In this document: positions 1-64,000 of the stretch, one piece after another
Numbering within the stretch: position 1 is the stretch's first letter
How the letters are laid out: the number at the start of each line of letters is the position of its first letter
NCBI GenBank assembly: GCA_029944565.1
Contig: GCA_029944565.1_4115.1
Direction: 5' to 3' (one strand)
Origin: a phage
Length of the DNA: 64,000 bases
Notes under the pieces: generated by a model
Seen by the model: only the letters and a program-made list of their open reading frames with translations
What the model was told of the DNA's origin: nothing
Databases searched by the model: none
Position numbers and translations under genes: made by a program

Positions 1-25
1 AATCCTCATAAATTTAGACAAAAAA

Positions 26-157
26 TTAGTCTAGAATAAATCTCGACTTGTGTTTTACTTTACCATTTTTCATTTCTTTTTTACGATCCACATGTGTGTG
101 AGGCTTGTTAAACTCATTCATGTGTTTCTGTACGAAATTGTTTACTTTCTTAGCCAT
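26..157 (-). CDS. small basic hypothetical protein (43 aa)
   Basis: ATG with SD ggag ~8 nt upstream; Lys-rich; below ORF-track cutoff. Confidence 0.35.
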   Translation of the reverse strand: MAKKVNNFVQKHMNEFNKPHTHVDRKKEMKNGKVKHKSRFILD

Positions 158-159
158 AC

Positions 160-633
160 TTACTCCAAACTGGGATCTTTAACTGTTAGACTTTCTATGT
201 CACTCGCATAAAGAACTACATTGGATTGATTTTCAGACACTTTAAAGTCGTGATAACTGTCTTTGACGATAAAATTATCTAATATAAACCCTTTACTACA
301 GCACATCATAATTTTATCATCTTTGATTGTGTAGGTGTTTTTCTTTTTACGTACTTCAGATTGTGGCGTAATACTATCGTTATTACGAATAACACAATCA
401 ATATATTGTTCATTTGTACTCATAGGCATACCCATGATAAACGAGTTTTCAGTACTGATTGTTAGTATAAAAACGTTAGTATTTGGGTTGTGAAAAAAAT
501 CATGCATTGTCTTGCTACACAAAAATAGACATTGAATAATGTCCTTCACATTAAACATTATATCATGAACTTTGAATGCGTCCAACTCTAAAATGTCATC
601 AATTTTCCCATTTTCAACAGTTTTAATCTCCAT
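160..633 (-). CDS. hypothetical protein
   Basis: 157-aa ORF in minus-strand gene chain; no family A module seen. Confidence 0.55.
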   Translation of the reverse strand: MEIKTVENGKIDDILELDAFKVHDIMFNVKDIIQCLFLCSKTMHDFFHNPNTNVFILTISTENSFIMGMPMSTNEQYIDCVIRNNDSITPQSEVRKKKNTYTIKDDKIMMCCSKGFILDNFIVKDSYHDFKVSENQSNVVLYASDIESLTVKDPSLE

Positions 634-675
634 GATCTATCCTTGATCTTCTAATGCACTCCATGTGCGTTTTTA

Positions 676-1173
676 TTAAGTCACTGCATTATACTTCTCT
701 ATAGCATTAGTAATATTTAATATAGCTTCAGGAACCATTTCTTTATTGTATTCACGTTTTAAATTTTCCATTTTCTTAATAATTTCCAAGAAAAATGGCA
801 AAATACATGAAGTATCTGTAAAATTACATGAGTACAAAGTACTCATTTGAAATAATTCACCTGAATCAATATTAAGAGATTTGTATTCCTTAACAATGTT
901 TTCGTTTGTATTGAAAATATGAAATACTGTTCCCATGTGATGAAGATATACACCATTCTCATTTTGAATATTGCATGGTGTGATTACAATAGCAGTGTTG
1001 TCAATATTATTTACTATTGATAAACGTAGACTATGTAAACCTAAAATAACAGTACAATCACTTGAACTGCTTTGAATTTGGTCAGCAGTTTGTGTAACAC
1101 TTGTAATATTTTCCCCATCAAGACAACTCTTGATTTTATCAAATGAATTTTTCATTGATTTAGTTAGATACAT
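676..1173 (-). CDS. hypothetical protein, family A paralog (EE[LY]FQ-S module)
   Basis: motif SGELFQMSTLY; tandem minus-strand array. Confidence 0.6.
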   Translation of the reverse strand: MYLTKSMKNSFDKIKSCLDGENITSVTQTADQIQSSSSDCTVILGLHSLRLSIVNNIDNTAIVITPCNIQNENGVYLHHMGTVFHIFNTNENIVKEYKSLNIDSGELFQMSTLYSCNFTDTSCILPFFLEIIKKMENLKREYNKEMVPEAILNITNAIEKYNAVT

Positions 1174-1577
1174 TTATGAACACCTTCGAAATATTTGATT
1201 AATGATTTTATCATATCGCTACTAATGCCATGTAAGTCAACACCTAAACACTCGTATTGAAAAAAATCAATATCCTCTAGTGTGTTTAGATCAATTTCCA
1301 CCTTATCATGGCCCAACGAATTCATAATAACGTTTTTATCATTAATTGTCAAGAAAGTTTTTTTATCTGAACCTAAAAAGATTTTTACATGTTTTTTTGG
1401 CATTACATCATAAGATAAAGATTGTGAACCATAAATGTATATGCCTTCCATTGAACCAATATCTATAAAATATAGACGAATCCCTTTGTGGTATTTTGAC
1501 TCCTTAGTGATCGCCTCTATTAGTTCATCTGTGGTTGTTAACCTTGTTTCTTTCTTCTCTAAATTGCTCAAATGCAT
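1164..1577 (-). CDS. hypothetical protein, family A-like (divergent)
   Basis: motif DIDFFQYECLG; start uncertain (overlaps neighbour). Confidence 0.5.
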   Translation of the reverse strand: MHLSNLEKKETRLTTTDELIEAITKESKYHKGIRLYFIDIGSMEGIYIYGSQSLSYDVMPKKHVKIFLGSDKKTFLTINDKNVIMNSLGHDKVEIDLNTLEDIDFFQYECLGVDLHGISSDMIKSLIKYFEGVHKCI

Positions 1578-1998
1578 AAAATAATACCTTGATCATTTGT
1601 AATGTTTCTGACATTACATCAGCAGAAAATTGAACATCAGTGTATTTTACCATAGTACTTTGAGTAAAGAAAGTAGCTTCAATATCATCAAGGTCAAATG
1701 GTTCATCAAATAAATTAGTACTGAACATATCAGTTTTTTTCTTATAAGTCAACATAAACTTAGCACTGTATCTCAATACAATTTCATCTTTACTTACTAA
1801 AATTCGTGCAATGTTCTGTCTACCCAGTGTTGTAATGTTAACATTAAACGTATTCTTTCGTGCCTCAACAATATCAACGAAATAACCATCACCTTGGTAA
1901 ACGTTATGACGAACTTCTAATCCTTGTTGAACTGTATTGAACAGTGCGTCCTGGATAAAATAATTTGCAGTATCGATGTTTCCTAAAATATCTAACAT
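1525..1998 (-). CDS. hypothetical protein, family A-like (divergent)
   Basis: motif EATFFTQSTMV. Confidence 0.5.
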   Translation of the reverse strand: MLDILGNIDTANYFIQDALFNTVQQGLEVRHNVYQGDGYFVDIVEARKNTFNVNITTLGRQNIARILVSKDEIVLRYSAKFMLTYKKKTDMFSTNLFDEPFDLDDIEATFFTQSTMVKYTDVQFSADVMSETLQMIKVLFYAFEQFREERNKVNNHR

Positions 1999-2528
1999 AA
2001 CTTCTCCTTTATAGCTGTCATATTTAGAAGAAATTCAGTAAGCAATTCCTCCGTAACATGCTCTGTATACCAGAATATCACAATATCTTTTGAAAGTCGT
2101 GTATTCATAAAAATATCTACTAACTCTTTGTAGAACTCTAGTGTTTCGAGATTTGTTAGAATTAACGAGTACTGAAAGAGTAATTCTTCCGTTAGATTAA
2201 ATTCTGGATAAAGTAAATCATTGAACTCATGTGATGCAGTTTGAACTTTAATTTCTTTGAAGTTATTGGTTATACAACCGGAATAAATATTTCTGTGCAA
2301 CTCTCTGTACAACGCAGCATAATCTATGAATTTTGCTTTAGGGTTAAAATCAAGAACACTTTCACCTTTATATGACAATCGGTGGAACGCCGAGAACATA
2401 GTCACTTCCCACGGTTGCTTAATATCTAGCTCAGTAATATCAATATTATTGGACAGAAGAACCGTAAAAATCTCACCAATCTTTAATAGTAACTTAGTAC
2501 GTGCCAGTGCTACCATCGGGTCAGTCAT
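1992..2528 (-). CDS. hypothetical protein, family A paralog
   Basis: motif EELLFQYSLIL. Confidence 0.6.
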   Translation of the reverse strand: MTDPMVALARTKLLLKIGEIFTVLLSNNIDITELDIKQPWEVTMFSAFHRLSYKGESVLDFNPKAKFIDYAALYRELHRNIYSGCITNNFKEIKVQTASHEFNDLLYPEFNLTEELLFQYSLILTNLETLEFYKELVDIFMNTRLSKDIVIFWYTEHVTEELLTEFLLNMTAIKEKLC

Positions 2529-2941
2529 TATACACCTTCATATTCATCAAGAAAATCTTCGATAATCATTTCAGCTTCATCCATATGCATAGCATCAACT
2601 TCAATGATGCGAACTTTAGATGCATCCCAAATCATATAACTAGGAACATTATCAGGCTCGTAGTCATTTTTGTACTGAACAGCATCATAACCTTGAGTAG
2701 TGCAATTCTCAATAAGTGAACGCCACTCATCATCACTGCCTAAATCTTCACACAGAAGCACGTTATCAACATCAACTTCTAAGGTATGCAAGTATACTGT
2801 ACATGCGTCTACTACGTTCAGTGGGCTTCTCAGCTTGCGTAACGCAGCTTCCAAAGCACTGTGTTTACCTCCCATATGAAGACCACCATACGGGATATAA
2901 AAGTTATCAATTTTTACAGTACTCGCATGATACAGTTTCAT
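2528..2941 (-). CDS. hypothetical protein
   Basis: 137-aa ORF; no family A module. Confidence 0.55.
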   Translation of the reverse strand: MKLYHASTVKIDNFYIPYGGLHMGGKHSALEAALRKLRSPLNVVDACTVYLHTLEVDVDNVLLCEDLGSDDEWRSLIENCTTQGYDAVQYKNDYEPDNVPSYMIWDASKVRIIEVDAMHMDEAEMIIEDFLDEYEGV

Positions 2942-2950
2942 ATTTCATTC

Positions 2951-3535
2951 CTATTTCAGTACTTTAGTCAATGCTTTCACAGCGGTTTCGAGTTGAGCAT
3001 AGTCGTTAATTGTAAGGTAATGAATACCATGTGCCTTCATTTCAGCATCTATTTTACTATATAAATCAAACATGTCAAGGATATGATTGTATGCATATGA
3101 AGTATTTGAAACACACAATTCTTGGAACAAACGTTCTTCCAAGTCATTCACAACTTCTCCATGAATATCAAGTACTACACCATCTTTGTAAGTGTAGTAC
3201 TCTTCACTCCACTCTTCAGAAAGTCGGAACAGTAACGGATTCCCGCCGAACACTTCCATGTCATAGGAATTTATCTCACTAAGTAGTGTTTCACCTGGTT
3301 CTGGTGTGAAGTCAAAATATGCGAGTGTTGTACCATCATAGTCCTTGAGTGATATACCAGTATGATTTAAGGTTACTTCACCATAATTATTATTCTTGAA
3401 CTTGATTTTGATATTAATCTCAATGTATTTTATTGTCTCATCATCACTGAAATTGTAATCAACTTTATACTTTTTCCAAAGAAGTTTGATATCTTTGAAG
3501 TACTTTAATTTACTTTCAATTTCTTTAAAGTCCAT
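2951..3535 (-). CDS. hypothetical protein, family A paralog
   Basis: motif EERLFQELCVS. Confidence 0.6.
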   Translation of the reverse strand: MDFKEIESKLKYFKDIKLLWKKYKVDYNFSDDETIKYIEINIKIKFKNNNYGEVTLNHTGISLKDYDGTTLAYFDFTPEPGETLLSEINSYDMEVFGGNPLLFRLSEEWSEEYYTYKDGVVLDIHGEVVNDLEERLFQELCVSNTSYAYNHILDMFDLYSKIDAEMKAHGIHYLTINDYAQLETAVKALTKVLK

Positions 3536-4127
3536 CTGGAACCACCATTTCTTGAATGTGCTTACATTTTATATTTGCCATATTGGTATGTAATATAATG
3601 CTGTGTTTACGCAATGATTTTACTTTGTAGCACTCATTGAGTACCGAAATAATTCCCCATAACTCTTCTACACTAATAGTGATAGGTTCACTTGTACTCA
3701 GTTGCATCAGTGCTGCTTGAACATCATCTTTGTTATTAATAGTGAACTGGATTCCTCTTTTGAGAATTTTAGTTTTTGGATTGTACTCAGCTAATACATC
3801 ACCTTCTGGATAACCCTCATGAAGTAATAATGTTGTTTCAAAATCACCGCAGTTGAAGTTAATTTCATCATAATCAGGTACACAAATGTTCCCTTCCCCG
3901 TACTCATTAGGTTCAGATTCTAGTGTTAAAATACGCTGAGTCTCATTGCTCAGGATGATAGAATCATTCCAGTACTGGGTAGTGAATGCTCTACGTTTCT
4001 TTTGAAAGCACATACTCGACATTGAACCATACTTCTTGTATATGGACTTCTTGAACTCAATAGCAGCAGGAGCCACCTTGATAACTTCACGAATTAAGTC
4101 AATAGCTTCTTGATAACTTTTTCTCAT
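3525..4127 (-). CDS. hypothetical protein (possibly divergent family A)
   Basis: 200-aa ORF; weak VEELWGIISV. Confidence 0.55.
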   Translation of the reverse strand: MRKSYQEAIDLIREVIKVAPAAIEFKKSIYKKYGSMSSMCFQKKRRAFTTQYWNDSIILSNETQRILTLESEPNEYGEGNICVPDYDEINFNCGDFETTLLLHEGYPEGDVLAEYNPKTKILKRGIQFTINNKDDVQAALMQLSTSEPITISVEELWGIISVLNECYKVKSLRKHSIILHTNMANIKCKHIQEMVVPDGL

Positions 4128-4675
4128 TTATCGTATCCATATAAAATATGATCTAGTGTACTTTGTACTTCTTCATGAAAGAATGAAGGGTAAACTTGTA
4201 TCAATTTATCTTTAAGTTCAAGGGAATGGCATAGTTCTAATGTTTTGTAACAATCCTCGTACTGTGCCAGATCATGTAATGTACTTAACTGAAAATGTTG
4301 TTCTTCGGAGTACAATAAATCATAAACCATATTATCGGATAAAAGATTAGATTTGATTGAAGGATCAAGTACTGTCTGGTGGTGACCAACCCAAAAGATA
4401 GCTTTTGAGTTAATGTTATTACAACCCCATCCTTTCCCCATCTTTTGGTGAATAGCAAATACACAGGAATCATACAAATTAATGCTCAGACGTTCTTCGT
4501 CTGCATGGATAGTTACACCATCAATAGATAGTGTATATTTGAAATCCATAGCCCCCTCACTTCGTGCACGAGAACTAAAGACCAGATATCGATGAATTAT
4601 GGTATTGATTTTATCTGTCCATCCATCAACACATTTGGATGCACATAATGTAAAAAGATCATGATTGTAGTTCAT
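4124..4675 (-). CDS. hypothetical protein, family A paralog
   Basis: motif EEQHFQLSTLH. Confidence 0.6.
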   Translation of the reverse strand: MNYNHDLFTLCASKCVDGWTDKINTIIHRYLVFSSRARSEGAMDFKYTLSIDGVTIHADEERLSINLYDSCVFAIHQKMGKGWGCNNINSKAIFWVGHHQTVLDPSIKSNLLSDNMVYDLLYSEEQHFQLSTLHDLAQYEDCYKTLELCHSLELKDKLIQVYPSFFHEEVQSTLDHILYGYDK

Positions 4676-4736
4676 AAAATTCTCCTTTAGGACAATGTAT
4701 CATACAAAAATACCAGAGTCAACCCCTGGTACGAAT

Positions 4737-5318
4737 TTAATCCATCATAAGTGGGATAATTGCCCATATCTTTTTCATAATCATATCTTCAGTAAAAACA
4801 AATGTTTTAGGAGCAGTATATGATATTGACACACCAAATGGAAGTTTGATTGCATCATCAATTATATTATGAATATCAAACCATGTTTTAACATAATCAT
4901 ACGGTGGAAGTTCATGAATTGTACTTAACTGAAAGTAATTCTCTTCACCAAAATCACTATATTCAATTTCACAAATTTTAGTGAATTGATGATTCCATTT
5001 AGATATAATACTATTTTTATTATTGTACATAGTAGTTCTATGCATAAAACCATTTTTGCTAGTATGATTTGATATTACGTTTTCTTCAATGTCAGTATCT
5101 ATTTTAAAATTCATATCAAAGTTGTAGTACGGACTTGACGATTCTTTGAATTTTAAATGTAAATTGCGATTGTTATTAATTTCAATTTCAATACAAAACA
5201 CATCTGAATCAAAACGATTAAACTTGTAATCGTTATCTTCCGGTAGATTCTGTATTTTTTTCATAATACTAAGCATAGGGTGTACTACACTTTTAATAAA
5301 ATCATTTGTTATTTTCAT
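4737..5318 (-). CDS. hypothetical protein, family A paralog
   Basis: motif EENYFQLSTIH. Confidence 0.6.
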   Translation of the reverse strand: MKITNDFIKSVVHPMLSIMKKIQNLPEDNDYKFNRFDSDVFCIEIEINNNRNLHLKFKESSSPYYNFDMNFKIDTDIEENVISNHTSKNGFMHRTTMYNNKNSIISKWNHQFTKICEIEYSDFGEENYFQLSTIHELPPYDYVKTWFDIHNIIDDAIKLPFGVSISYTAPKTFVFTEDMIMKKIWAIIPLMMD

Positions 5319-5811
5319 AGTATTCCTTTAGAACTTTATATGATTCAACAATACTATCTTGTGTATAATTTGAACTATATACAACAGCACTTGTTTTAGT
5401 TGACCATAGATATGACATAAAGGTTATAACACTACTACATGGACTTAATGTATTGTTTTGAAATTCAATTTCTTCAATGTTATCAGTACTGGTATAGATG
5501 AATTGGAAAGTACCCATTGATTTATTGGACAGCGATACTATAGTAGAATCCGTACCAGGACTATACATGAATGTCTCATTACTAATTGAACTATCATTAG
5601 TATATGATGGTTTGGGAATATAAATCAAACGCATGATATCGCGTTCAAGACCTGACTTATTACTTTCCACCAAAGAAATCATATCTATATTTGATATATG
5701 TTCAACACTGACATGGAACTTTTTGTCGAGAATCACATCTCCATGAGAATTTTTATATGAAGACAAAATCTCATACATCTCAACTAATTCGCGTGCATTT
5801 AATAAACTCAT
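5302..5811 (-). CDS. hypothetical protein, family A paralog
   Basis: motif EEIEFQNNTLS. Confidence 0.55.
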   Translation of the reverse strand: MSLLNARELVEMYEILSSYKNSHGDVILDKKFHVSVEHISNIDMISLVESNKSGLERDIMRLIYIPKPSYTNDSSISNETFMYSPGTDSTIVSLSNKSMGTFQFIYTSTDNIEEIEFQNNTLSPCSSVITFMSYLWSTKTSAVVYSSNYTQDSIVESYKVLKEYYENNK

Positions 5812-6236
5812 GTTTTGTCTCTTAATGAAAGAATATCCTTAGTATAAACTGAAACAGAAATATGATTATATTTCATCATTAATTTATACACATAAGAAGC
5901 TAGTACTAAATCGTAAATTAATTTAGTATTATACAGTACTTGGTATTGTAACGCAAGTGAATCAATATCATCTTTACTTTCAATATCCAGAAATGTACCG
6001 AAAAATGTAGTACCGTAGAGATGAAAAGTGGAATTAATGCAATCAATGCATTCATTGTCCAATAGAGTAGATGCTGATGCCCTCGGTGAATCCCAAATAG
6101 TCACTGCGTGTATGCCCTCAACGAACAAATCTATCCATATTTTGTGTCGTTGTCTTTTTTTTGTTTTATAATTTTCTGGATTTGAAAGTGTAGTTTCAAT
6201 TATATCCCATATGTACAAACAATCATCTCTTGTCAT
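5808..6236 (-). CDS. hypothetical protein (divergent family A?)
   Basis: 142-aa ORF, coupled to neighbours. Confidence 0.5.
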   Translation of the reverse strand: MTRDDCLYIWDIIETTLSNPENYKTKKRQRHKIWIDLFVEGIHAVTIWDSPRASASTLLDNECIDCINSTFHLYGTTFFGTFLDIESKDDIDSLALQYQVLYNTKLIYDLVLASYVYKLMMKYNHISVSVYTKDILSLRDKT

Positions 6237-6814
6237 TGTAGCACCTTATCCATTGCTGCATTTAATGCTTTTAAACGATCAACATTCAAAGTATTGAAGA
6301 TGTACGTTCCTAAAATGTGGAAATCGAATTGGTTCTTTTTGTATGTATGATAAATTAAACTACAAAAAACAACAGTACTAAGAACCTCTTCAGGTATAAC
6401 AGTGCTCATCTGGAACAGTTCTTCTTCAACTGTACTTGAATCTGGATTGATAGCTTTTAACACATACTCTTCATCACCGAATAGTACTTTAATATTATAT
6501 AAAACACCAATAGTACTAATATGGAATGGGTGATGTGAAAAACTTCCATCATCCTTAATTTGTATATCGGTTCTAATCTCACACTCTTCATTACTTTTAC
6601 TTTTATTTTTTACAATACAAATATTTCTGGCCCCAGAAATAGTAAGAATACCGTGGTCGTAATATTCATTTGACCAACATTTAGATGAAATTGATACATC
6701 ACGGATGAGATATTGTTTTTCAATTTCTTTCGCACTACCAACAATTGATAGCATTTTTTTACTGATATCATATAATAACTGATGGCGTTCTGTCATATAA
6801 CTATAAGCGTTCAT
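6233..6814 (-). CDS. hypothetical protein, family A paralog
   Basis: motif EEELFQMSTVI. Confidence 0.6.
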   Translation of the reverse strand: MNAYSYMTERHQLLYDISKKMLSIVGSAKEIEKQYLIRDVSISSKCWSNEYYDHGILTISGARNICIVKNKSKSNEECEIRTDIQIKDDGSFSHHPFHISTIGVLYNIKVLFGDEEYVLKAINPDSSTVEEELFQMSTVIPEEVLSTVVFCSLIYHTYKKNQFDFHILGTYIFNTLNVDRLKALNAAMDKVLQ

Positions 6815-7385
6815 ATTTTTCCTTAACAGATTCTATATTTTGAAGTAGTGTATTCAGAACATCAGTCTTGCAATTGATAAAATCATTGTACATAACTAGT
6901 TCACCACAATCAAGAATTTTTGCAGTATCGTAACAAAGCATTAAGTACTCGAATTCTTTGTAATTGTCCAACAAGGATTTCTGGAAAATGAATGCATCTC
7001 GAATATCTTCACTTTGGTCTAATTCTGGTGGAACATCCAACCCAATAAATCCATCATCTTCACTGAAATTAGATTCTACAATTTTATTCATTTTTTCATG
7101 TAATGCATTCGCAAATACCATATTAGAAGAAATAGAACCAATACGTTCACGATTTCTGGATGTGCGAATGTACATAGTAATCGTATCCCATGAACTTTTA
7201 ATTTTTTTAGAAAATTCATAAGTTTTATATACATCCAACTGAACTGATCCAAAACGATGTTTGGATTTGTTTTCAATTTTCAGTCGATAATCATCAAATT
7301 CAACAATTTCTGTAATGTCATGAATCTCTGAAAGTTCTGCAATGTCATGCATGAGTCTCAAAATTTTAGTTCTGATATGGTTCAT
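6801..7385 (-). CDS. hypothetical protein, family A paralog
   Basis: motif DAFIFQKSLLD. Confidence 0.55.
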   Translation of the reverse strand: MNHIRTKILRLMHDIAELSEIHDITEIVEFDDYRLKIENKSKHRFGSVQLDVYKTYEFSKKIKSSWDTITMYIRTSRNRERIGSISSNMVFANALHEKMNKIVESNFSEDDGFIGLDVPPELDQSEDIRDAFIFQKSLLDNYKEFEYLMLCYDTAKILDCGELVMYNDFINCKTDVLNTLLQNIESVKEKYERL

Positions 7386-7960
7386 TGTGCATCCTCGAAT
7401 TTAACAGGTACATGTTCATTAATGAAATTCTTAAGAGCCTGTACTAAATCCTCTAATTCTTTTGTACTGTATTTTAAAATAGTTTTAAAGTGAATCAAAT
7501 CTTTTCTTTCCATGATCTTTGGAATTTTATATGCTAACTCTAAACAGCGTACAGTACTGGCATCATACAAAAGGTTTGCGTTGAACATTAGAACATTGTA
7601 TTCATCAGATGAAATTTTATAATTATATGTATCAATCACTTCATGTGTGTATAAATTCTTATACACAATTTTATTCTCACTGAAGTTTGAGCAAACACAC
7701 AGATGATCGTTGTAAAATGAAGAACGATAATCTTGTTTACGTTGTACATCTGCTATGATTTGTAATACTGTATATTTTTCTTCAGAATCCAACTCAATGT
7801 TAGCATAACTGCTCGCAGTTTCAGATACAAGGATATTGATGTTATATTTCTCATTAACTTTAATGTACTGGCGTGAGCCAGTATCAGGAATGAACTTAAA
7901 ACAATGCTTCAGAAGTAATGTGACTTCTTTAATTAATTCAGTACTCATAGATTCCTCCAA
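7382..7960 (-). CDS. hypothetical protein (divergent family A?)
   Basis: 192-aa ORF; SD ggagg before ATG. Confidence 0.55.
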   Translation of the reverse strand: MEESMSTELIKEVTLLLKHCFKFIPDTGSRQYIKVNEKYNINILVSETASSYANIELDSEEKYTVLQIIADVQRKQDYRSSFYNDHLCVCSNFSENKIVYKNLYTHEVIDTYNYKISSDEYNVLMFNANLLYDASTVRCLELAYKIPKIMERKDLIHFKTILKYSTKELEDLVQALKNFINEHVPVKFEDAQ

Positions 7961-7975
7961 CTCTAGTTAAAATCA

Positions 7976-8003
7976 AGTATAACACACCTGAATGCTCTTG
8001 TAA
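7976..8003 (-). promoter_or_regulatory. sigma70-like promoter (TTACAA-16-TATACT)
   Basis: -35/-10 hexamers read on minus strand upstream of 7382..7960. Confidence 0.4.
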
Positions 8004-8008
8004 AGCCA

Positions 8009-8036
8009 TAAACACAAAAAGACCCATACGGGTCTT
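8009..8036 (-). terminator. rho-independent terminator
   Basis: hairpin agacccatacgggtct followed by U-run on minus strand, right after stop of 8036..8602. Confidence 0.6.
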
Positions 8037-8602
8037 TATTTTGGTAAAACACTGTCAATGTACGCTAGAACCTCATCTCGAAGGTACGTTCCATCTATAG
8101 TTAGGTAATAGTTCATGGGAATATCACTCCCAACCTTCTCATAAATTTTCATACATGATATCACATCTTCATCACAAATGGTACTCAATTGAAAAAGAAC
8201 TTCATCGGTTAACGGTACGATATCATGTTTAGATAGGGGATTTGTATTTTCATTCAACACAATATTAATCAAGTTAGGAGTATTCTTTGACGAAATATAA
8301 CGATGCTTACTACGAATTACCATTCTCGATAGTGAAATACTGGAACTCCATCTTGGATCAACATCTTCATATGATAACGATATTAACATCTCGTGAAAAT
8401 CTTGAAATTTCATTGACGCATAATATGTTTTATCCTCACCGTACATACCAAATGATTTAAATTCAATATCCCCCACTTTGTATGTATCGACATCATTATT
8501 TGAGAACTTTATTAAACTATTAATTAGTCTAATTAGAATATCATCTTTATCCATTCTTAAATAACTCCAAGTGCATGTCGTATAAATCTCTGAAGTCTTC
8601 AT
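8036..8602 (-). CDS. hypothetical protein, family A paralog
   Basis: motif DEVLFQLSTIC; start may be internal Met (~8554). Confidence 0.6.
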   Translation of the reverse strand: MKTSEIYTTCTWSYLRMDKDDILIRLINSLIKFSNNDVDTYKVGDIEFKSFGMYGEDKTYYASMKFQDFHEMLISLSYEDVDPRWSSSISLSRMVIRSKHRYISSKNTPNLINIVLNENTNPLSKHDIVPLTDEVLFQLSTICDEDVISCMKIYEKVGSDIPMNYYLTIDGTYLRDEVLAYIDSVLPK

Positions 8603-9110
8603 AGAAATCTTTTTCTACCAGAATATCCTTTAAACTAGGAAACTCTTCCATAATTTCTTCTATATCCGATTCTATGAAAAACCCTGATGGTTTATCGTAG
8701 TTTTGTAACAGATAACTGAAAGTAATAATGTAAAGAAGTTCATTAGGATTGTGAATTAAACTTAGCTGGAACATAGCTGATTCTAAATCGGATTCAGTAC
8801 TAAGATCAACCCAACGTGAATTTCTATAATCAATTCGTACTTGACTTGTATTTGGATTCCATGTGAAGCAATGTGTACCAATATGACCTATACAACCAAC
8901 CCTTGTACTGTCTCCGGTATCAACACTGATATCAACAAATAGTTCAACACAGATATCGGATGATGTTACACGACCTTTTTTCAGAAATAAATCATTATCC
9001 TTACGAAATTGTTTGGATGAAAGAGTGTCAATGATGCACATCAATGTTTTTGCAAATGCAACACAATGACGAAATTCAAGCCTATGAAATTGGTAATCAT
9101 TGATATTCAT
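8547..9110 (-). CDS. hypothetical protein, family A paralog
   Basis: motif ESAMFQLSLIH. Confidence 0.6.
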   Translation of the reverse strand: MNINDYQFHRLEFRHCVAFAKTLMCIIDTLSSKQFRKDNDLFLKKGRVTSSDICVELFVDISVDTGDSTRVGCIGHIGTHCFTWNPNTSQVRIDYRNSRWVDLSTESDLESAMFQLSLIHNPNELLYIITFSYLLQNYDKPSGFFIESDIEEIMEEFPSLKDILVEKDFYEDFRDLYDMHLELFKNG

Positions 9111-9649
9111 AATTCAACCCCCAATATTTTATCAGCAATTGATATAACCTTATCATTGAATACATTACCAATCTCAATCCTTATATACATAGCAGGTGGA
9201 ATCTTTCCTTGTAGTGAATAATATGTTTGTATACCTAAGTACTCATTATCTGATAATGAAAATTTGATTCTCTCCATATCAATGTCTGTTACTGGTAAAT
9301 CAATCATTTCATAATGGTAGTCAACGTTTTCAGTGTATATTTTATCGAAGTAATTTGAATAATCACTACTAATATAGATGCTATCATCACGAATAATCAC
9401 TTTATAATCAGAAGGTTCAAATTTATCTTTAGAAGAAAAGAATGCATCATCTATCTTCTCTTCTCTTATACCGAATAACATTTTACCATCATATTTTACA
9501 TCAAGAATACTACCTAGTATATTAATGGTACAATGCTCATCAATATTATGACGTAAAGAACGAGTCTTGTATTTTGGGTTAATGAAAATTTTCATTAATT
9601 TTATACAAATGTCAGTAATGCATTTTACATTCTCATTTTCTATGTACAT
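9107..9649 (-). CDS. hypothetical protein (divergent family A?)
   Basis: 180-aa ORF, ATGA-coupled. Confidence 0.5.
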   Translation of the reverse strand: MYIENENVKCITDICIKLMKIFINPKYKTRSLRHNIDEHCTINILGSILDVKYDGKMLFGIREEKIDDAFFSSKDKFEPSDYKVIIRDDSIYISSDYSNYFDKIYTENVDYHYEMIDLPVTDIDMERIKFSLSDNEYLGIQTYYSLQGKIPPAMYIRIEIGNVFNDKVISIADKILGVEL

Positions 9650-10136
9650 TAAAAGCCCTCTTTAATTCTTTTACATTTTTAATGAATACTTTCATTGCAG
9701 AAATCTCAAAAGATAATGTATTAAATTTGCAGTACTTTTTAAAGTACGACATTATGAATAACATTTTGAGTTCTTTTTCTGTATAAATTAAACTGTTTTG
9801 AAAGTAACTTTCTTCGGAAATGTCCGTAAGAAAAGAATAAAATGTATTTTGCTTGTGCACAATTTTAATACTATCAGACCAAGATTTGTATGAAACGTAA
9901 TCAGTACGTGCAAAATCATATAGTGAATTAGATGTATCTGTGTATGTTTCCGAGAACACAATCTTATATATCTTATCTTGAATTCGAGAACATATGTACC
10001 TATGGTCATCTGTCTCACTGATTGCAATGTATCTATGGAGTAAATCTTTATGAGCATTGATGAACTCAAACACTTCTAAACACTCCTTAGCGAACTTCAT
10101 AGTTTCTCTGTACTTTCGGTTCATTAGTCTCTCCAA
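9633..10136 (-). CDS. hypothetical protein, family A paralog
   Basis: motif EESYFQNSLIY. Confidence 0.6.
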   Translation of the reverse strand: MERLMNRKYRETMKFAKECLEVFEFINAHKDLLHRYIAISETDDHRYICSRIQDKIYKIVFSETYTDTSNSLYDFARTDYVSYKSWSDSIKIVHKQNTFYSFLTDISEESYFQNSLIYTEKELKMLFIMSYFKKYCKFNTLSFEISAMKVFIKNVKELKRAFNVHRK

Positions 10137-10537
10137 ACTTTACCAGGGAAGTGTTTTTCGTAGTACTCATCATCACTTAACATATAATCAGGAGTTTCTA
10201 CTTCTATGGTTTTGAAGATTGTTTCTGGAATGTGTGTGACTTTATTGGGTTGTACTTTATGTTCGCGTAAAACCTTCTGTATCGCTCCTAGACGTTGTAA
10301 ATCGATACATGTAGGAAGAACTAAGCTGTACTGGAATAACTCATCAGGGGTCATTATAGACACATCCTTAGCTTGTTTGATTTTATTGTTGGCATCAATG
10401 AATATATCAAATCCATGTACAGCATTATAGCTTACATAGGTTGTTTTATTTTTGTCAATAGGAGCACTTAAACGATATCCATATACCCCGTGTTGATCAA
10501 CAAGACAGCGTTGCATAATTTTAATCATTTCTAACAT
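10124..10537 (-). CDS. hypothetical protein, family A paralog
   Basis: motif PDELFQYSLVL. Confidence 0.6.
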   Translation of the reverse strand: MLEMIKIMQRCLVDQHGVYGYRLSAPIDKNKTTYVSYNAVHGFDIFIDANNKIKQAKDVSIMTPDELFQYSLVLPTCIDLQRLGAIQKVLREHKVQPNKVTHIPETIFKTIEVETPDYMLSDDEYYEKHFPGKVWRD

Positions 10538-10883
10538 AATTTACCTCATATGTATTGTAACACCACGGTTTAACAATATCTATTTGTATATCATTTGCTT
10601 CATGAAAATGTTTAAGTACCTTCTGGTATTCCATTATTTCGTACACATCTTCAGTACTTATAGTGTTCTCCTGAAACAATTCCTCTTCTGATAAAGTACT
10701 ATAATCAGGGATTTTTATTTCTGAATATATATCATTTATCTTTCCATTATTTTGATAAATCTGAATATAAAATTGATTGTACTCTGGAATATAGGTTACA
10801 TAATGGTTGTAGTTGATTACATATCTTGAAACAAAGTATTCAGAACCATCAGTCATGTACTGAATTGTTTTCTTATTTTGCAT
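10521..10883 (-). CDS. hypothetical protein, family A paralog
   Basis: motif EEELFQENTIS. Confidence 0.6.
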   Translation of the reverse strand: MQNKKTIQYMTDGSEYFVSRYVINYNHYVTYIPEYNQFYIQIYQNNGKINDIYSEIKIPDYSTLSEEELFQENTISTEDVYEIMEYQKVLKHFHEANDIQIDIVKPWCYNTYEVNYVRND

Positions 10884-11358
10884 TCAAATAATCCACGCAT
10901 TTATAGTAGACTGCTAAATCTAAAAAGAATCGTTGATTGTATTTGTAATGATTAAGTAGTGCACCATAAAATAACATAGCATTAAGTACTTTTACATCAT
11001 GAATACAAGAACCCTGAAAGTACATTTCCTCTGACATGAAGACTAAATCATTATACGGAACAAATACTGCTTCTCTAAATGTATCAATATTAATCTTCAA
11101 ATCAGACCCAGGGCAATATGAAATGTATTCGGCTTTGTAATGAAAGTCATTATCATCAAAGTACTCCGCGTAGATTTGATTACCTCTACCATTAGTAAAT
11201 GCTAGTCTTCCTTTAGATGAACTGAACTCATCGTATTGAAACATACCACCAAAAGGCATTCCACCAAAAGGCTTAGGACTTCTGAACTCCTTTGCAATGC
11301 GATAGATATTTTCTGTAAATTCTAAAACACCATAGTAATCATATTCTGTAGTAATCAT
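10873..11358 (-). CDS. hypothetical protein, family A paralog
   Basis: motif EEMYFQGSCIH. Confidence 0.6.
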   Translation of the reverse strand: MITTEYDYYGVLEFTENIYRIAKEFRSPKPFGGMPFGGMFQYDEFSSSKGRLAFTNGRGNQIYAEYFDDNDFHYKAEYISYCPGSDLKINIDTFREAVFVPYNDLVFMSEEMYFQGSCIHDVKVLNAMLFYGALLNHYKYNQRFFLDLAVYYKCVDYLNAK

Positions 11359-11831
11359 AAACCATTTTTCTCCAGGTACTCAATAATACAATCGACATTG
11401 TTCAGGTCCAAGTAGAAATGATCACTATCGGAATTTAGTTCATTTTTAAGGGCTGTTAAAATCACTGAACTGAAAACAATCCTCTCTGGATACACAGTAC
11501 TGTACTGGAAGAACTCTTCTTCATTGTTAATTACAATCGTATCAAAGTATTCTCCTATGAGAATACTATTGTAGTATTTGAAATTATCTGAACTTGGAAA
11601 ATGGTATGAAATAAAATCTCCGTTTGGTACAGTATCAAGTACTCTAATACCACAAGATGATTCATCTGAACTATAGAGTAACCCATCCATAAAGGAAAGG
11701 TATCCATTTCGTTTAATAACTTTATTTTTATCAATTAAAAAATCTTCAGTAACATTCGCAAGGAATTTATAAACCCTGATAATGTCTTTTGCTATTTTTT
11801 GTGCATTGGTGAATGTGAGTTCGTTGGACAT
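11355..11831 (-). CDS. hypothetical protein, family A paralog
   Basis: motif EEEFFQYSTVY. Confidence 0.6.
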   Translation of the reverse strand: MSNELTFTNAQKIAKDIIRVYKFLANVTEDFLIDKNKVIKRNGYLSFMDGLLYSSDESSCGIRVLDTVPNGDFISYHFPSSDNFKYYNSILIGEYFDTIVINNEEEFFQYSTVYPERIVFSSVILTALKNELNSDSDHFYLDLNNVDCIIEYLEKNGL

Positions 11832-11890
11832 TGTGTTATAACCCTTTACAATTAATATAAAGGGATTATATCACAAAGAATCGGTGGGTG

Positions 11891-12445
11891 TCAAGAGGGA
11901 TTGCGAAGTTCTACCATTTCTTTCCAAACTAATTGGTAATCTTCTAAGTCCAGATAGAAGTCTTCATTCCAGTGCTCATGAAAGTACTTATACATGAATA
12001 GAACTCCTAAATCGTATGCAGGAAACAATAATGATAGTTGAAAGTAGTATTCCTGATTTAAAACTATATCAATGAACTCTAATGTACGTATGCCACCTTT
12101 CGATGAACGTATCTCAATGTGTGAGGTATCCTTTATACTGTAACACATGAAACCGCCTCTGAATTCTGGATCATATTCACATTCGAACTGCTCACTGTTG
12201 TTATAGAAATCTCTCCCACTTTCTTGATCTTTCGGTCTACGTACTGATACATGAATATTTTTATCACGGTACATTGAACGATTTAGTATTTTCAAACATT
12301 TGAACTTATTTTCTTTAATGAACTTGATAATATCAATTATATCTTGTGCAGTACTGATAGCTGATTCGAATGTATCCAACTTAAGATGATTATATTGTGT
12401 TCCATTGTTCATTTTTTCATCTAACATATAAACCTCATAATTCAT
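11891..12445 (-). CDS. hypothetical protein, family A paralog
   Basis: motif QEYYFQLSLLF. Confidence 0.6.
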   Translation of the reverse strand: MNYEVYMLDEKMNNGTQYNHLKLDTFESAISTAQDIIDIIKFIKENKFKCLKILNRSMYRDKNIHVSVRRPKDQESGRDFYNNSEQFECEYDPEFRGGFMCYSIKDTSHIEIRSSKGGIRTLEFIDIVLNQEYYFQLSLLFPAYDLGVLFMYKYFHEHWNEDFYLDLEDYQLVWKEMVELRNPS

Positions 12446-12770
12446 ACATTTTTGATTTGAACTGCATATGACCTCCTATTTCACATGGATAACAATTCAT
12501 AATTTTGTTCAATAAAATCTGGTATTTTTTAATAACTTCTATATCAATTTTTATATTACTATTAAAAACTAATGATTCTTGAAATAATTCACCCTCGTCA
12601 AGTGAAGTAAAATCATTTATCTTCAACGGTATATTGTTGCATCGCAAGGAGAATGTATTTTCATCACGAATTAAAGTATAGAAATCATTATGTTTTTTAT
12701 TATAATCAAATTTCACAAGTAGTAGTTTAATATGAGTAGCGTACATTACTTTCACTAATTCAGTCTTCAT
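12435..12770 (-). CDS. hypothetical protein, family A paralog
   Basis: motif EGELFQESLVF. Confidence 0.6.
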   Translation of the reverse strand: MKTELVKVMYATHIKLLLVKFDYNKKHNDFYTLIRDENTFSLRCNNIPLKINDFTSLDEGELFQESLVFNSNIKIDIEVIKKYQILLNKIMNCYPCEIGGHMQFKSKMYEL

Positions 12771-13122
12771 AACGGAATAAAATTCTCCTGTACTGCTCCG
12801 GTCCAGTACTCAATCTCTTCACTGGATAATTATCAAAGATTCTTTTCATTTCTTTCTGGATTAAACATAAGAAATCAAAGTTACAATCGTACTTATTATC
12901 CCATACTAAACTTTCTTGGAATAACTCATCCTCTTGCATTAGTGTAGTGTCAATTACATCTTCACGAACATAGCTATATACTTCATAGCTCTTGAAGCCA
13001 TCTTCTGATAATTCTAATTCATATGCAGCCATATCAAACATATCATCATGGTTTGTCTTCAATGATATTAAACAAGTAACTAATTTTTTAGTTGTATAGT
13101 ATGTAATACTTAATGTGTTCAT
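12760..13122 (-). CDS. hypothetical protein, family A paralog
   Basis: motif EDELFQESLVW. Confidence 0.6.
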   Translation of the reverse strand: MNTLSITYYTTKKLVTCLISLKTNHDDMFDMAAYELELSEDGFKSYEVYSYVREDVIDTTLMQEDELFQESLVWDNKYDCNFDFLCLIQKEMKRIFDNYPVKRLSTGPEQYRRILFRYED

Positions 13123-13127
13123 TTGTT

Positions 13128-13730
13128 TTATACCTCAGTATAAAGCTTACAATAGCTTTCATCAAAATCACAAACACTTCTCAAGTACTGACACAGGTCA
13201 TTGAAAATATTTACATTTGATATATATACATTATCAAATTCTGTTCGTTGAAAGAATGTATGCATAGAATTTGTAATATATCGCATTGCATCTTCACGTC
13301 CCATAGTTATATCATTTGTGAACATTGCATCTTCATCAGTACTGATGTGTTCTATTTTAAATGATTTCATAAATGGAATACTCTTTCCTAGGGCATAACC
13401 ATCACCATATGATGCTTCTACTGCACCTTTAGAATAAAGGAATTGATATAAGTCCGAATCACGATTATAAAAAGTACGACATACGGAGGAACATAATTTA
13501 TTATCTATATGAAATAAAAATCTTTTAGCATTTTTGTCTAATACTATTCGCAATGCATCACTCTCTAGAAATATATCACCATCAAGCATAAATGAGAACT
13601 GTACTAATGCTTTTTCTAAATCCGCTCGTTTGTGATAAATCATTTCCTGCATATATATAATATCATTTGCTAATTTCTTAAAAAACAAATGCACATCTGC
13701 ACTACAACATTTATTTGCATTTATTGACAT
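13128..13730 (-). CDS. hypothetical protein (divergent family A?)
   Basis: 200-aa ORF; variant EDAMFTNDITM. Confidence 0.5.
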   Translation of the reverse strand: MSINANKCCSADVHLFFKKLANDIIYMQEMIYHKRADLEKALVQFSFMLDGDIFLESDALRIVLDKNAKRFLFHIDNKLCSSVCRTFYNRDSDLYQFLYSKGAVEASYGDGYALGKSIPFMKSFKIEHISTDEDAMFTNDITMGREDAMRYITNSMHTFFQRTEFDNVYISNVNIFNDLCQYLRSVCDFDESYCKLYTEV

Positions 13731-14281
13731 AATAGTTCCTTATACATATGATGTACTTTACAAATCTCATTATAGTATTTCATATCAATGTCATTTGTAT
13801 TAAAAACGGAAACAGACAATACTGCTAACTTATCAATTAAGTAATTATTATCGGCGTACTCTTTTAACTTATTGAACATATAGATGCATTTTATACTTAA
13901 TTCATCATGCAACACACTGTTCTGAAAAATATTCTCTTCAGTATTAGGAGATAAGTAATCTTCAATTATATACGATAAACTACTATCGCAATCTTTATAG
14001 ATTGAAATTGATGGATGTAATGTGTCATACATTACACTAAACAGATCACCGTCATATGTGGATATTAAACTATTATTGGAAACAGTAGGATGATAATATT
14101 TCAGTACTGAAAACTTTGAACAATCAGTGCAGTAAAAATGATCCATCCCTCGACGACTTTCGTATGAGAATAGTTTACTTGTATATTCAATCCCTTTGGT
14201 GCGACGGATTGTTTCATGCATTTCTGCACATTGCATTAAAATTACCATACGTTCAAACGCAATATCTAAATCATCGTACAT
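13721..14281 (-). CDS. hypothetical protein, family A paralog
   Basis: motif EENIFQNSVLH. Confidence 0.6.
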   Translation of the reverse strand: MYDDLDIAFERMVILMQCAEMHETIRRTKGIEYTSKLFSYESRRGMDHFYCTDCSKFSVLKYYHPTVSNNSLISTYDGDLFSVMYDTLHPSISIYKDCDSSLSYIIEDYLSPNTEENIFQNSVLHDELSIKCIYMFNKLKEYADNNYLIDKLAVLSVSVFNTNDIDMKYYNEICKVHHMYKELLCQ

Positions 14282-14462
14282 AACGGATATCCTTCTTCAG
14301 CGAATTAATATATTCCAAAATAACTTGTTCCTGATATTGGGTTCCCAAGTACATCAGGACTTTCAACTCTTTGAATTCAGTACTATATGAGTCTGTTTGC
14401 ATCATTCTAGTAGAATATATATTGAATAGTTTAGCAATGTCATTTTGGTCTATTATTTTCAT
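14271..14462 (-). CDS. small hypothetical protein, family B paralog
   Basis: motif YLGTQYQEQ; isolated family B member inside family A array. Confidence 0.5.
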   Translation of the reverse strand: MKIIDQNDIAKLFNIYSTRMMQTDSYSTEFKELKVLMYLGTQYQEQVILEYINSLKKDIRYVR

Positions 14463-14661
14463 ATATTCTCTTCTGGATTAGTTCCTGTAAGTGCTGAATA
14501 TAACCCTTCATTGCAACATCCTGTTTGTTAGAGCCAACGAAGAACAAGAGCTTAAAGTCATGGTAATCCATTTTTGGTTTAGTAGTGAACCATATGTCCC
14601 ACACTGCACTCACAGTTCTCATGTATTCAATTCGATTAAATGTTTTTGAATACTTCATCAA
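14440..14661 (-). CDS. small hypothetical protein, family B-like
   Basis: variant FVGSNKQDV. Confidence 0.45.
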   Translation of the reverse strand: MMKYSKTFNRIEYMRTVSAVWDIWFTTKPKMDYHDFKLLFFVGSNKQDVAMKGYIQHLQELIQKRIYENNRPK

Positions 14662-15172
14662 TGTTAATCGCCAATAAGTTAATATACAAATTACTGTTAA
14701 ATGCTATCTGCAATTCCATATAGAACTGAATAATAGCATAGTCAGGGTCAGTACACGATAGTTGAAAACACTGTTCGTCAAATGCATTGTAATTGTACTT
14801 AGGGATGTGAATTTCACGCTTCAAATCAGGTTGACCCCACTTCATCGCATACACACCAATGTTATTGTTCTTTTTCCTTTTCTTAAATGTTAATTGTTGA
14901 ATATTTCCAGCGTTGTCTAGGAAAATAGTATTATTCGACACAGGTGCACCAATAGAAAACAATGATGTATCAATTACGTGTGTCTCACGCACCTCACACT
15001 TCTGGAATGCCCCAGTACCCTGTAATACATAATGAAAATTGTACTTCTCATTAACAACAGTACTAGGATCGATTAAACCAGTACTGCATTTTTTGAGTAC
15101 TGGTACAATGGTGCGAATCTTTTTTGATAAATCTTGTAATGCATCAAAGTCATTGATGTTAACTTTCATCAC
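14636..15172 (-). CDS. hypothetical protein, family A paralog
   Basis: motif DEQCFQLSCTD. Confidence 0.55.
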   Translation of the reverse strand: MMKVNINDFDALQDLSKKIRTIVPVLKKCSTGLIDPSTVVNEKYNFHYVLQGTGAFQKCEVRETHVIDTSLFSIGAPVSNNTIFLDNAGNIQQLTFKKRKKNNNIGVYAMKWGQPDLKREIHIPKYNYNAFDEQCFQLSCTDPDYAIIQFYMELQIAFNSNLYINLLAINIDEVFKNI

Positions 15173-15618
15173 TCGAATGTAGCCTCTTCAGTAGTAACAA
15201 AATTGGTTAGTGTATCCAGTTCAGCAGTGTCAAGATAAAATACATCTAGTACAGATTTCTGATATATTACACTGAATGTGCATAGATTGTCAAGTGTTCC
15301 TTGTTCATAAACAGTACTACCCTGGAAGTACCCTTCTTCAGTACTCAGGGATAAAATATCTGAAATTTTAAAAGATTCTTCAGTTGCATGTCTTTCTATA
15401 TTAACTATATTGCCGTTTCGGTTCAATGAAATATAATCGTATGCTAACTCAATTAGACTATAATTATCCGCATTAGTGTCAAATAAAGCGACAATTTTTC
15501 GTCTCAATCTCTCATCGTGATCATGGTTTTCATCAGCTAAGTATTCAGGATTTTCTTTGAAGAATTTAACGACGCGTAGAATATCATTTGCTTTCTTGAT
15601 TGCACTTTCGTAACTCAT
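15169..15618 (-). CDS. hypothetical protein, family A paralog
   Basis: motif EEGYFQGSTVY. Confidence 0.6.
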   Translation of the reverse strand: MSYESAIKKANDILRVVKFFKENPEYLADENHDHDERLRRKIVALFDTNADNYSLIELAYDYISLNRNGNIVNIERHATEESFKISDILSLSTEEGYFQGSTVYEQGTLDNLCTFSVIYQKSVLDVFYLDTAELDTLTNFVTTEEATFE

Positions 15619-15923
15619 AATAATTCAACCACTCCATCTCTAAAGTACATATAACTACCACCATTGGATACTGTGAATTCTATTGTCCCCAATAATATAT
15701 TATATTTTTTTATTTCACATGTAGTACTTGTAGTGTAAGGCTCACCATCTCCTAAGTACATTGACATATGACATAGAACTTTTCTACCAGCATATTTCTC
15801 TTCAAACGATTGTTCAAAACTATGCATAATTTGATTTAAAGCTGAAATGTAATTAATAAAGTCAGGTATTTCTGTCAATGAATTATAAACCGTACAAAGT
15901 GAATCAAATTCATTTTTAGTCAT
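15615..15923 (-). CDS. hypothetical protein
   Basis: 102-aa ORF; no module. Confidence 0.5.
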   Translation of the reverse strand: MTKNEFDSLCTVYNSLTEIPDFINYISALNQIMHSFEQSFEEKYAGRKVLCHMSMYLGDGEPYTTSTTCEIKKYNILLGTIEFTVSNGGSYMYFRDGVVELL

Positions 15924-16237
15924 TATATTTCTATCTCAATGTAATCCTGTGTGATTAAATAATCCCAATGATACTTCACCTGCTTTTGTAATTCAATTAA
16001 CGTAAAGAAGTTGATCGATTTATCCCATACGAGAGATTCCTGGAAAATAAATGATTCATGTTCATCGTAATAATCACACTCTAAAAAATCAGGTATATAT
16101 TCACTATCGTGAATGTATTCAACAAACGAACTAGCTTGGCATTTCTTTACTACTAGTAATAATGAATTATCATGATCAAACAGATACAATAAACTAATTT
16201 CACCAGGGACGTACTGAACACTGAATAAGTTTTTCAT
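15923..16237 (-). CDS. hypothetical protein, family A paralog
   Basis: motif ESFIFQESLVW. Confidence 0.6.
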   Translation of the reverse strand: MKNLFSVQYVPGEISLLYLFDHDNSLLLVVKKCQASSFVEYIHDSEYIPDFLECDYYDEHESFIFQESLVWDKSINFFTLIELQKQVKYHWDYLITQDYIEIEI

Positions 16238-16686
16238 TCTATACCTTCTGGATCTTTACGAAGTTCTTCGAAATCCAAATAAAATCGAGGACAGTTAACA
16301 CTCTTTAAGTACCACATAATAACTAATGCTTCAAGTACTTCATCATCGTAAACAGTACTGTTTTGGAAGTAATACTCTTCACTATCCCACGGACCTTCCA
16401 GTACTTCATAATTCAAAATTAATGGTTTTTTGCGATTAATAAAACGAATGCTACCATTTTCAACATAACTAATAAATTCTGCATCTCTATTGTATTCAGA
16501 AAACGATATAGGACTATTGGAATTCAACCCAAGAATAACCCTTACACCAACGGAGTTATTATACATTTCATCCTTGTAGTAGTTGCCGTTCTCGGCTTTG
16601 TACACTTCTTTGAACTTTCCTGCCTTTATATCGTCAAAGTATCCATGTAGTTCTTTTGCTTTTTCAAGAGCACTTTGTAATGACAT
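16234..16686 (-). CDS. hypothetical protein, family A paralog (MSLQSALE subgroup)
   Basis: motif EEYYFQNSTVY; N-term MSLQSALEKAK. Confidence 0.6.
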   Translation of the reverse strand: MSLQSALEKAKELHGYFDDIKAGKFKEVYKAENGNYYKDEMYNNSVGVRVILGLNSNSPISFSEYNRDAEFISYVENGSIRFINRKKPLILNYEVLEGPWDSEEYYFQNSTVYDDEVLEALVIMWYLKSVNCPRFYLDFEELRKDPEGIE

Positions 16687-17152
16687 TACCTTCTCCTACA
16701 GTATTCTCTACATATTCATAATCAAAATAGAAACTACTGGAGTCAATACTTTTGAAATACCACATAATTACAATAACATCTAATTCTTCTTCATTGTACA
16801 ACGTACTATTCTGGAAGTAATATTCTTCACTATCCCACGGTCCTTCCAGTACTGAATAAGGAATGATAGTGTCATCAGCATCACTATCTGTGTTGTAGAT
16901 GGTAATATCTTCATTACGGCAATAACTAATGTACTGATTGTACATATGATATTCACAGTTATCACTGTCACCAGTATCAGTGTGCAGTACTAATGTTTCT
17001 GCACATATCTCGGACTCGTCATAATCGTCACGGTCTTTTACAAAAAATTCAGTATCAGATGTTTTATATACACCTGGTACTGAACCTTCCTGTACCATAA
17101 TCATGTACTCATGAATCTTCTTTGCTTCTTTCAATGCACTTTGTAATGACAT
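16664..17152 (-). CDS. hypothetical protein, family A paralog (MSLQSALE subgroup)
   Basis: motif EEYYFQNSTLY. Confidence 0.6.
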   Translation of the reverse strand: MSLQSALKEAKKIHEYMIMVQEGSVPGVYKTSDTEFFVKDRDDYDESEICAETLVLHTDTGDSDNCEYHMYNQYISYCRNEDITIYNTDSDADDTIIPYSVLEGPWDSEEYYFQNSTLYNEEELDVIVIMWYFKSIDSSSFYFDYEYVENTVGEGNVITKCS

Positions 17153-17596
17153 TACAAATCCCCTGTACTTAAATATTCACATGCTCCCCAGTCAAGAAAG
17201 AATGGTTCAAAATTCAATTCCTTAAAGTACCACAACACAACCAAGGAATCAAGAATTTCTTGGTTAAAAATGAGACTCTGTTGGAAGTAATACTCTTCAG
17301 TACCCCACGGGCCATCAAGTACCCCGAAGTCAACAGGTGTATTTGTTGTGTCAAAAGTAATCTTAGTACCTGGAATATATACAAAAAAAATTAGTATATT
17401 GACTACATGAAGAGTACTGTATAGTATTGTCTTTATCCTGTCCCATAAGTAAAATATCATCAGAGTATGTCTTTATACCTGATAGATAATACTCATTACC
17501 AAATGCACTTACTTTATCACCATAGAAACCACTTTTTATGTTATCGTGGAAGTGATGTATTCTGTGTGCTAGTTCAAGTGCACTTGCTAAACTCAT
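17152..17596 (-). pseudogene. family A paralog split by frameshift
   Basis: N-terminal ORF 17363..17596 (MSLASALE...) and C-terminal ORF 17152..17460 (EEYYFQQSLIF) overlap out of frame at A8/T8 run 17383-17390. Confidence 0.5.
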
Positions 17597-18063
17597 ATAT
17601 CCTCTTTAATAACTCGTAGTAGATCCAAGTCCAAATAGAAGCTAGGACAATCTGTATTATTAAAGTACCACAGAATGACAAGCTTGTCAAGTACATCTTC
17701 CTCGTAGATAGTATTCTGCTGGAAGTAGTACTCTTCACTTCCCCAGTCATTATCCAGTACTGAATACGGAAGATGTTTCTCTGCTGCACCAGATATAATG
17801 TCAGAATCTTGTATTAAAATATCAGCATCACGACAGAAGTACATGTAATTATCTTCCAAATTAACATCACACCCATTGAGTGTTGTTTCAGAAGAATCTA
17901 AGTTTTCTTCATACATGTGAATGTACTCACTACTGTCATCGTATCTCATTCGACAATATGATTTACCTTCCTTGAATAGATATCCATTAAGACAATTTGC
18001 TACAATTTCTTTGCTGCATAAATCAATTAACTTCGCAATCTCTAATGCTCTTTCTAAACTCAT
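17593..18063 (-). CDS. hypothetical protein, family A paralog (MSLQSALE subgroup)
   Basis: motif EEYYFQQNTIY. Confidence 0.6.
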   Translation of the reverse strand: MSLERALEIAKLIDLCSKEIVANCLNGYLFKEGKSYCRMRYDDSSEYIHMYEENLDSSETTLNGCDVNLEDNYMYFCRDADILIQDSDIISGAAEKHLPYSVLDNDWGSEEYYFQQNTIYEEDVLDKLVILWYFNNTDCPSFYLDLDLLRVIKEDI

Positions 18064-18064
18064 T

Positions 18065-18556
18065 TCAACCCCTGTTAATACCGTTATCTACAGTTTTCTT
18101 TACGTATTTGTAATCGAAATAGAAGTTCCCAGAACCAATACTTTTAAAGTACCACATAATTATAATAACATCAAGTACTTCATTATCATATACAGTACTT
18201 TGTTGGAAGTAATACTCTTCACTATCCCACGGACCTTCCAGTACTTCACTCGGAATTATAATGTCATTGGAATCGCTGTCAGTACTGTTGATGGTATCTG
18301 TATCATTAATATAGACCATGTACTCATTATGCATATTAATGAAGCATTCATAATCATTAGGGTCGGTATCTAGTATGCACGTTTCTGTATCCAGTACGCA
18401 CGTTTCTGTATCTGAGCAGTCATTATAAAGGAGGTTATCCGGTACATAATATTGAGTACTTGTGTCTTTGAAAACACCGTAAACTGAACCTTCTTTTGCC
18501 ATATTCATGTACTCATGAATCTTCTTTGCTTTTTCCAATGAACTCTGTAATGTCAT
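18065..18556 (-). CDS. hypothetical protein, family A paralog (MSLQSALE subgroup)
   Basis: motif EEYYFQQSTVY. Confidence 0.6.
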   Translation of the reverse strand: MTLQSSLEKAKKIHEYMNMAKEGSVYGVFKDTSTQYYVPDNLLYNDCSDTETCVLDTETCILDTDPNDYECFINMHNEYMVYINDTDTINSTDSDSNDIIIPSEVLEGPWDSEEYYFQQSTVYDNEVLDVIIIMWYFKSIGSGNFYFDYKYVKKTVDNGINRG

Positions 18557-18565
18557 TTTATAATC

Positions 18566-18925
18566 TCATATATTGAAATAATAATTATTCGTTCTTGATG
18601 GGGATGGATTAAATACGTTTTCTTTTTCAAATCTCTTCATTTCATTTTGCAAAGAAACCATTTCTTCAAATGTACAGGAGTACTTATTCTTATCAAACAC
18701 TAATGCAGCCTGAAATAGTTCACCATCGTCCAGTACTGTATAATCTATAAGACTCTCAGATTCATAGTCATAGTCGTCATGTGATACATGAATAAATTTA
18801 AAACAAGAATCTTTGTAATGCATATATAAACTCAACTCATGTTCCGAGTCGCCCTTAATAAGATTACAGCACAAGTCCCATCCTTTAGGTAACTTATAAT
18901 AGTACATAGAATAATCATATGTCAT
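18566..18925 (-). CDS. hypothetical protein, family A paralog
   Basis: motif DGELFQAALVF. Confidence 0.6.
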   Translation of the reverse strand: MTYDYSMYYYKLPKGWDLCCNLIKGDSEHELSLYMHYKDSCFKFIHVSHDDYDYESESLIDYTVLDDGELFQAALVFDKNKYSCTFEEMVSLQNEMKRFEKENVFNPSPSRTNNYYFNI

Positions 18926-19278
18926 TCTTGAATTCCTAAATTGAATTTGTATTCTTGATTAATACTTGCATTGGGTTTATGCAAAGCAGCATACTCTTTC
19001 ATTTCATTTTGTATTGCAATAACTTCTTCAAATGTACACAAGTACTTCTTATCAAATACTAATGATTCTTGGAATAGTTCTGCGGTATCCATTAATGTAT
19101 AGTCCGGCATATCTTGGTGTGGATACTGTAATGAACTGTAATCAATGAATGTAAATTTACCCTGAGTGTAATGAATATACTCATTTGCACTGTGCATTAA
19201 ATCACCTTTGTTTAAATTACAAAAGTACTGATAACTGTGCTTGAAAGTATGTACTGATATTAAAAAATCAAATTCCAT
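18922..19278 (-). CDS. hypothetical protein, family A paralog
   Basis: motif TAELFQESLVF. Confidence 0.6.
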   Translation of the reverse strand: MEFDFLISVHTFKHSYQYFCNLNKGDLMHSANEYIHYTQGKFTFIDYSSLQYPHQDMPDYTLMDTAELFQESLVFDKKYLCTFEEVIAIQNEMKEYAALHKPNASINQEYKFNLGIQE

Positions 19279-19649
19279 CAGTACTCAACCTCTACATAAA
19301 TAGATTCAGGAAACTTAGTCATATAATCTTCTGGATAGTTCTGCATTACTTTGATCATTTCTGCCTGTGTAGCACGGACGTATTCAATTGGTGCTCCTGG
19401 TAAATTCCAGACAGTACTTTCCTGAAAGAATTCCTCTTCTGACAGTACTGTCAGATTTACAAAATCATTACGGTAATTTTTTGAATCATCATATGTGAAG
19501 ATTTTAAAAGACCCATTTTCATATAGTACAAGAACAAAATGGGAGAATTTTTGTAATGCACCACCAAGGCTTTCCACGACCGCATGATTCAGTGTACAGA
19601 TGACCTCTTTTTTCCTCATACCGAATTGAATTCTAATTTCTTTTTTCAT
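19278..19649 (-). CDS. hypothetical protein, family A paralog
   Basis: motif EEEFFQESTVW. Confidence 0.6.
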   Translation of the reverse strand: MKKEIRIQFGMRKKEVICTLNHAVVESLGGALQKFSHFVLVLYENGSFKIFTYDDSKNYRNDFVNLTVLSEEEFFQESTVWNLPGAPIEYVRATQAEMIKVMQNYPEDYMTKFPESIYVEVEY

Positions 19650-19807
19650 AAAATCTCCTTCAGATTAGTACTGAATTTGTACAGAATATTAGAACTGTAT
19701 ACAGCCTCTGTATCTGTATCCATAATCAAATCACCTTTGTTTAAATTACAAAAGTACTGATAACTGTGCTTAAAAGAATGTACTGATATTAAAAAATCAA
19801 ATTCCAT
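19646..19807 (-). pseudogene. truncated duplicate of the N-terminus of 18922..19278
   Basis: ~85-bp direct repeat of 19195-19280 at 19727-19810 gives a 53-aa ORF MEFDFLISVHSFKHSYQYFCNLNKGDL... lacking the module. Confidence 0.45.
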
Positions 19808-20184
19808 CACACTTCCCCTAGATTGAAATGATTACAAAAATCATCTTCACCAGTACTGCACCAGATATCTATACATTCCCTGTGAATACATTTAATTCTA
19901 CGCTGTAATTCAATCATCTCTTCTAATGTACAGATGTACTTCTTATCAAATACTAATGCCGCCTGAAACAGTGCAGCATCATCAAGTACTGTATAGTCCA
20001 ACATCTCGGTTGCTTTACCCCTAAACCCAGTACTAAAATCCATCAAATAAAAGTCAGCATTCCAGTACTTTAAAATCTTGTCCCTAGCGTAGTTTAAATC
20101 ACCCTTGTATAAGTTAGAGTGCGTAACTAACTCACCAGTGTACATCCATGTCCTTGCACAAAATTCATTATATTTTATTTCCAT
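19807..20184 (-). CDS. hypothetical protein, family A paralog
   Basis: motif DAALFQAALVF; start taken at MEIKYNEF by analogy with paralogs, track ORF extends further. Confidence 0.55.
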   Translation of the reverse strand: MEIKYNEFCARTWMYTGELVTHSNLYKGDLNYARDKILKYWNADFYLMDFSTGFRGKATEMLDYTVLDDAALFQAALVFDKKYICTLEEMIELQRRIKCIHRECIDIWCSTGEDDFCNHFNLGEV

Positions 20185-20383
20185 CTTAATCTCTACTATA
20201 ATTAATAAGGTAAACTCCAATATAAGGAGAACGTTCGCCAGCGGGGTATTTTTTGTTTCAAGAAACATGAACTGTACTCTGAAAAACACAATATAAAACT
20301 TTATATTAAACATATACCTTAGCATGTTTTTCAGCGGAAATTTTTTTGACCCCCCCCCTGCGGCCTGTCAAAATGAAACGTCT

Positions 20384-20608
20384 CTATTTATTCAGCCTAG
20401 AAACCTTGATTTCTTCAATCCTTTTCATTGCACAAAGCCTTCGACTCGTCCTCTCGTATATATTCAATACTCGCTGTAATGCATTATCTGTATTATCTGC
20501 AACTGCAATCTGAACCAAATATGTATCCTTCAAAATAGAATCCATCATGAATTCAAAACCTTTCACACTAAAGCAATATGCCACTTCCGGCTCTTCAAAC
20601 GTAATCAT
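20384..20608 (-). CDS. hypothetical protein
   Basis: 74-aa ORF. Confidence 0.45.
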   Translation of the reverse strand: MITFEEPEVAYCFSVKGFEFMMDSILKDTYLVQIAVADNTDNALQRVLNIYERTSRRLCAMKRIEEIKVSRLNK

Positions 20609-20798
20609 AATTCCAATCCCCTATTCCCTCTAACCTTCTAAGATATCTTGCGTAAATTATTTCGAAATATCTGTGCAACGAAATTACGGATTGCTCATAA
20701 TCATCATTCCTGTACATTGTGCATGTCAGAAAATCATTTAACCCAAAATCTAAACTGCACTTGAACTTCTCCTTAGCAACATCTCTAAAATTATTCAT
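20595..20798 (-). CDS. hypothetical protein
   Basis: 67-aa ORF. Confidence 0.45.
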   Translation of the reverse strand: MNNFRDVAKEKFKCSLDFGLNDFLTCTMYRNDDYEQSVISLHRYFEIIYARYLRRLEGIGDWNYDYV

Positions 20799-20980
20799 AA
20801 TATGTCCTCTGTACAGCGTAGGTGTACTGTGAACTCAGCACCACTAATAGGTAATCTATATTGTAAGCACGATTTCCTCGTTGACTAGCACGGCTGGAAT
20901 AAAGAATATTATCCACATATGTATTGAACTGATCTTCAAATAACTCTTTCATCAGCATTATACCATCACATAATCATACA

Positions 20981-21523
20981 TCATACATTAACAACTTTAT
21001 CGATGTAATCTTCTAACATATCAATATATCTGGTATTGGTTCTAACTAAAAGGTATGCAAATCCAGAAAACTCCTGTGTATAATGCTTTACAGCGTACAT
21101 ACAACGAAGCTTATCATTGTCATACATTGTACTGTACTGAAACAAACTCTCGTCTGATAGCTCTAATAACGCTTGGGCTTCACTTCTCGTGAACTTCATA
21201 GGGTCATGTACTGCATCACAAAAACAAACCTGTGTCTCGCTATTGAAACCCTGTGATAGATATATACCTTCACACTCTGAACGCACCGATACTGCATTAT
21301 AACTATGTGTTGCCCCCATCATATCTGAACTCAAAACTAAAATCAACCCATTTTTATTTTTAATCAACAAATCTGACTTAAGGGATTTGATCTCCGTATG
21401 GGAAATATCACCAAATCTTCCTGGGACTTCAAACTTATCAACGTTGTATACAATCTTTTGTACTTGCTCTTTTAAACGCTTAATTGCACTTCTGTCTTTT
21501 TCTAATGTATCTAATAAACTCAT
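20981..21523 (-). CDS. hypothetical protein, family A paralog
   Basis: motif DESLFQYSTMY; start at MSLLDTLEK (internal Met of track ORF). Confidence 0.55.
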   Translation of the reverse strand: MSLLDTLEKDRSAIKRLKEQVQKIVYNVDKFEVPGRFGDISHTEIKSLKSDLLIKNKNGLILVLSSDMMGATHSYNAVSVRSECEGIYLSQGFNSETQVCFCDAVHDPMKFTRSEAQALLELSDESLFQYSTMYDNDKLRCMYAVKHYTQEFSGFAYLLVRTNTRYIDMLEDYIDKVVNV

Positions 21524-21533
21524 TGTACTTTCC

Positions 21534-21878
21534 TTACATATTTGTACCGAACAAAACGGAACTTTGAATGCCATTAATCGACACTTCATGTACATATATA
21601 TTTTGTCTGAACAAAGGAACTAATTGAACTAAACTCGTTTGCATAATAATATGCATATGTACATTGTCATATGCCGTTTCGTATTGGAATCGTGCAGCTT
21701 CATCTTCTATGAAATTCGGAACTTGGACTGGATTCTCAAAATTTGTCCTTGTACTGAACTGTACATCATTGTCCTGTACCTTAATACCATATGAATTATC
21801 ATTGTTATCAACTACATCAAATTCAATTAAACTACCATCTTTACTGACGTTTACTATATAAACCGAAAATCGACTCAT
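21534..21878 (-). CDS. hypothetical protein, family A-like
   Basis: motif EAARFQYETAY. Confidence 0.5.
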   Translation of the reverse strand: MSRFSVYIVNVSKDGSLIEFDVVDNNDNSYGIKVQDNDVQFSTRTNFENPVQVPNFIEDEAARFQYETAYDNVHMHIIMQTSLVQLVPLFRQNIYVHEVSINGIQSSVLFGTNM

Positions 21879-22423
21879 AAACCTATTTCCTCTAAATCTT
21901 TGACAAATGTATCATAATCCGATAATGACAAAAATATGTCTGTACTGATGTTTTGACGTAATGTATTAAACAAATTATGTACCTGTAATAAATCAGGTGC
22001 ATAAATCAGGGATTGCTGGAAATACGATTCTTCTGTATCTAATATATCCCTGCACTCAATTTCACGAACTCGTTGGTATATTGAATTTAATAATACATTT
22101 TCATCTTTGAGCATTGGAAGGTATCGGATGTACATGTGCTCCATCAACTCATCCTGGATTGAACCCCTGAACTGCAACACGTATTCAAAACACATCACTA
22201 CATCTTGTAGGTAATTGGCACTGTAATTATTGCTGTAAACAATCTTATGACTTCTGAACTCATCATCATTTCTGAACCAATTGTCACCTACTTTGGTGTA
22301 CTTATGACTAAGCTTCCCATCCTCCAACGCTCGAATGAACTTCATAATGTTAATTGCAAAATCATATGAATGATGCTTGTGTTGATGCATTTTTACCTCA
22401 ATTCTGTCCGAAAAAATAACCAA
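21875..22423 (-). CDS. hypothetical protein, family A paralog
   Basis: motif EESYFQQSLIY. Confidence 0.6.
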   Translation of the reverse strand: MVIFSDRIEVKMHQHKHHSYDFAINIMKFIRALEDGKLSHKYTKVGDNWFRNDDEFRSHKIVYSNNYSANYLQDVVMCFEYVLQFRGSIQDELMEHMYIRYLPMLKDENVLLNSIYQRVREIECRDILDTEESYFQQSLIYAPDLLQVHNLFNTLRQNISTDIFLSLSDYDTFVKDLEEIGL

Positions 22424-22592
22424 AATGTTTAAAGCAAGAAATCATTACTATGTTCATCACTCTATCATCAAATTCATCTTGTGTTTCTGCACATAATGTT
22501 TCACAGATATTCAAATGTAATAATTCAAGCTGGAAACTGTCGGTGAACCAATCAAACTTACGGTATTTTTGTTTAACATCAACTGTAAGCAT
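22398..22592 (-). CDS. hypothetical protein
   Basis: 64-aa ORF. Confidence 0.4.
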   Translation of the reverse strand: MLTVDVKQKYRKFDWFTDSFQLELLHLNICETLCAETQDEFDDRVMNIVMISCFKHFGYFFGQN

Positions 22593-22593
22593 A

Positions 22594-23217
22594 CTATATA
22601 TCCAACCCTTTTACAACATCTACGAAATGTTCAAACACTTCTTTTGAAAAATAACCACCTTCACAAAAAAGCATACTAAACGGTGGCAGCATGTCCGATA
22701 ACTCTTTAGCTAAATTGATTTCTGCTCTTAACTCTTGAACATCAATGATATCATGTACTAAAGATAATTGAAACATGAATGCATCTACATCTTCATTCAT
22801 TTCTGAATTGTAATATAACTCTTCAGGGAATTTGTCGGTTTCGTAATAATAAAAAACTTTATTGTTGAACACACCACTAATAGGAACATCATTTTCATCT
22901 TTCTTTGAAATGTTTGTTTCCCATGACTCTATATTATTAGGAACAAAAAAATCATAGGCTGATTTTGAACCCTGTACTGAATCCAACTTTATTCCATAAT
23001 ATTCCGTATCCATGTATTTCTGCTGTAATGTAATACCACGTGTACTGACATTCACTTGGAATATATCATCTTTATCTGGAACACTAAATGGAATACATAA
23101 CACTGAATTCTCAGGGTATTTGGCAATGAATGCATCCAGCACTTTATTAAGCACTGGAATGGCAATTTTACTGTACTGCATCAAATCATACATTTTAATT
23201 CTGGTCATATCATTCAC
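22594..23217 (-). CDS. hypothetical protein, family A paralog
   Basis: motif DAFMFQLSLVH. Confidence 0.6.
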   Translation of the reverse strand: MNDMTRIKMYDLMQYSKIAIPVLNKVLDAFIAKYPENSVLCIPFSVPDKDDIFQVNVSTRGITLQQKYMDTEYYGIKLDSVQGSKSAYDFFVPNNIESWETNISKKDENDVPISGVFNNKVFYYYETDKFPEELYYNSEMNEDVDAFMFQLSLVHDIIDVQELRAEINLAKELSDMLPPFSMLFCEGGYFSKEVFEHFVDVVKGLDI

Positions 23218-23749
23218 CTGTGTATGTTTTCACCCTTAGCGATTCAAAATCCCATACATCACTGATTGTACCATTGTGCCTGTAATCATAATATTCTACT
23301 AATACATTATACAATAACTTCAACGATACAAATTCATGATTCCACGGAGCTTTATTCTCATGAACACATTTGGTGATATAAGGTATAATATATAAACTAA
23401 ACAACACTAATGGTGAATGTATACATTGCATTTGAAAATATTCTTCTTCTTTCATACAATGCTCAGGAATAATCAATTCCGTATGTGACCCTAAGCTATA
23501 CGAACCTGCTGTGTATTTTTTCGTATCACATGCGTACCATATTGTACTATCCGAAATAAATGGAATGATACCATTATTGTTTGCAATGTACATCATATGG
23601 TAAGAGCGATTTGTCTTGTTAAATATCTCGATACTTTCGATATTACTACAAATCATGTATTCAAGGCAATCAATGATCTTATCTTTAAATGTACCAATTT
23701 CATTGAATGACATTGCTTTCTGTACTTTTGATACTGTTGTACTGCTCAT
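23210..23749 (-). CDS. hypothetical protein, family A paralog
   Basis: motif EEEYFQMQCIH. Confidence 0.6.
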   Translation of the reverse strand: MSSTTVSKVQKAMSFNEIGTFKDKIIDCLEYMICSNIESIEIFNKTNRSYHMMYIANNNGIIPFISDSTIWYACDTKKYTAGSYSLGSHTELIIPEHCMKEEEYFQMQCIHSPLVLFSLYIIPYITKCVHENKAPWNHEFVSLKLLYNVLVEYYDYRHNGTISDVWDFESLRVKTYTGE

Positions 23750-24288
23750 ATGTTATCCTTAAAAAAATCCAAATACTCTTCATTGAAAGCATATGTATCA
23801 TCTTTTTTGTTATGCACCACATAATCATAAAGAGCTATGAATGCAGGGATTATGATCTTACATGATTTATTATTGTATTTGTGGTACTCCAAATCAACGG
23901 TGTTCAATTTAGCAATAAGCATAGCAACAAAGATATCTTCATGGCGATGTACTGTACTGTACTGAAAATACTCATCCTCTCCAATATCTGGATGATATAA
24001 CGGTATAACCAAATTATTACGAATTGACATCTTATATTTTTGTAATGCAGCTAAATGTATGAACCACAATCTATCTTCATTGAAATATGGAAAAATAATT
24101 TTGTCTGTGCTAATAAAAATTTCTTCATTTCGATTATTTGTCACAAGAGGTGCATACATTTTAATTTTTGCAGATCTAATAATTAAATTAAAAATATAAT
24201 GAATCTTATGAACTGCACTTGATGCATCTTCGTATGTACTTGGGATTATGAAACTCACTATATGTTCTCCTTTAAAATGATTACACAT
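23746..24288 (-). CDS. hypothetical protein, family A paralog
   Basis: motif EDEYFQYSTVH; start at internal Met MCNHFKGEH. Confidence 0.55.
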   Translation of the reverse strand: MCNHFKGEHIVSFIIPSTYEDASSAVHKIHYIFNLIIRSAKIKMYAPLVTNNRNEEIFISTDKIIFPYFNEDRLWFIHLAALQKYKMSIRNNLVIPLYHPDIGEDEYFQYSTVHRHEDIFVAMLIAKLNTVDLEYHKYNNKSCKIIIPAFIALYDYVVHNKKDDTYAFNEEYLDFFKDNI

Positions 24289-24311
24289 GATAACAGCTTT
24301 GCACTTCTTTG

Positions 24312-24352
24312 TCAATACCAAAACGAAAAAAGCCCATATCTTACGATACAGG
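24312..24352 (-). terminator. candidate rho-independent terminator
   Basis: hairpin gccca-N21-tgggc followed by UUUUUUCGUUUU on minus strand, overlapping end of 24341..24847. Confidence 0.35.
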
Positions 24353-24847
24353 CGTGCTGGGCATGTTGATTTGAATTTCATTGTACAAATCATCAATATA
24401 TAGACATGAAAAAAACACACTATCTTGTACTATATTGTTGTGATAAAGCATTTTAAATACTACATAAAAAAATAAATCAATATCATCGTGGACTAAATTC
24501 TGCTGGAACCACCACTCGTCTGTTAAATCTTGTGCATTAAAATCATCAGGAACTTCAATGAACGACATATCACAATCTTCTTTGTACTCAAACCACATGT
24601 CGTCATTCGGATAACGTTCATGCTTCTCTGGGTAACAATTGCTGGGATTAAATGTTAAAATATTAAACCCCGTAGAGCAACGTTCTTTATTTAAAAATGT
24701 ATTATTCCATACCTGATATTTTTCACCAACATCAAGCTCTTCTGTTACTGATTTTATTGCACATAATGTACTGTATATTGTTTCTATCTTGTGAACATAT
24801 TTAAATGCAGCATCTAAGCTGAACTCTAAATCATACATGTACTGCAT
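24341..24847 (-). CDS. hypothetical protein, family A paralog
   Basis: motif DEWWFQQNLVH. Confidence 0.6.
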   Translation of the reverse strand: MQYMYDLEFSLDAAFKYVHKIETIYSTLCAIKSVTEELDVGEKYQVWNNTFLNKERCSTGFNILTFNPSNCYPEKHERYPNDDMWFEYKEDCDMSFIEVPDDFNAQDLTDEWWFQQNLVHDDIDLFFYVVFKMLYHNNIVQDSVFFSCLYIDDLYNEIQINMPSTPVS

Positions 24848-25167
24848 AAAATTACCTCAACTAAAGCAAGGACTGTATTGAATTCCACTATACTTGTAAT
24901 TCCTTGAAGGTACATGTACTTTGCTACTACATATTTCTGTACTAAATTATAATTTTTAAATTCCTCAAAATTGTAATTTAGAACAAAATCTGTACTCAAA
25001 AATAACTTATGCATCTCTAATGCACTTTGATAATACGCGTACAACTCACTGATATCAATACTGGTTAAATTATATTGTTCATATCTATGATACGGGATGG
25101 CTTCAATTTCAATACTATAAAACCATTCTCTTAACTTATTAATATCAAATGTATTATTCAGCTTCAT
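24826..25167 (-). CDS. hypothetical protein
   Basis: 113-aa ORF; no module. Confidence 0.5.
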   Translation of the reverse strand: MKLNNTFDINKLREWFYSIEIEAIPYHRYEQYNLTSIDISELYAYYQSALEMHKLFLSTDFVLNYNFEEFKNYNLVQKYVVAKYMYLQGITSIVEFNTVLALVEVILCSTCMI

Positions 25168-25720
25168 AACTCAATACCTCCATTAAACACTCATACACAC
25201 CATCAATCGCATAAGCACAAAAATTGAAATTAATTTTGTGATTCTTGTGTAATGGACTATTGTGTACTGTACTCATTATGACATTATAAAATAACAAACG
25301 CACTGGTACAAGCATTGAACCTTGGAAAAATTCTTCCTCTGATTTATATGTATTGTACTCTATTGTTTTGTTCGTTTCTTTATCATATGTTACCATTACT
25401 AATGGGGCATTTTTATTATACCATGCGTACTCTAAATCATTCTTTCCAATAACAGCACCAGGTGCGAAATCCAAAAGACCAATAACACTACGGGAATTTG
25501 GGGTATCAGGTGTATTGAATCGTTTATCAAAATGACTCGTGCACGCAATATATGTATTGTACTTCGATGGAATAATACCAATACATTTGTGGAAATGACG
25601 CTTGTGATATTTCTGGGCATTATATAAGGCTGCAACAATACAAGCTAACTTTTGTCCCATAAGGATTGCATTAGCGTAGGTGTACTGAATTTCATTGCTG
25701 GTACGGTACTTCGAGGTCAT
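25154..25720 (-). CDS. hypothetical protein, family A paralog
   Basis: motif EEEFFQGSMLV. Confidence 0.6.
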   Translation of the reverse strand: MTSKYRTSNEIQYTYANAILMGQKLACIVAALYNAQKYHKRHFHKCIGIIPSKYNTYIACTSHFDKRFNTPDTPNSRSVIGLLDFAPGAVIGKNDLEYAWYNKNAPLVMVTYDKETNKTIEYNTYKSEEEFFQGSMLVPVRLLFYNVIMSTVHNSPLHKNHKINFNFCAYAIDGVYECLMEVLSYEAE

Positions 25721-26003
25721 AATATTTCCTTTGCCATATCATGGGCTTAAAATCAATAACAGCTTTCTGTATCTTTTTTAATAATAAGACATCATAACCA
25801 CCCGTGTCAATCACTAATTGCTGTTGGAACAATTCTTCATCGGATAATGTATTGAAATCTACAAAATAATCTGTAACTATCGAATCATTTAAATGTGCCA
25901 TGTACCAACCTGAACTTCTTGAATAAATCAAATTCCACCCATCGTCATCATCTTCTAATTCAACATAAATCATATCTGGGGTATACATCATTTTATACTT
26001 CAT
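25692..26003 (-). CDS. hypothetical protein, family A paralog
   Basis: motif DEELFQQQLVI. Confidence 0.6.
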   Translation of the reverse strand: MKYKMMYTPDMIYVELEDDDDGWNLIYSRSSGWYMAHLNDSIVTDYFVDFNTLSDEELFQQQLVIDTGGYDVLLLKKIQKAVIDFKPMIWQRKYYDLEVPYQQ

Positions 26004-26541
26004 AACTATATCCTTGCATTAATAAATCATAAACTACATGGACTAAATTTAATTGAATATAAAATTTTAAACCTTTAATTAATGGATTCAAATGCATTGT
26101 ACTGAATAACATTAGATACATCATCTCATGCGGTTTTGTGATTAATGATTGTTGGAATACGCCAGCTTCATCATAAGGGTCTATGAACTGAAATTTGTCT
26201 TCATCATAATTTGTATTGGAATGCTGATATATAAAATAATCATCATTGGTATTGTACCACAAATATCCTTCGAATCCTGTACTAACATCTTTGGTCAATG
26301 GGGATGCTGATACTGGATTTGAACTGATTAATGCACCTACATCAACAATCCCCGTTGTATCATATTCGATTTCAACATCAATATCAATGTATTTCCTTGC
26401 GATATCTGCGTTTATGGACAAATATAAACTACCACCTGTCCTCTGACTCAGGATTCCATCTATATGCGATATAGGATGGTTGTTATTGAGGATAAGCATT
26501 ATTGTACTTATCTTGTGTGCTAATAACTCTATCTCATTCAT
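25993..26541 (-). CDS. hypothetical protein, family A paralog
   Basis: motif EAGVFQQSLIT. Confidence 0.6.
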   Translation of the reverse strand: MNEIELLAHKISTIMLILNNNHPISHIDGILSQRTGGSLYLSINADIARKYIDIDVEIEYDTTGIVDVGALISSNPVSASPLTKDVSTGFEGYLWYNTNDDYFIYQHSNTNYDEDKFQFIDPYDEAGVFQQSLITKPHEMMYLMLFSTMHLNPLIKGLKFYIQLNLVHVVYDLLMQGYSYEV

Positions 26542-26741
26542 AATTTACCTATCGATGGATACCTAGGATTTGTAGGATGTAAAATCCTGTCCTGTACTGA
26601 AAGGTGCTCAAATGTAATTAAACTCAAATAATAATCGTAATTATCAATACCACCCTTCAAATGTATATTGTAATACATCTTAATACTATCTAATAATGAA
26701 TCCTGTAATGCATTTAATGTTATCGTATTAATCTTTTGCAT
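26538..26741 (-). CDS. hypothetical protein
   Basis: 67-aa ORF. Confidence 0.4.
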   Translation of the reverse strand: MQKINTITLNALQDSLLDSIKMYYNIHLKGGIDNYDYYLSLITFEHLSVQDRILHPTNPRYPSIGKL

Positions 26742-26889
26742 TAATGTTCTTCTCTTAAAAATCGTTTGATAGCATAATCTAAATAAAATTCATAACACAT
26801 GCTATCTCTGTTCTTTATCCATATTTTGTAATCGGATTTTATATTACGCAACAAATAATTTGTATTAATTGTGTAATAATCTAATCGCC

Positions 26890-27282
26890 CTAATCTTTCC
26901 ATTTAATAGGATACTCCTTTCCTTGTACTATATATGACAAAATCCATCCGTAATGAATAGGATGATTTTTGTCTGAATCAGGAATAAAATATAAAGCTGT
27001 ACTTGGATTATGACTGAATAAATCTTTATTGTCAAATGTAAAATGTGATAATATAATTTTCCTTGCACTTGGACGAATAACATTCTTAACACTGAACTCT
27101 GAACCTTTGTATTTCTCCGATAATTCAAATAATGCATCTGTAATTAAATCACTGATCTCTTGGATTACAAAATTCTGATAAAATGCATTAATCTCTTTTA
27201 ACTCTGTATACAATTCACTTCTGGTATTCAAAAGAAATATTACTTTTTTAAGATCCTGAACTATTTCTGGATTCATATTCAT
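26890..27282 (-). CDS. hypothetical protein
   Basis: 130-aa ORF. Confidence 0.5.
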   Translation of the reverse strand: MNMNPEIVQDLKKVIFLLNTRSELYTELKEINAFYQNFVIQEISDLITDALFELSEKYKGSEFSVKNVIRPSARKIILSHFTFDNKDLFSHNPSTALYFIPDSDKNHPIHYGWILSYIVQGKEYPIKWKD

Positions 27283-27514
27283 TTATCTCATTCTGTAACT
27301 TAAGCATCAAAATTTGCATATTAATTTTTTGTAAAAGGTGCTTGATAAATTTCTGTGCCATTTCTTCTTGTTCTTTTGTACCAAGATAAAATAACAGATT
27401 AAATTCTGATAATCGCAAAGAAAAATCTTCATCACCACCCTTTAAACAAAAATCCCTGTACTTTGTAGCGTACAAATATTGGTTTACCTTTTTATAATAC
27501 CCTGTGTTTTGCAT
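27248..27514 (-). CDS. small hypothetical protein, family B paralog
   Basis: motif YLGTKEQEE. Confidence 0.5.
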   Translation of the reverse strand: MQNTGYYKKVNQYLYATKYRDFCLKGGDEDFSLRLSEFNLLFYLGTKEQEEMAQKFIKHLLQKINMQILMLKLQNEINEYESRNSSGS

Positions 27515-27702
27515 ACTATCTCCGTTCGCAACGAATTTATATAATAATGAACAAATTGTTCTTGTGAACGTGTTCCAAGAAAAATAAACATATCAAACTC
27601 TGTTGTTTTTAAATTCAATGCATCTTTTGTAAAACTCCTGTTGAATTCCCTGTACTTTTGGGTCTTCCATTCTTGATTAATTGTCTTGTATATCGATTTC
27701 AA
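27484..27702 (-). CDS. small hypothetical protein, family B paralog
   Basis: motif FLGTRSQEQ. Confidence 0.5.
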   Translation of the reverse strand: MKSIYKTINQEWKTQKYREFNRSFTKDALNLKTTEFDMFIFLGTRSQEQFVHYYINSLRTEIVCKTQGIIKR

Positions 27703-28003
27703 TGATTCTCCCTGATGTACCTTGTATTAGCTTATCATACATATCGAGCATCACTTTTTGAATACTAATTAGTACTGGCATCGTGCAAATATCAATGTCG
27801 TATATTAAGCTGTACTGGAATAATTCATCTTCCTGCATTTGTACTAAATTAGGTAAAGGATAATTGTCTGCCTCTTCATCCTGGTACTTGAAATGCATAA
27901 CACCATCCTTTTTGTACAAAAGAATGTCAATATCACCTAACTCTTCTGCATAACCAAAAATACATATACTCGATGTTTTTGCTATATTAAATTTCATCTC
28001 CAC
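27677..28003 (-). CDS. hypothetical protein, family A paralog
   Basis: motif EDELFQYSLIY. Confidence 0.6.
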   Translation of the reverse strand: MEMKFNIAKTSSICIFGYAEELGDIDILLYKKDGVMHFKYQDEEADNYPLPNLVQMQEDELFQYSLIYDIDICTMPVLISIQKVMLDMYDKLIQGTSGRIIEIDIQDN

Positions 28004-28239
28004 CTCTCTCCGTCAGCACAAGAGTACTGGTACGTTGTCGTTAGGGTAGGGACCATGTTTGTAATGGGCATGTTGTTAACAATAACCGTAACAGGCATAA
28101 GAATCGTCTCTTCTCTACTCTGTCCTGTCCTTGTGCAATTCATCTTCTGCATTTCATCTGAATCCATGAAATACAATACAAATGGTGCAATCCCAAGAAC
28201 AATACACAAAACGATAAGGAAATTTAAAAAATTTAACAT
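27994..28239 (-). CDS. small membrane protein (predicted)
   Basis: N-terminal hydrophobic stretch LNFLNFLIVLCIVLGIAPFVLYF. Confidence 0.45.
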   Translation of the reverse strand: MLNFLNFLIVLCIVLGIAPFVLYFMDSDEMQKMNCTRTGQSREETILMPVTVIVNNMPITNMVPTLTTTYQYSCADGERWR

Positions 28240-28268
28240 AATTTTTACCCTATGATTAACGTTAGTGT

Positions 28269-28297
28269 ACTATATCAGTAATGAAAAGTACTGTCAA
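28269..28297 (-). promoter_or_regulatory. sigma70-like promoter (TTGACA-17-TATAGT)
   Basis: hexamers on minus strand in the gap upstream of 27994..28239. Confidence 0.45.
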
Positions 28298-28298
28298 G

Positions 28299-28703
28299 CT
28301 AGTATTGCACTGTTCTAATGAAAGTACCTGAACTCATGGATTTAAGCTTATGAACCTCTTCCTGCATACCCTTGATTAACCCTAAAGGTATAGGTACATC
28401 ATGTACTAAGCTGTACTGAAAGTATTCTTCTTCAGATAAAGTACTAACATCTGGAACGCCAATTTTAGTTATATAATCTTGATGTGTTGACCAATAAATT
28501 ATATCTTCAGTACTATTGTACTCCCCATATACTGAACAATATTGATGAATATCTTTCCTGTACCCTTGAGCAATAAAGAACTTATCTACTGCATTACCAG
28601 CATTAATAGAATTCACTTCGATTGTCACAGTACTTGAGCTTGTATAACTCTTAGTATTATCAGTACTTTTAATACTCAACTGTGTGTTCTTCATAATCAC
28701 CAT
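28299..28703 (-). CDS. hypothetical protein, family A paralog
   Basis: motif EEEYFQYSLVH. Confidence 0.6.
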   Translation of the reverse strand: MVIMKNTQLSIKSTDNTKSYTSSSTVTIEVNSINAGNAVDKFFIAQGYRKDIHQYCSVYGEYNSTEDIIYWSTHQDYITKIGVPDVSTLSEEEYFQYSLVHDVPIPLGLIKGMQEEVHKLKSMSSGTFIRTVQY

Positions 28704-29013
28704 TAGGCTCCTGTTTAGATTCTTTCATTAGTACTATCATCTTATGTACTAATGGCATAGGAAACTCTAAATCCCATACTAATGATTCCTGAAAGTATTC
28801 CTCTGGTGATAAAGTACTTAAATCTTTAATATCAACGTGCTTGTATATTTTATTTTCGTAATTAACAAATGATATATATAAATCACTAACATAAGAATCA
28901 TAGGTAATTGTGAATGGCTTACCCTTGTAATCCATTACATCTCTACATAGACTACTTTTGATATATGTATGTTCAAATGATTTATATACCTTGAGTTGTA
29001 TATTAGTTTTCAT
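28669..29013 (-). CDS. hypothetical protein, family A paralog
   Basis: motif PEEYFQESLVW. Confidence 0.6.
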   Translation of the reverse strand: MKTNIQLKVYKSFEHTYIKSSLCRDVMDYKGKPFTITYDSYVSDLYISFVNYENKIYKHVDIKDLSTLSPEEYFQESLVWDLEFPMPLVHKMIVLMKESKQEPNGDYEEHTVEY

Positions 29014-29278
29014 ATTTCTCTTTATTAGCTTGTTTGGTTTTATAGTGAATTAAATCTATTAATGTAATCAAGTACAACGTCAAATAGTACTCTTGTTGAT
29101 CTGTACCTAATGATACAAAGAACTTGTGCTCATAGATTAAAACCTGTTTCTCTTCAAATGGACATTTAATCCTCTGTATAGGCTTAAGTAAATGATAGTA
29201 CTTATTAAATCTATGATACATTTCTAGTTCTGTCAGTACTTTCATATTAAACACATACTCCATTAGCAGTAGCATCAC
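29003..29278 (-). CDS. small hypothetical protein, family B paralog
   Basis: motif SLGTDQQEY. Confidence 0.5.
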   Translation of the reverse strand: MMLLLMEYVFNMKVLTELEMYHRFNKYYHLLKPIQRIKCPFEEKQVLIYEHKFFVSLGTDQQEYYLTLYLITLIDLIHYKTKQANKEKYEN

Positions 29279-29468
29279 GTAAAGCTGTCAAATACTTCTG
29301 TACGGCTTGCTCTTGCTTATTTGTACCTAAAAGTATATACATCCATAATTCACTGTAATGTACATCTTGTGTATAAGGGTCATTGTAACTTTTTGATAAT
29401 ATAGCATCAAATTCAGATGCATAATCCCTTGTGAACTTAAACATATCTTGTTGTGTTATGATTCTCAT
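29247..29468 (-). CDS. small hypothetical protein, family B paralog
   Basis: motif LLGTNKQEQ. Confidence 0.5.
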   Translation of the reverse strand: MRIITQQDMFKFTRDYASEFDAILSKSYNDPYTQDVHYSELWMYILLGTNKQEQAVQKYLTALRDATANGVCV

Positions 29469-29680
29469 AACTTTTCCTGTATAAGCTTCTTAAGTATTTC
29501 TATGTGTGAATTAACAGTTCTTTCTTGATGCTGTGTTCCTAAGAGTGTCAGTACTATCATCTCTGAACGCAAAAGATTTTTTTCAAGTTCACTTATATCA
29601 GTTCTTGAATCAAGTGCCATATATTTGTGATTATTCTTCCTGAATAGTGCCAAGTACTCTTGGTTTGATATTATCTTCAT
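29465..29680 (-). CDS. small hypothetical protein, family B paralog
   Basis: motif LLGTQHQER. Confidence 0.5.
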   Translation of the reverse strand: MKIISNQEYLALFRKNNHKYMALDSRTDISELEKNLLRSEMIVLTLLGTQHQERTVNSHIEILKKLIQEKL

Positions 29681-29892
29681 AGTTTACTTTTAATTTCCAT
29701 TAAAAGTGCTCTAATGTGCTCATTGACAAAACGCTCTTGGGAATCTGTGTCTAGGGTGAGAAGCATTCTTAAATCTGAACCTCTGATGGTATATTCTAAA
29801 TCATTCTTTGATTCTCGCATAAGTTTCTGAAAGGATGAGAAGTGTAATCCCATGAGTTCAATGTATTCTGCTGTTCCTAGTGGTTTTGGCAT
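29677..29892 (-). CDS. small hypothetical protein, family B paralog
   Basis: motif TLDTDSQER. Confidence 0.5.
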   Translation of the reverse strand: MPKPLGTAEYIELMGLHFSSFQKLMRESKNDLEYTIRGSDLRMLLTLDTDSQERFVNEHIRALLMEIKSKL

Positions 29893-30104
29893 TTTAGTTC
29901 AATCGCTCGTTTAAGTGTATTAATATAATCATTAATATCGTATTCTTGATAGTTAGTTCCCAGGGTAGCTAGAACATAGATTTCATTTCTCTTAATAATT
30001 TTATCCATATCTGGTATATCTGATGTGTTAATAACAAACAACTTCAAAAACAATCCATTTATAATTGTTAGGTATTCTTCGTCGGTAATCATTCGCATTT
30101 GCAT
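29877..30104 (-). CDS. small hypothetical protein, family B paralog
   Basis: motif TLGTNYQEY. Confidence 0.5.
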   Translation of the reverse strand: MQMRMITDEEYLTIINGLFLKLFVINTSDIPDMDKIIKRNEIYVLATLGTNYQEYDINDYINTLKRAIELKCQNH

Positions 30105-30310
30105 CTTCTCAGTACTGATTCTTTAAGTTCATTGATGTAGCACTCTACATATTCTTCTTGTAGGTTTGTTCCGATATGTAACAGTACTCTTAAATCTGCT
30201 CTCAGTACTTCTTTATCATCTTCATCTATATCAGACAGTGTTATGTTTAAGAATTTACTTGAACTCTCTATAAGTAATATTACTGAATCACCTTTGCTTA
30301 AAATTTTCAT
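30089..30310 (-). CDS. small hypothetical protein, family B paralog
   Basis: motif HIGTNLQEE. Confidence 0.5.
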   Translation of the reverse strand: MKILSKGDSVILLIESSSKFLNITLSDIDEDDKEVLRADLRVLLHIGTNLQEEYVECYINELKESVLRRCKCE

Positions 30311-30518
30311 AATCTCTTTTTGCTTTCCTCGCCAAAAGGTACATATACGATTCTTCGTATTGTGCTTGGTAGTTTGTGTTTAAGAGTCGAAACAACTTCT
30401 GTTCTGCTAGAACGAGTTGCTTATCTTCATAACAACGATAGCGTATCAACTTTTTGTATTCGATGTTGATTACATCCATTACTATAAGCCCATGTTCATC
30501 ATCTGTCAAGTGTTTCAT
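30288..30518 (-). CDS. small hypothetical protein, family B paralog
   Basis: motif LLNTNYQAQ. Confidence 0.5.
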   Translation of the reverse strand: MKHLTDDEHGLIVMDVINIEYKKLIRYRCYEDKQLVLAEQKLFRLLNTNYQAQYEESYMYLLARKAKRDYENFKQR

Positions 30519-30757
30519 GCATTTTTTCTTTTTCTTATATGTTTAGTTAAAAGGTATATTAGTTTTCTATTGTATTCTTCCTGATAGTTTGTTCCTAATA
30601 GTGCAAGAAGTTTTGCTTCAACTAAAGCTAATTGACGTTCTTCAAATGTGTGTTCCAGTATGTACTTTGGGTTTGATTTTTTAGCGTAAGCACTATTAGT
30701 CTTCATTACAATCTTATGATATTCATTAGCAGTTAGGATTTTTAAATACTTGATCAT
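30515..30757 (-). CDS. small hypothetical protein, family B paralog
   Basis: motif LLGTNYQEE. Confidence 0.5.
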   Translation of the reverse strand: MIKYLKILTANEYHKIVMKTNSAYAKKSNPKYILEHTFEERQLALVEAKLLALLGTNYQEEYNRKLIYLLTKHIRKRKNA

Positions 30758-30977
30758 GTATCTTTTCCTTTATAGAGAATTTAAGATATCGAAGCATACT
30801 TTCAATGTAATACTCTTGTCTGTCAGTGCCAAGAAAGTACATGAGTTGAATGTATAAAACTTCTGCACTCCTTTCCGCTGGAGACTTGTTTGTGTCGTTT
30901 TGAAGTTGATTTGTATGTTTTCTTGATTTAATTAGTCGTTCTTTTAACTCATCGTCTGTTAAGTATTTCATTTGCAT
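30726..30977 (-). CDS. small hypothetical protein, family B paralog
   Basis: motif FLGTDRQEY. Confidence 0.5.
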   Translation of the reverse strand: MQMKYLTDDELKERLIKSRKHTNQLQNDTNKSPAERSAEVLYIQLMYFLGTDRQEYYIESMLRYLKFSIKEKIHDQVFKNPNC

Positions 30978-31203
30978 TTACTTTTTCCTTAATAGTGATT
31001 TTAAGATATCTAATCATACGTGCAACATATTCCTCTTGTCTATCAGTTCCCAGAAGATATGGTAGTGATTGGAATAATACTTCTGCACTCCTTTCTGCTG
31101 GGGTTTGGTTTAGGTCAATTGGACGTTTATTGGTATATCTCTTGGCACGAACTAATCTCTCGACGTATTCATTATAGGTTAAGTATATCATTTCATTTTG
31201 CAT
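30949..31203 (-). CDS. small hypothetical protein, family B paralog
   Basis: motif LLGTDRQEE. Confidence 0.5.
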   Translation of the reverse strand: MQNEMIYLTYNEYVERLVRAKRYTNKRPIDLNQTPAERSAEVLFQSLPYLLGTDRQEEYVARMIRYLKITIKEKVNANEILNRR

Positions 31204-31439
31204 TTAATGTTCCTTACATGAATTGTCTGGATTAAACAATCAATCCAAGTTTGAACATATCTTGTTTGATATTGTGTTCCTAAGAGACTCTGCATTTTAA
31301 ACTCTGTTTCCAGTTCATATCTCTTTTCTATAGAAAAGCTTAAATGACCATATTCCTTTTCGTATCTTTTCAGAGCTTCCCCCATTCTGGCAAAACTTTC
31401 TGCTAAGTCGATTTTATTAATTTTATTCATAGTATTCAT
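31188..31439 (-). CDS. small hypothetical protein, family B paralog
   Basis: motif LLGTQYQTR. Confidence 0.5.
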   Translation of the reverse strand: MNTMNKINKIDLAESFARMGEALKRYEKEYGHLSFSIEKRYELETEFKMQSLLGTQYQTRYVQTWIDCLIQTIHVRNIKCKMK

Positions 31440-31726
31440 CGATCAGTACACCTTAGTGGTTGGGTCATTTGATAAAAGTACAGCTTACCTTTGATTTCCA
31501 GTAGTAACTCCGCGATTAAGCGATTTACTTCTGTATCTTGATAGTTTGTTCCTAAGAATACACCCATCTTTAACTCACGCATCATAATCATTTTCTTACT
31601 GTGTTGAATTTCTGGGTTGTGATAGATTGTATTACGTTTGTGCGTAATTTTTGTCATACGCTCGGTATATTCATCTTTACTTAAATTGATCATTTGCATG
31701 TTCATCAACCTCACATTTATTTTCAA
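31436..31726 (-). CDS. small hypothetical protein, family B paralog
   Basis: motif FLGTNYQDT. Confidence 0.5.
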   Translation of the reverse strand: MKINVRLMNMQMINLSKDEYTERMTKITHKRNTIYHNPEIQHSKKMIMMRELKMGVFLGTNYQDTEVNRLIAELLLEIKGKLYFYQMTQPLRCTDR

Positions 31727-31728
31727 TA

Positions 31729-31995
31729 CTATTCTTTAGTTTGTAGATATAGTTTTCTTCCAATGTATCTCTTAAGTGCGATTATGTATTCATCTACATA
31801 ATACTCCTGATAGTTTGTTCCTATGAATGCACCCACCTTTAACTCAAGTTTCATAATCATCTTATTTCCGTGTTTAATGACTTCTCCGTGATGGATTTCA
31901 TTAAGTCCAGGTGCAATTTTCACCAGGCGTTCTTTATATTTTGCTTGAGATAATTTAATCATTTTCATGTTAATTACCCTTACATTTATTTTCAA
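31729..31995 (-). CDS. small hypothetical protein, family B paralog
   Basis: motif FIGTNYQEY. Confidence 0.5.
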   Translation of the reverse strand: MKINVRVINMKMIKLSQAKYKERLVKIAPGLNEIHHGEVIKHGNKMIMKLELKVGAFIGTNYQEYYVDEYIIALKRYIGRKLYLQTKE

Positions 31996-32200
31996 TACTA
32001 TTCATGAGTTCTATAAGATAGTTTTCTACCTTACCTTCCTGATAGTTAGTCCCTAGGAAGTTGCACAACACGGCTTCTATGATTTTGATTTTCCTGATAT
32101 CAGGCTTCAATCTTTTGTTATTGAATATTTGAATCCTTATATCTCTGGATGCATTTAAACGTTTTTGATATTCATGGTAAGTTAAATGAATCATTTTCAT
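31970..32200 (-). CDS. small hypothetical protein, family B paralog
   Basis: motif FLGTNYQEG. Confidence 0.5.
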   Translation of the reverse strand: MKMIHLTYHEYQKRLNASRDIRIQIFNNKRLKPDIRKIKIIEAVLCNFLGTNYQEGKVENYLIELMNSIENKCKGN

Positions 32201-32415
32201 TTACGTTTAACCTCTCGCTGGAGGGCATCAATTAACATCAGTACAGCATTCTCTTGATAGTTTGTTCCTAAGACTGAAAGCATCTTTATCTCATTTACTA
32301 AAATCAACTTCTTTGAGGGTTCAATAATGTGACTATCATAAACGGCCTTACGTGCTGGATAAGTTTTCGCCAGTATAACATAAAATTCGTCTTTACTTAA
32401 ATTAATCATTTGCAT
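32197..32415 (-). CDS. small hypothetical protein, family B paralog
   Basis: motif VLGTNYQEN. Confidence 0.5.
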   Translation of the reverse strand: MQMINLSKDEFYVILAKTYPARKAVYDSHIIEPSKKLILVNEIKMLSVLGTNYQENAVLMLIDALQREVKRK

Positions 32416-32624
32416 TTACTTTTAACCTCTTTCTGTAGAGCGTCAATCCATAGATCTACATACATTTGTTGATAGTTTGTGCCTAAGAGTGCACCTACAT
32501 AGAGTTCAGTTACTAGTGCGTGCTTAAGGTTAGCTTGGATGCTCTTATCGCTTGATATCATTCTCCTTCTGCTTCCACATGTTTTCAGGAGTCTGATGTA
32601 TTCAAAGCCTTGTAAATTTCTCAT
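32406..32624 (-). CDS. small hypothetical protein, family B paralog
   Basis: motif LLGTNYQQM. Confidence 0.5.
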   Translation of the reverse strand: MRNLQGFEYIRLLKTCGSRRRMISSDKSIQANLKHALVTELYVGALLGTNYQQMYVDLWIDALQKEVKSKCK

Positions 32625-32836
32625 ATTTTGGATACTACCTTGTTACGTAAGGAACTTAATAATACGTCAGTGTAGATGTTTTGATAGTTTGTCCCTACGA
32701 ATACACCCAACTTCATTTCAGCTATTATAACACATTTGTCCTCTTGTGCAATAGATTTGTTTAACACAATACTATACACTTTTGATTTGATAGTTTGTAA
32801 CCTCCAATGATACTGATACTCATTAAGGATTATCAT
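32621..32836 (-). CDS. small hypothetical protein, family B paralog
   Basis: motif FVGTNYQNI. Confidence 0.5.
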   Translation of the reverse strand: MIILNEYQYHWRLQTIKSKVYSIVLNKSIAQEDKCVIIAEMKLGVFVGTNYQNIYTDVLLSSLRNKVVSKI

Positions 32837-33071
32837 TCTCTTTCCTCCAGATTTCGGTTCTCATGTGTTGGCAGTGTGCATCAATATATTGCTCTATCGA
32901 TCTGGCGATTGCTGTTTTATCAGTGCCTGTCATCAGTACAAGCATCTCGGCCTCACAGTGAAGTAAACGCATGATATCATAGGGTAATATTTCAGATACC
33001 GTGTCATAGTGTTTCTGTGCCAGTGTCTGCAATAGTTTACAATACATTTTGTGATTTAGTCTTTGTCGCAT
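32823..33071 (-). CDS. small hypothetical protein, family B-like
   Basis: variant MTGTDKTAI. Confidence 0.45.
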   Translation of the reverse strand: MRQRLNHKMYCKLLQTLAQKHYDTVSEILPYDIMRLLHCEAEMLVLMTGTDKTAIARSIEQYIDAHCQHMRTEIWRKENDNP

Positions 33072-33328
33072 TGTTTATTCCATTCTTTTTTGGCTCTCTG
33101 GGTTTTATATTGGATTTGGTTTCTTAATGATGCCAAGTATCGTTGAATGAACAGATCTTGATAGTTTGTTCCAATGAATTTCATAAGATAAACATCACCG
33201 TTGATAACATCCACTTCAGGTGCACCATGTAATACATTGTTTTTTCTAAGGGTGTTAATAAGAGAGAAGAGGGCAGTTTGATACTCAACTCCTGATAAAG
33301 TCTTCATGTTTTGCGAGCCAATATTCAT
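33056..33328 (-). CDS. small hypothetical protein, family B paralog
   Basis: motif FIGTNYQDL. Confidence 0.5.
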   Translation of the reverse strand: MNIGSQNMKTLSGVEYQTALFSLINTLRKNNVLHGAPEVDVINGDVYLMKFIGTNYQDLFIQRYLASLRNQIQYKTQRAKKEWNKQCDKD

Positions 33329-33548
33329 CTAGTTTATCCTGTATAACATTCATTAATTGATCGACAAATTCTTTGCAAAACTTATCTTGATATTGAGTCC
33401 CCATAAAGTACAGCAACCATAGCTCATTAACTTTAGCTCGCATTTGGTTCCATGTAAGGGTGGGGTCATCGTAGATTACTCTTGCTTCTGGGGTGAGCTT
33501 TCGAATTCTAAGTGAATATTCATCTTGTGTTAAGTATTTCATTTGCAT
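33285..33548 (-). CDS. small hypothetical protein, family B paralog
   Basis: motif FMGTQYQDK. Confidence 0.5.
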   Translation of the reverse strand: MQMKYLTQDEYSLRIRKLTPEARVIYDDPTLTWNQMRAKVNELWLLYFMGTQYQDKFCKEFVDQLMNVIQDKLDEYWLAKHEDFIRS

Positions 33549-33697
33549 TTGTCCATAATGTAATTCTTGAGTGCAACTATGTGTTCATGGATATAAAAAT
33601 TCTGATGAGAAGTTCCAAGAAAGTACAGCATCCATCCCTCACTCTGCTCGACTTCTAGTTTAGTATCGAGTTGGTCAGATATGTTAATGAAAACCAT
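33539..33697 (-). CDS. short family B member (52 aa), possibly truncated
   Basis: motif FLGTSHQNF; below ORF-track cutoff; start shares duplicated 45-bp block with neighbour. Confidence 0.4.
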   Translation of the reverse strand: MVFINISDQLDTKLEVEQSEGWMLYFLGTSHQNFYIHEHIVALKNYIMDKCK

Positions 33698-33954
33698 TAG
33701 TTCTTTTCCTTTCTTTCTATTTGTTTCATAAGAACATTGATATACTCACCCGCAAACCTATTCTGATACTGCGTCCCCATGAATTCCAACATCCATACTT
33801 CAGCAACCTTTTCTTCAATTTCAGTCCATTGTAAGTACATCATAGTGAAGTAAATGGTGTTCTCTTTTTTTCTGGCACTCTTAGCACGGGCCTCGTATTC
33901 AAAGTTATTAATGATGTTCATTACATTTGTCCATAATGTAATTCTTGAGTGCAA
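33697..33954 (-). CDS. small hypothetical protein, family B paralog
   Basis: motif FMGTQYQNR. Confidence 0.5.
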   Translation of the reverse strand: MHSRITLWTNVMNIINNFEYEARAKSARKKENTIYFTMMYLQWTEIEEKVAEVWMLEFMGTQYQNRFAGEYINVLMKQIERKEKN

Positions 33955-34135
33955 CTATGTGTGCAATAACATACTCTTCCTGGAAGTTCGTCCCCAGTAC
34001 AGCCATCATGCGTTTATCGGTGGTGTTTATCCTGTGTTCCCTTACACATAAACCTTCTTTGTGAGGAAGTGTAAAATATTTGTTTATTGCAGCTATGATA
34101 ATTTTATTCTTCTCTATATTACTTAAATGTTTCAT
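33908..34135 (-). CDS. small hypothetical protein, family B paralog
   Basis: motif VLGTNFQEE. Confidence 0.5.
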   Translation of the reverse strand: MKHLSNIEKNKIIIAAINKYFTLPHKEGLCVREHRINTTDKRMMAVLGTNFQEEYVIAHIVALKNYIMDKCNEHH

Positions 34136-34344
34136 AGTTTACTCTTAATGTAGTTCTGAAGTTCAATTAAGTATTTCCCTACATAATACTCCTGAAAGTC
34201 TGTATCCAAAAATGCACCCATAAGTAAATCCTTCTCCATTGCCCTTGATAAGTTAAGGTCTGCATTTGAAAGGTATATAAGTAATATTTCAGTCTGGACA
34301 GAATTAAAACGTTTCTTATATTCTTCAGGTGTTAATATAATCAT
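34132..34344 (-). CDS. small hypothetical protein, family B paralog
   Basis: motif FLDTDFQEY. Confidence 0.5.
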   Translation of the reverse strand: MIILTPEEYKKRFNSVQTEILLIYLSNADLNLSRAMEKDLLMGAFLDTDFQEYYVGKYLIELQNYIKSKL

Positions 34345-34556
34345 AATTTGCTCCTGATGTATTTCTCAAGAGATGACAAATACTTTTCCTCATAATACTC
34401 CTGATAGTCTGTTCCCAAGAATGCACCCAAAAGTATTTCATTTTCCAATACCTCGGCTAAGTTTAAATCAGACGTCTCTTCGTATATTATGAGGATTTCA
34501 AGTTGTCTGGCAGCGATGCGTTCAGTATATTGATATGAGTTTTCTATAATAATCAT
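34341..34556 (-). CDS. small hypothetical protein, family B paralog
   Basis: motif FLGTDYQEY. Confidence 0.5.
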   Translation of the reverse strand: MIIIENSYQYTERIAARQLEILIIYEETSDLNLAEVLENEILLGAFLGTDYQEYYEEKYLSSLEKYIRSKL

Positions 34557-34762
34557 ATTTTACTCTTAATATCTTCTATTAAAAATCGAATCCATTCTTC
34601 AACATAATCTTCCTGATGGTTTGTGTTCAGTACAGCCAACATGCGGATCTCTGCTCTTGCAACTTCAATTTCAGTTTTAGGCAGGTCTTTGCTGATATCC
34701 ACCATTAAGTCCATGTATTTCAAGATAAGACCGTATGATTGGGTTCGTGTTATAGTTTTCAT
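34553..34762 (-). CDS. small hypothetical protein, family B paralog
   Basis: motif VLNTNHQED. Confidence 0.5.
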   Translation of the reverse strand: MKTITRTQSYGLILKYMDLMVDISKDLPKTEIEVARAEIRMLAVLNTNHQEDYVEEWIRFLIEDIKSKI

Positions 34763-34959
34763 TGTTTCCTCGTGGACAATATTTTATTTTTCAATGTATC
34801 CATATATTGCCACACCCATCTACCCTGATAGTTTGTTCCCAATGTAATCAAAAGGTATAACTCCATTCGTTCTACGTGTGTGTCTGTGTTGTAAATCTTT
34901 ACGTAGTTTTTACGTAACAGTGATTGATATTCTTCTTTATTTAAAATACGCATTTTCAT
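34759..34959 (-). CDS. small hypothetical protein, family B paralog
   Basis: motif TLGTNYQGR. Confidence 0.5.
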   Translation of the reverse strand: MKMRILNKEEYQSLLRKNYVKIYNTDTHVERMELYLLITLGTNYQGRWVWQYMDTLKNKILSTRKQ

Positions 34960-35153
34960 AGTTTACTCGTTATATCTTCAATTAAATACCAAATCCAATC
35001 GTTGACATACCTTTCCTGAAAGTTAGTTCCAATGAATAGTGCCATAATTAATTCACGCTTATAGGCAATACCACGGTCATGGGACTTATACATTATCATA
35101 GCCATGTTATTGATAAGTCTTTCGTGGTGCTGTTCTTTAGTTAAAATACGCAT
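34956..35153 (-). CDS. small hypothetical protein, family B paralog (first gene of array)
   Basis: motif FIGTNFQER; start at MRILTKEQ with SD aagggag, track ORF extends 10 codons further. Confidence 0.5.
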   Translation of the reverse strand: MRILTKEQHHERLINNMAMIMYKSHDRGIAYKRELIMALFIGTNFQERYVNDWIWYLIEDITSKL

Positions 35154-35183
35154 AGGGACTCCCTTAAAATTAATATCAATCAT

Positions 35184-35211
35184 ATTTTATACGATTCATA
35201 TAAAAAGTCAA
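35184..35211 (-). promoter_or_regulatory. sigma70-like promoter of the family B array (TTGACT-16-TAAAAT)
   Basis: hexamers on minus strand upstream of 34956..35153. Confidence 0.5.
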
Positions 35212-35402
35212 TAACATTTTATTCGTAATACCCCTTTATCGAAGTCGCTAAGGTTACCCGCCCTTTAGCCCCCTACGCATTTTGCCATAGTCCAATCCCT
35301 TTTATTTCAAAAAAGTCAAGGGATTACCTATGCATTTTTTTAACGCATAATTTTAAAAACGCCTTGACTTTTTTCTGAATCAGTACTAGATCCCTTTACG
35401 CA
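35212..35402. promoter_or_regulatory. repeat-rich upstream region of the family B array
   Basis: four ACGCAT-type repeats (ctacgcatttt, ctatgcatttt, aacgcataatttt, ttacgcattaat), inverted repeat TATGC-N11-GCATA, 8-bp stem aatccctt/aagggatt. Confidence 0.4.
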
Positions 35403-35612
35403 TTAATCCTTCGTTACGCTAACGATTATCTGTGTATCCCCGTAGTCCTGCCATACTTCCACGCCATCGGTCGCCCTGGTTAGTCGTGCTGTCATCTGCT
35501 TAATGGTCTTAGGCTTTAGTGGAACCTGTTGCAGTACTGTACGCATAGCATCATTGACGTTATCATGTACGCCTGCAATAGTGCCTAGGACGCTGTATAC
35601 TGTATAGAACAT
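35403..35612 (-). CDS. hypothetical protein
   Basis: 69-aa ORF; SD aggag 8 nt upstream. Confidence 0.55.
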   Translation of the reverse strand: MFYTVYSVLGTIAGVHDNVNDAMRTVLQQVPLKPKTIKQMTARLTRATDGVEVWQDYGDTQIIVSVTKD

Positions 35613-35624
35613 ATGTATGTACTC

Positions 35625-35657
35625 CTGATATAGTTAAGGCCGCTACAAGGCGGCCTA
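35625..35657 (-). terminator. candidate terminator hairpin
   Basis: ggccgc-tacaag-gcggcc stem-loop followed by U-rich tract on minus strand. Confidence 0.35.
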
Positions 35658-35680
35658 TGATGTTTGGTGATGTGTAACGC

Positions 35681-36082
35681 TTACAGTCCTAAGATAGTGC
35701 GTGCTTCGTTACGTTCCGTACACAGCTGCATGATGTGAGCAAGTAAGTCCTTGCTAATGTATCCGGTGTTCATAGCTTCACGAATAGATACATCATAAGC
35801 ACCGAACCCCGTGCGAACGATACGCACATCATTCAGGTTAGTATTATAGATACCGCCGAGATCAACGGCTTCGAATACTACATCAACAGAATATTCATTG
35901 TTGCCATCGTGGAAGTTTTCCAGTGCAATAGTATTGGATACCGCCCAACGTTTGCAGTTTCCAATGATGCGGCACTGTTCCGGTTGGATAGTACCATTAC
36001 TTACAGCGTACTCCAGTGCATCTTTACCAAAAGTCCGAGCCAGTACTAAAACGTCAGCGAAGGAATTGATTGAGAAGGTCAT
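35681..36082 (-). CDS. hypothetical protein
   Basis: start MTFSINSF with SD aaggag; track ORF extended through leader hairpin. Confidence 0.6.
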   Translation of the reverse strand: MTFSINSFADVLVLARTFGKDALEYAVSNGTIQPEQCRIIGNCKRWAVSNTIALENFHDGNNEYSVDVVFEAVDLGGIYNTNLNDVRIVRTGFGAYDVSIREAMNTGYISKDLLAHIMQLCTERNEARTILGL

Positions 36083-36103
36083 GATAAAACTCCTTAATTT
36101 AGG

Positions 36104-36165
36104 AGGGAGAACCATTTCCCCCTCTCTATGTAAAACATTATACTTGATTCTAAGTACTATGCAAG
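36104..36165 (-). promoter_or_regulatory. early promoter (TTGCAT-16-TATAAT) plus 5' leader hairpin
   Basis: plus-strand cattatac at 36136-36143 and atgcaa at 36159-36164; GC hairpin gggagaaccatttccccctc between TSS and SD. Confidence 0.65.
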
Positions 36166-36171
36166 TACTTT

Positions 36172-36504
36172 TTACATTTTAATACCTGGATTCAGGTAGC
36201 GGTGAGATCCATATTCTGGATCGGTTTCGGTCCAGTACTGTAAATCGATAGTACCTTTCGCGTTAATCTTGTCTACCAGCTTATTCATCTTAGCGTATAC
36301 TACGTCAGCATCGATGCGTTTAAAGCCAGTAGCTTTAGTGAAGTAGTAGTGATTTGCTTCACTATCATTAAGGATATACCGAGCACCGTTTGCAGTCTGT
36401 GCGATAATGATTGAGTATTCTACTTCCCGATCCAGACCGTCGATGAATACAGATGAAACATTGGTACGGATGAAAGCTTTAACGATAGCGATTGAAGTAC
36501 TCAT
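36172..36504 (-). CDS. hypothetical protein
   Basis: 110-aa ORF; SD aggag. Confidence 0.6.
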   Translation of the reverse strand: MSTSIAIVKAFIRTNVSSVFIDGLDREVEYSIIIAQTANGARYILNDSEANHYYFTKATGFKRIDADVVYAKMNKLVDKINAKGTIDLQYWTETDPEYGSHRYLNPGIKM

Positions 36505-36557
36505 TTTGAATCTCCTAACTTTGTGGGCCGTCGCACCATTGCCGCCCTACGAGATAC

Positions 36558-36586
36558 ATTATCGCAGTACTGATATACTTTGTCAA
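36558..36586 (-). promoter_or_regulatory. early promoter (TTGACA-17-GATAAT)
   Basis: hexamers on minus strand upstream of 36172..36504. Confidence 0.6.
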
Positions 36587-36612
36587 TACTTTTTTTATTA
36601 ATAGTTTTAGTT

Positions 36613-36620
36613 CCACCAGC
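36613..36620. other. Chi octamer (CCACCAGC, complement of GCTGGTGG)
   Basis: exact 8-mer in intergenic DNA. Confidence 0.5.
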
Positions 36621-36652
36621 AGATAGTTACTCACCGTTATTAACTATATATT

Positions 36653-36732
36653 TTAGATACACCTATGCACCCTGTGGGCTAGTTTTTGTCTATGCGTATA
36701 TAGTACTAAAGGAGCGGACCGAAGTCAACTCC
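36653..36732 (-). promoter_or_regulatory. conserved intergenic element, copy 1 (promoter TTGACT-17-TACTAT inside UUCG hairpin, then conserved core)
   Basis: core ...tgcaccctgtgggct... at 36653-36681; hairpin ggagcggac-cgaa-gtcaactcc at 36711-36732. Confidence 0.5.
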
Positions 36733-36751
36733 TTTTTTTATTCTTTTTTTG

Positions 36752-36952
36752 TTAGATGATTCTCCAATCATCAACGATCATGGTAAGATACCGAACCAGT
36801 GATTCGAGTGATTCGTGTTCTCGATAGTCTGCCGCTCCACCAGCGGTACAAGTACAGCCGATTAAGCCGTTTTGTAGTTCCTGGATCTTTACGTCGATCT
36901 GGTTGGCTTTAGCTTCTTTCAGTACTTCAACCAGGGCGATAGCGATAGACAT
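36752..36952 (-). CDS. hypothetical protein
   Basis: 66-aa ORF; SD ggag. Confidence 0.55.
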   Translation of the reverse strand: MSIAIALVEVLKEAKANQIDVKIQELQNGLIGCTCTAGGAADYREHESLESLVRYLTMIVDDWRII

Positions 36953-36974
36953 AATGTTTTACTCCAAACTATTG

Positions 36975-37035
36975 GCGGGAGAACTATTCCCCCGCTCTAT
37001 GTAAAACATTATACATTACTGGTTAGTACTGTCAA
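36975..37035 (-). promoter_or_regulatory. early promoter (TTGACA-16-TATAAT) plus leader hairpin
   Basis: perfect hexamers; hairpin gcgggagaactattcccccgc. Confidence 0.7.
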
Positions 37036-37041
37036 ATAGTT

Positions 37042-37299
37042 TTATGAAATATCTTCGATGTAGTCGGCCCATTTCATTTTTTCAGTACTGTCAATGGCTA
37101 CCGGATTATTTGGATCAAACCATTCACCATTCCCGCAATACATACCCACGCCAGCGGTAGTATATCCATCCTGGGCCGTATTCCATGACATTGCACGATA
37201 GATATGGCCTTTAATTGGTGTTAGTACTGGTAACGTTTTATGGTCTTCTACGTAGGCCATAGCTTGAGGATTTACCCGATATTGTGTGAACTGTTCCAT
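37042..37299 (-). CDS. hypothetical protein
   Basis: 85-aa ORF. Confidence 0.55.
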   Translation of the reverse strand: MEQFTQYRVNPQAMAYVEDHKTLPVLTPIKGHIYRAMSWNTAQDGYTTAGVGMYCGNGEWFDPNNPVAIDSTEKMKWADYIEDIS

Positions 37300-37327
37300 T
37301 ATGTTTCCCCTTGTAGTTAGTAAAGTT

Positions 37328-37356
37328 ATTACATCAGTACTATCAAGCTATGTCAA
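37328..37356 (-). promoter_or_regulatory. early promoter (TTGACA-17-TGTAAT)
   Basis: hexamers on minus strand. Confidence 0.45.
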
Positions 37357-37375
37357 TAGTACTGAAATAAAACTT

Positions 37376-37600
37376 TTAGATTAGATTATTGATGCCGTTG
37401 ATGGTAGACTCGCTTTCTTCTTTCTCCCATTGGCGGTAGTACTTCCATGCTTCATGATATGTGGCGATTAGTTCATCTTTTTGATCCTGAGTACATGCCA
37501 GTACTGAATCACGGTGAGCGGTGTTATAGATAGAATCGAATGATTTCTTCTCTTCTGCCAGGTTAGCTACTTCCCGCATCAGTTCATCAAAGTTAGCCAT
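37376..37600 (-). CDS. hypothetical protein
   Basis: 74-aa ORF; SD aaggag. Confidence 0.6.
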   Translation of the reverse strand: MANFDELMREVANLAEEKKSFDSIYNTAHRDSVLACTQDQKDELIATYHEAWKYYRQWEKEESESTINGINNLI

Positions 37601-37618
37601 TTTATTACTCCTTTTAGT

Positions 37619-37675
37619 GGGGGAGGATATCTCCCCCTATGCAAAACATTATACTTTGTTTTAGTTATTATGCAA
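37619..37675 (-). promoter_or_regulatory. early promoter (TTGCAT-16-TATAAT) plus leader hairpin
   Basis: hairpin gggggag-gatat-ctccccc. Confidence 0.65.
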
Positions 37676-37931
37676 GTACTTTTTTCATATAAAGATTATA
37701 TTCTACACCGCCGTAACCTTCTACGATGATATGTTTTGCGTTATCACGTTTGCACATAGTGAAACCGTTGTTGATGTGTTCTGCATTTTCCAGGGCGACA
37801 TCACCGATAGCGGCACATACGGCACTAATAACAGTATTCCGCAAAGTACTGGTATCATTAGCGGTCATAGTAGTTTGCAGTACTACGTTGTCGTATACGT
37901 GTGCATTGATAGTGATTTCGATAGTGTTCAT
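37668..37931 (-). CDS. hypothetical protein
   Basis: 87-aa ORF; SD aggag. Confidence 0.6.
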   Translation of the reverse strand: MNTIEITINAHVYDNVVLQTTMTANDTSTLRNTVISAVCAAIGDVALENAEHINNGFTMCKRDNAKHIIVEGYGGVEYNLYMKKVLA

Positions 37932-37949
37932 GGTGTATCTCCTGGACTG

Positions 37950-38010
37950 GCGGGAGAACTATTCCCCCGCTCTATGTAAAACATTATACGTTAATCTAAC
38001 TACAATGCAA
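37950..38010 (-). promoter_or_regulatory. early promoter (TTGCAT-16-TATAAT) plus leader hairpin
   Basis: same architecture as 36975..37035. Confidence 0.65.
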
Positions 38011-38017
38011 GTACTTT

Positions 38018-38209
38018 TTAAATTTTATTTCCGATATAGTCCGGTCTATTCTTTTCGGTCATACGCTTTGCTAATGTTTGCATATGGCTTATTGCGTTTA
38101 ATGTGTCTTCCTCCAGGGATGAATCAACATAATCAGGATCATTCTTCACCTTGCAATGATTATGATAGCGTAGTACTGCCAGTACTTTTTTAACTTCTTC
38201 TACTGTCAT
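38018..38209 (-). CDS. hypothetical protein
   Basis: 63-aa ORF, ATGA-coupled to upstream gene. Confidence 0.5.
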   Translation of the reverse strand: MTVEEVKKVLAVLRYHNHCKVKNDPDYVDSSLEEDTLNAISHMQTLAKRMTEKNRPDYIGNKI

Positions 38210-38478
38210 AATAAGTACCCCACTTCGTTAGCTTTCAGGTTAGTATCAATCATCAGTGGATTTTTGTAGTTCACAAAACGATTAGTTTTCTCGATAGCGA
38301 ATCCCATATAATCCAGCTTACTAACAGTACATTCATTCTTAAAAACTTCTTTCGCTGCATCGATGGCTGATTGCATGGATAACCGACCATCTAAATTAAT
38401 GTTTCCAAATGATCCACCAGCAGAAGTAGGATTACCGTTCATATCTTTAATGATCATAGTAGCGGAGTAGCTGGACAT
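38206..38478 (-). CDS. hypothetical protein
   Basis: 90-aa ORF. Confidence 0.6.
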   Translation of the reverse strand: MSSYSATMIIKDMNGNPTSAGGSFGNINLDGRLSMQSAIDAAKEVFKNECTVSKLDYMGFAIEKTNRFVNYKNPLMIDTNLKANEVGYLL

Positions 38479-38500
38479 AATTTTGTTTCCTTTTAGTATC

Positions 38501-38559
38501 GGGGAGAACTATTCTCCCCTTGATGTAAACTATTATACAGTACTGATATACTTTGTCAA
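38501..38559 (-). promoter_or_regulatory. early promoter (TTGACA-16-TATAAT) plus leader hairpin
   Basis: hairpin ggggagaa-ctat-tctcccc. Confidence 0.7.
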
Positions 38560-38565
38560 ATACTT

Positions 38566-38973
38566 TTATTCGCCCATATAGATTAAGTTATCATCGCCTA
38601 CATAGGGATCGCAAACGTTGATTTCTTCGCAGTACTTCGTGAATACATCGCCATAGTGACCTAAACCACGATCCCAAAAACCAGTTCCGTGACCTTCGCG
38701 GGTAAGGAACAGATCATGACCAGCTTGCTCATAACCGTAATCAATAAACATACCGCGAACTACTTCCAGATCATTACCGTGTTTCTCAATGAAGCGAGAA
38801 CATGCAATCACCGCCGCTTGACGTGCTTCATCAGATAACTCATAATCTTCCAGGTAATCGCCGTTATCATTATGTACAGTACTGAATTGCATAGCTTCAA
38901 TGTAAGCTACAACCATTGCAGCATGATTTTTATCGTTAGTGATGTTCCGAGCGAGATTAGTAGTAGTAGACAT
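38566..38973 (-). CDS. hypothetical protein
   Basis: 135-aa ORF. Confidence 0.6.
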   Translation of the reverse strand: MSTTTNLARNITNDKNHAAMVVAYIEAMQFSTVHNDNGDYLEDYELSDEARQAAVIACSRFIEKHGNDLEVVRGMFIDYGYEQAGHDLFLTREGHGTGFWDRGLGHYGDVFTKYCEEINVCDPYVGDDNLIYMGE

Positions 38974-38994
38974 GATTTTATTCCTTATTGTATT

Positions 38995-39053
38995 GGGGAG
39001 AACTATTCTCCCCTTGATGTAAACTATTATACAGTACTGATATACTTTGTCAA
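38995..39053 (-). promoter_or_regulatory. early promoter (TTGACA-16-TATAAT) plus leader hairpin
   Basis: near-identical copy of 38501..38559. Confidence 0.7.
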
Positions 39054-39056
39054 TAC

Positions 39057-39278
39057 TTAATTACGTTTAAAATGATATGTGCCTTTATCATCCTGTACGC
39101 CCCACACTGATTTACCATCAACACCAGTGAAACCGGATTGTAATTCAATATGGAAACCATTATTATCAACTACAAAAACTTTTTTATTTTCATCCCGATA
39201 ACATTGATATTCTGAATCAACATTAAAGGCCGCATCATTCAGAAGATTGGAAGCGTAAATGCAAGTCATTGTAGTCAT
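39057..39278 (-). CDS. hypothetical protein
   Basis: start MTTMTCIYAS; track ORF extended through leader hairpin. Confidence 0.55.
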   Translation of the reverse strand: MTTMTCIYASNLLNDAAFNVDSEYQCYRDENKKVFVVDNNGFHIELQSGFTGVDGKSVWGVQDDKGTYHFKRN

Positions 39279-39301
39279 GATTTTATTCCTTATTCTTTGA
39301 G

Positions 39302-39360
39302 GGAGAACCATTTCCCCCTCTCGATATAAAACATTATACTTGATTCTAAGTACAATGCAA
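39302..39360 (-). promoter_or_regulatory. early promoter (TTGCAT-16-TATAAT) plus leader hairpin
   Basis: hexamers and hairpin gggagaaccatttccccctc. Confidence 0.65.
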
Positions 39361-39402
39361 GTACTTTTTTAAAAATAGTTTTCAGTACTGAATACTTATA
39401 TA

Positions 39403-39487
39403 ATAGATACATTTATGCACCCTGTGGGTCAGTGAGCTATCTCTCAATGAATATATAATAGCAAAGGGACTGACCGAAGTCAATCCC
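39403..39487 (-). promoter_or_regulatory. conserved intergenic element, copy 2 (promoter TTGACT-17-TATTAT inside UUCG hairpin, then conserved core)
   Basis: core at 39403-39432; hairpin gggactgac-cgaa-gtcaatccc at 39465-39487. Confidence 0.5.
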
Positions 39488-39501
39488 TTTTTTAATCTTT
39501 T

Positions 39502-40086
39502 TTATCGTGTTATAGTTACGGCTTTTACATCCCGCTTTTTATAGTACTGATTCCAGATATTGCGGGTTAAACCGTAATCAAGTACTTTAATAAGGCCGTT
39601 GCGATCCTGGCCGATATTCTGTTTTCTGATATCTCTTATCGTTAGTGTTGACAGTGTATCATCAACGTGTTGTAGTGCATCAGCAAAGCGGTGCTGGCGT
39701 TCAATTGCATTACGTTTAATATTGTACTTTAATTCGTTGCACGCGTTAACGTGCTTTACACTGCCTTTGCTTGCAGTACTCAACCGATCCATAACGATAA
39801 ACATATTATCAGGATCGCTTAAATGCATATGCACTTTAGCAAAGTACTGTTTCAATTGAGGGCGGTCATAGTCTAAAAAATTCCATACCTTACATTCAGT
39901 TTCATTTTGTTCTACACCCGCATCACAATTGGCGACCTTAATCACTAACCGATCATTTAAAGCGAAAACTATACGGGAAGATCCCGCCCCGATGATCTCC
40001 AGGCCAGCTAACCGACAAGCTGAAAGGATCTCTTTGTTGGTTTCCATTTCTGACAGTGTACGGATGAATTTAGTATAATTACGCAT
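39502..40086 (-). CDS. protein kinase-like protein (putative)
   Basis: glycine-rich loop IGAGSSRIVF then VIKV; catalytic-loop-like NIGQDRNGLIKVLDYG; start MRNYTKF with SD aaggag. Confidence 0.4.
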   Translation of the reverse strand: MRNYTKFIRTLSEMETNKEILSACRLAGLEIIGAGSSRIVFALNDRLVIKVANCDAGVEQNETECKVWNFLDYDRPQLKQYFAKVHMHLSDPDNMFIVMDRLSTASKGSVKHVNACNELKYNIKRNAIERQHRFADALQHVDDTLSTLTIRDIRKQNIGQDRNGLIKVLDYGLTRNIWNQYYKKRDVKAVTITR

Positions 40087-40114
40087 TGCATGTTCTCCTT
40101 GAGTTAATGAAACT

Positions 40115-40143
40115 ATATTACAGTACTTTACTATCAATTGCAA
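40115..40143 (-). promoter_or_regulatory. early promoter (TTGCAA-17-TAATAT)
   Basis: hexamers on minus strand. Confidence 0.5.
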
Positions 40144-40360
40144 CTACTTTTTTAACATTAACGGCGTGGATCACTTCCTTAGTGTTTTTAGTACTGAATA
40201 CTTTCGCCGCTCCTTGTTCGACCGTGATACGATAGCGACCATTAACATCAACCATATTAATAAAGTCCGGCGTGCTGAATGGTGTTGTTTTACATTTCAG
40301 TACTGTTAACAATTCCACCAGCGATGTAGTTTCTTTGATACGTTTTTCTAAAGTAATCAT
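40118..40360 (-). CDS. hypothetical protein
   Basis: 80-aa ORF. Confidence 0.55.
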   Translation of the reverse strand: MITLEKRIKETTSLVELLTVLKCKTTPFSTPDFINMVDVNGRYRITVEQGAAKVFSTKNTKEVIHAVNVKKVVAIDSKVL

Positions 40361-40389
40361 TTTGTTTTTCCCCGTGTTGGTATGTACAT

Positions 40390-40418
40390 ATAGTACTAAA
40401 ACATTTGAGTACTGTCAA
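40390..40418 (-). promoter_or_regulatory. early promoter (TTGACA-17-TACTAT)
   Basis: ~60-bp block duplicated at 40640-40694. Confidence 0.55.
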
Positions 40419-40637
40419 TTAGATAATTGCATATTTCTTTAAAGATAATGCGTCTTGGGTTGGCTGATACTCAATGCCGTTACCGTTATCTACTTTAACT
40501 AATAAACCTTTGTCAATTAGTTTTTTAATAGTCCTTTGGCCTTGTTGAAAATTGGTAAAATGTGAATCATTACGAAAGGTATAACCGTGCTTAACTGCTT
40601 CATCAATAGTTTTCTTTTCGATTTTAGATAATTTCAT
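40419..40637 (-). CDS. hypothetical protein
   Basis: start MKLSKIEKK; track ORF extended upstream. Confidence 0.55.
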   Translation of the reverse strand: MKLSKIEKKTIDEAVKHGYTFRNDSHFTNFQQGQRTIKKLIDKGLLVKVDNGNGIEYQPTQDALSLKKYAII

Positions 40638-40665
40638 TTTGTTTCTCCCGTGTTGGTATGTGTAC

Positions 40666-40694
40666 ATAATACTAAAACAATTGAGTACTGTCAA
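40666..40694 (-). promoter_or_regulatory. early promoter (TTGACA-17-TATTAT)
   Basis: duplicate of 40390..40418 block. Confidence 0.55.
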
Positions 40695-40945
40695 CGTGAT
40701 ATTAGTTTTATTTTCTTATTATATTGTTGGTGTTCATATAGGTTTATCTTTCCTGTGTTCTCAATTACTATTCTGTTGTTAGTGTCTACATCGATTACAC
40801 GCAGTTTTCCGTTGCTTAACTTCCTTGGTAATAGGTTACCATTAATAAACTCATTAGCAAGCTGTACGGCCTTTGTGATGATTCTCTGTGGTGCTTTATA
40901 GTGTACCCGCAAGATATTATCTTTAGATAGTTGTACCTTAATCAT
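40691..40945 (-). CDS. hypothetical protein
   Basis: 84-aa ORF. Confidence 0.55.
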   Translation of the reverse strand: MIKVQLSKDNILRVHYKAPQRIITKAVQLANEFINGNLLPRKLSNGKLRVIDVDTNNRIVIENTGKINLYEHQQYNKKIKLISR

Positions 40946-40959
40946 TTTAGTTTATCCTA

Positions 40960-40986
40960 TAAAAAAGGCGGGAACTGATCCCGCCG
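40960..40986 (-). terminator. rho-independent terminator
   Basis: hairpin ggcggga-actga-tcccgcc followed by UUUUUU on minus strand. Confidence 0.55.
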
Positions 40987-41007
40987 TGTTGTTAGTACTG
41001 CAAGTTA

Positions 41008-41403
41008 TTAGATAACCTGGCGGCGTTTACTGTATACTGTTACACGATTACCCTTACGGTCGTGTCGGATCTCTTTCTGGTTGCGTACCAGTTCACTTGG
41101 ACGCTTAAGGTTTGCCAGGTGATCCGCGTGAGTCCAAGCGGTATGGTTTGTCTGTACTTTGATATCAGAATCAGCGATAAATTCATCTTGTGCGTTAAGT
41201 ACTGCCGCCAGTAAATCCGCTCGTTTTAGTTCTGCTGCTGTTAGTACTGGCTCCGGTGAATTCACGATATCAGAGATTTCTTTGAACTGTACGGCCCAGC
41301 GTTGACCTTTCGGTGCATCTTTGCCCATGTCTTTAAATGCTGCTCCTTCCTCGCGTGCAACAATACGGGCAGCTTCACGGGTAGCGTAGAATTTAGTAAT
41401 CAT
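41008..41403 (-). CDS. hypothetical protein (paralog of 52725..52991)
   Basis: shared YATREAARIAAR, FKDMG, DRKGNRVTVY; start MITKFYATRE. Confidence 0.6.
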   Translation of the reverse strand: MITKFYATREAARIVAREEGAAFKDMGKDAPKGQRWAVQFKEISDIVNSPEPVLTAAELKRADLLAAVLNAQDEFIADSDIKVQTNHTAWTHADHLANLKRPSELVRNQKEIRHDRKGNRVTVYSKRRQVI

Positions 41404-41447
41404 GGTATACATCCTATTAGTTGAGTTAGTACTACAAGTTAGAGTCT

Positions 41448-41476
41448 ATTATAAAGTACTATCTGGGCAATGTCAA
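41448..41476 (-). promoter_or_regulatory. early promoter (TTGACA-17-TATAAT)
   Basis: perfect hexamers. Confidence 0.65.
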
Positions 41477-41498
41477 ATAGTACTTTAAATGGATTCTA

Positions 41499-41822
41499 TT
41501 ACATGTCTTTCTTACGTTTTACATCGTTGTATCGAACTGTTATTTCTTTGTTAATCTCTTTTTCGATGCGGTGAATAACTTTTTCTTTCGGGTTGAAACC
41601 TATAACGGTTTCTTTAATGATCTCCAAGCCCGTGTATTCGCCTTGTGTGCCGTAACCGTATGTAAAGGTTTCATGTCCCAGGTCTTCCCAACGATCACCA
41701 ATTAACGCAGACACGTAGCAAGAGTGGTAAGTATTGCCGTGTGAATCAGTCCACCGATTAACTTTAATGTCAAAGGAGGTTACAATTTTCAGTTCTACTT
41801 TCTGGGCAAGGATCATAGCCAT
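41499..41822 (-). CDS. hypothetical protein (paralog of 48459..48782)
   Basis: shared RWTDSxGNTYHSC, FTYGY, DVKRKKD; start MAMILAQ. Confidence 0.6.
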   Translation of the reverse strand: MAMILAQKVELKIVTSFDIKVNRWTDSHGNTYHSCYVSALIGDRWEDLGHETFTYGYGTQGEYTGLEIIKETVIGFNPKEKVIHRIEKEINKEITVRYNDVKRKKDM

Positions 41823-41844
41823 TTTTATTTCTCTCTCTTTGTTA

Positions 41845-41907
41845 GGAGGGGAACCGTTTCCCCTCACTTGATGTAAACTATTATACAGTACTAAGATACT
41901 TTGTCAA
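41845..41907 (-). promoter_or_regulatory. early promoter (TTGACA-16-TATAAT) plus leader hairpin
   Basis: hairpin gaggggaaccgtttcccctc. Confidence 0.7.
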
Positions 41908-41910
41908 TAC

Positions 41911-42093
41911 TTATTTTTTGGAAAGTTTACGCATTAATTCTACGCTTTCTTGTGAACGTTTTGCTACCTGGCAAGCTGCATGGACAGTAAACATTTTTGT
42001 ATAGTCTGACGGTTTGCCACCGAACCGAGCGGCACGTTCACGGGCACTTGGAACTAATACGATTTCTTTCTTACAGATAGTGCATTTAGCCAT
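41911..42093 (-). CDS. small Cys-containing hypothetical protein
   Basis: 60-aa ORF MAKCTICKK... Confidence 0.5.
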   Translation of the reverse strand: MAKCTICKKEIVLVPSARERAARFGGKPSDYTKMFTVHAACQVAKRSQESVELMRKLSKK

Positions 42094-42113
42094 TTTTATT
42101 TCTCTCTCTTTGT

Positions 42114-42176
42114 TAGGAGGGGAACCATTCCCCCTCTCGATGTAAACTATTATACAGTACTAAGATACTTTGTCAA
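42114..42176 (-). promoter_or_regulatory. early promoter (TTGACA-16-TATAAT) plus leader hairpin
   Basis: near-identical copy of 41845..41907. Confidence 0.7.
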
Positions 42177-42179
42177 TAC

Positions 42180-42455
42180 TTAATTATTGTAAATGTCGTG
42201 AATAGTGATAAAGTTTTTACGACCGTAAACCTGCAAATCAATATCAATGTAGTGCTTATCTAGTACATCCTCGACGCTTAACGCGGTGTCGTGGATATCT
42301 TCGTAGAATTGAGGATCTACAATCTTGCTTAAGTCATCCGGCGTTAACTCATCGTTAAGCCGTTGAACCGCCTGGATATCTGCTTCACGTTTCCAGTCTT
42401 CCAGGTTAGTAGTCAGTACTTGTTCGATTTCGTTAGCTGTCAGTAGAATCCGCAT
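42180..42455 (-). CDS. hypothetical protein
   Basis: 91-aa acidic ORF. Confidence 0.6.
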   Translation of the reverse strand: MRILLTANEIEQVLTTNLEDWKREADIQAVQRLNDELTPDDLSKIVDPQFYEDIHDTALSVEDVLDKHYIDIDLQVYGRKNFITIHDIYNN

Positions 42456-42488
42456 TTTAATGTTTCCTTATCAGTGGTTGATGTAAGT

Positions 42489-42516
42489 ATTATACTCGTT
42501 TACTTTCTATTGTCAA
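42489..42516 (-). promoter_or_regulatory. early promoter (TTGACA-16-TATAAT)
   Basis: proximal of three tandem promoters. Confidence 0.6.
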
Positions 42517-42604
42517 ACTATTTTATCAGGGGAGGTTTTCTTATGTCTTACTCCTGGACTACTTAACGGGGTTACTTGTTTCGTTCCCCGTCCTGATGTA
42601 AAAT

Positions 42605-42632
42605 ATTATACTTGATTCTAAGTACAATGCAA
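42605..42632 (-). promoter_or_regulatory. early promoter (TTGCAT-16-TATAAT)
   Basis: second tandem promoter; 70-nt leader with hairpin acgggg-N14-ccccgt. Confidence 0.55.
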
Positions 42633-42662
42633 GTACTTTTTAAAAATAGTTTTCAGTACTAG

Positions 42663-42670
42663 CCACCAGC
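42663..42670. other. Chi octamer (CCACCAGC)
   Basis: exact 8-mer next to conserved element. Confidence 0.5.
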
Positions 42671-42675
42671 AAACA

Positions 42676-42755
42676 ATAGATACATTTATGCACCCTGTGG
42701 GCTGATTTGTTTCTATGCGTATATAATAGCAAAGGGACTGACCGGAGTCAATCCC
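42676..42755 (-). promoter_or_regulatory. conserved intergenic element, copy 3 (promoter TTGACT-17-TATTAT inside hairpin, then core)
   Basis: core at 42676-42704; hairpin gggactgac-cgga-gtcaatccc. Confidence 0.5.
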
Positions 42756-42769
42756 TTTTTCAATTATTT

Positions 42770-42919
42770 TTAAACTTGTTTCGGGTTGCGATAGGTGATA
42801 GCGTTCGGGTACATTTGTTTAATGTTATTCCATGCCTGGTTAACATTGTAACCACTTGAGCGAATCAGTTGGTTGCTACCGACACCTTGAAACACTACTT
42901 CGAATAAGAATTCTTTCAT
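42770..42919 (-). CDS. small hypothetical protein (~49 aa)
   Basis: ATGA-coupled to upstream small ORF; below ORF-track cutoff. Confidence 0.35.
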   Translation of the reverse strand: MKEFLFEVVFQGVGSNQLIRSSGYNVNQAWNNIKQMYPNAITYRNPKQV

Positions 42920-43092
42920 GCTTTCACCTCGCTATCTTCTTTACCTTTACGCCAGGACATTACTAATTGTTCGCGTTGCCATAAGTCGAGTGATACAAAA
43001 AGTTTTGCGGTATCACTTTTAGGATACTCGCCATTAGTACCTAACCGATAAAACAGATCTTTCAGTACTGATAATTCTACTTGGATCATTTT
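42916..43092 (-). CDS. small hypothetical protein (~58 aa)
   Basis: ATGA-coupled on both sides. Confidence 0.35.
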   Translation of the reverse strand, partial: KMIQVELSVLKDLFYRLGTNGEYPKSDTAKLFVSLDLWQREQLVMSWRKGKEDSEVKA

Positions 43093-43178
43093 ATTACTCC
43101 TGATTGCGTTAATACTTCTACTATTGCATGAATGATCATAAGTACAGCTAAAACAATAATCATCGGATTCATTTGCAT
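43089..43178 (-). CDS. hydrophobic micro-protein (29 aa, MQMNPMIIVLAVLMIIHAIVEVL...)
   Basis: SD aaggag 8 nt upstream; single predicted TM helix. Confidence 0.35.
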
Positions 43179-43195
43179 AAGCTGTACTCCTTATA

Positions 43196-43408
43196 TTAAT
43201 CTTTCAGCCAATGATCTTGAATGAATTTTTCACAGAATCCCTGTTTCATGGATTCTAACAGGCGTTCGCGGTGAGCGTTGGCAAATTGCTCAGTACTATG
43301 CGTTACGCCAGGCTGATAACGTGATACCCCATCCGGTCCGATGTATTGAACATCCCACGGTTTTTCATTAGTATCAGACCATTTACGAACGATTAGTTGA
43401 CCTTGCAT
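43196..43408 (-). CDS. hypothetical protein
   Basis: 70-aa ORF. Confidence 0.6.
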   Translation of the reverse strand: MQGQLIVRKWSDTNEKPWDVQYIGPDGVSRYQPGVTHSTEQFANAHRERLLESMKQGFCEKFIQDHWLKD

Positions 43409-43425
43409 TTTTCTTTCCTCTCAGT

Positions 43426-43485
43426 GGGGAGAATCATTTCTCCCCTTCATGTAACTTATTATACAGTACTAGATTACATTGTCAA
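43426..43485 (-). promoter_or_regulatory. early promoter (TTGACA-16-TATAAT) plus leader hairpin
   Basis: hairpin ggggagaa-tcat-ttctcccc. Confidence 0.7.
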
Positions 43486-43491
43486 TAGTTT

Positions 43492-43815
43492 TTATTCACC
43501 TTGTTTGAATTTAGTTTTCTCCATTGATTCCATGATTGCAACCAATACGCCGTGGATCTCGCTTAACGTGGAATCACTAAAAGCATTAATGAATAGTCGA
43601 TCATTCTCACGAATATTTTTAATGTACTTTTCAGCAGTAGTTGCGAATTCATTCAACGGTAGATCAAATGCTTTATCCCATGATGGATGGCGTAATTGTA
43701 ACAGTACTGGATTATCACGATCACCAGGGGAAAACGTACCAGTGATGAAACATACGCCCGGAATACTTTCGAACTGGCAACGGACTTCCTTTGTGATAGT
43801 AGTATGAATGTACAT
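43492..43815 (-). CDS. hypothetical protein
   Basis: 107-aa ORF. Confidence 0.6.
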   Translation of the reverse strand: MYIHTTITKEVRCQFESIPGVCFITGTFSPGDRDNPVLLQLRHPSWDKAFDLPLNEFATTAEKYIKNIRENDRLFINAFSDSTLSEIHGVLVAIMESMEKTKFKQGE

Positions 43816-43842
43816 TTATTGTTATCCTCTATTAAATTAATA

Positions 43843-44031
43843 TTACAGTTTATGAATCAATTCTTTATCTAAGCGATAGCGTACATTATTAATAGTAACG
43901 GCATTGTTTTTAATGCTACGCTGTACAGGTCCACCAGCAATAACAAACGTTGCTTTATTACCCCGAACAATGATAGCACTTCCAGGATTACCGAAATCAT
44001 CTTGTACTAAAATACTTGATAAGTTTTCCAT
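43843..44031 (-). CDS. hypothetical protein
   Basis: 62-aa ORF. Confidence 0.55.
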   Translation of the reverse strand: MENLSSILVQDDFGNPGSAIIVRGNKATFVIAGGPVQRSIKNNAVTINNVRYRLDKELIHKL

Positions 44032-44050
44032 TTTTTATTTCCTCTTAGTA

Positions 44051-44107
44051 GGGGAAGATGTTTCCCCTTGATGTAAGTATTATAACAGTACTGAAAACTA
44101 AATGCAA
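44051..44107 (-). promoter_or_regulatory. early promoter (TTGCAT-17-TATAAT) plus leader hairpin
   Basis: hairpin ggggaa-gatgt-ttcccc. Confidence 0.6.
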
Positions 44108-44110
44108 GTA

Positions 44111-44467
44111 CTATGATAAAATCATGATAGGATATTCACTATCGATCAGTACCTCGAATCCGAAACCTTCGTACCATTCTTTAAGATTGAAGGCGTTATC
44201 TTCTCCTGTATCGCATTCTAAAATGATACAATCTGAATCATCGGCGGCATCAATAAAGGCATTCATTAATTCGTTACCTTCACCATTGCCCCGACTATCA
44301 GGATCAACATAAAGAGAATCAATAAACGCTACACGGTCATAATCAAGATCCGGTGCAATGATTCCACGTTTAACAAACCAGTACTGCAATTGTGCTACTT
44401 TGCCCTGTACTTGATAGCCAGTGATCTCGCCATTGTCAGTAGTACGCGTGATATGTTGTATTCCCAT
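44111..44467 (-). CDS. GNAT-like N-acetyltransferase (tentative)
   Basis: LYVDPDSRGNGEGNELMNAFIDAA resembles GNAT motif A; by eye only. Confidence 0.3.
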   Translation of the reverse strand: MGIQHITRTTDNGEITGYQVQGKVAQLQYWFVKRGIIAPDLDYDRVAFIDSLYVDPDSRGNGEGNELMNAFIDAADDSDCIILECDTGEDNAFNLKEWYEGFGFEVLIDSEYPIMILS

Positions 44468-44496
44468 GATTTCAATCCTCAGTTAAGATATAAAAT

Positions 44497-44524
44497 ATTA
44501 TACACTATCTTTCAGTACTGTCAA
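44497..44524 (-). promoter_or_regulatory. early promoter (TTGACA-16-TATAAT)
   Basis: perfect hexamers, no leader hairpin. Confidence 0.65.
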
Positions 44525-44530
44525 TACTTT

Positions 44531-44788
44531 TTATCTCATAGATCTATGCCAACAATTACGCGGGGGACGTTTAAAAGTACTATCATGATCCTCCTGGCAA
44601 GTTATGCAGTACTTACATCCCTTAACGGCCTGGCGTCGATTCTCAGGGATTATATCGCCGCAGTCGAGGCAATGTATCAGTGATTCTATTTGTGCGTTAA
44701 TTTGCTTTCTAGCGTGGTTAACGGCGGCCTGAATCACTGCGTTAATCTCGTCTTGTTCGGCCCCATCTTTCGCGAATCCTACAGCCAT
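44531..44788 (-). CDS. TraR/DksA-family C4 zinc-finger protein (putative)
   Basis: CLDCG-N17-CKYCITC spacing (CxxC-N17-CxxC). Confidence 0.5.
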   Translation of the reverse strand: MAVGFAKDGAEQDEINAVIQAAVNHARKQINAQIESLIHCLDCGDIIPENRRQAVKGCKYCITCQEDHDSTFKRPPRNCWHRSMR

Positions 44789-45039
44789 TATTTTAACCTC
44801 ATTATAAAAATACTATAGTACTGTAATGCGACAATAATATTACTTGTTCTTACTTTTTCCAATCCACATGATACCACATATTCATCCCCATATGTGCGAA
44901 ACGATACACCATGAAAATTTTTATACACTTGCACTACTAATCATAACCTTTCGTCTAACCAACTGCATAGAATTATACTACTTTACGCAAATTGATCAAG
45001 TATTGATCAGATCATTTTTTGATCAATATTATACAGTTA

Positions 45040-45115
45040 CATTTGTGCACCCTATGGGTTAGTGACGTTCTCGTCTTGATGTAAGTATTATGCCAGTACT
45101 TGATGATATTGTCAA
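45040..45115 (-). promoter_or_regulatory. orphan promoter (TTGACA-17-CATAAT) with conserved transcribed core, no ORF downstream
   Basis: hexamers at 45087-45115; transcript begins acttacatcaagacgagaacgtcactaacccatagggtgc. Confidence 0.5.
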
Positions 45116-45119
45116 TAGT

Positions 45120-45317
45120 TTATTTTAATTTTTTTCTGTCATTGATTAATGCTTTCAGTACTATACTAATGATTTGCAATGATTCATCAATGACTATAAA
45201 ATTATTCTCTTTCATTAGATGATAGTTACCATTGATTGTATATTCTAAGGAGTACTGTTTACGTTTAATTTTTGATAATGTTTCTATTTGTTTTTGTACT
45301 GATTTCATGCTAATCAT
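45120..45317 (-). CDS. hypothetical protein
   Basis: 65-aa ORF. Confidence 0.5.
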   Translation of the reverse strand: MISMKSVQKQIETLSKIKRKQYSLEYTINGNYHLMKENNFIVIDESLQIISIVLKALINDRKKLK

Positions 45318-45393
45318 TGTTAAACGTCCTGTAACGCATTCTAACGAGATAAACGGTTTAGTACTGGCATTGTATAGGGTAATGAATTAAAGC

Positions 45394-45401
45394 CCACCAG
45401 C
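45394..45401. other. Chi octamer (CCACCAGC)
   Basis: exact 8-mer within hairpin agcccaccagcg... Confidence 0.45.
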
Positions 45402-45422
45402 GTTAACCAGTGGGCTATAATC

Positions 45423-45557
45423 TTACATCTTGCGGATAATCTTAACAGTATCTTTCACCGATTTACCGTCTTGCTGGCATTGCTCGATCATTGCGTATTG
45501 TTCTGCTGTAAGATCCTCGCCAGTTTTTGCCAGTACTGCGTCGATGAATGAATCCAG
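45423..45557 (-). CDS. small hypothetical protein (~44 aa)
   Basis: downstream of promoter 45602..45629; below ORF-track cutoff. Confidence 0.4.
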   Translation of the reverse strand: MDSFIDAVLAKTGEDLTAEQYAMIEQCQQDGKSVKDTVKIIRKM

Positions 45558-45601
45558 TGCGATCATTTTGTTTCTCTCTTAGGTTAAGTTAACTACTGTT
45601 T

Positions 45602-45629
45602 ATAAAACTTATTATACAGTACTATCAAA
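45602..45629 (-). promoter_or_regulatory. early promoter (TTGACA-16-TATAAT)
   Basis: perfect hexamers. Confidence 0.65.
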
Positions 45630-45665
45630 CGTTGTCAATATCTTTAATAGTACTGGTAATATATT

Positions 45666-45845
45666 TTAGCGGTAATCGTCGTATGCTTTATTCACCTGGC
45701 GAATGTAACTTTCAAAGGCTTCGTCTACCGTTTCATACTCCCGAACATAATCACCATAGGAAACTACATACATACCTTTTTGATCTTCAAACGACATGAT
45801 GATAGAATCCAGGCCGATGATTTCAGTTTTTGCGATGATAGCCAT
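45666..45845 (-). CDS. hypothetical protein
   Basis: start MAIIAKTEI with SD aaggaa; track ORF extends upstream. Confidence 0.55.
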   Translation of the reverse strand: MAIIAKTEIIGLDSIIMSFEDQKGMYVVSYGDYVREYETVDEAFESYIRQVNKAYDDYR

Positions 45846-45879
45846 TTTTAATTCCTTAGTAGTGTAGTTGATAAAAGTT

Positions 45880-45908
45880 ATTATGCCAGTACTATCAATC
45901 AGTGTCAA
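45880..45908 (-). promoter_or_regulatory. early promoter (TTGACA-17-CATAAT)
   Basis: same subtype as 45087..45115 and 48826..48854. Confidence 0.55.
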
Positions 45909-45928
45909 TAGTACTGTGATAATATTTT

Positions 45929-46141
45929 TTAGTTAATAATAGTCAGTGTAAAATTGTAATCCCCTGCCTGGTATAGTACTTTATCGCCGAACGTTCCAAC
46001 ACGTTTCATATTGCAATAGATACCCATAACACTTTTTACATCTTTGATATTCCGAACGCCAGTAATATCCTTGTTTAAATGATCGTGATCAGAAAATAAA
46101 ACTTGTTTTGCATTTTTCAGTACAGTGCAGATATTAGCCAT
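45929..46141 (-). CDS. hypothetical protein
   Basis: 70-aa ORF. Confidence 0.6.
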   Translation of the reverse strand: MANICTVLKNAKQVLFSDHDHLNKDITGVRNIKDVKSVMGIYCNMKRVGTFGDKVLYQAGDYNFTLTIIN

Positions 46142-46161
46142 TTTGTTTTCTCTCTGTTAGT

Positions 46162-46221
46162 GGGGAGAATCATTTCTCCCCTTCATGTAACTTATTATAC
46201 AGTACTATAATCTATTGTCAA
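46162..46221 (-). promoter_or_regulatory. early promoter (TTGACA-16-TATAAT) plus leader hairpin
   Basis: hairpin ggggagaa-tcat-ttctcccc. Confidence 0.7.
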
Positions 46222-46235
46222 ACTATTTTTTTATA

Positions 46236-46577
46236 TTATTCGAAATCTTCTGGACCGGACTGATAATCATCTTCACCGTATGCACTTTCTAACTTCTCGC
46301 CAGTGTGATCATCAGTTAGTGAATCATCCTCATAATTCACGTCTACGCCTACAATGTAAAACTGGCTATCGTCTGGATCATTGAAATTAATTTTCTGAAT
46401 GTTTACAATAACTGTATTGATGCCCAGGACACAGCCATCAGCCGTTACAAAGTACTGATAGTTTTCACAACCGCCTGAATTGAAACCGTAATTGATTTCG
46501 GCCCGACCATCATTTAAACGCAGTGCCTGGGCGATGATTTCGTTTTCAAAGTTAGATTGAGCAATTGAGATAGTCAT
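46236..46577 (-). CDS. hypothetical acidic protein
   Basis: 113-aa ORF, Asp/Glu-rich C-terminus. Confidence 0.6.
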   Translation of the reverse strand: MTISIAQSNFENEIIAQALRLNDGRAEINYGFNSGGCENYQYFVTADGCVLGINTVIVNIQKINFNDPDDSQFYIVGVDVNYEDDSLTDDHTGEKLESAYGEDDYQSGPEDFE

Positions 46578-46597
46578 GATTCGTTTCCTTATTACTA

Positions 46598-46656
46598 GGG
46601 GAAACCGTTTCCCCTTTCGATGTAAAACATTATACGCTTATTGAGATAGTTTGCAA
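46598..46656 (-). promoter_or_regulatory. early promoter (TTGCAA-16-TATAAT) plus leader hairpin
   Basis: hairpin ggggaaa-ccg-tttcccc. Confidence 0.65.
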
Positions 46657-46709
46657 GTACTTTTTATCAAATACTTTAAAATAGTTTTCAGTACTCAAAC
46701 ATTATACAA

Positions 46710-46792
46710 TAGATACACTCCTGCACCCTGTGGGCTAGTGAGCTATCTCTCAATGATTATATAATAACAAAATGGCTGACCGAAGTCAACCA
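46710..46792 (-). promoter_or_regulatory. conserved intergenic element, copy 4 (promoter TTGACT-17-TATTAT inside UUCG hairpin, then core)
   Basis: core at 46710-46755; hairpin tggctgac-cgaa-gtcaacca. Confidence 0.5.
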
Positions 46793-46802
46793 CTTTTTTC
46801 AT

Positions 46803-46937
46803 TTATTTTTTAGCTTTAAGTACTGCGGCCTTTCGTGTCATGCCTTGCTTGATGTATTCCTGTACTTTCGCTTTACGTGCTTTAGCTTTATCTGCTTTAG
46901 TTTTAGGAGTACTGTAAACTATACCGTTAGGATTCAT
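46803..46937 (-). CDS. small basic hypothetical protein (44 aa)
   Basis: Lys/Ala-rich; follows stop of upstream micro-ORF directly. Confidence 0.35.
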   Translation of the reverse strand: MNPNGIVYSTPKTKADKAKARKAKVQEYIKQGMTRKAAVLKAKK

Positions 46938-47027
46938 TTAAATCACCATAAAGAATAGATAGGTTACTAACAACGCCGCGATCAATGCACCGACCAGGGC
47001 CGAACTGTAATAAGCTAAGGATCTCAT
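46938..47027 (-). CDS. hydrophobic micro-protein (29 aa, MRSLAYYSSALVGALIAALLV...)
   Basis: ATGA overlap with 47024..47176; single predicted TM helix. Confidence 0.35.
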   Translation of the reverse strand: MRSLAYYSSALVGALIAALLVTYLFFMVI

Positions 47028-47176
47028 TTTTTAGCCTGAAAATAATGTTTAATTTGTGCGGCGGTCAGTGCACAATTACGCAGGAAGTTTTCTGTATAAC
47101 TGCGGCGAGTATTAAAAGAGAATTGACCTTTACCGTTACCGATAGTTACATCCATCCGAGCGTTGTATTGTTTCAT
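47024..47176 (-). CDS. small hypothetical protein (50 aa)
   Basis: start MKQYNARMDV with SD aggag; track ORF extended through leader hairpin. Confidence 0.5.
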   Translation of the reverse strand: MKQYNARMDVTIGNGKGQFSFNTRRSYTENFLRNCALTAAQIKHYFQAKK

Positions 47177-47194
47177 TTTGTATCTCCTGTTATC

Positions 47195-47254
47195 GGGGAG
47201 AATCATTTCTCCCCTTCATGTAAAACATTATACAGTACTAAAAACTAATTGCAA
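47195..47254 (-). promoter_or_regulatory. early promoter (TTGCAA-16-TATAAT) plus leader hairpin
   Basis: hairpin ggggagaa-tcat-ttctcccc. Confidence 0.65.
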
Positions 47255-47257
47255 GTA

Positions 47258-47500
47258 TTATTTTAAACTTTGTGCGACTAATTTCGCACGGTCAATCATA
47301 TACTGCCATTTTTGGATCTCTTCTGGCAGAAAACGATATTCACCAATAACAATAGTGATACACTTTTCAGCTTGGTCAATGTATGTAGTATCAATCTCGA
47401 CTTGAACGGGTACACGTTCGCCGTATTCAGTCCCTGGGATAATGCAATCATTATCATAAGTTACAGTAGTAGTAGTGTCTTTGATTAAAATTGTTTCCAT
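47258..47500 (-). CDS. hypothetical protein
   Basis: 80-aa ORF. Confidence 0.6.
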   Translation of the reverse strand: METILIKDTTTTVTYDNDCIIPGTEYGERVPVQVEIDTTYIDQAEKCITIVIGEYRFLPEEIQKWQYMIDRAKLVAQSLK

Positions 47501-47523
47501 TATACTTTCCTCGTTAGGTGTAA

Positions 47524-47579
47524 GGGGAACGTTTTCCCCTTCATGTAAAACATTATACAGTACTGAAAACTAATTGCAA
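47524..47579 (-). promoter_or_regulatory. early promoter (TTGCAA-16-TATAAT) plus leader hairpin
   Basis: hairpin ggggaa-cgtt-ttcccc. Confidence 0.65.
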
Positions 47580-47779
47580 GTACTTTCCGAAAGTAAATGC
47601 TCATACGCTGCATTAACTACATTTTCAATAACCGACTGTACAGAAAGATCCCCCACGTCCTGGCTATAGTAGAAATTGCTTACAGTGGTGTCATCGTATG
47701 CAAATACTTTACCAGGTACTGCATCAATCACATACATATTAACCTTTAAGATGTCGATCTTATCCTGTACAGTAAGCAT
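47570..47779 (-). CDS. hypothetical protein
   Basis: 69-aa ORF. Confidence 0.5.
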   Translation of the reverse strand: MLTVQDKIDILKVNMYVIDAVPGKVFAYDDTTVSNFYYSQDVGDLSVQSVIENVVNAAYEHLLSESTCN

Positions 47780-47784
47780 ATTAA

Positions 47785-48057
47785 TTAACCTTTTAAGTAC
47801 TGGCTTAAGTAGTCTTTTTGATCTTCGGTGATTGCAGTCATCTTCCCTAGTACTGGATTGATGATATAATCCCCTGTAACGTCCTGTAACGCATTCTCAG
47901 GCGGTTTAACGGCTGGGGTAGCCATAGCCATTGCCTGGACTTGTTCGACGCTGTAACGCTCATAAAGGCGGCATTCTTCCGGTGTTAACATAGCATCAGT
48001 ACGCTTCATCGGTTTAATGATGCTTTCGATCTCATTCAGTACTTGATTAACGTTCAT
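47785..48057 (-). CDS. hypothetical protein
   Basis: 90-aa ORF. Confidence 0.55.
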   Translation of the reverse strand: MNVNQVLNEIESIIKPMKRTDAMLTPEECRLYERYSVEQVQAMAMATPAVKPPENALQDVTGDYIINPVLGKMTAITEDQKDYLSQYLKG

Positions 48058-48108
48058 GGTATAATCCCCAATATAAGCGGCCTAAATCGACCGCTAACGA
48101 TGTTTTGA

Positions 48109-48378
48109 TTAATAGGTGTAAGGTTGACGCTCAAACAATGATTGTACGCTGTACGCCCCGCTAATGGGCTTCGCTGGCAAATCAATTTTATATTGTTCAC
48201 GCTTAAAGATAATAAAACGGCAATTGTTTTTAACATCAAAATTGATTGAACGTTCCAGGAGTTTTCCATCGTGCACAAATACAAGATAACCGCTTGGTAC
48301 TTGTTTTGTAGAACTGGTTGCAACCATAGACCGACGAACATGTGTACCTGCATCGATTAAAGTACTGATATTTTTCAT
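48109..48378 (-). CDS. hypothetical protein
   Basis: 89-aa ORF with SD gagga; preferred over overlapping ORF 48054..48353. Confidence 0.5.
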   Translation of the reverse strand: MKNISTLIDAGTHVRRSMVATSSTKQVPSGYLVFVHDGKLLERSINFDVKNNCRFIIFKREQYKIDLPAKPISGAYSVQSLFERQPYTY

Positions 48379-48458
48379 TTTACTATCCTCTTAAGTTGAT
48401 TTAATTTCTTTCCCCTATGCAGACACTGTATCAAAGTATCTGCATAAAGTAAAGCTAA

Positions 48459-48782
48459 TTAAAGATCTTTTTTACGTTTTACATCCTGTACAGTACAATG
48501 CAACGGGATAGACAAATCATTACACAAACGAGTAAGGGAGGTTTCAACAGTATCAAGCCCGTCTACTGATTCCTTTAAGAGATCAAACGCCGTTTGTTGA
48601 TATGCATCTTCATAGCCATAAGTAAATGATTCAACCGCCAGATCATTCAAACCGTTATCCAGTTCAACGCTTACATGACAAGAATGATAAGTATTGCCAT
48701 ATGAATCAGTCCAACGTTTACCGTCAACATTGATTGCATGGATTGCAGCCAGGGAAACGGTATTGATGATAGTTTTAGCCAT
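48459..48782 (-). CDS. hypothetical protein (paralog of 41499..41822)
   Basis: shared RWTDSYGNTYHSC, FTYGY, DVKRKKD. Confidence 0.6.
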   Translation of the reverse strand: MAKTIINTVSLAAIHAINVDGKRWTDSYGNTYHSCHVSVELDNGLNDLAVESFTYGYEDAYQQTAFDLLKESVDGLDTVETSLTRLCNDLSIPLHCTVQDVKRKKDL

Positions 48783-48825
48783 TTTAGTATTCCTTAAATT
48801 AATATGTGTCGTCTTGATAAAATCT

Positions 48826-48854
48826 ATTATGCCAGTACTATCAAACTATGTCAA
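48826..48854 (-). promoter_or_regulatory. early promoter (TTGACA-17-CATAAT)
   Basis: hexamers on minus strand. Confidence 0.55.
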
Positions 48855-48873
48855 TAGTACTGTGATAATATTT

Positions 48874-49086
48874 TTACTTACTTTCTTTCGCTGCTTTATA
48901 TGTTGCCACTGCCATAACCACATCAGCACGAACAAAGTTTTTAACCGTGTCACTGTAATAATTGATCGCATCATCTATATCTGCGAACGTCCGATACATA
49001 CCGCACCAAGATACTTTATAACCTTCTTTCACTTCTGCCAGTTTAACGATAGTCTTGTTAACTTTGATTTTAGTAATGATAGCCAT
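48874..49086 (-). CDS. hypothetical protein
   Basis: start MAIITKIKV; track ORF extended through leader. Confidence 0.55.
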   Translation of the reverse strand: MAIITKIKVNKTIVKLAEVKEGYKVSWCGMYRTFADIDDAINYYSDTVKNFVRADVVMAVATYKAAKESK

Positions 49087-49105
49087 TTTAGTTTCCTCAT
49101 TATCA

Positions 49106-49164
49106 GGGAGAACCATTTCTCCCCTTGATGTAATGTATTATACTTTATTCGATTTACTTTGCAA
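49106..49164 (-). promoter_or_regulatory. early promoter (TTGCAA-16-TATAAT) plus leader hairpin
   Basis: hairpin gggagaaccatttctcccc. Confidence 0.65.
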
Positions 49165-49173
49165 GTACTTTTT

Positions 49174-49401
49174 TTAATTTAATTCATCCAGGCAAAGGAT
49201 ACGCTCAACGCCCAAATCAGTTAAACTAATCGACGGCACTTGATAGGTTTCAATGTATGCTACACTTGCCCACTGACCGAACTCATTAACGGCCCAGGTA
49301 TTCATTGCATTTTGCAATTCCGCACCTGCCTTGTTAGTAATGACTGCAACTACTTGTTCGTTGCCAGTAGTACCAGATACGCGAGTAATGATAATAGCCA
49401 T
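49174..49401 (-). CDS. hypothetical protein
   Basis: start MAIIITRVSG. Confidence 0.55.
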   Translation of the reverse strand: MAIIITRVSGTTGNEQVVAVITNKAGAELQNAMNTWAVNEFGQWASVAYIETYQVPSISLTDLGVERILCLDELN

Positions 49402-49421
49402 TGTTTTGATTCCTTTGATTT

Positions 49422-49484
49422 GGAAGGAGAACCGTTTCCCCCTCTCGATGTAAAACATTATACGCTAATCTCTTAATCGTGCAA
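49422..49484 (-). promoter_or_regulatory. early promoter (TTGCAC-16-TATAAT) plus leader hairpin
   Basis: hexamers and hairpin ggagaaccgtttcccc. Confidence 0.6.
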
Positions 49485-49549
49485 GTACTTTTTATTACTT
49501 TTTGCAAAATACTTTAAACGCTCTCAATCGCATTCTAACGACCTTAACG

Positions 49550-49557
49550 CCACCAGC
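49550..49557. other. Chi octamer (CCACCAGC)
   Basis: exact 8-mer; partner in opposite orientation at 49612. Confidence 0.5.
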
Positions 49558-49611
49558 TAGGGCGATGTATCAGATAATCAGTTTAATGCGTTAGAATCGA
49601 TTCTAGGCGGT

Positions 49612-49619
49612 GCTGGTGG
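49612..49619. other. Chi octamer (GCTGGTGG)
   Basis: exact 8-mer. Confidence 0.5.
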
Positions 49620-49635
49620 ACTGGAATACTACAGA

Positions 49636-49666
49636 CACAAAAAAGCCCACTGTTTAAGGTGGGCTA
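49636..49666 (-). terminator. rho-independent terminator
   Basis: hairpin agcccac-tgtttaag-gtgggct followed by UUUUUUGUGU on minus strand. Confidence 0.65.
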
Positions 49667-49686
49667 GTGATTCAGTACTTTAATTG

Positions 49687-50169
49687 TTATGCTTCAACTT
49701 TGCGATGAGCTTCGATCCATTCCTCGCGAGTCATACCGCTTTCTTTGATAGCGTCCAGTACTACCGCAATGCAGTTACCGCGTACAGGAATCATATGTTC
49801 TTCCCCGTTATCAAGTACTACAGTAACACGTTCTTGAATCCATTTTTTAGGTTTAGATTCTGGCTTATCTTCACCATACTTAACCGCCAGGGCTTTATGT
49901 GCCATTTCTACAACTACTTCCAGATCCAATCCAGCCACCGCCGCCTGGATACTTTCGATTGTTGCTTGCAGTTCGGCTTCACGGGCTTTTTTCTGTTCTT
50001 CCAGTTCTGCTACCTTTTTGGCTTGCAGTTCTTTAGCTTCACTGTACGCAATGTTAAAATTGTTGCGTACTGCTTTCATGGTATCGTTATCCAGGTCAGC
50101 CAACAATTCAGCAGCAATAACAGTATCGTTTGAAATCAGTGCTTTCAGGAATGATTTTACATTAGCCAT
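49687..50169 (-). CDS. hypothetical protein with central coiled-coil-like segment
   Basis: start MANVKSFLKAL with SD gagga; Ala/Glu/Lys-rich heptad-like middle. Confidence 0.6.
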   Translation of the reverse strand: MANVKSFLKALISNDTVIAAELLADLDNDTMKAVRNNFNIAYSEAKELQAKKVAELEEQKKAREAELQATIESIQAAVAGLDLEVVVEMAHKALAVKYGEDKPESKPKKWIQERVTVVLDNGEEHMIPVRGNCIAVVLDAIKESGMTREEWIEAHRKVEA

Positions 50170-50292
50170 TTTATAAATCCTCAATTAAAGTTTAGTTTAC
50201 GTTTATTAGTGTATCAAAGTTTTATCGACGTGTCCAGTTTTTCGTTCGACTTACTGGCGGTCTACTTAGTGCTCCCCGTCTTGATGTAATAC

Positions 50293-50320
50293 ATTCTACG
50301 CCTTTTTGTGGTAATGTCAA
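50293..50320 (-). promoter_or_regulatory. promoter (TTGACA-16-TAGAAT) with ~110-nt leader
   Basis: leader starts ...catcaagacgg... like other conserved-core transcripts. Confidence 0.5.
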
Positions 50321-50369
50321 CTACTATTTTAAAACTATTTTTAAAGTATGCAGTACTACGATAATACAA

Positions 50370-50401
50370 AAACAAAAAAGCCCACTGTTTAAGGTGGGCT
50401 A
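50370..50401 (-). terminator. rho-independent terminator (identical copy of 49636..49666)
   Basis: same hairpin agcccactgtttaaggtgggct plus U-run. Confidence 0.65.
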
Positions 50402-50417
50402 GTGATTCAGTACTATA

Positions 50418-50717
50418 TTATAAACAGTTAATTACTCCGGTGTGCGTTACTTTCTCAGTATCCATAACCGTGACCGATCCACGCTTAGTACTTACATCGT
50501 AATAAATTGTCGTGCTACCTTTTTCGTCTTCTTCATGGAACGGGCCGCTTTTAAATGCTTCTGGCTGGATCTCTAAATCCTTTAAAACAATCTCGCCAGT
50601 ACTTTCATCTGTCATCGCAACAGTGCACTGAATGAATTTTTCACTACTTACATCTAACGACGCATTAACAGCGAAAGAGGAAACAGATAAAGCCAGGGCG
50701 ATGATTGCAATTTTCAT
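50418..50717 (-). CDS. secreted/periplasmic protein (predicted signal peptide)
   Basis: N-terminus MKIAIIALALSVSSFAVNA with AxA-type cleavage site. Confidence 0.55.
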   Translation of the reverse strand: MKIAIIALALSVSSFAVNASLDVSSEKFIQCTVAMTDESTGEIVLKDLEIQPEAFKSGPFHEEDEKGSTTIYYDVSTKRGSVTVMDTEKVTHTGVINCL

Positions 50718-50728
50718 TTGATTATCCT

Positions 50729-50796
50729 TAGTTACCAGGGGGAACCGCTCCCCCGTGCGATGTAAAATATTGTACAGTACTAAAAACTAATTGCAA
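50729..50796 (-). promoter_or_regulatory. early promoter (TTGCAA-16-TACAAT) plus leader hairpin
   Basis: hairpin ggggga-accgc-tccccc. Confidence 0.6.
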
Positions 50797-50801
50797 GTAC
50801 T

Positions 50802-51038
50802 TTATGATTTTTTATAAAACATTTCGGCAGTAATATTTTTACCCGTTGGTTGTACTTTATCCAGAATTTTTTGATGCCCTGGCCGTCCAAATGAATATGA
50901 TCCGTAAACCGTAAACCAGTAGTTACCCTCAGTGTTTACATGTACAGCACAATAGGGAACGCCCCGCGATTCATCACCAATAAAGTGTGATACCGTTCCC
51001 GTTACATTAGCAGACGTTGATTTGATTTGTTCAAGCAT
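50802..51038 (-). CDS. hypothetical protein
   Basis: 78-aa ORF. Confidence 0.55.
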   Translation of the reverse strand: MLEQIKSTSANVTGTVSHFIGDESRGVPYCAVHVNTEGNYWFTVYGSYSFGRPGHQKILDKVQPTGKNITAEMFYKKS

Positions 51039-51058
51039 TTTCTTATTCCTTAGTTACC

Positions 51059-51114
51059 AGGGGGAACCGCTCCCCCTATGCAAAACATTATACGCGTTTA
51101 AAAACTAATAGCAA
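51059..51114 (-). promoter_or_regulatory. early promoter (TTGCTA-16-TATAAT) plus leader hairpin
   Basis: duplicate of the 50729..50796 block. Confidence 0.6.
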
Positions 51115-51147
51115 GTATTTTAATAAAAAGTATTTGAAAAATAATTG

Positions 51148-51176
51148 TTGACAACTGCATCCAGTACTGGCATAAT
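51148..51176 (+). promoter_or_regulatory. plus-strand promoter (TTGACA-17-CATAAT)
   Basis: hexamers read on plus strand; drives conserved-core transcript. Confidence 0.55.
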
Positions 51177-51182
51177 TACTAC

Positions 51183-51275
51183 ATCAAGACGAAACAGTCA
51201 CTAACCCACCGGGTGCCGAGATCCGTCTATTAAATGATTCAGTACTTAACAATAAAGGGGATCAATCGATCCCCT
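51183..51275 (+). ncRNA. candidate small RNA carrying the conserved promoter-proximal core
   Basis: no ORF; GAC-gaaaca-GTC hairpin then ACTAACCCACCGGGTGC; ends at hairpin ggggatc-aatc-gatcccc. Confidence 0.35.
51248..51275 (-). terminator. candidate rho-independent terminator
   Basis: same hairpin read on minus strand is followed by UUUAUUGUU after stop of 51281..51502. Confidence 0.45.
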
Positions 51276-51280
51276 ATGTA

Positions 51281-51502
51281 TTACTTAGTAAGGTATAAAC
51301 AGAAGTCACCTTTATTTGCTACGCCGCCAGTGTAACGCGATGAATAGTTAGAAACGTCCTGGACTTCTGCTATTACCAGTGTATCATCATTCAATTCGTC
51401 GCAGAAGCAAACGGCTGGATCTTTTACGCCGATCTTGTCGGCATGTTCCCGCATAGATTTAACCAGTGCTTCCAGTTGAGAAAGAGTAGTGATATTAGCC
51501 AT
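51281..51502 (-). CDS. hypothetical protein
   Basis: start MANITTLSQ; track ORF extended through leader. Confidence 0.55.
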   Translation of the reverse strand: MANITTLSQLEALVKSMREHADKIGVKDPAVCFCDELNDDTLVIAEVQDVSNYSSRYTGGVANKGDFCLYLTK

Positions 51503-51521
51503 TGTATTTTCCTCATTACCA

Positions 51522-51580
51522 GGGAGAACCATTTCTCCCCTCTATGTAAACTATTATACAGTACTGAAAACTAATTGCAA
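51522..51580 (-). promoter_or_regulatory. early promoter (TTGCAA-16-TATAAT) plus leader hairpin
   Basis: hairpin gggagaaccatttctcccc. Confidence 0.65.
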
Positions 51581-51586
51581 GTACTT

Positions 51587-51775
51587 TTAATTAAATTCCA
51601 TAAAATCATTCTCAACGTGCACAACAATTTGATTGTTTTTAAAGTCCGCAGCGAACTCGATGCAATCATAAACCGCTTTTTGTGTTACAATGCTATGAGT
51701 ACCAATCGGATTAATAGGGGATTGAATTGTTTCAATCTCGTTCCCTTGCTCATTAACAATTAAAATATTAAACAT
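51587..51775 (-). CDS. hypothetical protein
   Basis: 62-aa ORF; SD aggag. Confidence 0.5.
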   Translation of the reverse strand: MFNILIVNEQGNEIETIQSPINPIGTHSIVTQKAVYDCIEFAADFKNNQIVVHVENDFMEFN

Positions 51776-51813
51776 CGCTGTTACTCCTGGGTAGTGTTAA
51801 CTCGATATAAAGT

Positions 51814-51841
51814 ATTATACGCCTTTATTGCTTAGTGTCCA
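51814..51841 (-). promoter_or_regulatory. early promoter (TGGACA-16-TATAAT)
   Basis: hexamers on minus strand. Confidence 0.5.
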
Positions 51842-52038
51842 GTACTTTTTAAAACATATTCATAAACACTACGCACATCATTGATCATCGCCTGGCGGTT
51901 AGCAGGTAACGCACCAGGATCGCCACTATCCCAGGCATTGATAAAACTCCCCAAATCATGAAAGATTTTATTCTGTAAGCCGATTAACTGCAATTCTTTT
52001 TCTTCAAGCTCTTTGATACGGTCAATTAAAAGACTCAT
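51832..52038 (-). CDS. hypothetical protein
   Basis: start MSLLIDRIKE with RBS ctgaggattatcta identical to next gene. Confidence 0.5.
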   Translation of the reverse strand: MSLLIDRIKELEEKELQLIGLQNKIFHDLGSFINAWDSGDPGALPANRQAMINDVRSVYEYVLKSTGH

Positions 52039-52055
52039 TAGATAATCCTCAGTAC

Positions 52056-52337
52056 TTAATTGTAAGATCCGCAACGGTTACAATAGTGCCCGTCTTCCTC
52101 GTCAACGAATTGACCGACGAAATTATCTACTTTCTCTTTGAGATTCTGATAATTGTTTTCAACTTCCTTTAGACGTTCCTGGTAGTATTCCAGGGCTTGC
52201 ACATACGCCGCCTCAGCCGTTTTCGCTCTTAAGGCTAAATTCATGCCACGCGTTTCATCGTACATCCAAAAGCCATCGGTGCACTCACTGATTGACAATG
52301 ATTTGGTTAACACTTTATAGTCAATTACTTTGCTCAT
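52056..52337 (-). CDS. hypothetical protein
   Basis: start MSKVIDYKV; C-terminal CNRCGSYN. Confidence 0.5.
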   Translation of the reverse strand: MSKVIDYKVLTKSLSISECTDGFWMYDETRGMNLALRAKTAEAAYVQALEYYQERLKEVENNYQNLKEKVDNFVGQFVDEEDGHYCNRCGSYN

Positions 52338-52393
52338 TAGATAATCCTCAGTAAAGGCGGGAACCACACCCGCCATTGATTCAGTACTGAATG

Positions 52394-52633
52394 TTACATT
52401 CCAACCATTGCAGCACGGATCGCCGTAGTGCTATACTTGAATCCGTCCGGTGTTGTAGTAGTACCGTTGGCTTTTAATCTGCGGTACATACATTGGGCCG
52501 CAATATCTTTAGTTTTACATTGTGCGATGCAACTTTGAGCAAGCCGATATAATGACTCACCGTTATTAATCCACAATGAAACATTCCAATGAGTTTTGTT
52601 TTTGTGCCCGTTGTAAGTTTTAGTAGTAGCCAT
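52394..52633 (-). CDS. hypothetical protein (paralog of 53077..53316)
   Basis: shared GHKNKTxWNVSLWINN and TPDGFKYSTTAIRAAMVGM. Confidence 0.6.
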   Translation of the reverse strand: MATTKTYNGHKNKTHWNVSLWINNGESLYRLAQSCIAQCKTKDIAAQCMYRRLKANGTTTTPDGFKYSTTAIRAAMVGM

Positions 52634-52655
52634 TTTTAAATCCTCGTTTAATTGA

Positions 52656-52717
52656 GCGGGAGAACCATTCCCCCGCCTCGATATAAAGTATTATACGCTT
52701 TTAAACTTAGTTTGCAA
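52656..52717 (-). promoter_or_regulatory. early promoter (TTGCAA-16-TATAAT) plus leader hairpin
   Basis: hairpin gcgggagaaccattcccccgc. Confidence 0.65.
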
Positions 52718-52724
52718 GTACTTT

Positions 52725-52991
52725 TTATTCAAGTACTGCGATCTTTTTAATACGGTACACGGTCACGCGGTTGCCCTTTCGGTCGAGCTTTATTTCTACC
52801 ACTCGACGCGATACACTATCAGGACTTTTCAACGCCGCTAACCAGTACTGTAATGATCTGGCGGTACTACGCTTTACAATGGCCCAACGTTTACCACGTT
52901 CCGATTGTACGCCCATATCTTTAAACGTTGCCCCGTCCTGGCGTGCGGCGATCCGAGCTTGTTCACGCGTCGCAAAATACTTAATATTCAT
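52725..52991 (-). CDS. hypothetical protein (paralog of 41008..41403)
   Basis: shared FATREQARIAAR and DRKGNRVTVY; start MNIKYFATRE. Confidence 0.6.
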   Translation of the reverse strand: MNIKYFATREQARIAARQDGATFKDMGVQSERGKRWAIVKRSTARSLQYWLAALKSPDSVSRRVVEIKLDRKGNRVTVYRIKKIAVLE

Positions 52992-53022
52992 GCTGTTGCC
53001 CTTATCGTTGGTGTATGAATAA

Positions 53023-53060
53023 AACACTATTATAAAGTACTATCGCAAAAAATGATAGTA
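53023..53060. promoter_or_regulatory. perfect palindrome AGTACTATC-N9-GATAGTACT next to a -10-like TATAAT
   Basis: 9-bp inverted arms upstream of 52725..52991; candidate operator. Confidence 0.35.
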
Positions 53061-53076
53061 CTTTAAATCTATTCTA

Positions 53077-53316
53077 TTACATTCCAACCATTGCAGCACG
53101 GATCGCCGTAGTACTGTACTTGAATCCGTCCGGCGTTTTATCTTGTCCAGTCTGTTCTAAAAATAGCATCATATGACGGGCCGCATCATTGCGATTAGTG
53201 TTAGCGGCAATAAAGTCCTGGGCCAACCGGTATAATGATTCATCGTTATTAATCCAAAGGCTTACATTCCATTGAGTTTTGTTTTTGTGACCTAAGAACA
53301 TTTTTGATTTAGCCAT
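53077..53316 (-). CDS. hypothetical protein (paralog of 52394..52633)
   Basis: identical C-terminal 19 aa. Confidence 0.6.
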   Translation of the reverse strand: MAKSKMFLGHKNKTQWNVSLWINNDESLYRLAQDFIAANTNRNDAARHMMLFLEQTGQDKTPDGFKYSTTAIRAAMVGM

Positions 53317-53337
53317 TTTTAAATCCTCTTAATTATA

Positions 53338-53396
53338 GTGGGGAACTATTCCCCACCTGATGTAAAACATTATACGCTTTTAAACTTAGTTTGCAA
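53338..53396 (-). promoter_or_regulatory. early promoter (TTGCAA-16-TATAAT) plus leader hairpin
   Basis: hairpin gtgggga-actat-tccccac. Confidence 0.65.
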
Positions 53397-53410
53397 GTAC
53401 TTTTTAAAAC

Positions 53411-53773
53411 TTATTCGTAAATCTTGCCACTGTCAGCCCATACCAGGAAACGAGGCATATTATCCCATGCATCTTGCTTTAAATTTAAACCGTGTAATAC
53501 TTCTGTACTTTCCATTCCTGGTACTGGTTTACTATACACCGCAAATAGTTCACCCATATACTGATAAGCCATCGTTAAATCACTGGCGATCATCTTATGG
53601 ATCATCGCATCAAGCATCACGGTAGCGGCGTATTGTTCACGCTTAAGCGGTAACATTGCAATAAGTTCCCGATAAGCTGAAATGTGAATTTTTACCGTTT
53701 CAGCCGGAAGACCTTTCATCTCTTCACGGAAGTTAACCAGGTTAGCAATAATTTTATTGATTTGAGTCGCCAT
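53411..53773 (-). CDS. hypothetical protein
   Basis: start MATQINKII; track ORF extended through leader. Confidence 0.6.
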   Translation of the reverse strand: MATQINKIIANLVNFREEMKGLPAETVKIHISAYRELIAMLPLKREQYAATVMLDAMIHKMIASDLTMAYQYMGELFAVYSKPVPGMESTEVLHGLNLKQDAWDNMPRFLVWADSGKIYE

Positions 53774-53797
53774 CGTTTTCATCTCTCTTACAGTGTA

Positions 53798-53856
53798 GCG
53801 GGAAGTGTTCCCGCTCTCGATGTAAAACATTATACGCTTTTAAACATAGTTTGCAA
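53798..53856 (-). promoter_or_regulatory. early promoter (TTGCAA-16-TATAAT) plus leader hairpin
   Basis: hairpin agcggga-agtgt-tcccgct. Confidence 0.65.
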
Positions 53857-53886
53857 GTACTTTCTACATGTACTTTTAAAATAGTT

Positions 53887-53975
53887 TTCTTTCTATATAG
53901 GAGTACTATTATTCAGTACTGCAACCATCCAGGGGAACTATCTTTCTATATAGGAGTACTATGATTCAGTACTGA
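53887..53975. repeat. two ~33-bp direct repeats (tctttctatataggagtactatNattcagtactg)
   Basis: copies at ~53889-53920 and ~53942-53975. Confidence 0.6.
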
Positions 53976-54136
53976 ATCAATCCACCAAATCATCCCGATA
54001 CCCCGTAAAACGGCCTCAGACGCATTCTAACGCATTAATACACCTAAGCTATACATTTGCACCATTCCAATCATTCCAGGGCTTTACGGGCCGTTTAAAC
54101 GCGTTAAATTATTTTCAATTATTTTGTTTTTAGCTA

Positions 54137-54164
54137 TTGACTCAGTACTGAAAAAGCGTATAAT
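54137..54164 (+). promoter_or_regulatory. plus-strand promoter (TTGACT-16-TATAAT)
   Basis: hexamers on plus strand; followed by conserved-core transcript. Confidence 0.55.
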
Positions 54165-54351
54165 TACTATATAGACGCGAGAAAGCGGATACCCCAGGGG
54201 GTGGGAAGATCCGTCCAAAATTCAAGATATAAAAAAAGGATAGACTCCCGCACCCTAGCAGGTTAACGCACTTTCTCAGTACTGAATTATAGTACCATAG
54301 TCCGGCCCAGGATGGCAAGCAAATTAATTAAAACTTTTTTCATCCAGGGTA

Positions 54352-54380
54352 TTGCTTTATTTTTCCAGTACTGCTATAAT
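54352..54380 (+). promoter_or_regulatory. plus-strand promoter (TTGCTT-17-TATAAT)
   Basis: followed by GTC-gagaaa-GAC hairpin and CCCACCGGGTGCATAGTTGTATCTA core. Confidence 0.5.
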
Positions 54381-54477
54381 ATTTTTATCAAGTCGAGAAA
54401 GACTCTAGCCCACCGGGTGCATAGTTGTATCTAAAATTCAGTACTAGATTATTTTTTAAAATTATTCATCCAAGCGG

Positions 54478-54506
54478 TTGACATACCAGGCGAAAACGGG
54501 GATAAT
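54478..54506 (+). promoter_or_regulatory. plus-strand promoter (TTGACA-17-GATAAT)
   Basis: hexamers on plus strand, no ORF downstream. Confidence 0.5.
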
Positions 54507-54599
54507 GATTCCAGATTCAGAAAAATCTAACTCCAGATACTGCGGGGAAACCATCCCCACGCGGTAGGGGAACTATTGGAAAAAATAAAATAAAAATTT

Positions 54600-54770
54600 T
54601 GATTTAGCCGTCTATACATCCAGACGTGTAACCATCTAGCCGTTTAGCCGTCCAAACGTCTAGCAGTACAGCCATCTAGAAATCTAGCCATCCAGCCGCC
54701 TAGAGGGATAGCCATCTTTACTTCCAGCCATCTGGAGGTCTAGACATCTCTACGTCTAAATTTAACCTAG
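54600..54770. repeat. iteron-like cluster of short GC-rich repeats (CCATCTAG / CGTCTA / TCTAGC)
   Basis: at least 10 degenerate units with CTAG cores in 170 bp, GC-rich against AT-rich background. Confidence 0.6.
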
Positions 54771-54914
54771 GGTTACTACACCCAAAATCCGTCAGTACTA
54801 TACCATAGATCTATCTTTTGAAAGGGAGTATTCAGTACTGCCATCATAGCCCTCACTATGTTACCCTAGGAGGATGAAGACTATCATGTAGTACTGAATA
54901 CTGTTAGGGGGAAT

Positions 54915-54934
54915 CCACCAGCACAAGCTGGTGG
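54915..54934. other. back-to-back Chi octamers CCACCAGC-acaa-GCTGGTGG
   Basis: perfect 8-bp inverted pair, Chi in both orientations. Confidence 0.55.
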
Positions 54935-55570
54935 CATAATGCTTTAGATTAAAATCAGTACTGACACCATTCTGTTAATATCAGTACTGTTATTACGATT
55001 TTCATATGAGGTTCAAAAAGATGTACCACCACAGGAGGAACTATCTTTTCTGTACTGTCTCACGACAGGAGGTAGAGTAAATGAATTGTTCGCAGCAACT
55101 CATCACCCTATGTAGAACATTATACAGTACTGAATCATAATGTCAATAACTTTCTTTCACCATTCAGTACTGATATTCTTGAGAACTACCCGACTACAAA
55201 CATCATTATATCCCACAAATCATAAACGTCCCAACGTAAATTTCAACTTTCGAAGATCCAACTTTTATTTCATAGGTACTCCAAAATTTTTAGGATCGAG
55301 ATTTAGAATGGAGTACTAACCAACTTTTTGCTGGAGCCTCAAGGGGTAATGGAATTTTACCCCGAAGGGTAAAAGGGTAATTGTAATTAAGGTGAAAGTA
55401 ATAATTCAGTACTAATCATTGCGTGATTACTTTTGATTACATTTGATGTAATTTGCAAAATGGAAAAGGAGCTTGGAAACTACAAAGTACGGCAGACTTC
55501 CTCTGCCTACTTAGTGGCATATCAGTACTGCTACGTTCTTGATTAAACGTGAACATTCCTGTACTCTAGT

Positions 55571-55610
55571 ACTCACTACTGTTCACTACTGTTCACTACT
55601 GATCACTACA
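55571..55610. repeat. four tandem 10-bp repeats (CTCACTACT/GTTCACTACT/GTTCACTACT/GATCACTACA)
   Basis: helical-pitch spacing, followed by ATGATTAC-type repeats at 55619-55670. Confidence 0.65.
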
Positions 55611-55721
55611 GTGATTATAAATGATTACTTAAATGTTTATATATGATTACTTATGACTACCTATGATTACGGGGTTTAGCCTGGGGAGAATCCTAGTGAT
55701 CGCATTTGTCCAGGCTGAATT

Positions 55722-55756
55722 TTAACATATGCAACATATGTTAAAGCCTGTATAAT
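55722..55756 (+). promoter_or_regulatory. perfect palindrome TTAACATATG-caa-CATATGTTAA next to -10 TATAAT
   Basis: 10-bp inverted arms at 55722-55744; TATAAT at 55751-55756 preceded by TG. Confidence 0.45.
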
Positions 55757-55786
55757 GCTTCCACTACGGAGCTTCCCCTAGCTATA

Positions 55787-55978
55787 TTACTTCCTATATA
55801 TAAGCATTAAGATATAGTAGTACTGATTATACTGTACATTCTCTTTAATATTATAAGGGTCTATAGCAATCTCGGTACATCTGTTAAATGCATATCTATT
55901 AAATGCCAGTGGAATTATAGATCTAATCCATACTTGTTCATTTTCTTTTAGTTTACTTATATAGAAGTTTTTATACAT
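55787..55978 (-). CDS. small hypothetical protein, family C paralog
   Basis: ends LMLIYRK; tandem array. Confidence 0.45.
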   Translation of the reverse strand: MYKNFYISKLKENEQVWIRSIIPLAFNRYAFNRCTEIAIDPYNIKENVQYNQYYYILMLIYRK

Positions 55979-55993
55979 AGTATTCTCTATTAA

Positions 55994-56176
55994 TTAATAT
56001 GGTAGTACTAGTGTTAGTACTGAGCACAATTGTTCTTTGTAGTTCTTAGGGTATATAGAATCTTTTATGCACTCATTGAAGTGCCATAGGTATAATCTTG
56101 GGTCGCATTCTTTATATATTCTTACGGGGACGAATGTTAGTTTTCGTATATAGAATTCTTTATGTTCTTTATTCAT
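55994..56176 (-). CDS. small hypothetical protein, family C paralog
   Basis: MNKEHKEFY start. Confidence 0.45.
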   Translation of the reverse strand: MNKEHKEFYIRKLTFVPVRIYKECDPRLYLWHFNECIKDSIYPKNYKEQLCSVLTLVLPY

Positions 56177-56177
56177 A

Positions 56178-56366
56178 TTAGTACCTGAATATAAGTAGGA
56201 TTATGTTATAGTACTGGTTAGTACTGCAATGATTCTCTATACATCGATTAACAGTTATGGAATAGCTATATCTGGCGTAAGCATTATCCAGCGGGATTTT
56301 ACATTGAGCACTTAGAGAAAGTACAGTAGGTAGTGTATTCAAATAGAAGTCTTTGTAATTATTCAT
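56178..56366 (-). CDS. small hypothetical protein, family C paralog
   Basis: ends ILLIFRY. Confidence 0.45.
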   Translation of the reverse strand: MNNYKDFYLNTLPTVLSLSAQCKIPLDNAYARYSYSITVNRCIENHCSTNQYYNIILLIFRY

Positions 56367-56568
56367 ACAGGAATAGTATACCTATGATACCTGAGTACAG
56401 GTTAGTACTGTTACCATCTTCGTTTGCGTTTAAAGTCATTTGAATACAATTATTGTAGCATACTCTGCCGAAAAATGTATTAGTACTTAAAGGTGGAGTA
56501 GTCCTTAGAAACATTTGTTCTGAGGGGCTTATGTATTTGGAGTAGAATTCTTTATGTTCTTTATTCAT
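56359..56568 (-). CDS. small hypothetical protein, family C paralog
   Basis: MNKEHKEFY start. Confidence 0.45.
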   Translation of the reverse strand: MNKEHKEFYSKYISPSEQMFLRTTPPLSTNTFFGRVCYNNCIQMTLNANEDGNSTNLYSGIIGILFLYE

Positions 56569-56573
56569 ATTAG

Positions 56574-56759
56574 TTAGTGTCTGTATATAAGTAATAGTAA
56601 GAATACGTACTGCACATCTTCATCTTTAGTATTGAGTACTGTACGTATTGCGTCATTAAACAAGAATATAGTACTTGGGTCATGAGAATTTAAAGGGGTT
56701 CTGGGTACGGCATGTTTGTAGTTCCCTTTAACAAATTGTGTGTAGTATTCTCTATGCAT
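56574..56759 (-). CDS. small hypothetical protein, family C paralog
   Basis: MHREYY start, ends LLLIYRH. Confidence 0.45.
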   Translation of the reverse strand: MHREYYTQFVKGNYKHAVPRTPLNSHDPSTIFLFNDAIRTVLNTKDEDVQYVFLLLLIYRH

Positions 56760-56760
56760 A

Positions 56761-56946
56761 TTAGTACCTATATATTAGGGCGAGAATGTAGTACAATTCA
56801 TATGGAATGTAATTTGGGGTGATCGCACACTGTGTATGGTAAATGAATTGTTCGGTATTTTTCTTATCCTTGATATCTATTGGGATTTGTGGTATAAGCA
56901 TTTGGGAGTTTAGATCGAGATGGCTTAAGTAGAATTCTTTATGCAT
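56761..56946 (-). CDS. small hypothetical protein, family C paralog
   Basis: MHKEFY start, ends LALIYRY. Confidence 0.45.
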   Translation of the reverse strand: MHKEFYLSHLDLNSQMLIPQIPIDIKDKKNTEQFIYHTQCAITPNYIPYELYYILALIYRY

Positions 56947-56955
56947 ATTGTTCTC

Positions 56956-57144
56956 TTAGAATACGAAAGCTAGGTACAGGGTATGATACAGTACTTGATT
57001 ATAGTTGTAATAATTTATCACGCATTTAGTGCACGTAATGAAGTAGTCTTTTTTGTAGTTTATTTCTATACCGCTAGGTTCATCTTCTAACAGATTACCT
57101 TGAAGGTGCGGAGGTAAATCTTTTATGTAGTATTCTTTATGCAT
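56956..57144 (-). CDS. small hypothetical protein, family C paralog
   Basis: start at internal MHKEYYIKDL of track ORF. Confidence 0.45.
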   Translation of the reverse strand: MHKEYYIKDLPPHLQGNLLEDEPSGIEINYKKDYFITCTKCVINYYNYNQVLYHTLYLAFVF

Positions 57145-57145
57145 G

Positions 57146-57328
57146 TTAGTACCTGAATATAAGTAGGATAGTGTTATATAGCTGGTCATAACTACTACTA
57201 TTTTCTATACTTCGTTCTATGCAGTTATTGAATCCCAGTACTGCCAAATCGTTATCCATAGGGACTTTATATCTGGCGTAGTGTTCAAAAATGCTGGGGA
57301 GAAATTGTGTGTAGTATTCTTTGTGCAT
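57146..57328 (-). CDS. small hypothetical protein, family C paralog
   Basis: MHKEYY start, ends ILLIFRY. Confidence 0.45.
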   Translation of the reverse strand: MHKEYYTQFLPSIFEHYARYKVPMDNDLAVLGFNNCIERSIENSSSYDQLYNTILLIFRY

Positions 57329-57329
57329 A

Positions 57330-57521
57330 TTAGTACCTATATATTAGTAAAAGGATGTGATACAGTACTCGATTATAGTCGTCAATATATATCGAGGATT
57401 TAGTGCACTGAATGAAGTAGTCTTTTTCGTAGTTTTTTTCTATACCCAATGCAACGTTTGGTACAAGGTGTTGGAGATACATTGGGAGTTTCTCTATGTA
57501 GTATTCTTTGTGGTTATTCAT
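57330..57521 (-). CDS. small hypothetical protein, family C paralog
   Basis: MNNHKEYY start, ends LLLIYRY. Confidence 0.45.
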   Translation of the reverse strand: MNNHKEYYIEKLPMYLQHLVPNVALGIEKNYEKDYFIQCTKSSIYIDDYNRVLYHILLLIYRY

Positions 57522-57529
57522 ATTATGTG

Positions 57530-57709
57530 TTATTTCGTGAAAACAAGGGTTAGTACTGCATAGTACAAGTCATACGTATCTTTAGGGTTAATAGCACCTT
57601 TAATACATTCTTTTATTAATTCATTATAGATAATTTTAGTACTGAAGGTATTGGATGTTACTATATCGGAATTAAGGTACGAGAGGTAGAATTCTTTATG
57701 TTTGTGCAT
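57530..57709 (-). CDS. small hypothetical protein, family C paralog (59 aa)
   Basis: MHKHKEFY start; below ORF-track cutoff. Confidence 0.4.
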   Translation of the reverse strand: MHKHKEFYLSYLNSDIVTSNTFSTKIIYNELIKECIKGAINPKDTYDLYYAVLTLVFTK

Positions 57710-57710
57710 A

Positions 57711-57893
57711 TTAGTACCTGAATGTTAGCATTACTACGTAGTACAGCATATATGGATTATCATCGTATATGAGCGTGTACTTAGTACATTGTTGGAACAT
57801 TATTTTTGCGTGATCTTTTATTCCTATTGGTTCTTTTGGTATATGGTGCTGGAGATGCATTGGGAGATGTTCCCTGTAGTATTCTTTATACAT
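57711..57893 (-). CDS. small hypothetical protein, family C paralog
   Basis: start at internal MYKEYYREHL, ends VMLTFRY. Confidence 0.45.
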   Translation of the reverse strand: MYKEYYREHLPMHLQHHIPKEPIGIKDHAKIMFQQCTKYTLIYDDNPYMLYYVVMLTFRY

Positions 57894-58557
57894 AGTTTGT
57901 AATATACGTAATGAGGTGATGCATTTTCTTATTAGTACTGATAAGTTCCTGTACATGTTTTGTCAGATTGTACGCGTTTTTATAGAGTACTGGATTATCG
58001 ATTACAGTACTGTACATGAATAGTTCTTCTTCCTGTAGTTCTTTGTGTTCTAGTTCTTTGAGGAATTGTAGTACTGTATCAGTTTCTTCTGTACGTTGTG
58101 CTTGCCAGAAGTGCATATTCTCGTGTACTTTTTCTGCATCAGTAGAGTATATGCCACCCATTTGGAATTGTGCTGTATTGACATCGTGGGAGGTGTTACA
58201 ATTCCCGAAGAAGTATGTATTCCCGAAGTATAGCATTAAAGTGCACGGGGTATTATCCAACTGCATATTGATGATGAAGGATGCGTTCTTTAGTACCTTT
58301 GTGCTCGTATTAGTACTCAATACTTTTAAATCAGTATTATAGATATTCATATAATGAACAGCTATATTATTTTTCTTCATGTACAATTCAAGGTTCTTTG
58401 ATACGTTAACTCCATTTGTACTGGATTTTTCCTTTTTATTTCGTTTCTTTAGTACATTCGGGTGATACGTATATGCAGATGTAACTGATTCTGCCTGAAT
58501 ACTATTGAGGTACTTAAAGTGCTTAAGGTATTGTTTGCTGTGTGCATTAAGTTTCAT
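57886..58557 (-). CDS. hypothetical protein with family A module, embedded in family C array
   Basis: 223 aa; C-terminal LQEEELFMYSTVIDNPVLY. Confidence 0.6.
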   Translation of the reverse strand: MKLNAHSKQYLKHFKYLNSIQAESVTSAYTYHPNVLKKRNKKEKSSTNGVNVSKNLELYMKKNNIAVHYMNIYNTDLKVLSTNTSTKVLKNASFIINMQLDNTPCTLMLYFGNTYFFGNCNTSHDVNTAQFQMGGIYSTDAEKVHENMHFWQAQRTEETDTVLQFLKELEHKELQEEELFMYSTVIDNPVLYKNAYNLTKHVQELISTNKKMHHLITYITNYV

Positions 58558-58567
58558 TTGGTTTCCT

Positions 58568-58747
58568 TTATATAGATGCCAGGGCGAGGATTTCCCTGTA
58601 GGGATTATCTTGTGTTAGTACAGCATAAATGCAGTTATTGAGATTAATATTTTTAGTACTTTTTGTTCCTAGTTTGTAGTACTTCACGAAGGTGTCGTAC
58701 ATGAAACGGTCTTTTATGGTTATACGTTCTCTATAGAATTGTTGCAT
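58568..58747 (-). CDS. small hypothetical protein, family C-like (59 aa)
   Basis: MQQFYRERI start; below ORF-track cutoff. Confidence 0.35.
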   Translation of the reverse strand: MQQFYRERITIKDRFMYDTFVKYYKLGTKSTKNINLNNCIYAVLTQDNPYREILALASI

Positions 58748-58755
58748 AGTATTCC

Positions 58756-58938
58756 TTATATAGAGATTAGTTTCATTACTTCTCTGTATGTGTACTTTTC
58801 GTTTTGTGCATCTCTTGTGACGACATATAGGAAGGTGTGTTTATCTTTTTTGTTCCCGCAATTGTAGAAAATATTGAACTTATTGAAGTTGAATCTTTCG
58901 GCGTGTTGTAGTTTAGTTAAATAGAATTCTATGTTCAT
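58756..58938 (-). CDS. small hypothetical protein, family C-like
   Basis: 60-aa ORF ending MKLISI. Confidence 0.4.
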   Translation of the reverse strand: MNIEFYLTKLQHAERFNFNKFNIFYNCGNKKDKHTFLYVVTRDAQNEKYTYREVMKLISI

Positions 58939-58946
58939 TTTCTTCC

Positions 58947-59132
58947 TTACATTTCAATAAGTTTCAGTACTGCTCGGTACGTGTACTTAGTTGTCAGTGC
59001 TTCTTTAATAGAAATACAGAAGTAATGTTGTTTGTCTCTTATACTGCCGCGTTTGTAGTACCACACATGGGAGTTGTGACTGTACTTGTCTCTGTCGGAT
59101 AGTTGTTGGTAGTAGTAGCTTATATGATTCAT
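58947..59132 (-). CDS. small hypothetical protein, family C-like
   Basis: 61-aa ORF ending LKLIEM. Confidence 0.4.
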   Translation of the reverse strand: MNHISYYYQQLSDRDKYSHNSHVWYYKRGSIRDKQHYFCISIKEALTTKYTYRAVLKLIEM

Positions 59133-59341
59133 TATAATGTAATTAGCCTTACTATATTAAAGTACTCGGTCCCTGGTGTACCTTGTAGTATATTACGCAC
59201 GACATTTTTTTGGTGCTGGATGATTGCTGAAGGTGCGGTTCTTTTTAGTTTTTTTAAAGTACTGAATTCTTGTTTAAGTATGAACTGTACATCTTTAGGG
59301 AGAATATCTATGTAGTACTGATGAATGTTTGTAGTTTTCAT
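59132..59341 (-). CDS. small hypothetical protein, family C paralog
   Basis: QYYIDILP start region, ends VRLITL. Confidence 0.45.
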   Translation of the reverse strand: MKTTNIHQYYIDILPKDVQFILKQEFSTLKKLKRTAPSAIIQHQKNVVRNILQGTPGTEYFNIVRLITL

Positions 59342-59351
59342 ATAGCACCTT

Positions 59352-59546
59352 TTAGAACTTAAAGATGAGGTTCAGGATAGAGCGGTACTTAGTTTCAGGG
59401 AACTGATGTTCTATTGCATAACGTGTCGCCATCCTGAAATCGTAATTGTAATATAGATTATCCTTTCTCATAGGTGGTGCTAAAGAGAATGATAGCTGGT
59501 CTTGCTTGTGTAGTTTACTACCATAGAAATCTTTATGATTATTCAT
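59352..59546 (-). CDS. small hypothetical protein, family C paralog
   Basis: MNNHKDFY start, ends LNLIFKF. Confidence 0.45.
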   Translation of the reverse strand: MNNHKDFYGSKLHKQDQLSFSLAPPMRKDNLYYNYDFRMATRYAIEHQFPETKYRSILNLIFKF

Positions 59547-59748
59547 AGAAGTAGATTAGTCCTATTAAACCTGAGTACATAATATTTTTGTTATTGCATT
59601 CGATTGCTTCTAGAGTACTACGTATACAATTATTAAAGCAATCTCTACCGAAGTGAGTATTGGTACTTACAGGTGATACACTCCTTAGAAACAATTGTTC
59701 TTCGTTGCTAAGGTATTTGGTGTAGAATTCTTTATGTTCAGTATTCAT
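59539..59748 (-). CDS. small hypothetical protein, family C paralog
   Basis: MNTEHKEFY start. Confidence 0.45.
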   Translation of the reverse strand: MNTEHKEFYTKYLSNEEQLFLRSVSPVSTNTHFGRDCFNNCIRSTLEAIECNNKNIMYSGLIGLIYFYE

Positions 59749-59749
59749 A

Positions 59750-59953
59750 TTAGTACTCGATTAAAAGGGCAAGGATATAATAGTATTGCATACTTTCTGC
59801 CCCTTGTAAAGCATTTCTTATGATATTACTCCTGTACGAGTTCAGGAGTTTAGGACAACGTTTGTAGTGTATAAAAGTATTTTGTGTATACAGTAGGCTT
59901 TCTCGTAGACCTTTTGTTGGTAGTGCATCGATGTAGTACTGTTCAATGTTCAT
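59750..59953 (-). CDS. small hypothetical protein, family C paralog
   Basis: MNIEQYYIDALP start, ends LALLIEY. Confidence 0.45.
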   Translation of the reverse strand: MNIEQYYIDALPTKGLRESLLYTQNTFIHYKRCPKLLNSYRSNIIRNALQGAESMQYYYILALLIEY

Positions 59954-60177
59954 ATAGATAGCAGTACTAAGATTTTTGATAATTGTTTATTGCTATCCCC
60001 GCAGATGTTGCTGTGTAAAATACTCACAATGAGGGTATCAATTGCATTGTTCATCATAAGGGTGCATCCTGGACTATTATAATTTTTTAGCTCAATTAGC
60101 CACGAACTATCCGAGAGAAATTCCCCGTACTCTAGTTCATTTAGAGTATTGAGGTAGTACTTAAGAGTATTTGTCAT
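59950..60177 (-). CDS. small hypothetical protein (first gene of family C operon)
   Basis: 75-aa ORF with SD aaggag. Confidence 0.45.
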   Translation of the reverse strand: MTNTLKYYLNTLNELEYGEFLSDSSWLIELKNYNSPGCTLMMNNAIDTLIVSILHSNICGDSNKQLSKILVLLSI

Positions 60178-60202
60178 GTGTAGTTCTCCTTATATTCCTT
60201 CT

Positions 60203-60231
60203 ATAGTACACCAGTACTGAAAGGATGTCAA
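60203..60231 (-). promoter_or_regulatory. promoter of family C array (TTGACA-17-TACTAT)
   Basis: hexamers on minus strand upstream of 59950..60177. Confidence 0.55.
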
Positions 60232-60249
60232 GGGTTTTCTTTATGGGGT

Positions 60250-60279
60250 AAATATGATATAATGAATAAGGAGGGAAAT
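60250..60279 (+). promoter_or_regulatory. -10-only promoter-like element and RBS for first RCC1-like gene
   Basis: TGATATAAT then aaggaggg; box aaatatagtataatgaataaggagg repeats before each family D gene. Confidence 0.4.
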
Positions 60280-61428
60280 ATGTTACCTTTTGTTAGAATG
60301 ATTAAGTACGGGAATATTGCCCCTGGTGATGATGGACGTTTTAAAATATATTCCAGTGATTCCATGTATCTTCATGATACTTATACTGATAAGTTGTATG
60401 CATCTTCTGCGACGAATTGGGGTACTGGAACAGGTGTTTCGTCGAGTAAATTTATTCTTAGTGCGGAGAATGTTAAACGAGTTCTATTGGAAAATAACAG
60501 TAGTGATTGTCAATTGTATGAAGAGAAAGGTACTGGAAAAGTTTTTATCACTGGTAACACGAAGGCATTCACTGGTGTAACTGATAGAAAAACTTTGTGG
60601 ACGGAATGTACTACGTGGATAACATCAGGTGGTATTAATGTTTCTGATATAAAATACATGAGTAGTTTTAATGATATGAAGGTAAATTTGATAACAAACG
60701 ATGGTACATTGTATTGTTGTGGAGCTAACAATAACTCTAACCTATCATCATTTGGTGATGGTACAAACATTAATTCTTTTAACACATTCAAAAGGGTAGA
60801 TACTATAACTTCGGTTAAAAAGGCAGTTGGTAACATATACCTAAAAGAAGATAATACTTTATGGGGTTGTGGTTTTAACTATTACTATCAGTTAGGTACA
60901 GGTAATCAAACTTCTATTACTGGGGTGACGATGATTGCTTCGGATGTTATAGATTTTGATGTAAGTTATCAGAGTACATTTTTTATTAAATCAGATAATA
61001 ATTTGTACGCATGTGGTAAACAGTTCGGTGCACAATACGGGAACGAATTTGGCACAGGTGGTACTTCTTCATCTACAGATATACAATACAAAACTCCAAC
61101 ATTATTGAGTCCAGGAGTTTATAGTTTATATACTTGTGTTGGTAACATGGCGTCACATATAGTTAAAGGTGATGAAGTACTTTATGCATCTGGAAGCAAC
61201 TCGTCTGGTCAATTAGGTGTTGGTAATAATATTAATCAGTACTCTTATACCCCTTCATATACTTCGTTTAATACTTCGTGTAATTTGGTACGCACCCCAT
61301 CTGGTTCACTTATACTTACTGACACTTCGAAGTTATATTATTGTGGGGCTTCAATTGTAGTAATGGGAGGTATTGCTGGACAGAACGTTCTTAATTATAC
61401 CGAAGTCGATATGTCATTTTTGCAGTGA
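60280..61428 (+). CDS. RCC1-like repeat (beta-propeller) protein, family D copy 1
   Basis: repeated Gx(N)xxGQLGxG units (LWGCGFNYYYQLGTGN, LYASGSNSSGQLGVGN); start MLPFVRM after SD. Confidence 0.55.
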   Translation: MLPFVRMIKYGNIAPGDDGRFKIYSSDSMYLHDTYTDKLYASSATNWGTGTGVSSSKFILSAENVKRVLLENNSSDCQLYEEKGTGKVFITGNTKAFTGVTDRKTLWTECTTWITSGGINVSDIKYMSSFNDMKVNLITNDGTLYCCGANNNSNLSSFGDGTNINSFNTFKRVDTITSVKKAVGNIYLKEDNTLWGCGFNYYYQLGTGNQTSITGVTMIASDVIDFDVSYQSTFFIKSDNNLYACGKQFGAQYGNEFGTGGTSSSTDIQYKTPTLLSPGVYSLYTCVGNMASHIVKGDEVLYASGSNSSGQLGVGNNINQYSYTPSYTSFNTSCNLVRTPSGSLILTDTSKLYYCGASIVVMGGIAGQNVLNYTEVDMSFLQ

Positions 61429-61435
61429 TTTGATA

Positions 61436-61466
61436 TGCCAGTACTTGATGCTGGCTTTTCTTTTTT
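61436..61466 (+). terminator. rho-independent terminator
   Basis: hairpin gccag-N9-ctggc followed by T-run. Confidence 0.6.
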
Positions 61467-61501
61467 GTATTAAATATAGTATAATGAATAAGGAGGGATT
61501 T

Positions 61502-62611
61502 ATGTTACCTTTTGGAAGAATGGTTAAGTACGGAAATATTGTACCTGGTCCTAAAAATATAATTAAAGTTGGTGCTTCTACACAAGGTCAATTCTTATTG
61601 ACTGATTCACATGATTTATATTACATAGGTAGAAATCAAGGTGGTGAATCTGGAAATGGTAATACCAACACGGTATCTTCATGGATATTAGTAAGTGCAG
61701 ATGTTTCTAATTTTTTCGTGGGTGATCGTACACTTGTTATTATTAAAAATGATAATACGATATGGACATCAGGTCAAACGTACTGGTTCTCATCTTCTAC
61801 AACTACTTCTTACAGTACTGTATTAGTTGAAAGGACTAGTTGGTTTACCACGGCTATACCAGTAAGTGAGATTGCTAATATTGTATGTACAAATGGTTTA
61901 ATATTTGTACTTAGCACTAATTCAGTACTCTATGGTGCAGGAGATAATGGATATCGTGGTTCTTTGGGTATTGGTTCATCATCAATTTATACATTAACTC
62001 AATGTGCTACGAACGTTCGTAAAGTAATGACCAATGCGAATGATAGTATGTATCTTACATTAGATAATAAGCTATATAGTTCTGGATGGAATAGTAGTGG
62101 GCAGCATGGTACGGGGAACCAAACACAAATTAACACTTGGGGATTGCGTAGTTCTGGTGTAATCGATGCAGCCATTGGTGGTAATGCATTAAATTACTAT
62201 AATGGTACATCATATTTCGTATGTGGTCAAACTCCAAACTTTCTTAGTTCAGGTACGACTACATTCCGTGCAGTTCCTGTAAGTACTTTGCCTAATAGTT
62301 CTCCGTTGTTTATGACGAATTCACCTGCATTAAATACTGCTACACAAATGGTAATTACTAGTACATATCAAAAGGGTGTTGGGGCGAACCGTGGTTTGGG
62401 ATTAAACAATTCTCAAACTGGTGCTATATATAGTGCTACCAATTTACAATTACCCGTTGAAGTTAGTGAGATTAGGGATGTTCTTTTTAGTGATGGTTTG
62501 ACATCGATATTAACCAAAAATGGAGATGTGTATAGTACTGGATCGTATTACGCCATTCCAGGTGCAATCGAGGATGTTGCAGTCTTTACTAAAATTGATT
62601 TACCAAAATAA
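61502..62611 (+). CDS. RCC1-like repeat protein, family D copy 2
   Basis: motifs LYGAGDNGYRGSLGIG and LYSSGWNSSGQHGTGN; start MLPFGRM. Confidence 0.55.
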   Translation: MLPFGRMVKYGNIVPGPKNIIKVGASTQGQFLLTDSHDLYYIGRNQGGESGNGNTNTVSSWILVSADVSNFFVGDRTLVIIKNDNTIWTSGQTYWFSSSTTTSYSTVLVERTSWFTTAIPVSEIANIVCTNGLIFVLSTNSVLYGAGDNGYRGSLGIGSSSIYTLTQCATNVRKVMTNANDSMYLTLDNKLYSSGWNSSGQHGTGNQTQINTWGLRSSGVIDAAIGGNALNYYNGTSYFVCGQTPNFLSSGTTTFRAVPVSTLPNSSPLFMTNSPALNTATQMVITSTYQKGVGANRGLGLNNSQTGAIYSATNLQLPVEVSEIRDVLFSDGLTSILTKNGDVYSTGSYYAIPGAIEDVAVFTKIDLPK

Positions 62612-62615
62612 CATA

Positions 62616-62647
62616 ATGCCAGTGCTTGATACTGGCATTCTTATTTG
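62616..62647 (+). terminator. rho-independent terminator
   Basis: hairpin atgccagt-gcttgat-actggcat followed by T-rich tract. Confidence 0.6.
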
Positions 62648-62681
62648 TATTAAATATAGTATAATGAATAAGGAGGGAAAT

Positions 62682-63830
62682 ATGTTACCTTTTGGAAGAA
62701 TGATTAAGTACGGAAATATTGCACCTAACCCGCCTGATCCTAGTACACGTTTTAAAATATATTCCGGCGGTAGTGCTATGTATTTTCATGATACATACAC
62801 GAAAAATTTGTATGCATCAGCGGCAGTCAGTCAGGGTACTGGAACTGGTGTAGCGTCGAGTAAATTTATTCTTAGTGCGACTAATGTTAAAAGAGTCCTT
62901 TTGGAAAATAACAGTAGTGGTTGTCAATTATATGAAGAAGACGGTACTGGAAAAGTGTTTATAACTGGAAGTCCGAGTGCGTTTTCTGGTTCAGGTGCAT
63001 ATTATAACACGTGGACAGATTGTACTTCATGGATAACATCCAGTGGTATTAATGTTTCTGATATAAAATACATGAGTAGTTACAGTGATCTTAAAGTGAA
63101 TTTGATAACAACTGATGGTACTTTATATTGCTGCGGAACAAACAGCACATCAACCAGATCATCTTTTGGTAATGGCACAAATACAAATTCATTTAACGCC
63201 TTTGTTAAGATTGAAGCCATATCATCGGTAAAAAAAGCTGTTGGTAACATATACCTAAAAGAAGATAATACATTATGGGGTTGTGGTATTAACACTTACT
63301 ATCAGTTAGGGACAGGCAATCAAACTGCTAGTACTGGTGTTGTTAGAATACAGACTAATGTTATAGATGTCGATGTAAGTTATCAGAGTACATTTTTTAT
63401 TAAAGATGATAATAAATTGTACGCTTGTGGTACACAATATGGAGTATCATATGGTAATGAATTCGGCACAGGCACAACACTTAAGCAATACACAACACCA
63501 ACTTTATTGAATTCGGATGTACAGAATATATACTGTTGTGTTGGTAATATGGCTTCACATATTCTCAGATTTGGGACTACAATATTTGCATCTGGGGTTA
63601 ACACTGGTGGGCAATTGGGTGTTGGTAATCTTACAAATCAGTTCTATTATACCAAGTCTTATGAAAATTTTAATAGTTCTTACAGTTTAGTACTGAATAA
63701 CATCGGTAGTTTGATTCTCACAGATGAAGGGAAGTTATTTTATACTGGTTTTTCCAATCTAGTAATGGGTGGAAGTTCTGGGCAGTACACTACAAGATAT
63801 ACCGAAGTTGATATGTCATTTATACAATGA
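62682..63830 (+). CDS. RCC1-like repeat protein, family D copy 3
   Basis: close paralog of copy 1 (LWGCGINTYYQLGTGN, IFASGVNTGGQLGVGN). Confidence 0.55.
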   Translation: MLPFGRMIKYGNIAPNPPDPSTRFKIYSGGSAMYFHDTYTKNLYASAAVSQGTGTGVASSKFILSATNVKRVLLENNSSGCQLYEEDGTGKVFITGSPSAFSGSGAYYNTWTDCTSWITSSGINVSDIKYMSSYSDLKVNLITTDGTLYCCGTNSTSTRSSFGNGTNTNSFNAFVKIEAISSVKKAVGNIYLKEDNTLWGCGINTYYQLGTGNQTASTGVVRIQTNVIDVDVSYQSTFFIKDDNKLYACGTQYGVSYGNEFGTGTTLKQYTTPTLLNSDVQNIYCCVGNMASHILRFGTTIFASGVNTGGQLGVGNLTNQFYYTKSYENFNSSYSLVLNNIGSLILTDEGKLFYTGFSNLVMGGSSGQYTTRYTEVDMSFIQ

Positions 63831-63833
63831 ATT

Positions 63834-63866
63834 AAAGCCAGTACTTGATACTGGCTTTTATTTTTT
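63834..63866 (+). terminator. rho-independent terminator
   Basis: hairpin aaagccagta-cttga-tactggcttt followed by T-run. Confidence 0.65.
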
Positions 63867-63900
63867 GATTAAATATAGTATAATGAATAAAGGAGGAATT

Positions 63901-64000
63901 ATGTTACCTTTTACAAGAATGGTTAAGTACGGGAATAAAGTCATTCCATATGTTCCCAATTTTACTAAATTAGTCACCCCAGCAGTTGGTTATTCATTTA
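63901..64000 (+). CDS. RCC1-like repeat protein, family D copy 4 (3' truncated by window)
   Basis: same promoter/RBS box and N-terminus MLPFTRMVKYGN. Confidence 0.5.
   Translation, partial: MLPFTRMVKYGNKVIPYVPNFTKLVTPAVGYSF

Follow-up and report, generated by a model that had tools for sequence, protein, structure and literature searches.

A YbiI/TraR-type zinc-finger gene and a mini-GNAT gene, two separate and putatively early neighbours in an Asteriusvirus terminal repeat

Introduction

DksA and TraR inhibit promoters that carry G+C-rich discriminators, such as rrnB P1, and spare those with A+T-rich ones. TraR and its phage homologues bind in RNA polymerase's (RNAP's) secondary channel and reprogram host transcription without ppGpp (PMC9239242, PMC6970531). 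TraR is built from three elements, N (residues 2-27), G (28-57) and C (58-73) (PMC6970531), and its residues R48 and R49 contact the rim helices and Si3 of the beta-prime subunit (PMC9239242). All five phage TraR homologues that were tested bind RNAP, two of them with an incomplete DxxDxA motif (PMC9239242). Gopalkrishnan et al. found lower activity for these two incomplete-motif homologues, and some longer C4 proteins devoid of the motif were inactive (PMC9239242). In E. coli itself, Blankschien et al. reported, as 'data not shown', that overexpression of YbiI rescues dksA auxotrophy (PMC2613031).

Phages also encode N-acetyltransferases of the GNAT superfamily. One of them, Rac, affects transcription in the host (PMC7552054), and it has been invoked as a model for the GNATs of jumbo phages (PMC7824862). 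Iyer et al. (2017) described a GNAT family within phage polyvalent proteins, found in gammaproteobacterial phages and typically neighboured by an ART domain, and assigned it to the RimI-like, protein-modifying clade (PMC5512222). Here, two adjacent genes of a jumbo coliphage are compared with these systems.

Genomic setting and transcription of the locus

The window, that is, the whole stretch of 64,000 nucleotides that was analysed, is by sequence comparison from an Asteriusvirus jumbo coliphage of the PBECO4/121Q type; the 3 kb around both genes share 97-99% nucleotide identity with PBECO4, 121Q, SP27 and vB_Eco_slurp01. The original prediction had placed a zinc-finger gene and a GNAT-like gene side by side, and both open reading frames were recovered at exactly its coordinates, on the minus strand:

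44531..44788, minus strand: gene for an 85-aa TraR/YbiI-type C4 zinc-finger protein (open reading frame, Pfam PF01258, PHROG 54, AlphaFold2 and Foldseek)
44111..44467, minus strand: gene for a 118-aa mini-GNAT N-acetyltransferase (open reading frame, Pfam GNAT models, motif A)
35250..55511, minus strand: equivalent of the direct terminal repeat (DTR), mapped from the ~21.5-kb DTR of vB_Ec-M-J, with an approximate inner boundary

Both genes have a GAGG Shine-Dalgarno sequence upstream of their ATG, and both products are conserved at the protein level across many phages. These two features indicate that they are real genes and not chance reading frames. Identical proteins are already present in GenBank under these family names, and both superfamilies are well known: in ELP-22, ELP22_0043 and 0044 are annotated as 'DksA-like zinc-finger protein' and 'acetyltransferase', respectively, and in 121Q gene 294 is a 'C-4 type zinc finger protein' and gene 295 a 'GNAT family N-acetyltransferase'. 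A PADLOC search returned zero matches for either protein to the known and candidate anti-phage defence proteins of that library. In the Asteriusvirus genome papers, acetyltransferase, DksA, zinc and promoter are nowhere mentioned, and our literature search found no transcriptomic or proteomic data for either gene.

In vB_Ec-M-J the annotated DTR occupies positions 1..21525 (21,525 bp), with the zinc-finger and GNAT genes at 12349-13026, and it contains 53 small genes that all point inward. According to the mapping, the repeat of the window runs in reverse to that of vB_Ec-M-J. DTRs of ~21 kb have been experimentally confirmed in fEgEco12 (PMC13070987), and in a tblastn search the GNAT gene was found twice per record where the genome had been deposited with both repeats. 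The repeat region of the window is an array of ~50 small same-strand genes, many of them with consensus sigma-70 promoters, which together suggest an early or host-takeover region. No tRNA genes are present in the 64-kb window. Outside this repeat, the window holds a further large same-strand array (160-26541), in which a paralogous-family test detected relatedness in only 6 of the 35 ORFs; none of the ten ORFs scanned there gave an above-threshold Pfam match.

The following elements around the two genes bear on their transcription:

44497..44524, minus strand: predicted promoter serving the GNAT gene alone, TTGACA-16-TATAAT, a perfect match to the sigma-70 consensus
44788..44934, minus strand: 48-aa upstream open reading frame, corresponding to PBECO4 gp253, whose stop codon overlaps the zinc-finger start (TAATG)
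44972..44999, minus strand: promoter-like site, TTGATC-16-TATAAT, with only a 10/12 match to the consensus, before this leader reading frame and the zinc-finger gene

The 48-aa reading frame is probably, to judge from its sequence, the first cistron of the zinc-finger transcript. The -35 hexamer of the GNAT promoter starts 6 nt past the stop codon of the zinc-finger gene, and read-through from the zinc-finger gene into the GNAT gene is likely because there is no intervening terminator. The window holds 13 perfect sigma-70 promoters, all but one of them on the minus strand, with the consensus AAAGTATTGACAA-N8-TAGTACTGTATAATA; a G+C stem-loop and a ribosome-binding site often come next. It is proposed that both genes would be read early by the host sigma-70 RNAP from consensus promoters. 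An early, host-directed role seems reasonable because the genes lie in a sigma-70-driven early region of the terminal repeat and because phage homologues of TraR bind RNAP (PMC9239242).

Within this promoter consensus lies the hexamer AGTACT, which occurs 259 times in the 64 kb, ~12 times the expectation, while CAGTAC/GTACTG is over-represented 13-fold. Just ~57 of the AGTACT cores precede a -10-like hexamer, and within genes the density of 3.3 per kb is still about tenfold over expectation. A search of the literature on this motif in jumbo phages found nothing relevant.

The zinc-finger protein

The CxxC-N17-CxxC signature put forward in the original prediction is present as C40-L-D-C43, 17 residues and C61-I-T-C64, a spacing identical to that of TraR (C37xxC40-N17-C58xxC61). 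The TraR/DksA-type zinc finger is borne out by Pfam zf-dskA_traR (PF01258), with an E-value of 5.4e-11 and 42.7 bits against a gathering cut-off of 24.9, and the PHROG 54 family 'DksA-like zinc-finger protein' is matched at 1.8e-18. At the level of subfamilies, the best relative in the PDB is E. coli YbiI (2kgo), with an E-value of 2.9e-12 over residues 1-74, followed in rank by TraR with 1.6e-5 over residues 18-71. The same order is found among the NCBIfam models, although every specific cut-off is missed: the YbiI equivalog (NF008243/PRK11019) ranks first with 81.7 bits over residues 1-72, below its cut-off of 96, the TraR subfamily TIGR02419 reaches 51.3 bits against 59.7, TraR (NF010268) 30.4 bits against 108, and DksA_like 14.2 bits against 105. 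By these scores YbiI is a closer relative than either TraR or DksA, and the protein is not classifiable as a TraR or a YbiI equivalog. Identity with DksA itself was ruled out by the 85-aa length, the single helix and the 14.2-bit score.

The homologues fall into two groups. The first consists of phage proteins of 84-87 aa that are 62-98% identical and all end in FKRxPRNCWHRSMR; they come from Asteriusvirus and from T4-like phages (among them Citrobacter phage Moon, Yersinia phages MHG19 and fHe-Yen9-01, and Escherichia phage JS10), and this conserved tail was found in 169 phage records. The second group comprises 88-aa proteins with 42-52% identity that have the length of E. coli YbiI and its GYNRRGSKDSQLR tail. 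The basic tail of the protein studied here, FKRPPRNCWHRSMR, stands where the YbiI equivalog has GYNRRGSKDSQLR. Among 44 homologues, M1, A2, G4, G9, Q12, R27, the four cysteines, I47, R51, R52, G57, Q65, D69 and R77 are invariant, and K7, D8 and A10 almost invariant. Besides the zinc site, the best-conserved part is the N-terminal tip (M1, A2, G4, K7, D8, G9, A10 and Q12). New here, on sequence grounds, are the incomplete tip motif and the assignment of the protein, whose tail is phage-specific, to the YbiI branch.

An AlphaFold2 model built from 44 sequences is of moderate confidence only (pLDDT 74, pTM 0.42). It predicts an N-terminal helix (7-31), a zinc knuckle (38-61), a C-terminal helix (62-71) and a disordered tail, an architecture that, as modelled, matches the three elements of TraR. 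In Foldseek, YbiI came first (4.3e-5), then TraR bound to RNAP (6n57_M, E-value 1.2e-3, TMt 0.53), followed by DksA in RNAP complexes as a weak fold match. The R51-R52 pair aligns with R48-R49 of TraR, and the distance from D8 to the first cysteine is 32 residues, compared with 31 from D6 to C37 in TraR. The DxxDxA tip is present only in its DxA half (F5-A-K-D8-G-A10), with F5 in place of the first aspartate; phenylalanine or tryptophan occupies this position throughout the YbiI-like subfamily.

The most likely mechanism, by analogy, is binding in the secondary channel. The protein would bind host RNAP in the manner of TraR and lambda Orf73: the one N-terminal helix would insert into the channel with the tip K7-D8-G9-A10 leading, the zinc knuckle with R51-R52 would be seated on the beta-prime rim helices and Si3, and the short C-terminal helix would contact the beta lobe. 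The expected outcome would be a ppGpp-independent inhibition of the promoters of rRNA and ribosomal-protein genes, with phage promoters spared through their A+T-rich discriminators. In the window, the discriminators of the early promoters are indeed A+T-rich (e.g. AGTTTAC and ATTTTAT), so that a TraR-like factor would be expected to leave these promoters uninhibited.

Given that only half of the tip motif is present, that YbiI is the closer relative and that the specific NCBIfam cut-offs are missed, we infer RNAP binding by comparison with characterised homologues and not from family membership. The same features leave room for a YbiI-like protein that does not bind RNAP and has another role, for example in metal-linked regulation or in nucleic-acid binding through its basic tail with cysteine and histidine, a possibility that we consider unlikely though it has to be taken seriously. 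The closest relative, YbiI, sits in an iron-metabolism operon (PMC2613031), some C4 homologues of intermediate length lack DksA-like activity (PMC9239242), and the conserved phage tail is a separate feature of its own. Against such a role, the modelled helix length and architecture are TraR-like, the arginine pair is invariant and the D-x-A tip is conserved. Binding in the secondary channel is favoured because the homologues with a partial motif retained RNAP binding (PMC9239242), overexpressed YbiI is reported to rescue dksA auxotrophy (PMC2613031), and R51-R52 and the spacing are kept.

The GNAT protein

For the second gene, the motif-A-like segment of the original prediction corresponds to R59-G-N-G62-E-G64, which fits the Q/R-x-x-G-x-G/A pattern and lies in the model between a strand (45-54) and a helix (63-74); a motif-B segment is formed by N91..W98-Y99-E-G-F-G-F. 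Membership of the GNAT family is upheld by Pfam Acetyltransf_1 (E-value 4.1e-9 and 37.2 bits, with the cut-off at 20.7), in a match that spans positions 53-116 of 116 and covers the C-terminal half of the profile only. Acetyltransf_7 (33.5 against 27 bits) and Acetyltransf_10 (26.3 against 23.6 bits) also exceed their cut-offs, again over the C-terminal half of the profiles. In the structural model one helix and a beta-hairpin precede beta-4, and about 90 of the 118 residues superpose on GNAT cores. By fold comparison, too, the modelled protein is a GNAT. The N-terminal arm, which is beta1-alpha1-alpha2 in canonical GNATs of ~160 aa, looks reduced in the model as in AcrVA5. Profile and fold comparison thus agree in linking the two products to the DksA/TraR and GNAT families, respectively.

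A word-index protein search gave just two GNAT clusters and almost nothing beyond the genus, and it was an exhaustive HMMER search that revealed the family: 290 cluster representatives at E<=1e-3, mostly of 117-140 aa and aligned over the full length. Across this family G64, W98 and Y99 are invariant, and G17, Y18, R59, G62, D86, E89, F93, F104 and P113 nearly so. Since motif A and the motif-B segment are intact, nothing points to a dead enzyme. The stand-alone homologues lie in phage-like arrays of small genes in the contexts examined, and longer homologues are fusion proteins of 400-2300 aa. One of these combines the GNAT domain with ART-PolyVal and NUDIX (P0122), another with PARP/ART and ParB_N (P0075) and a third with Amidoligase_2 (P0127), and two carry DUF5661 (P0087 and P0188). 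By sequence, the 118-aa protein matches the polyvalent-protein GNAT family, a link that is new here, and its structural likeness to AcrVA5, as modelled, is likewise added here.

AcrVA5 was absent from the best 60 PDB sequence-profile matches of the 118-aa protein. To our knowledge, E. coli has no type V-A CRISPR system, and the target of AcrVA5 therefore cannot be that of this protein. Identity with Rac (gp28 of phiKMV-like phages) was also considered and rejected, as there was no sequence similarity to the Rac-bearing phages at E<=1e-3.

On these grounds we infer acetyltransferase activity and a protein substrate. The gene, an accessory one carried on a promoter-bounded cassette, would encode an N-acetyltransferase that depends on acetyl-CoA and belongs to a mini-GNAT family borne by phages. 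Its most likely function, as far as the sequence indicates, is to acetylate a host protein early in infection, which could be either a target of takeover or a defence protein. A substrate other than a host protein, either a small molecule or an aminoacyl-tRNA, appears rather improbable. The candidates would be polyamines, aminoglycoside-like antibiotics or, as in GNAT toxins, charged tRNA. Such a substrate would be in line with PDB sequence matches that include phosphinothricin, puromycin and aminoglycoside acetyltransferases, and with weak, sub-threshold NCBIfam matches to AAC(6'), ArsN and Sat4, yet these scores are far under the family cut-offs. One homologue (L004) adjoins a CCA-adding enzyme and lies near RtcB, but this neighbourhood of tRNA enzymes is found in that homologue only. 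Protein substrates are indicated by the ART and ParB_N fusions and the RimI-like clade (PMC5512222), and the protein acetyltransferases AcrVA5, Naa50/60 and RimI are among the closest structural matches. Acetylation of a host protein hence remains the preferred reading for the GNAT gene.

Independence of the two genes

The original prediction had read the two genes together, as a joint modulation of host transcription or acetylation of a host target. This part found no support: the GNAT gene sits on a cassette that is absent in PBECO4, it has a promoter of its own, and its homologues at 13 other loci are not paired with a zinc-finger gene. The cassette is delimited as follows:

~44097..44513: GNAT cassette of 417 bp, present here and missing in PBECO4 by pairwise alignment

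The gap in PBECO4 comprises the GNAT gene, most of its promoter and a short 3' flank, and the sequences on both sides are nearly identical. The cassette ends on either side at the repeated AGTACTG motif, within spacers of early promoters, which suggests gain or loss of the cassette by recombination between promoter repeats. A similar recombination between promoter repeats has been described for the PeSL cassettes of T4-type phages.

The same absence appears to extend to at least seven other relatives among the matches listed, all of which keep the zinc-finger gene. With a 3-kb query around the locus, eight records among the matches listed were covered at 86-88%. Seven records at 86-87% (two of PBECO4, four Salmonella phages SD-* and slurp01) fall short by the amount that a lost cassette would account for, and the 25 GNAT-positive records include none of the seven; BF17 is also covered at 86%. 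SHEFM2K, covered at 88%, carries the GNAT gene and has its shortfall elsewhere.

The distribution of the two genes differs widely. By tblastn against 50,697 phage records, the GNAT gene is found in 25, namely 24 of Asteriusvirus type and Klebsiella phage 05F01, versus 968 for the zinc finger, many of them T4-like phages. The T4-like phages with a zinc-finger orthologue gave no GNAT match by tblastn, and the JS10 orthologue is part of the tk-mobD-nrdC early region, where no GNAT lies close to it. Conversely, a zinc-finger HMM found a DksA/TraR gene at none of 13 non-Asteriusvirus loci with a GNAT homologue, over ~5 kb or to the end of the contig. The zinc-finger and GNAT genes are separate, and their adjacency is incidental, a demonstration that is new here. 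A coupled module, in which the zinc-finger protein on RNAP would recruit or cooperate with a GNAT that acetylates RNAP or another transcription factor, is very improbable in the face of the clean loss of the cassette from relatives that keep the zinc finger, the perfect promoter, the 13 loci without a partner, the contrast in distribution and the missing similarity to Rac, and it is left with a slight chance on account of the likely co-transcription of two same-strand genes 63 bp apart with no terminator between them and of VP882 TraR-QisA, a precedent of a TraR partner encoded next door (bioRxiv 10.64898/2026.07.27.740977).

Overall reading and significance

Taken as a whole, the locus is read with moderate confidence as two separate early Asteriusvirus genes, one for a YbiI/TraR-type protein that would bind RNAP and the other for a mini-GNAT that would acetylate a host protein. 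The analysis shows the domain identities and predicted folds, the promoters, where the genes lie and that they are independent of each other. A more far-reaching reading is speculative and, in our estimate, doubtful: the mini-GNAT could be an AcrVA5-like counter-defence that disables an E. coli immunity protein by acetylating it and is spread among jumbo phages as a promoter-bounded cassette of one gene. Separately, the YbiI-type zinc-finger proteins of lytic enterobacterial myoviruses could be secondary-channel regulators of a second class with a mechanism of its own, marked by an [F/W]xxDxA tip and a basic tail with cysteine and histidine.

The zinc-finger protein is a candidate means by which a strictly lytic jumbo phage could reprogram E. 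coli RNAP independently of ppGpp. Many T4-like phages have orthologues, and an answer would have a bearing on what E. coli YbiI does. Compact and confidently modelled, the mini-GNAT belongs to a family tied to polyvalent proteins, for which injection together with the phage DNA is predicted; its target, if found, could reveal a new acetylation-based step of takeover or anti-defence. The practical value is modest, and the finding repeats annotation that exists in GenBank.

Comparison with known systems

With DksA, the zinc-finger protein has in common the Pfam zinc-finger domain, whereas DksA has 151 aa, a two-helix coiled coil and ppGpp-binding residues, compared with 85 aa and one helix here. 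TraR, lambda Orf73, P2 Orf82 and VP882 Orf61 are also small, single-helix C4 zinc-finger proteins of mobile elements. Identity to TraR is ~26%, and the protein has six to seven additional N-terminal residues and a 14-residue basic tail. Unlike these TraR-type proteins, it is encoded by a strictly lytic jumbo phage, and its binding to RNAP is a prediction. YbiI shares with it the MA-G-[FW]-A-K/N-D-G/D-A tip, the C4 finger and the arginine pair at a similar length (88 versus 85 aa). YbiI is chromosomal, while the gene described here is phage-borne and predicted to be early.

Among the GNATs, Rac has its gene in a podovirus genome, at the middle/late boundary, and its effect is genus-specific, whereas the 118-aa protein is encoded in the early region. 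AcrVA5, an anti-CRISPR mini-GNAT (PDB 6iuf), is 22% identical to it and ~25 residues shorter. The polyvalent GNAT is a domain within a large protein for which injection along with the DNA is predicted, while the 118-aa protein stands alone behind a predicted early promoter.

Repeated promoters and motifs

The window carries 13 perfect TTGACA-N16-18-TATAAT promoters, of which 12 lie on the minus strand and 10 have a 16-nt spacer, and they have in common the extended consensus AAAGTATTGACAA-N8-TAGTACTGTATAATAgTTTACAT. A GGGGAG...CTCCCC stem-loop and then a ribosome-binding site are often found 3' of these promoters, and this succession of promoter, stem-loop and ribosome-binding site makes up an early-gene cassette architecture.

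Promoters and motif sites in the window
37035, 38559, 39053, 41476, 41907, 42176; minus strand; perfect TTGACA-N16-18-TATAAT promoters
42516, 43485, 44524, 45638, 46221, 55146; minus strand; perfect TTGACA-N16-18-TATAAT promoters
11894; perfect TTGACA-N16-18-TATAAT promoter
44086-44093, 44379-44386, 44513-44520, 44816-44823; AGTACT motif, example sites

The palindromic hexamer AGTACT is present 259 times in the 64 kb, ~12 times the zero-order expectation, and is usually preceded by C or T and followed by G or A; for CAGTACTR, 173 matches are observed in the window against 4.2 expected. Non-coding DNA has 7.8 copies of the hexamer per kb and coding DNA 3.3, while the stretches at 20-28 kb and 32-36 kb have almost none. 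Just a minority of the AGTACT sites can be put down to promoter use.

Gain or loss of the GNAT gene

Comparison with the close relative PBECO4 demonstrated that a 417-bp segment with the gene of the putative N-acetyltransferase (GNAT), at window 44097-44513, is a presence/absence cassette. Both cassette junctions fall on AGTACTG motifs inside promoter spacers, and in PBECO4 the GNAT promoter's -35 hexamer is fused to the -10 region belonging to the promoter of the following gene. Taken together, the position of the junctions and this -35/-10 join suggest that the GNAT gene was gained or lost through recombination between repeated promoter elements.

Elsewhere, at 6001-7827 of a 97-kb metagenomic phage-like contig, a 132-aa homologue of this mini-GNAT immediately precedes a gene for a CCA-adding enzyme (PolyA_pol), with RtcB ~4 kb from the homologue. 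This is a single instance of a tRNA-repair neighbourhood.

The zinc-finger gene and its surroundings

The C-terminal 27 residues of the TraR/YbiI-type zinc-finger protein (window 44531-44611) include the tail ...FKRxPRNCWHRSMR, with a conserved Cys and a conserved His. This tail is kept across jumbo and T4-like phages alike, in 169 records, and gives a match to PHROG 25948, a family of 54 positions whose function is unknown. In the T4-like phage record EP02SG the match is limited to residues 60-85, which suggests a truncated remnant. Upstream lies a small ORF:

44788-44934; minus strand; 48-aa ORF ending in TAATG and overlapping the zinc-finger start codon

This ORF is annotated as gp253 in PBECO4, and a shorter version of it is annotated in the relative ELP-22. 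The PBECO4 RefSeq record holds the zinc-finger gene with its sequence intact and without annotation.

Other loci and the terminal repeat

A run of ~35 same-strand ORFs of 150-224 aa each occupies window 160-26541 on the minus strand. Paralogy was detectable by BLASTP for only six of them (9633, 10873, 16234, 16664, 17593 and 18065, all minus; median identity 39%), and a Pfam scan of 10 ORFs from the run gave nothing that reached the threshold.

The stretch at window ~35,250-55,511 is the counterpart of the ~21.5-kb direct terminal repeat of the related phage vB_Ec-M-J, and the left physical end of vB_Ec-M-J falls at window 55,511. The ~1.7 kb nearest this end (about 53,750-55,511) is without annotated genes, and CAGTACTG motifs are clustered in it at 54143-55172.

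Follow-up and report, generated by a model that had tools for sequence, protein, structure and literature searches.

The locus analysed here lies in a stretch of phage DNA of 64,000 nucleotides (the window), in a part where the minus strand is the coding strand. The 951 nt around it are 100% identical to Escherichia phage vB_EcoM_CRJP21, and about 35 further jumbo phages of Asteriusvirus, among them PBECO4, 121Q, SP27 and UB, match these 951 nt at 89-99.9% identity; in phage vB_Ec-M-J the locus is contained in the annotated direct terminal repeat. Reading along the minus strand, a gene for a 65-aa protein is followed by a predicted promoter (P1), a leader, a 48-codon gene that we call ORF48, and the gene of a DksA/TraR-type zinc-finger protein (Table 1). 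The last assignment, already made in an earlier note on this DNA, is supported by a match to Pfam PF01258 (42.7 bits against a cut-off of 24.9, E=5.4e-11) and by PHROG 54. A scan of the window for tRNA and tmRNA genes returned none.

Table 1. Features of the locus, in the order in which they are met along the minus strand (coordinates of the window)
Feature	Position	Strand	Remarks
Upstream gene, 65 aa	45317..45120	-	Last codons and stop codon inside the left direct repeat
Left direct-repeat copy, TTAAAATAA	45120..45128	-	From the sequence and the junction alignments with phAPEC6 and G17
332-nt indel segment	44788..45119	-	P1, leader, 48-codon gene and right repeat copy
P1, predicted promoter, TTGACA-17-CATAAT	45087..45115	-	11/12 matches; TG before the -10, (TG)G CATAAT
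TACATCAAG, initial transcribed consensus	45075..45083	-	Common to the canonical early promoter cassettes of the genome
Hairpin 1, GACG-AGAA-CGTC	45064..45075	-	Takes the place that the larger GGGGAGAA/TTCTCCCC hairpin has in canonical cassettes
Conserved core, CTAACCCATAGGGTGCA	45046..45062	-	Can form a 4-bp RCCC/GGGU hairpin
P2, candidate promoter, extended -10-like TGTATAAT	45028..45035	-	No -35; 13 nt downstream of the core; weak candidate by inspection
GATC / TGATCA(A) array	44992..45026		4 GATC in 35 nt, two TTGATCAA palindromes; overlaps the P3 -35
P3, predicted promoter, TTGATC-16-TATAAT	44972..44999	-	10/12 matches
AAAGG, Shine-Dalgarno-like	44947..44951	-	12 nt upstream of the GTG; unchanged between the allele types, while its surroundings diverge
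ORF48, 48 codons, MQVYKNFHGVSFRTYGDEYVVSCGLEKVRTSNIIVALQYYSIFIMRLK	44788..44934	-	GTG start in the PBECO4 type, TTG in the 121Q type
GAGG, Shine-Dalgarno of the DksA-like gene	44800..44797	-	Within the last codons of ORF48
Right direct-repeat copy, TTAAAATAA	44788..44796	-	GAGG just before; from the sequence and the junction alignment
DksA/TraR-type C4 zinc-finger protein gene, 85 aa	44531..44788	-	

On comparative grounds, ORF48 is a conserved protein-coding gene under purifying selection. It matches the profile of PHROG 38664 from end to end (positions 1-48 of 48, E=7.4e-36) and has been annotated as gp293 of 121Q and as the hypothetical protein gp253 of PBECO4, to which it is 100% identical, and also in CMSTMSU, WPEC5, JNE01 and Turkey3. 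It carries no annotation in UB, slurp01, SP27, BF17 and CRJP21, the last being the record identical to the window, and in SHEFM2K and JP4 it is annotated only as a 29-codon fragment. Fifteen of 16 phages keep the frame open, the exception being TH47, where a stop occurs at codon 39 in a record flagged UNVERIFIED. NG86 estimates of dN/dS are 0.11-0.33 for frame 0. Nearly every comparison in the two remaining frames gives a value greater than 1 or, for want of any synonymous difference, an undefined one; a single 0.40 and a single 0.93 are the exceptions. Variable sites are distributed over codon positions 1, 2 and 3 as 11/9/26 (p=0.0036), and as 2/4/13 within the 121Q type (p=0.0044). The two allele types, named after PBECO4 and 121Q, are 66% identical over codons 1-35; they share the position of the start, differ in the start codon (GTG vs TTG), and have no indels in the 147 nt of the gene, while the 75 nt upstream contain two small indels and are 56% identical. 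The AAAGG lies 12 nt from the start, as opposed to 8-9 nt for the neighbouring genes, and this long spacing together with the non-ATG start suggests that translation of ORF48 may be inefficient. At its other end, the TAA stop overlaps the ATG of the DksA/TraR-like gene (TAATG).

The earlier note had described P1 as an orphan promoter with no downstream ORF except one of 19 codons. Neither description holds, as P1 heads a small early-gene cassette whose gene is ORF48. Since ATG-initiated frames had been sought, the GTG or TTG start explains why the gene was missed. The short ATG frame that does exist (44912..44850, 20 codons) is not conserved: the 121Q-type allele lacks its ATG and contains stop codons. 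A reverse-strand ORF of 72-74 aa annotated in SHEFM2K and JP4 is likewise broken in the 121Q-type allele.

The gene family extends beyond Asteriusvirus. Erwinia phage Hallingskeid encodes a 60-aa homologue with an ATG start (BLASTP E=1e-9), and Pectobacterium phage CBB contains an unannotated 48-aa homologue that is ATGA-coupled to the next gene. The genes that follow the homologues in these two phages are not DksA-like, and we therefore rejected the idea of a conserved ORF48/DksA gene pair. A search of IMG/VR for further ORF48 loci returned only 121Q. The protein has no match in Pfam. Of five single-sequence AlphaFold models, one was confident (pLDDT 83.6), with four strands and a C-terminal helix, and the other four scored about 50; the confident model had no significant match in the PDB (best E=0.46). 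An impression of an AP2-like fold is unsupported because Pfam gives no match. ORF48 shows no similarity to the upstream 65-aa gene, of which it might have been a paralogue, and its likeness to a neighbouring 59-aa protein is confined to a YVVSYG stretch.

With ORF48 coding, the truly non-coding stretch after P1 is about 150 nt and not the approximately 280 nt that had been supposed, and this bears directly on whether P1 drives a non-coding RNA of about 0.3 kb or a long structured leader regulating the DksA-like gene. In favour of such a transcript, P1 itself is well supported, no ATG-initiated ORF of any appreciable length follows it, and 150 nt separate it from the GTG. However, 147 of the roughly 290 nt are under protein-level purifying selection, as the substitution data for the 3′ half indicate. 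Folding energies gave no signal relative to shuffled controls for either the leader or the whole stretch (z-scores of -1.48 for 159 nt, -0.11 for 304 nt and -0.82 for the 121Q allele), and the folds predicted for the two allele types differ, only two mini-hairpins being common to both. The middle of the leader is the 56% identical part, small indels included. Searches against Rfam 15 found nothing at E<=1 between 44.8 and 45.1 kb, nothing reaching the gathering score in the entire window, and nothing relevant at the RaK2-type loci with stand-alone units described below. No terminator-like site is present between P1 and ORF48. We thus reject the 0.3-kb non-coding RNA and regard this whole reading as highly improbable. 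The notion of a structured leader fares better in a reduced form: a long one is not supported, and what survives is a short, partly structured element of about 45 nt. Similarly, the leader does not belong directly to the TraR/DksA-like gene but leads first into ORF48.

P1, P2 and P3 are predicted promoters recognised as consensus matches, and in AT-rich DNA such matches are common (24 found, against 15.2 +/- 4.3 in shuffles). For P1, the TTGACA-17-CATAAT promoter proposed in the earlier note was confirmed by comparison, as 16 related phages all keep the two hexamers and the distance of 17 nt between them but not the sequence of the spacer, which differs in Turkey3, Turkey5 and EcMJ; invariant hexamers around a variable spacer are the pattern expected of selection on a promoter. 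From the spacing, the start site is predicted at about 45082-45080. P1 is a member of a promoter family repeated in this genome (family D3), and TACATCAAG is carried by about 20 promoter cassettes in the window. Such cassettes are characterised by -35 and -10 hexamers (TTGACA/TTGCAA and TATAAT) spaced by 16-18 nt, to which P1 conforms, and at P1 too TACATCAAG is followed by a stem-loop, with a stem of 4 bp (GACG/CGTC) against the usual 7-8 bp. Unlike in canonical cassettes, no Shine-Dalgarno sequence and ATG of a gene occur within about 50 nt of the P1 start site: an ATG at 45042 runs straight into a TAA (45042..45037), and the first conserved gene begins about 150 nt downstream, with a GTG.

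Cassettes of this kind have parallels in other phages. The promoter-early stem-loop (PeSL) cassettes of T4-type phages (Arbiol et al. 2010, PMC2839356; Comeau et al. 2014, PMC4122927) are also repeated units, which combine a strong, sigma-70-like early promoter and the AT-rich region upstream of it with a G/C-rich stem-loop and an SD-ATG; like the cassettes here, they lie among small ORFan genes of a hyperplastic early region and are tied to the gain and loss of single small genes in close relatives. The stem-loop here, unlike that of PeSLs, is located downstream of the -10, in the transcript leader, and a subset of the copies has an extra invariant core, CCCAnnGGGTGC. In the Rak2-like phage CBB, RpoD-like early promoters with the consensus TTGACA / TATAAT and UP-like elements are described as concentrated upstream of short hypothetical genes, which the authors consider early genes, and as reaching into the terminal repeat (PMC5259590). 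Passages of that paper on these promoters make no mention of a conserved transcribed core or of promoter-proximal hairpins (PMC5259590).

The conserved core that the earlier note placed after P1 is indeed there, as TACATCAAG and, further downstream, CTAACCCATAGGGTGCA. The pattern CTAACCCATAGGGTGCA has seven matches in the window against 0.55 expected, a number reached in none of 100 shuffles; copies of CTRRCCCAYMGGGTGCA occur five times on the minus strand (36666, 39416, 42689, 45046 and 46722) and twice on the opposite strand (51201 and 54405). Scans of IMG/VR located the core in RaK2, GAP32, CBB, 121Q and other jumbo-phage genomes of 350-380 kb. In Rak2-like phages there are about 60 copies, a count from which chance matches in unrelated contigs are excluded, and all of them lie in a fixed orientation 20-31 nt downstream of the -10 of good promoters of the TTGAC[AT]-17-TAtAaT type; at P1 the distance is 28 nt. 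The 12-nt core CCCAnnGGGTGC is invariant across all collected copies, partly by construction because the copies were retrieved with the core pattern; the fixed promoter distance and the hairpin lie outside that pattern.

Covariation supports the hairpin that lies after the start site and before the core. Its score is 0.257, compared with 0.131 +/- 0.012 in shuffles (0/500) and 0.03-0.12 in slid controls, in an unbiased MAFFT alignment that mixes paralogues and orthologues, so that the statistics ignore phylogeny; all four pairs change on both sides. Of the 28 unique leaders of the long class, whose mean z is -2.2, 27 fold at hairpin 1 and have 23 different sequences there; the copy in the window is the weakest form of the hairpin. 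Consensus folding of 53 core-bearing leaders returned only the invariant 4-bp RCCC/GGGU hairpin of the core, which displays no covariation, only A-U/G-U alternation, so that a role of the core as RNA is conjectural. A closing helix between the 5′ end and an GUAUCUAU-like segment 3′ of the core was considered and rejected (cognate -5.43 vs non-cognate -5.23 kcal/mol, permutation p=0.21); by eye it had looked convincing. The element is absent from Rfam, and no relevant report came up in the literature searched for the core sequence. The first ~45 nucleotides of the predicted transcript are thus a conserved, partly structured, short leader element, and the hairpin with the core is a multi-copy, promoter-proximal element of Rak2-like jumbo phages, apparently an undescribed one.

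The early region is dense in terminators with embedded promoters, and for some core copies the -35 of the promoter is part of the hairpin that terminates the preceding gene, a composite arrangement resembling T4-type PeSLs (PMC2839356, PMC4122927). In about ten cases (for example L026 -9812, L030 +4501 and L049 -10020), a G+C hairpin and a T-run come no more than ~60 nt after the core, which would make stand-alone units of about 100 nt. Stand-alone core units in the window include those on the plus strand at 51137..51290 and from 54340 onwards. Eight pairs of copies are convergent and overlapping, and the remainder lead into a gene or into the next promoter. It is possible, and we suggest it tentatively, that the hairpin and CCCAnnGGGTGC mark an undescribed class of phage RNA element, either a 5′ domain of small RNAs or a cis-acting early signal, combined at this locus with a TGATCA operator array controlling a small conserved protein. 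The class may cover Rak2-like jumbo phages in general (Asteriusvirus, RaK2, GAP32, CBB and Hallingskeid), in which it may provide stand-alone small RNAs of ~100 nt, often in convergent overlapping pairs, or a cis signal acting on elongation, termination or decay.

A more specific version, which we find rather doubtful, is that the hairpin and core are a cis-acting RNA signal on early transcripts, conferring nut/put-like terminator resistance or serving as a stabiliser or processing site; in related phages, some loci would in addition make a stand-alone small RNA of ~100 nt from the module and a terminator belonging to it, and the role of P1 would be to attach the signal to the ORF48/DksA-like transcript. 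The fixed orientation and distance of the core in all ~60 copies, the covariation of hairpin 1, the copies closely followed by a hairpin and T-run, and the many terminators with embedded promoters are all consistent with such a signal. There is also an analogy of position. In phage lambda, nutL is found at about +33 of the pL transcript, and nutL and the PR′-tR′ 6S unit represent short conserved elements that contain a small hairpin and lie within a few tens of nucleotides of the 5′ end of early transcripts. The 6S unit, with its constitutive promoter and nearby terminator, may be compared with those core copies that would give an RNA of ~100 nt, as a functional analogy only. We know of no sequence or structural likeness of hairpin and core to boxA/boxB, put or QBE, nor of a known antiterminator. 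On the other side, an invariant core without compensatory changes fits a DNA site equally well, no antiterminator protein is known, and where stand-alone units stop at the ends of convergent genes, an antiterminator would find nothing further downstream to act on.

A DNA site is what would be expected if the core were a box for a phage regulator, comparable to the MotA box of T4, with a later promoter 11-13 bp downstream, giving a tandem early-plus-middle promoter; at this locus the later promoter would be P2. In T4, the MotA box is 11-13 bp from the -10. By eye, a TAnnnT-like hexamer follows GGGTGC by 11-13 nt in most copies, and the invariance of the core and its CCC-N3-GGG inverted-repeat frame would suit a protein site. 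Against this, TAnnnT is common by chance in AT-rich DNA, the alignment shows that the TG of P2 has been lost in most 121Q-type phages, and the middle-type motif reported for CBB and GAP32 is a different one, TGAAACG (PMC5259590). We judge a regulator box to be quite improbable.

P3, with a start predicted near 44965, is likely the proximal promoter of ORF48. Its -10, GTATAATTCT, does not vary within the block in which identity between the allele types is only 56%, and its -35 falls within an array of GATC sites that cluster more densely than anywhere else in the 64 kb of the window. Over the window as a whole GATC is under-represented (150 against 201-239 expected), three of the 17 TGATCA of the window are in the array, and by our own Poisson estimate from the window counts about 0.01 such clusters would be expected by chance. 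Pairs of GATC in the array are 11 nt apart. Three GATC positions are common to both allele types; the 121Q type has five GATCAA (four in Turkey5), in which pairs with the 11-nt spacing recur, and Hallingskeid has two such pairs upstream of its ORF48 homologue. None were found upstream of the homologue in CBB. The array is likely an operator or a Dam/SeqA-sensitive site. Dam/SeqA-sensitive promoters include IS10 pIN and Mu mom. By analogy with these, GATC sites cluster in and beside the elements of P3, several of them one helical turn apart; the repeat unit here is longer, however, TGATCA(A), which would fit the operator of a sequence-specific protein equally well.

The cassette is dispensable, being exactly missing from a third group of Asteriusvirus genomes. 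In phAPEC6, G17 and UE-S1, a segment of 332 nt that is present in PBECO4-type and 121Q-type phages is precisely absent; by alignment it corresponds to P1, the leader and ORF48, and in the phages without it the 65-aa gene and the DksA-like gene are direct neighbours that overlap by one base. The segment is flanked by direct repeats of 9-10 bp, TTAAAATAA at 45128..45120 and 44796..44788 in the window and GTTAAAATAA in 121Q. The junction is (G)TTAAAATAA, situated at the 3′ ends of the 65-aa gene and ORF48, and is of the right-hand version in G17 (AGGTTAAAATAA) and of the left-hand version in phAPEC6. The indel therefore differs from the PeSL-mediated shuffling of T4-type phages, in that its junctions lie in short repeats at gene ends and not within two flanking promoter/stem-loop cassettes. 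Given that distant genera possess homologues of ORF48 and that the two alleles of the cassette are deeply diverged, we infer that its presence is ancestral and that its absence probably arose by deletion between the short repeats.

Dispensability would also agree with a reading in which P1 and the core are an evolutionary leftover fused upstream of ORF48, derived from a stand-alone small unit or from a cassette whose gene was deleted; P3 would then really express ORF48, and P1 would add nothing specific. The ATG-TAA at the place where canonical cassettes have SD, ATG and gene would agree with this, as would the conservation of the P3 -10 and of AAAGG within a divergent block. However, the P1 hexamers, hairpin and core are about 95% conserved between allele types, next to sequence that is 56% identical, and in Hallingskeid the homologue is preceded by the same order of promoter, core, GATC pairs and gene. 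The shared order points to a retained arrangement, and we consider a leftover improbable.

The region is thus best read as an ordinary, dispensable early-gene cassette. More fully, it is probably a small accessory cassette of early genes in an Asteriusvirus jumbo phage, composed of P1 with its leader module, P3 in the GATC array, and a gene for a 48-aa protein coupled to the DksA-like gene. In such a cassette, the host sigma-70 RNA polymerase would start at P1, as at other members of the repeated early-promoter family, and the first ~45 nt of the transcript would contain the 5′-proximal hairpin and the invariant core, a module common to many Rak2-like early promoters. The module might act on the nascent transcript or on the elongating polymerase, through stability, processing or the loading of a factor. 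With no terminator in the way, the transcript would run on through P3, whose -35 within the TGATCA(A) repeats may be under the control of an operator or of Dam/SeqA, and would enter ORF48, to be translated from its weak GTG or TTG start. As the stop of ORF48 overlaps the start of the DksA-like gene, the two would be translated as a coupled pair.

The finding as first stated dissolves, since what it describes is the promoter region of a small gene already annotated in several relatives. That gene has been missed or truncated in many records, including one identical to the window, and the comparative evidence fixes the annotation of a family of 48-aa genes that reaches jumbo phages of Erwinia and Pectobacterium. 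Beyond annotation, the conserved GATC/TGATCA array over the proximal promoter leads to a regulatory hypothesis, either Dam/SeqA sensitivity or a sequence-specific repressor, and a covarying hairpin together with an invariant 12-nt core offers a handle on the organisation of early transcription among the dozens of promoter/terminator units.

The core, a conserved element about 20-31 nt 3′ of the -10 in Rak2-like phages, is present in four further minus-strand copies besides that of P1, the sigma-70-type promoter TTGACA-17-CATAAT at 45115..45087 (minus). Each of the four is preceded on its 5′ side by a terminator hairpin (GGGATTGACTTCGGTCAGTCCC followed by TTT) in which a TTGACT -35 is embedded, with TATTAT 17 nt downstream, and each is followed by the next canonical promoter. 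These four copies are composite terminator/promoter units. At P1 itself, an ATG directly followed by TAA (45042-45037, minus) lies where the canonical cassettes, the repeated early promoters with a leader hairpin, have an SD, an ATG and a gene. The core hairpin includes an SD-like AGGGTG preceding this ATG-TAA. The ATG-TAA represents a start-stop element or, alternatively, a scar left where a gene was lost. In the Erwinia phage Hallingskeid the counterpart ATG opens a 20-codon ORF, which is not conserved.

On the plus strand we found two P1-type units, both oriented opposite to the surrounding genes; they are candidate antisense or small RNAs. The first of them (about 51137-51290) terminates in a hairpin, GGGGATCAATCGATCCCC, that also serves a minus-strand promoter cassette as its 5′ leader hairpin. 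Some related jumbo phages carry core units in convergent pairs, with the palindrome AATGATAATCATT between them. By our own comparison this palindrome is similar to the core of the E. coli Fur box (14/19 to GATAATGATAATCATTATC); no such convergent pair was seen in the window.

For ORF48, the 48-codon gene with a GTG start at 44934..44788 (minus), an unannotated 48-aa homologue, MRVLKSHNDIIFATYGDCYMVKKGRMKIVCNNPVIALYYYCKLLSENIK, is found in Pectobacterium phage CBB (L052:443-589; NC_041878 16897-17043), where gp043 is ATGA-coupled to it and its start codon lies within a 10-bp inverted repeat, ACTCGCATAG...CTATGCGAGT. In Escherichia virus TH47 (L004, MT446416), a record flagged UNVERIFIED, codon 39 of ORF48 is a stop, and the match to the 951-nt query falls into two pieces across about 1374 nt, implying an insertion of about 420 bp somewhere in the flanks.

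Positions of core units, promoters, repeats and Chi sites
Feature	Position	Strand	Basis
Core copies besides that of P1	36666-36682, 39416-39432, 42689-42705, 46722-46738	minus	sequence
P1-type unit (TTGACA-17-CATAAT, hairpin, core)	about 51137-51290	plus	sequence
P1-type unit (TTGACA-17-CATAAT, hairpin, core)	about 54340-54440	plus	sequence
Convergent core pairs with AATGATAATCATT	L030 about 8050-8136; L033 about 1248-1334; L049 about 6060-6139; L030 -2871		
Family promoter TTGACA-17-TAGAAT, TACATCAAGACGGGGAG...	50168-50320	minus	sequence
Diverged tandem repeat arrays, period about 440-480 nt (D5, D9, D17)	16267-18251, 31536-35065		
Repeated 50-90-nt blocks (D8, D16, D20)	16267-18251, 31536-35065		
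Chi GCTGGTGG	36613, 36837, 38414, 40315, 42663, 43931, 45394, 49550, 54915	minus	sequence count
Chi GCTGGTGG	49612, 54927	plus	sequence count

The family promoter has a leader of about 115 nt before its ATG at 50168, and neither the canonical hairpin nor the core is present in this leader. The tandem arrays and repeated blocks resemble families of small paralogous genes. Over the whole window there are 259 copies of AGTACT against 21.5 expected, and 54 of CAGTACTG against 0.6, and many promoter spacers and intergenic modules contain AGTACT; GATC is rarer than expected (150 versus 201-239).

Chi sites number nine on the minus (coding) strand versus 0.2 expected, and two on the opposite strand versus 0.15. 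All of them, on both strands, lie within 36-55 kb; several fall in terminator or promoter modules between genes, including one inside the terminator hairpin directly 5′ of the 65-aa gene (45317..45120, minus). This pattern could reflect shielding of the terminal-repeat region from RecBCD.
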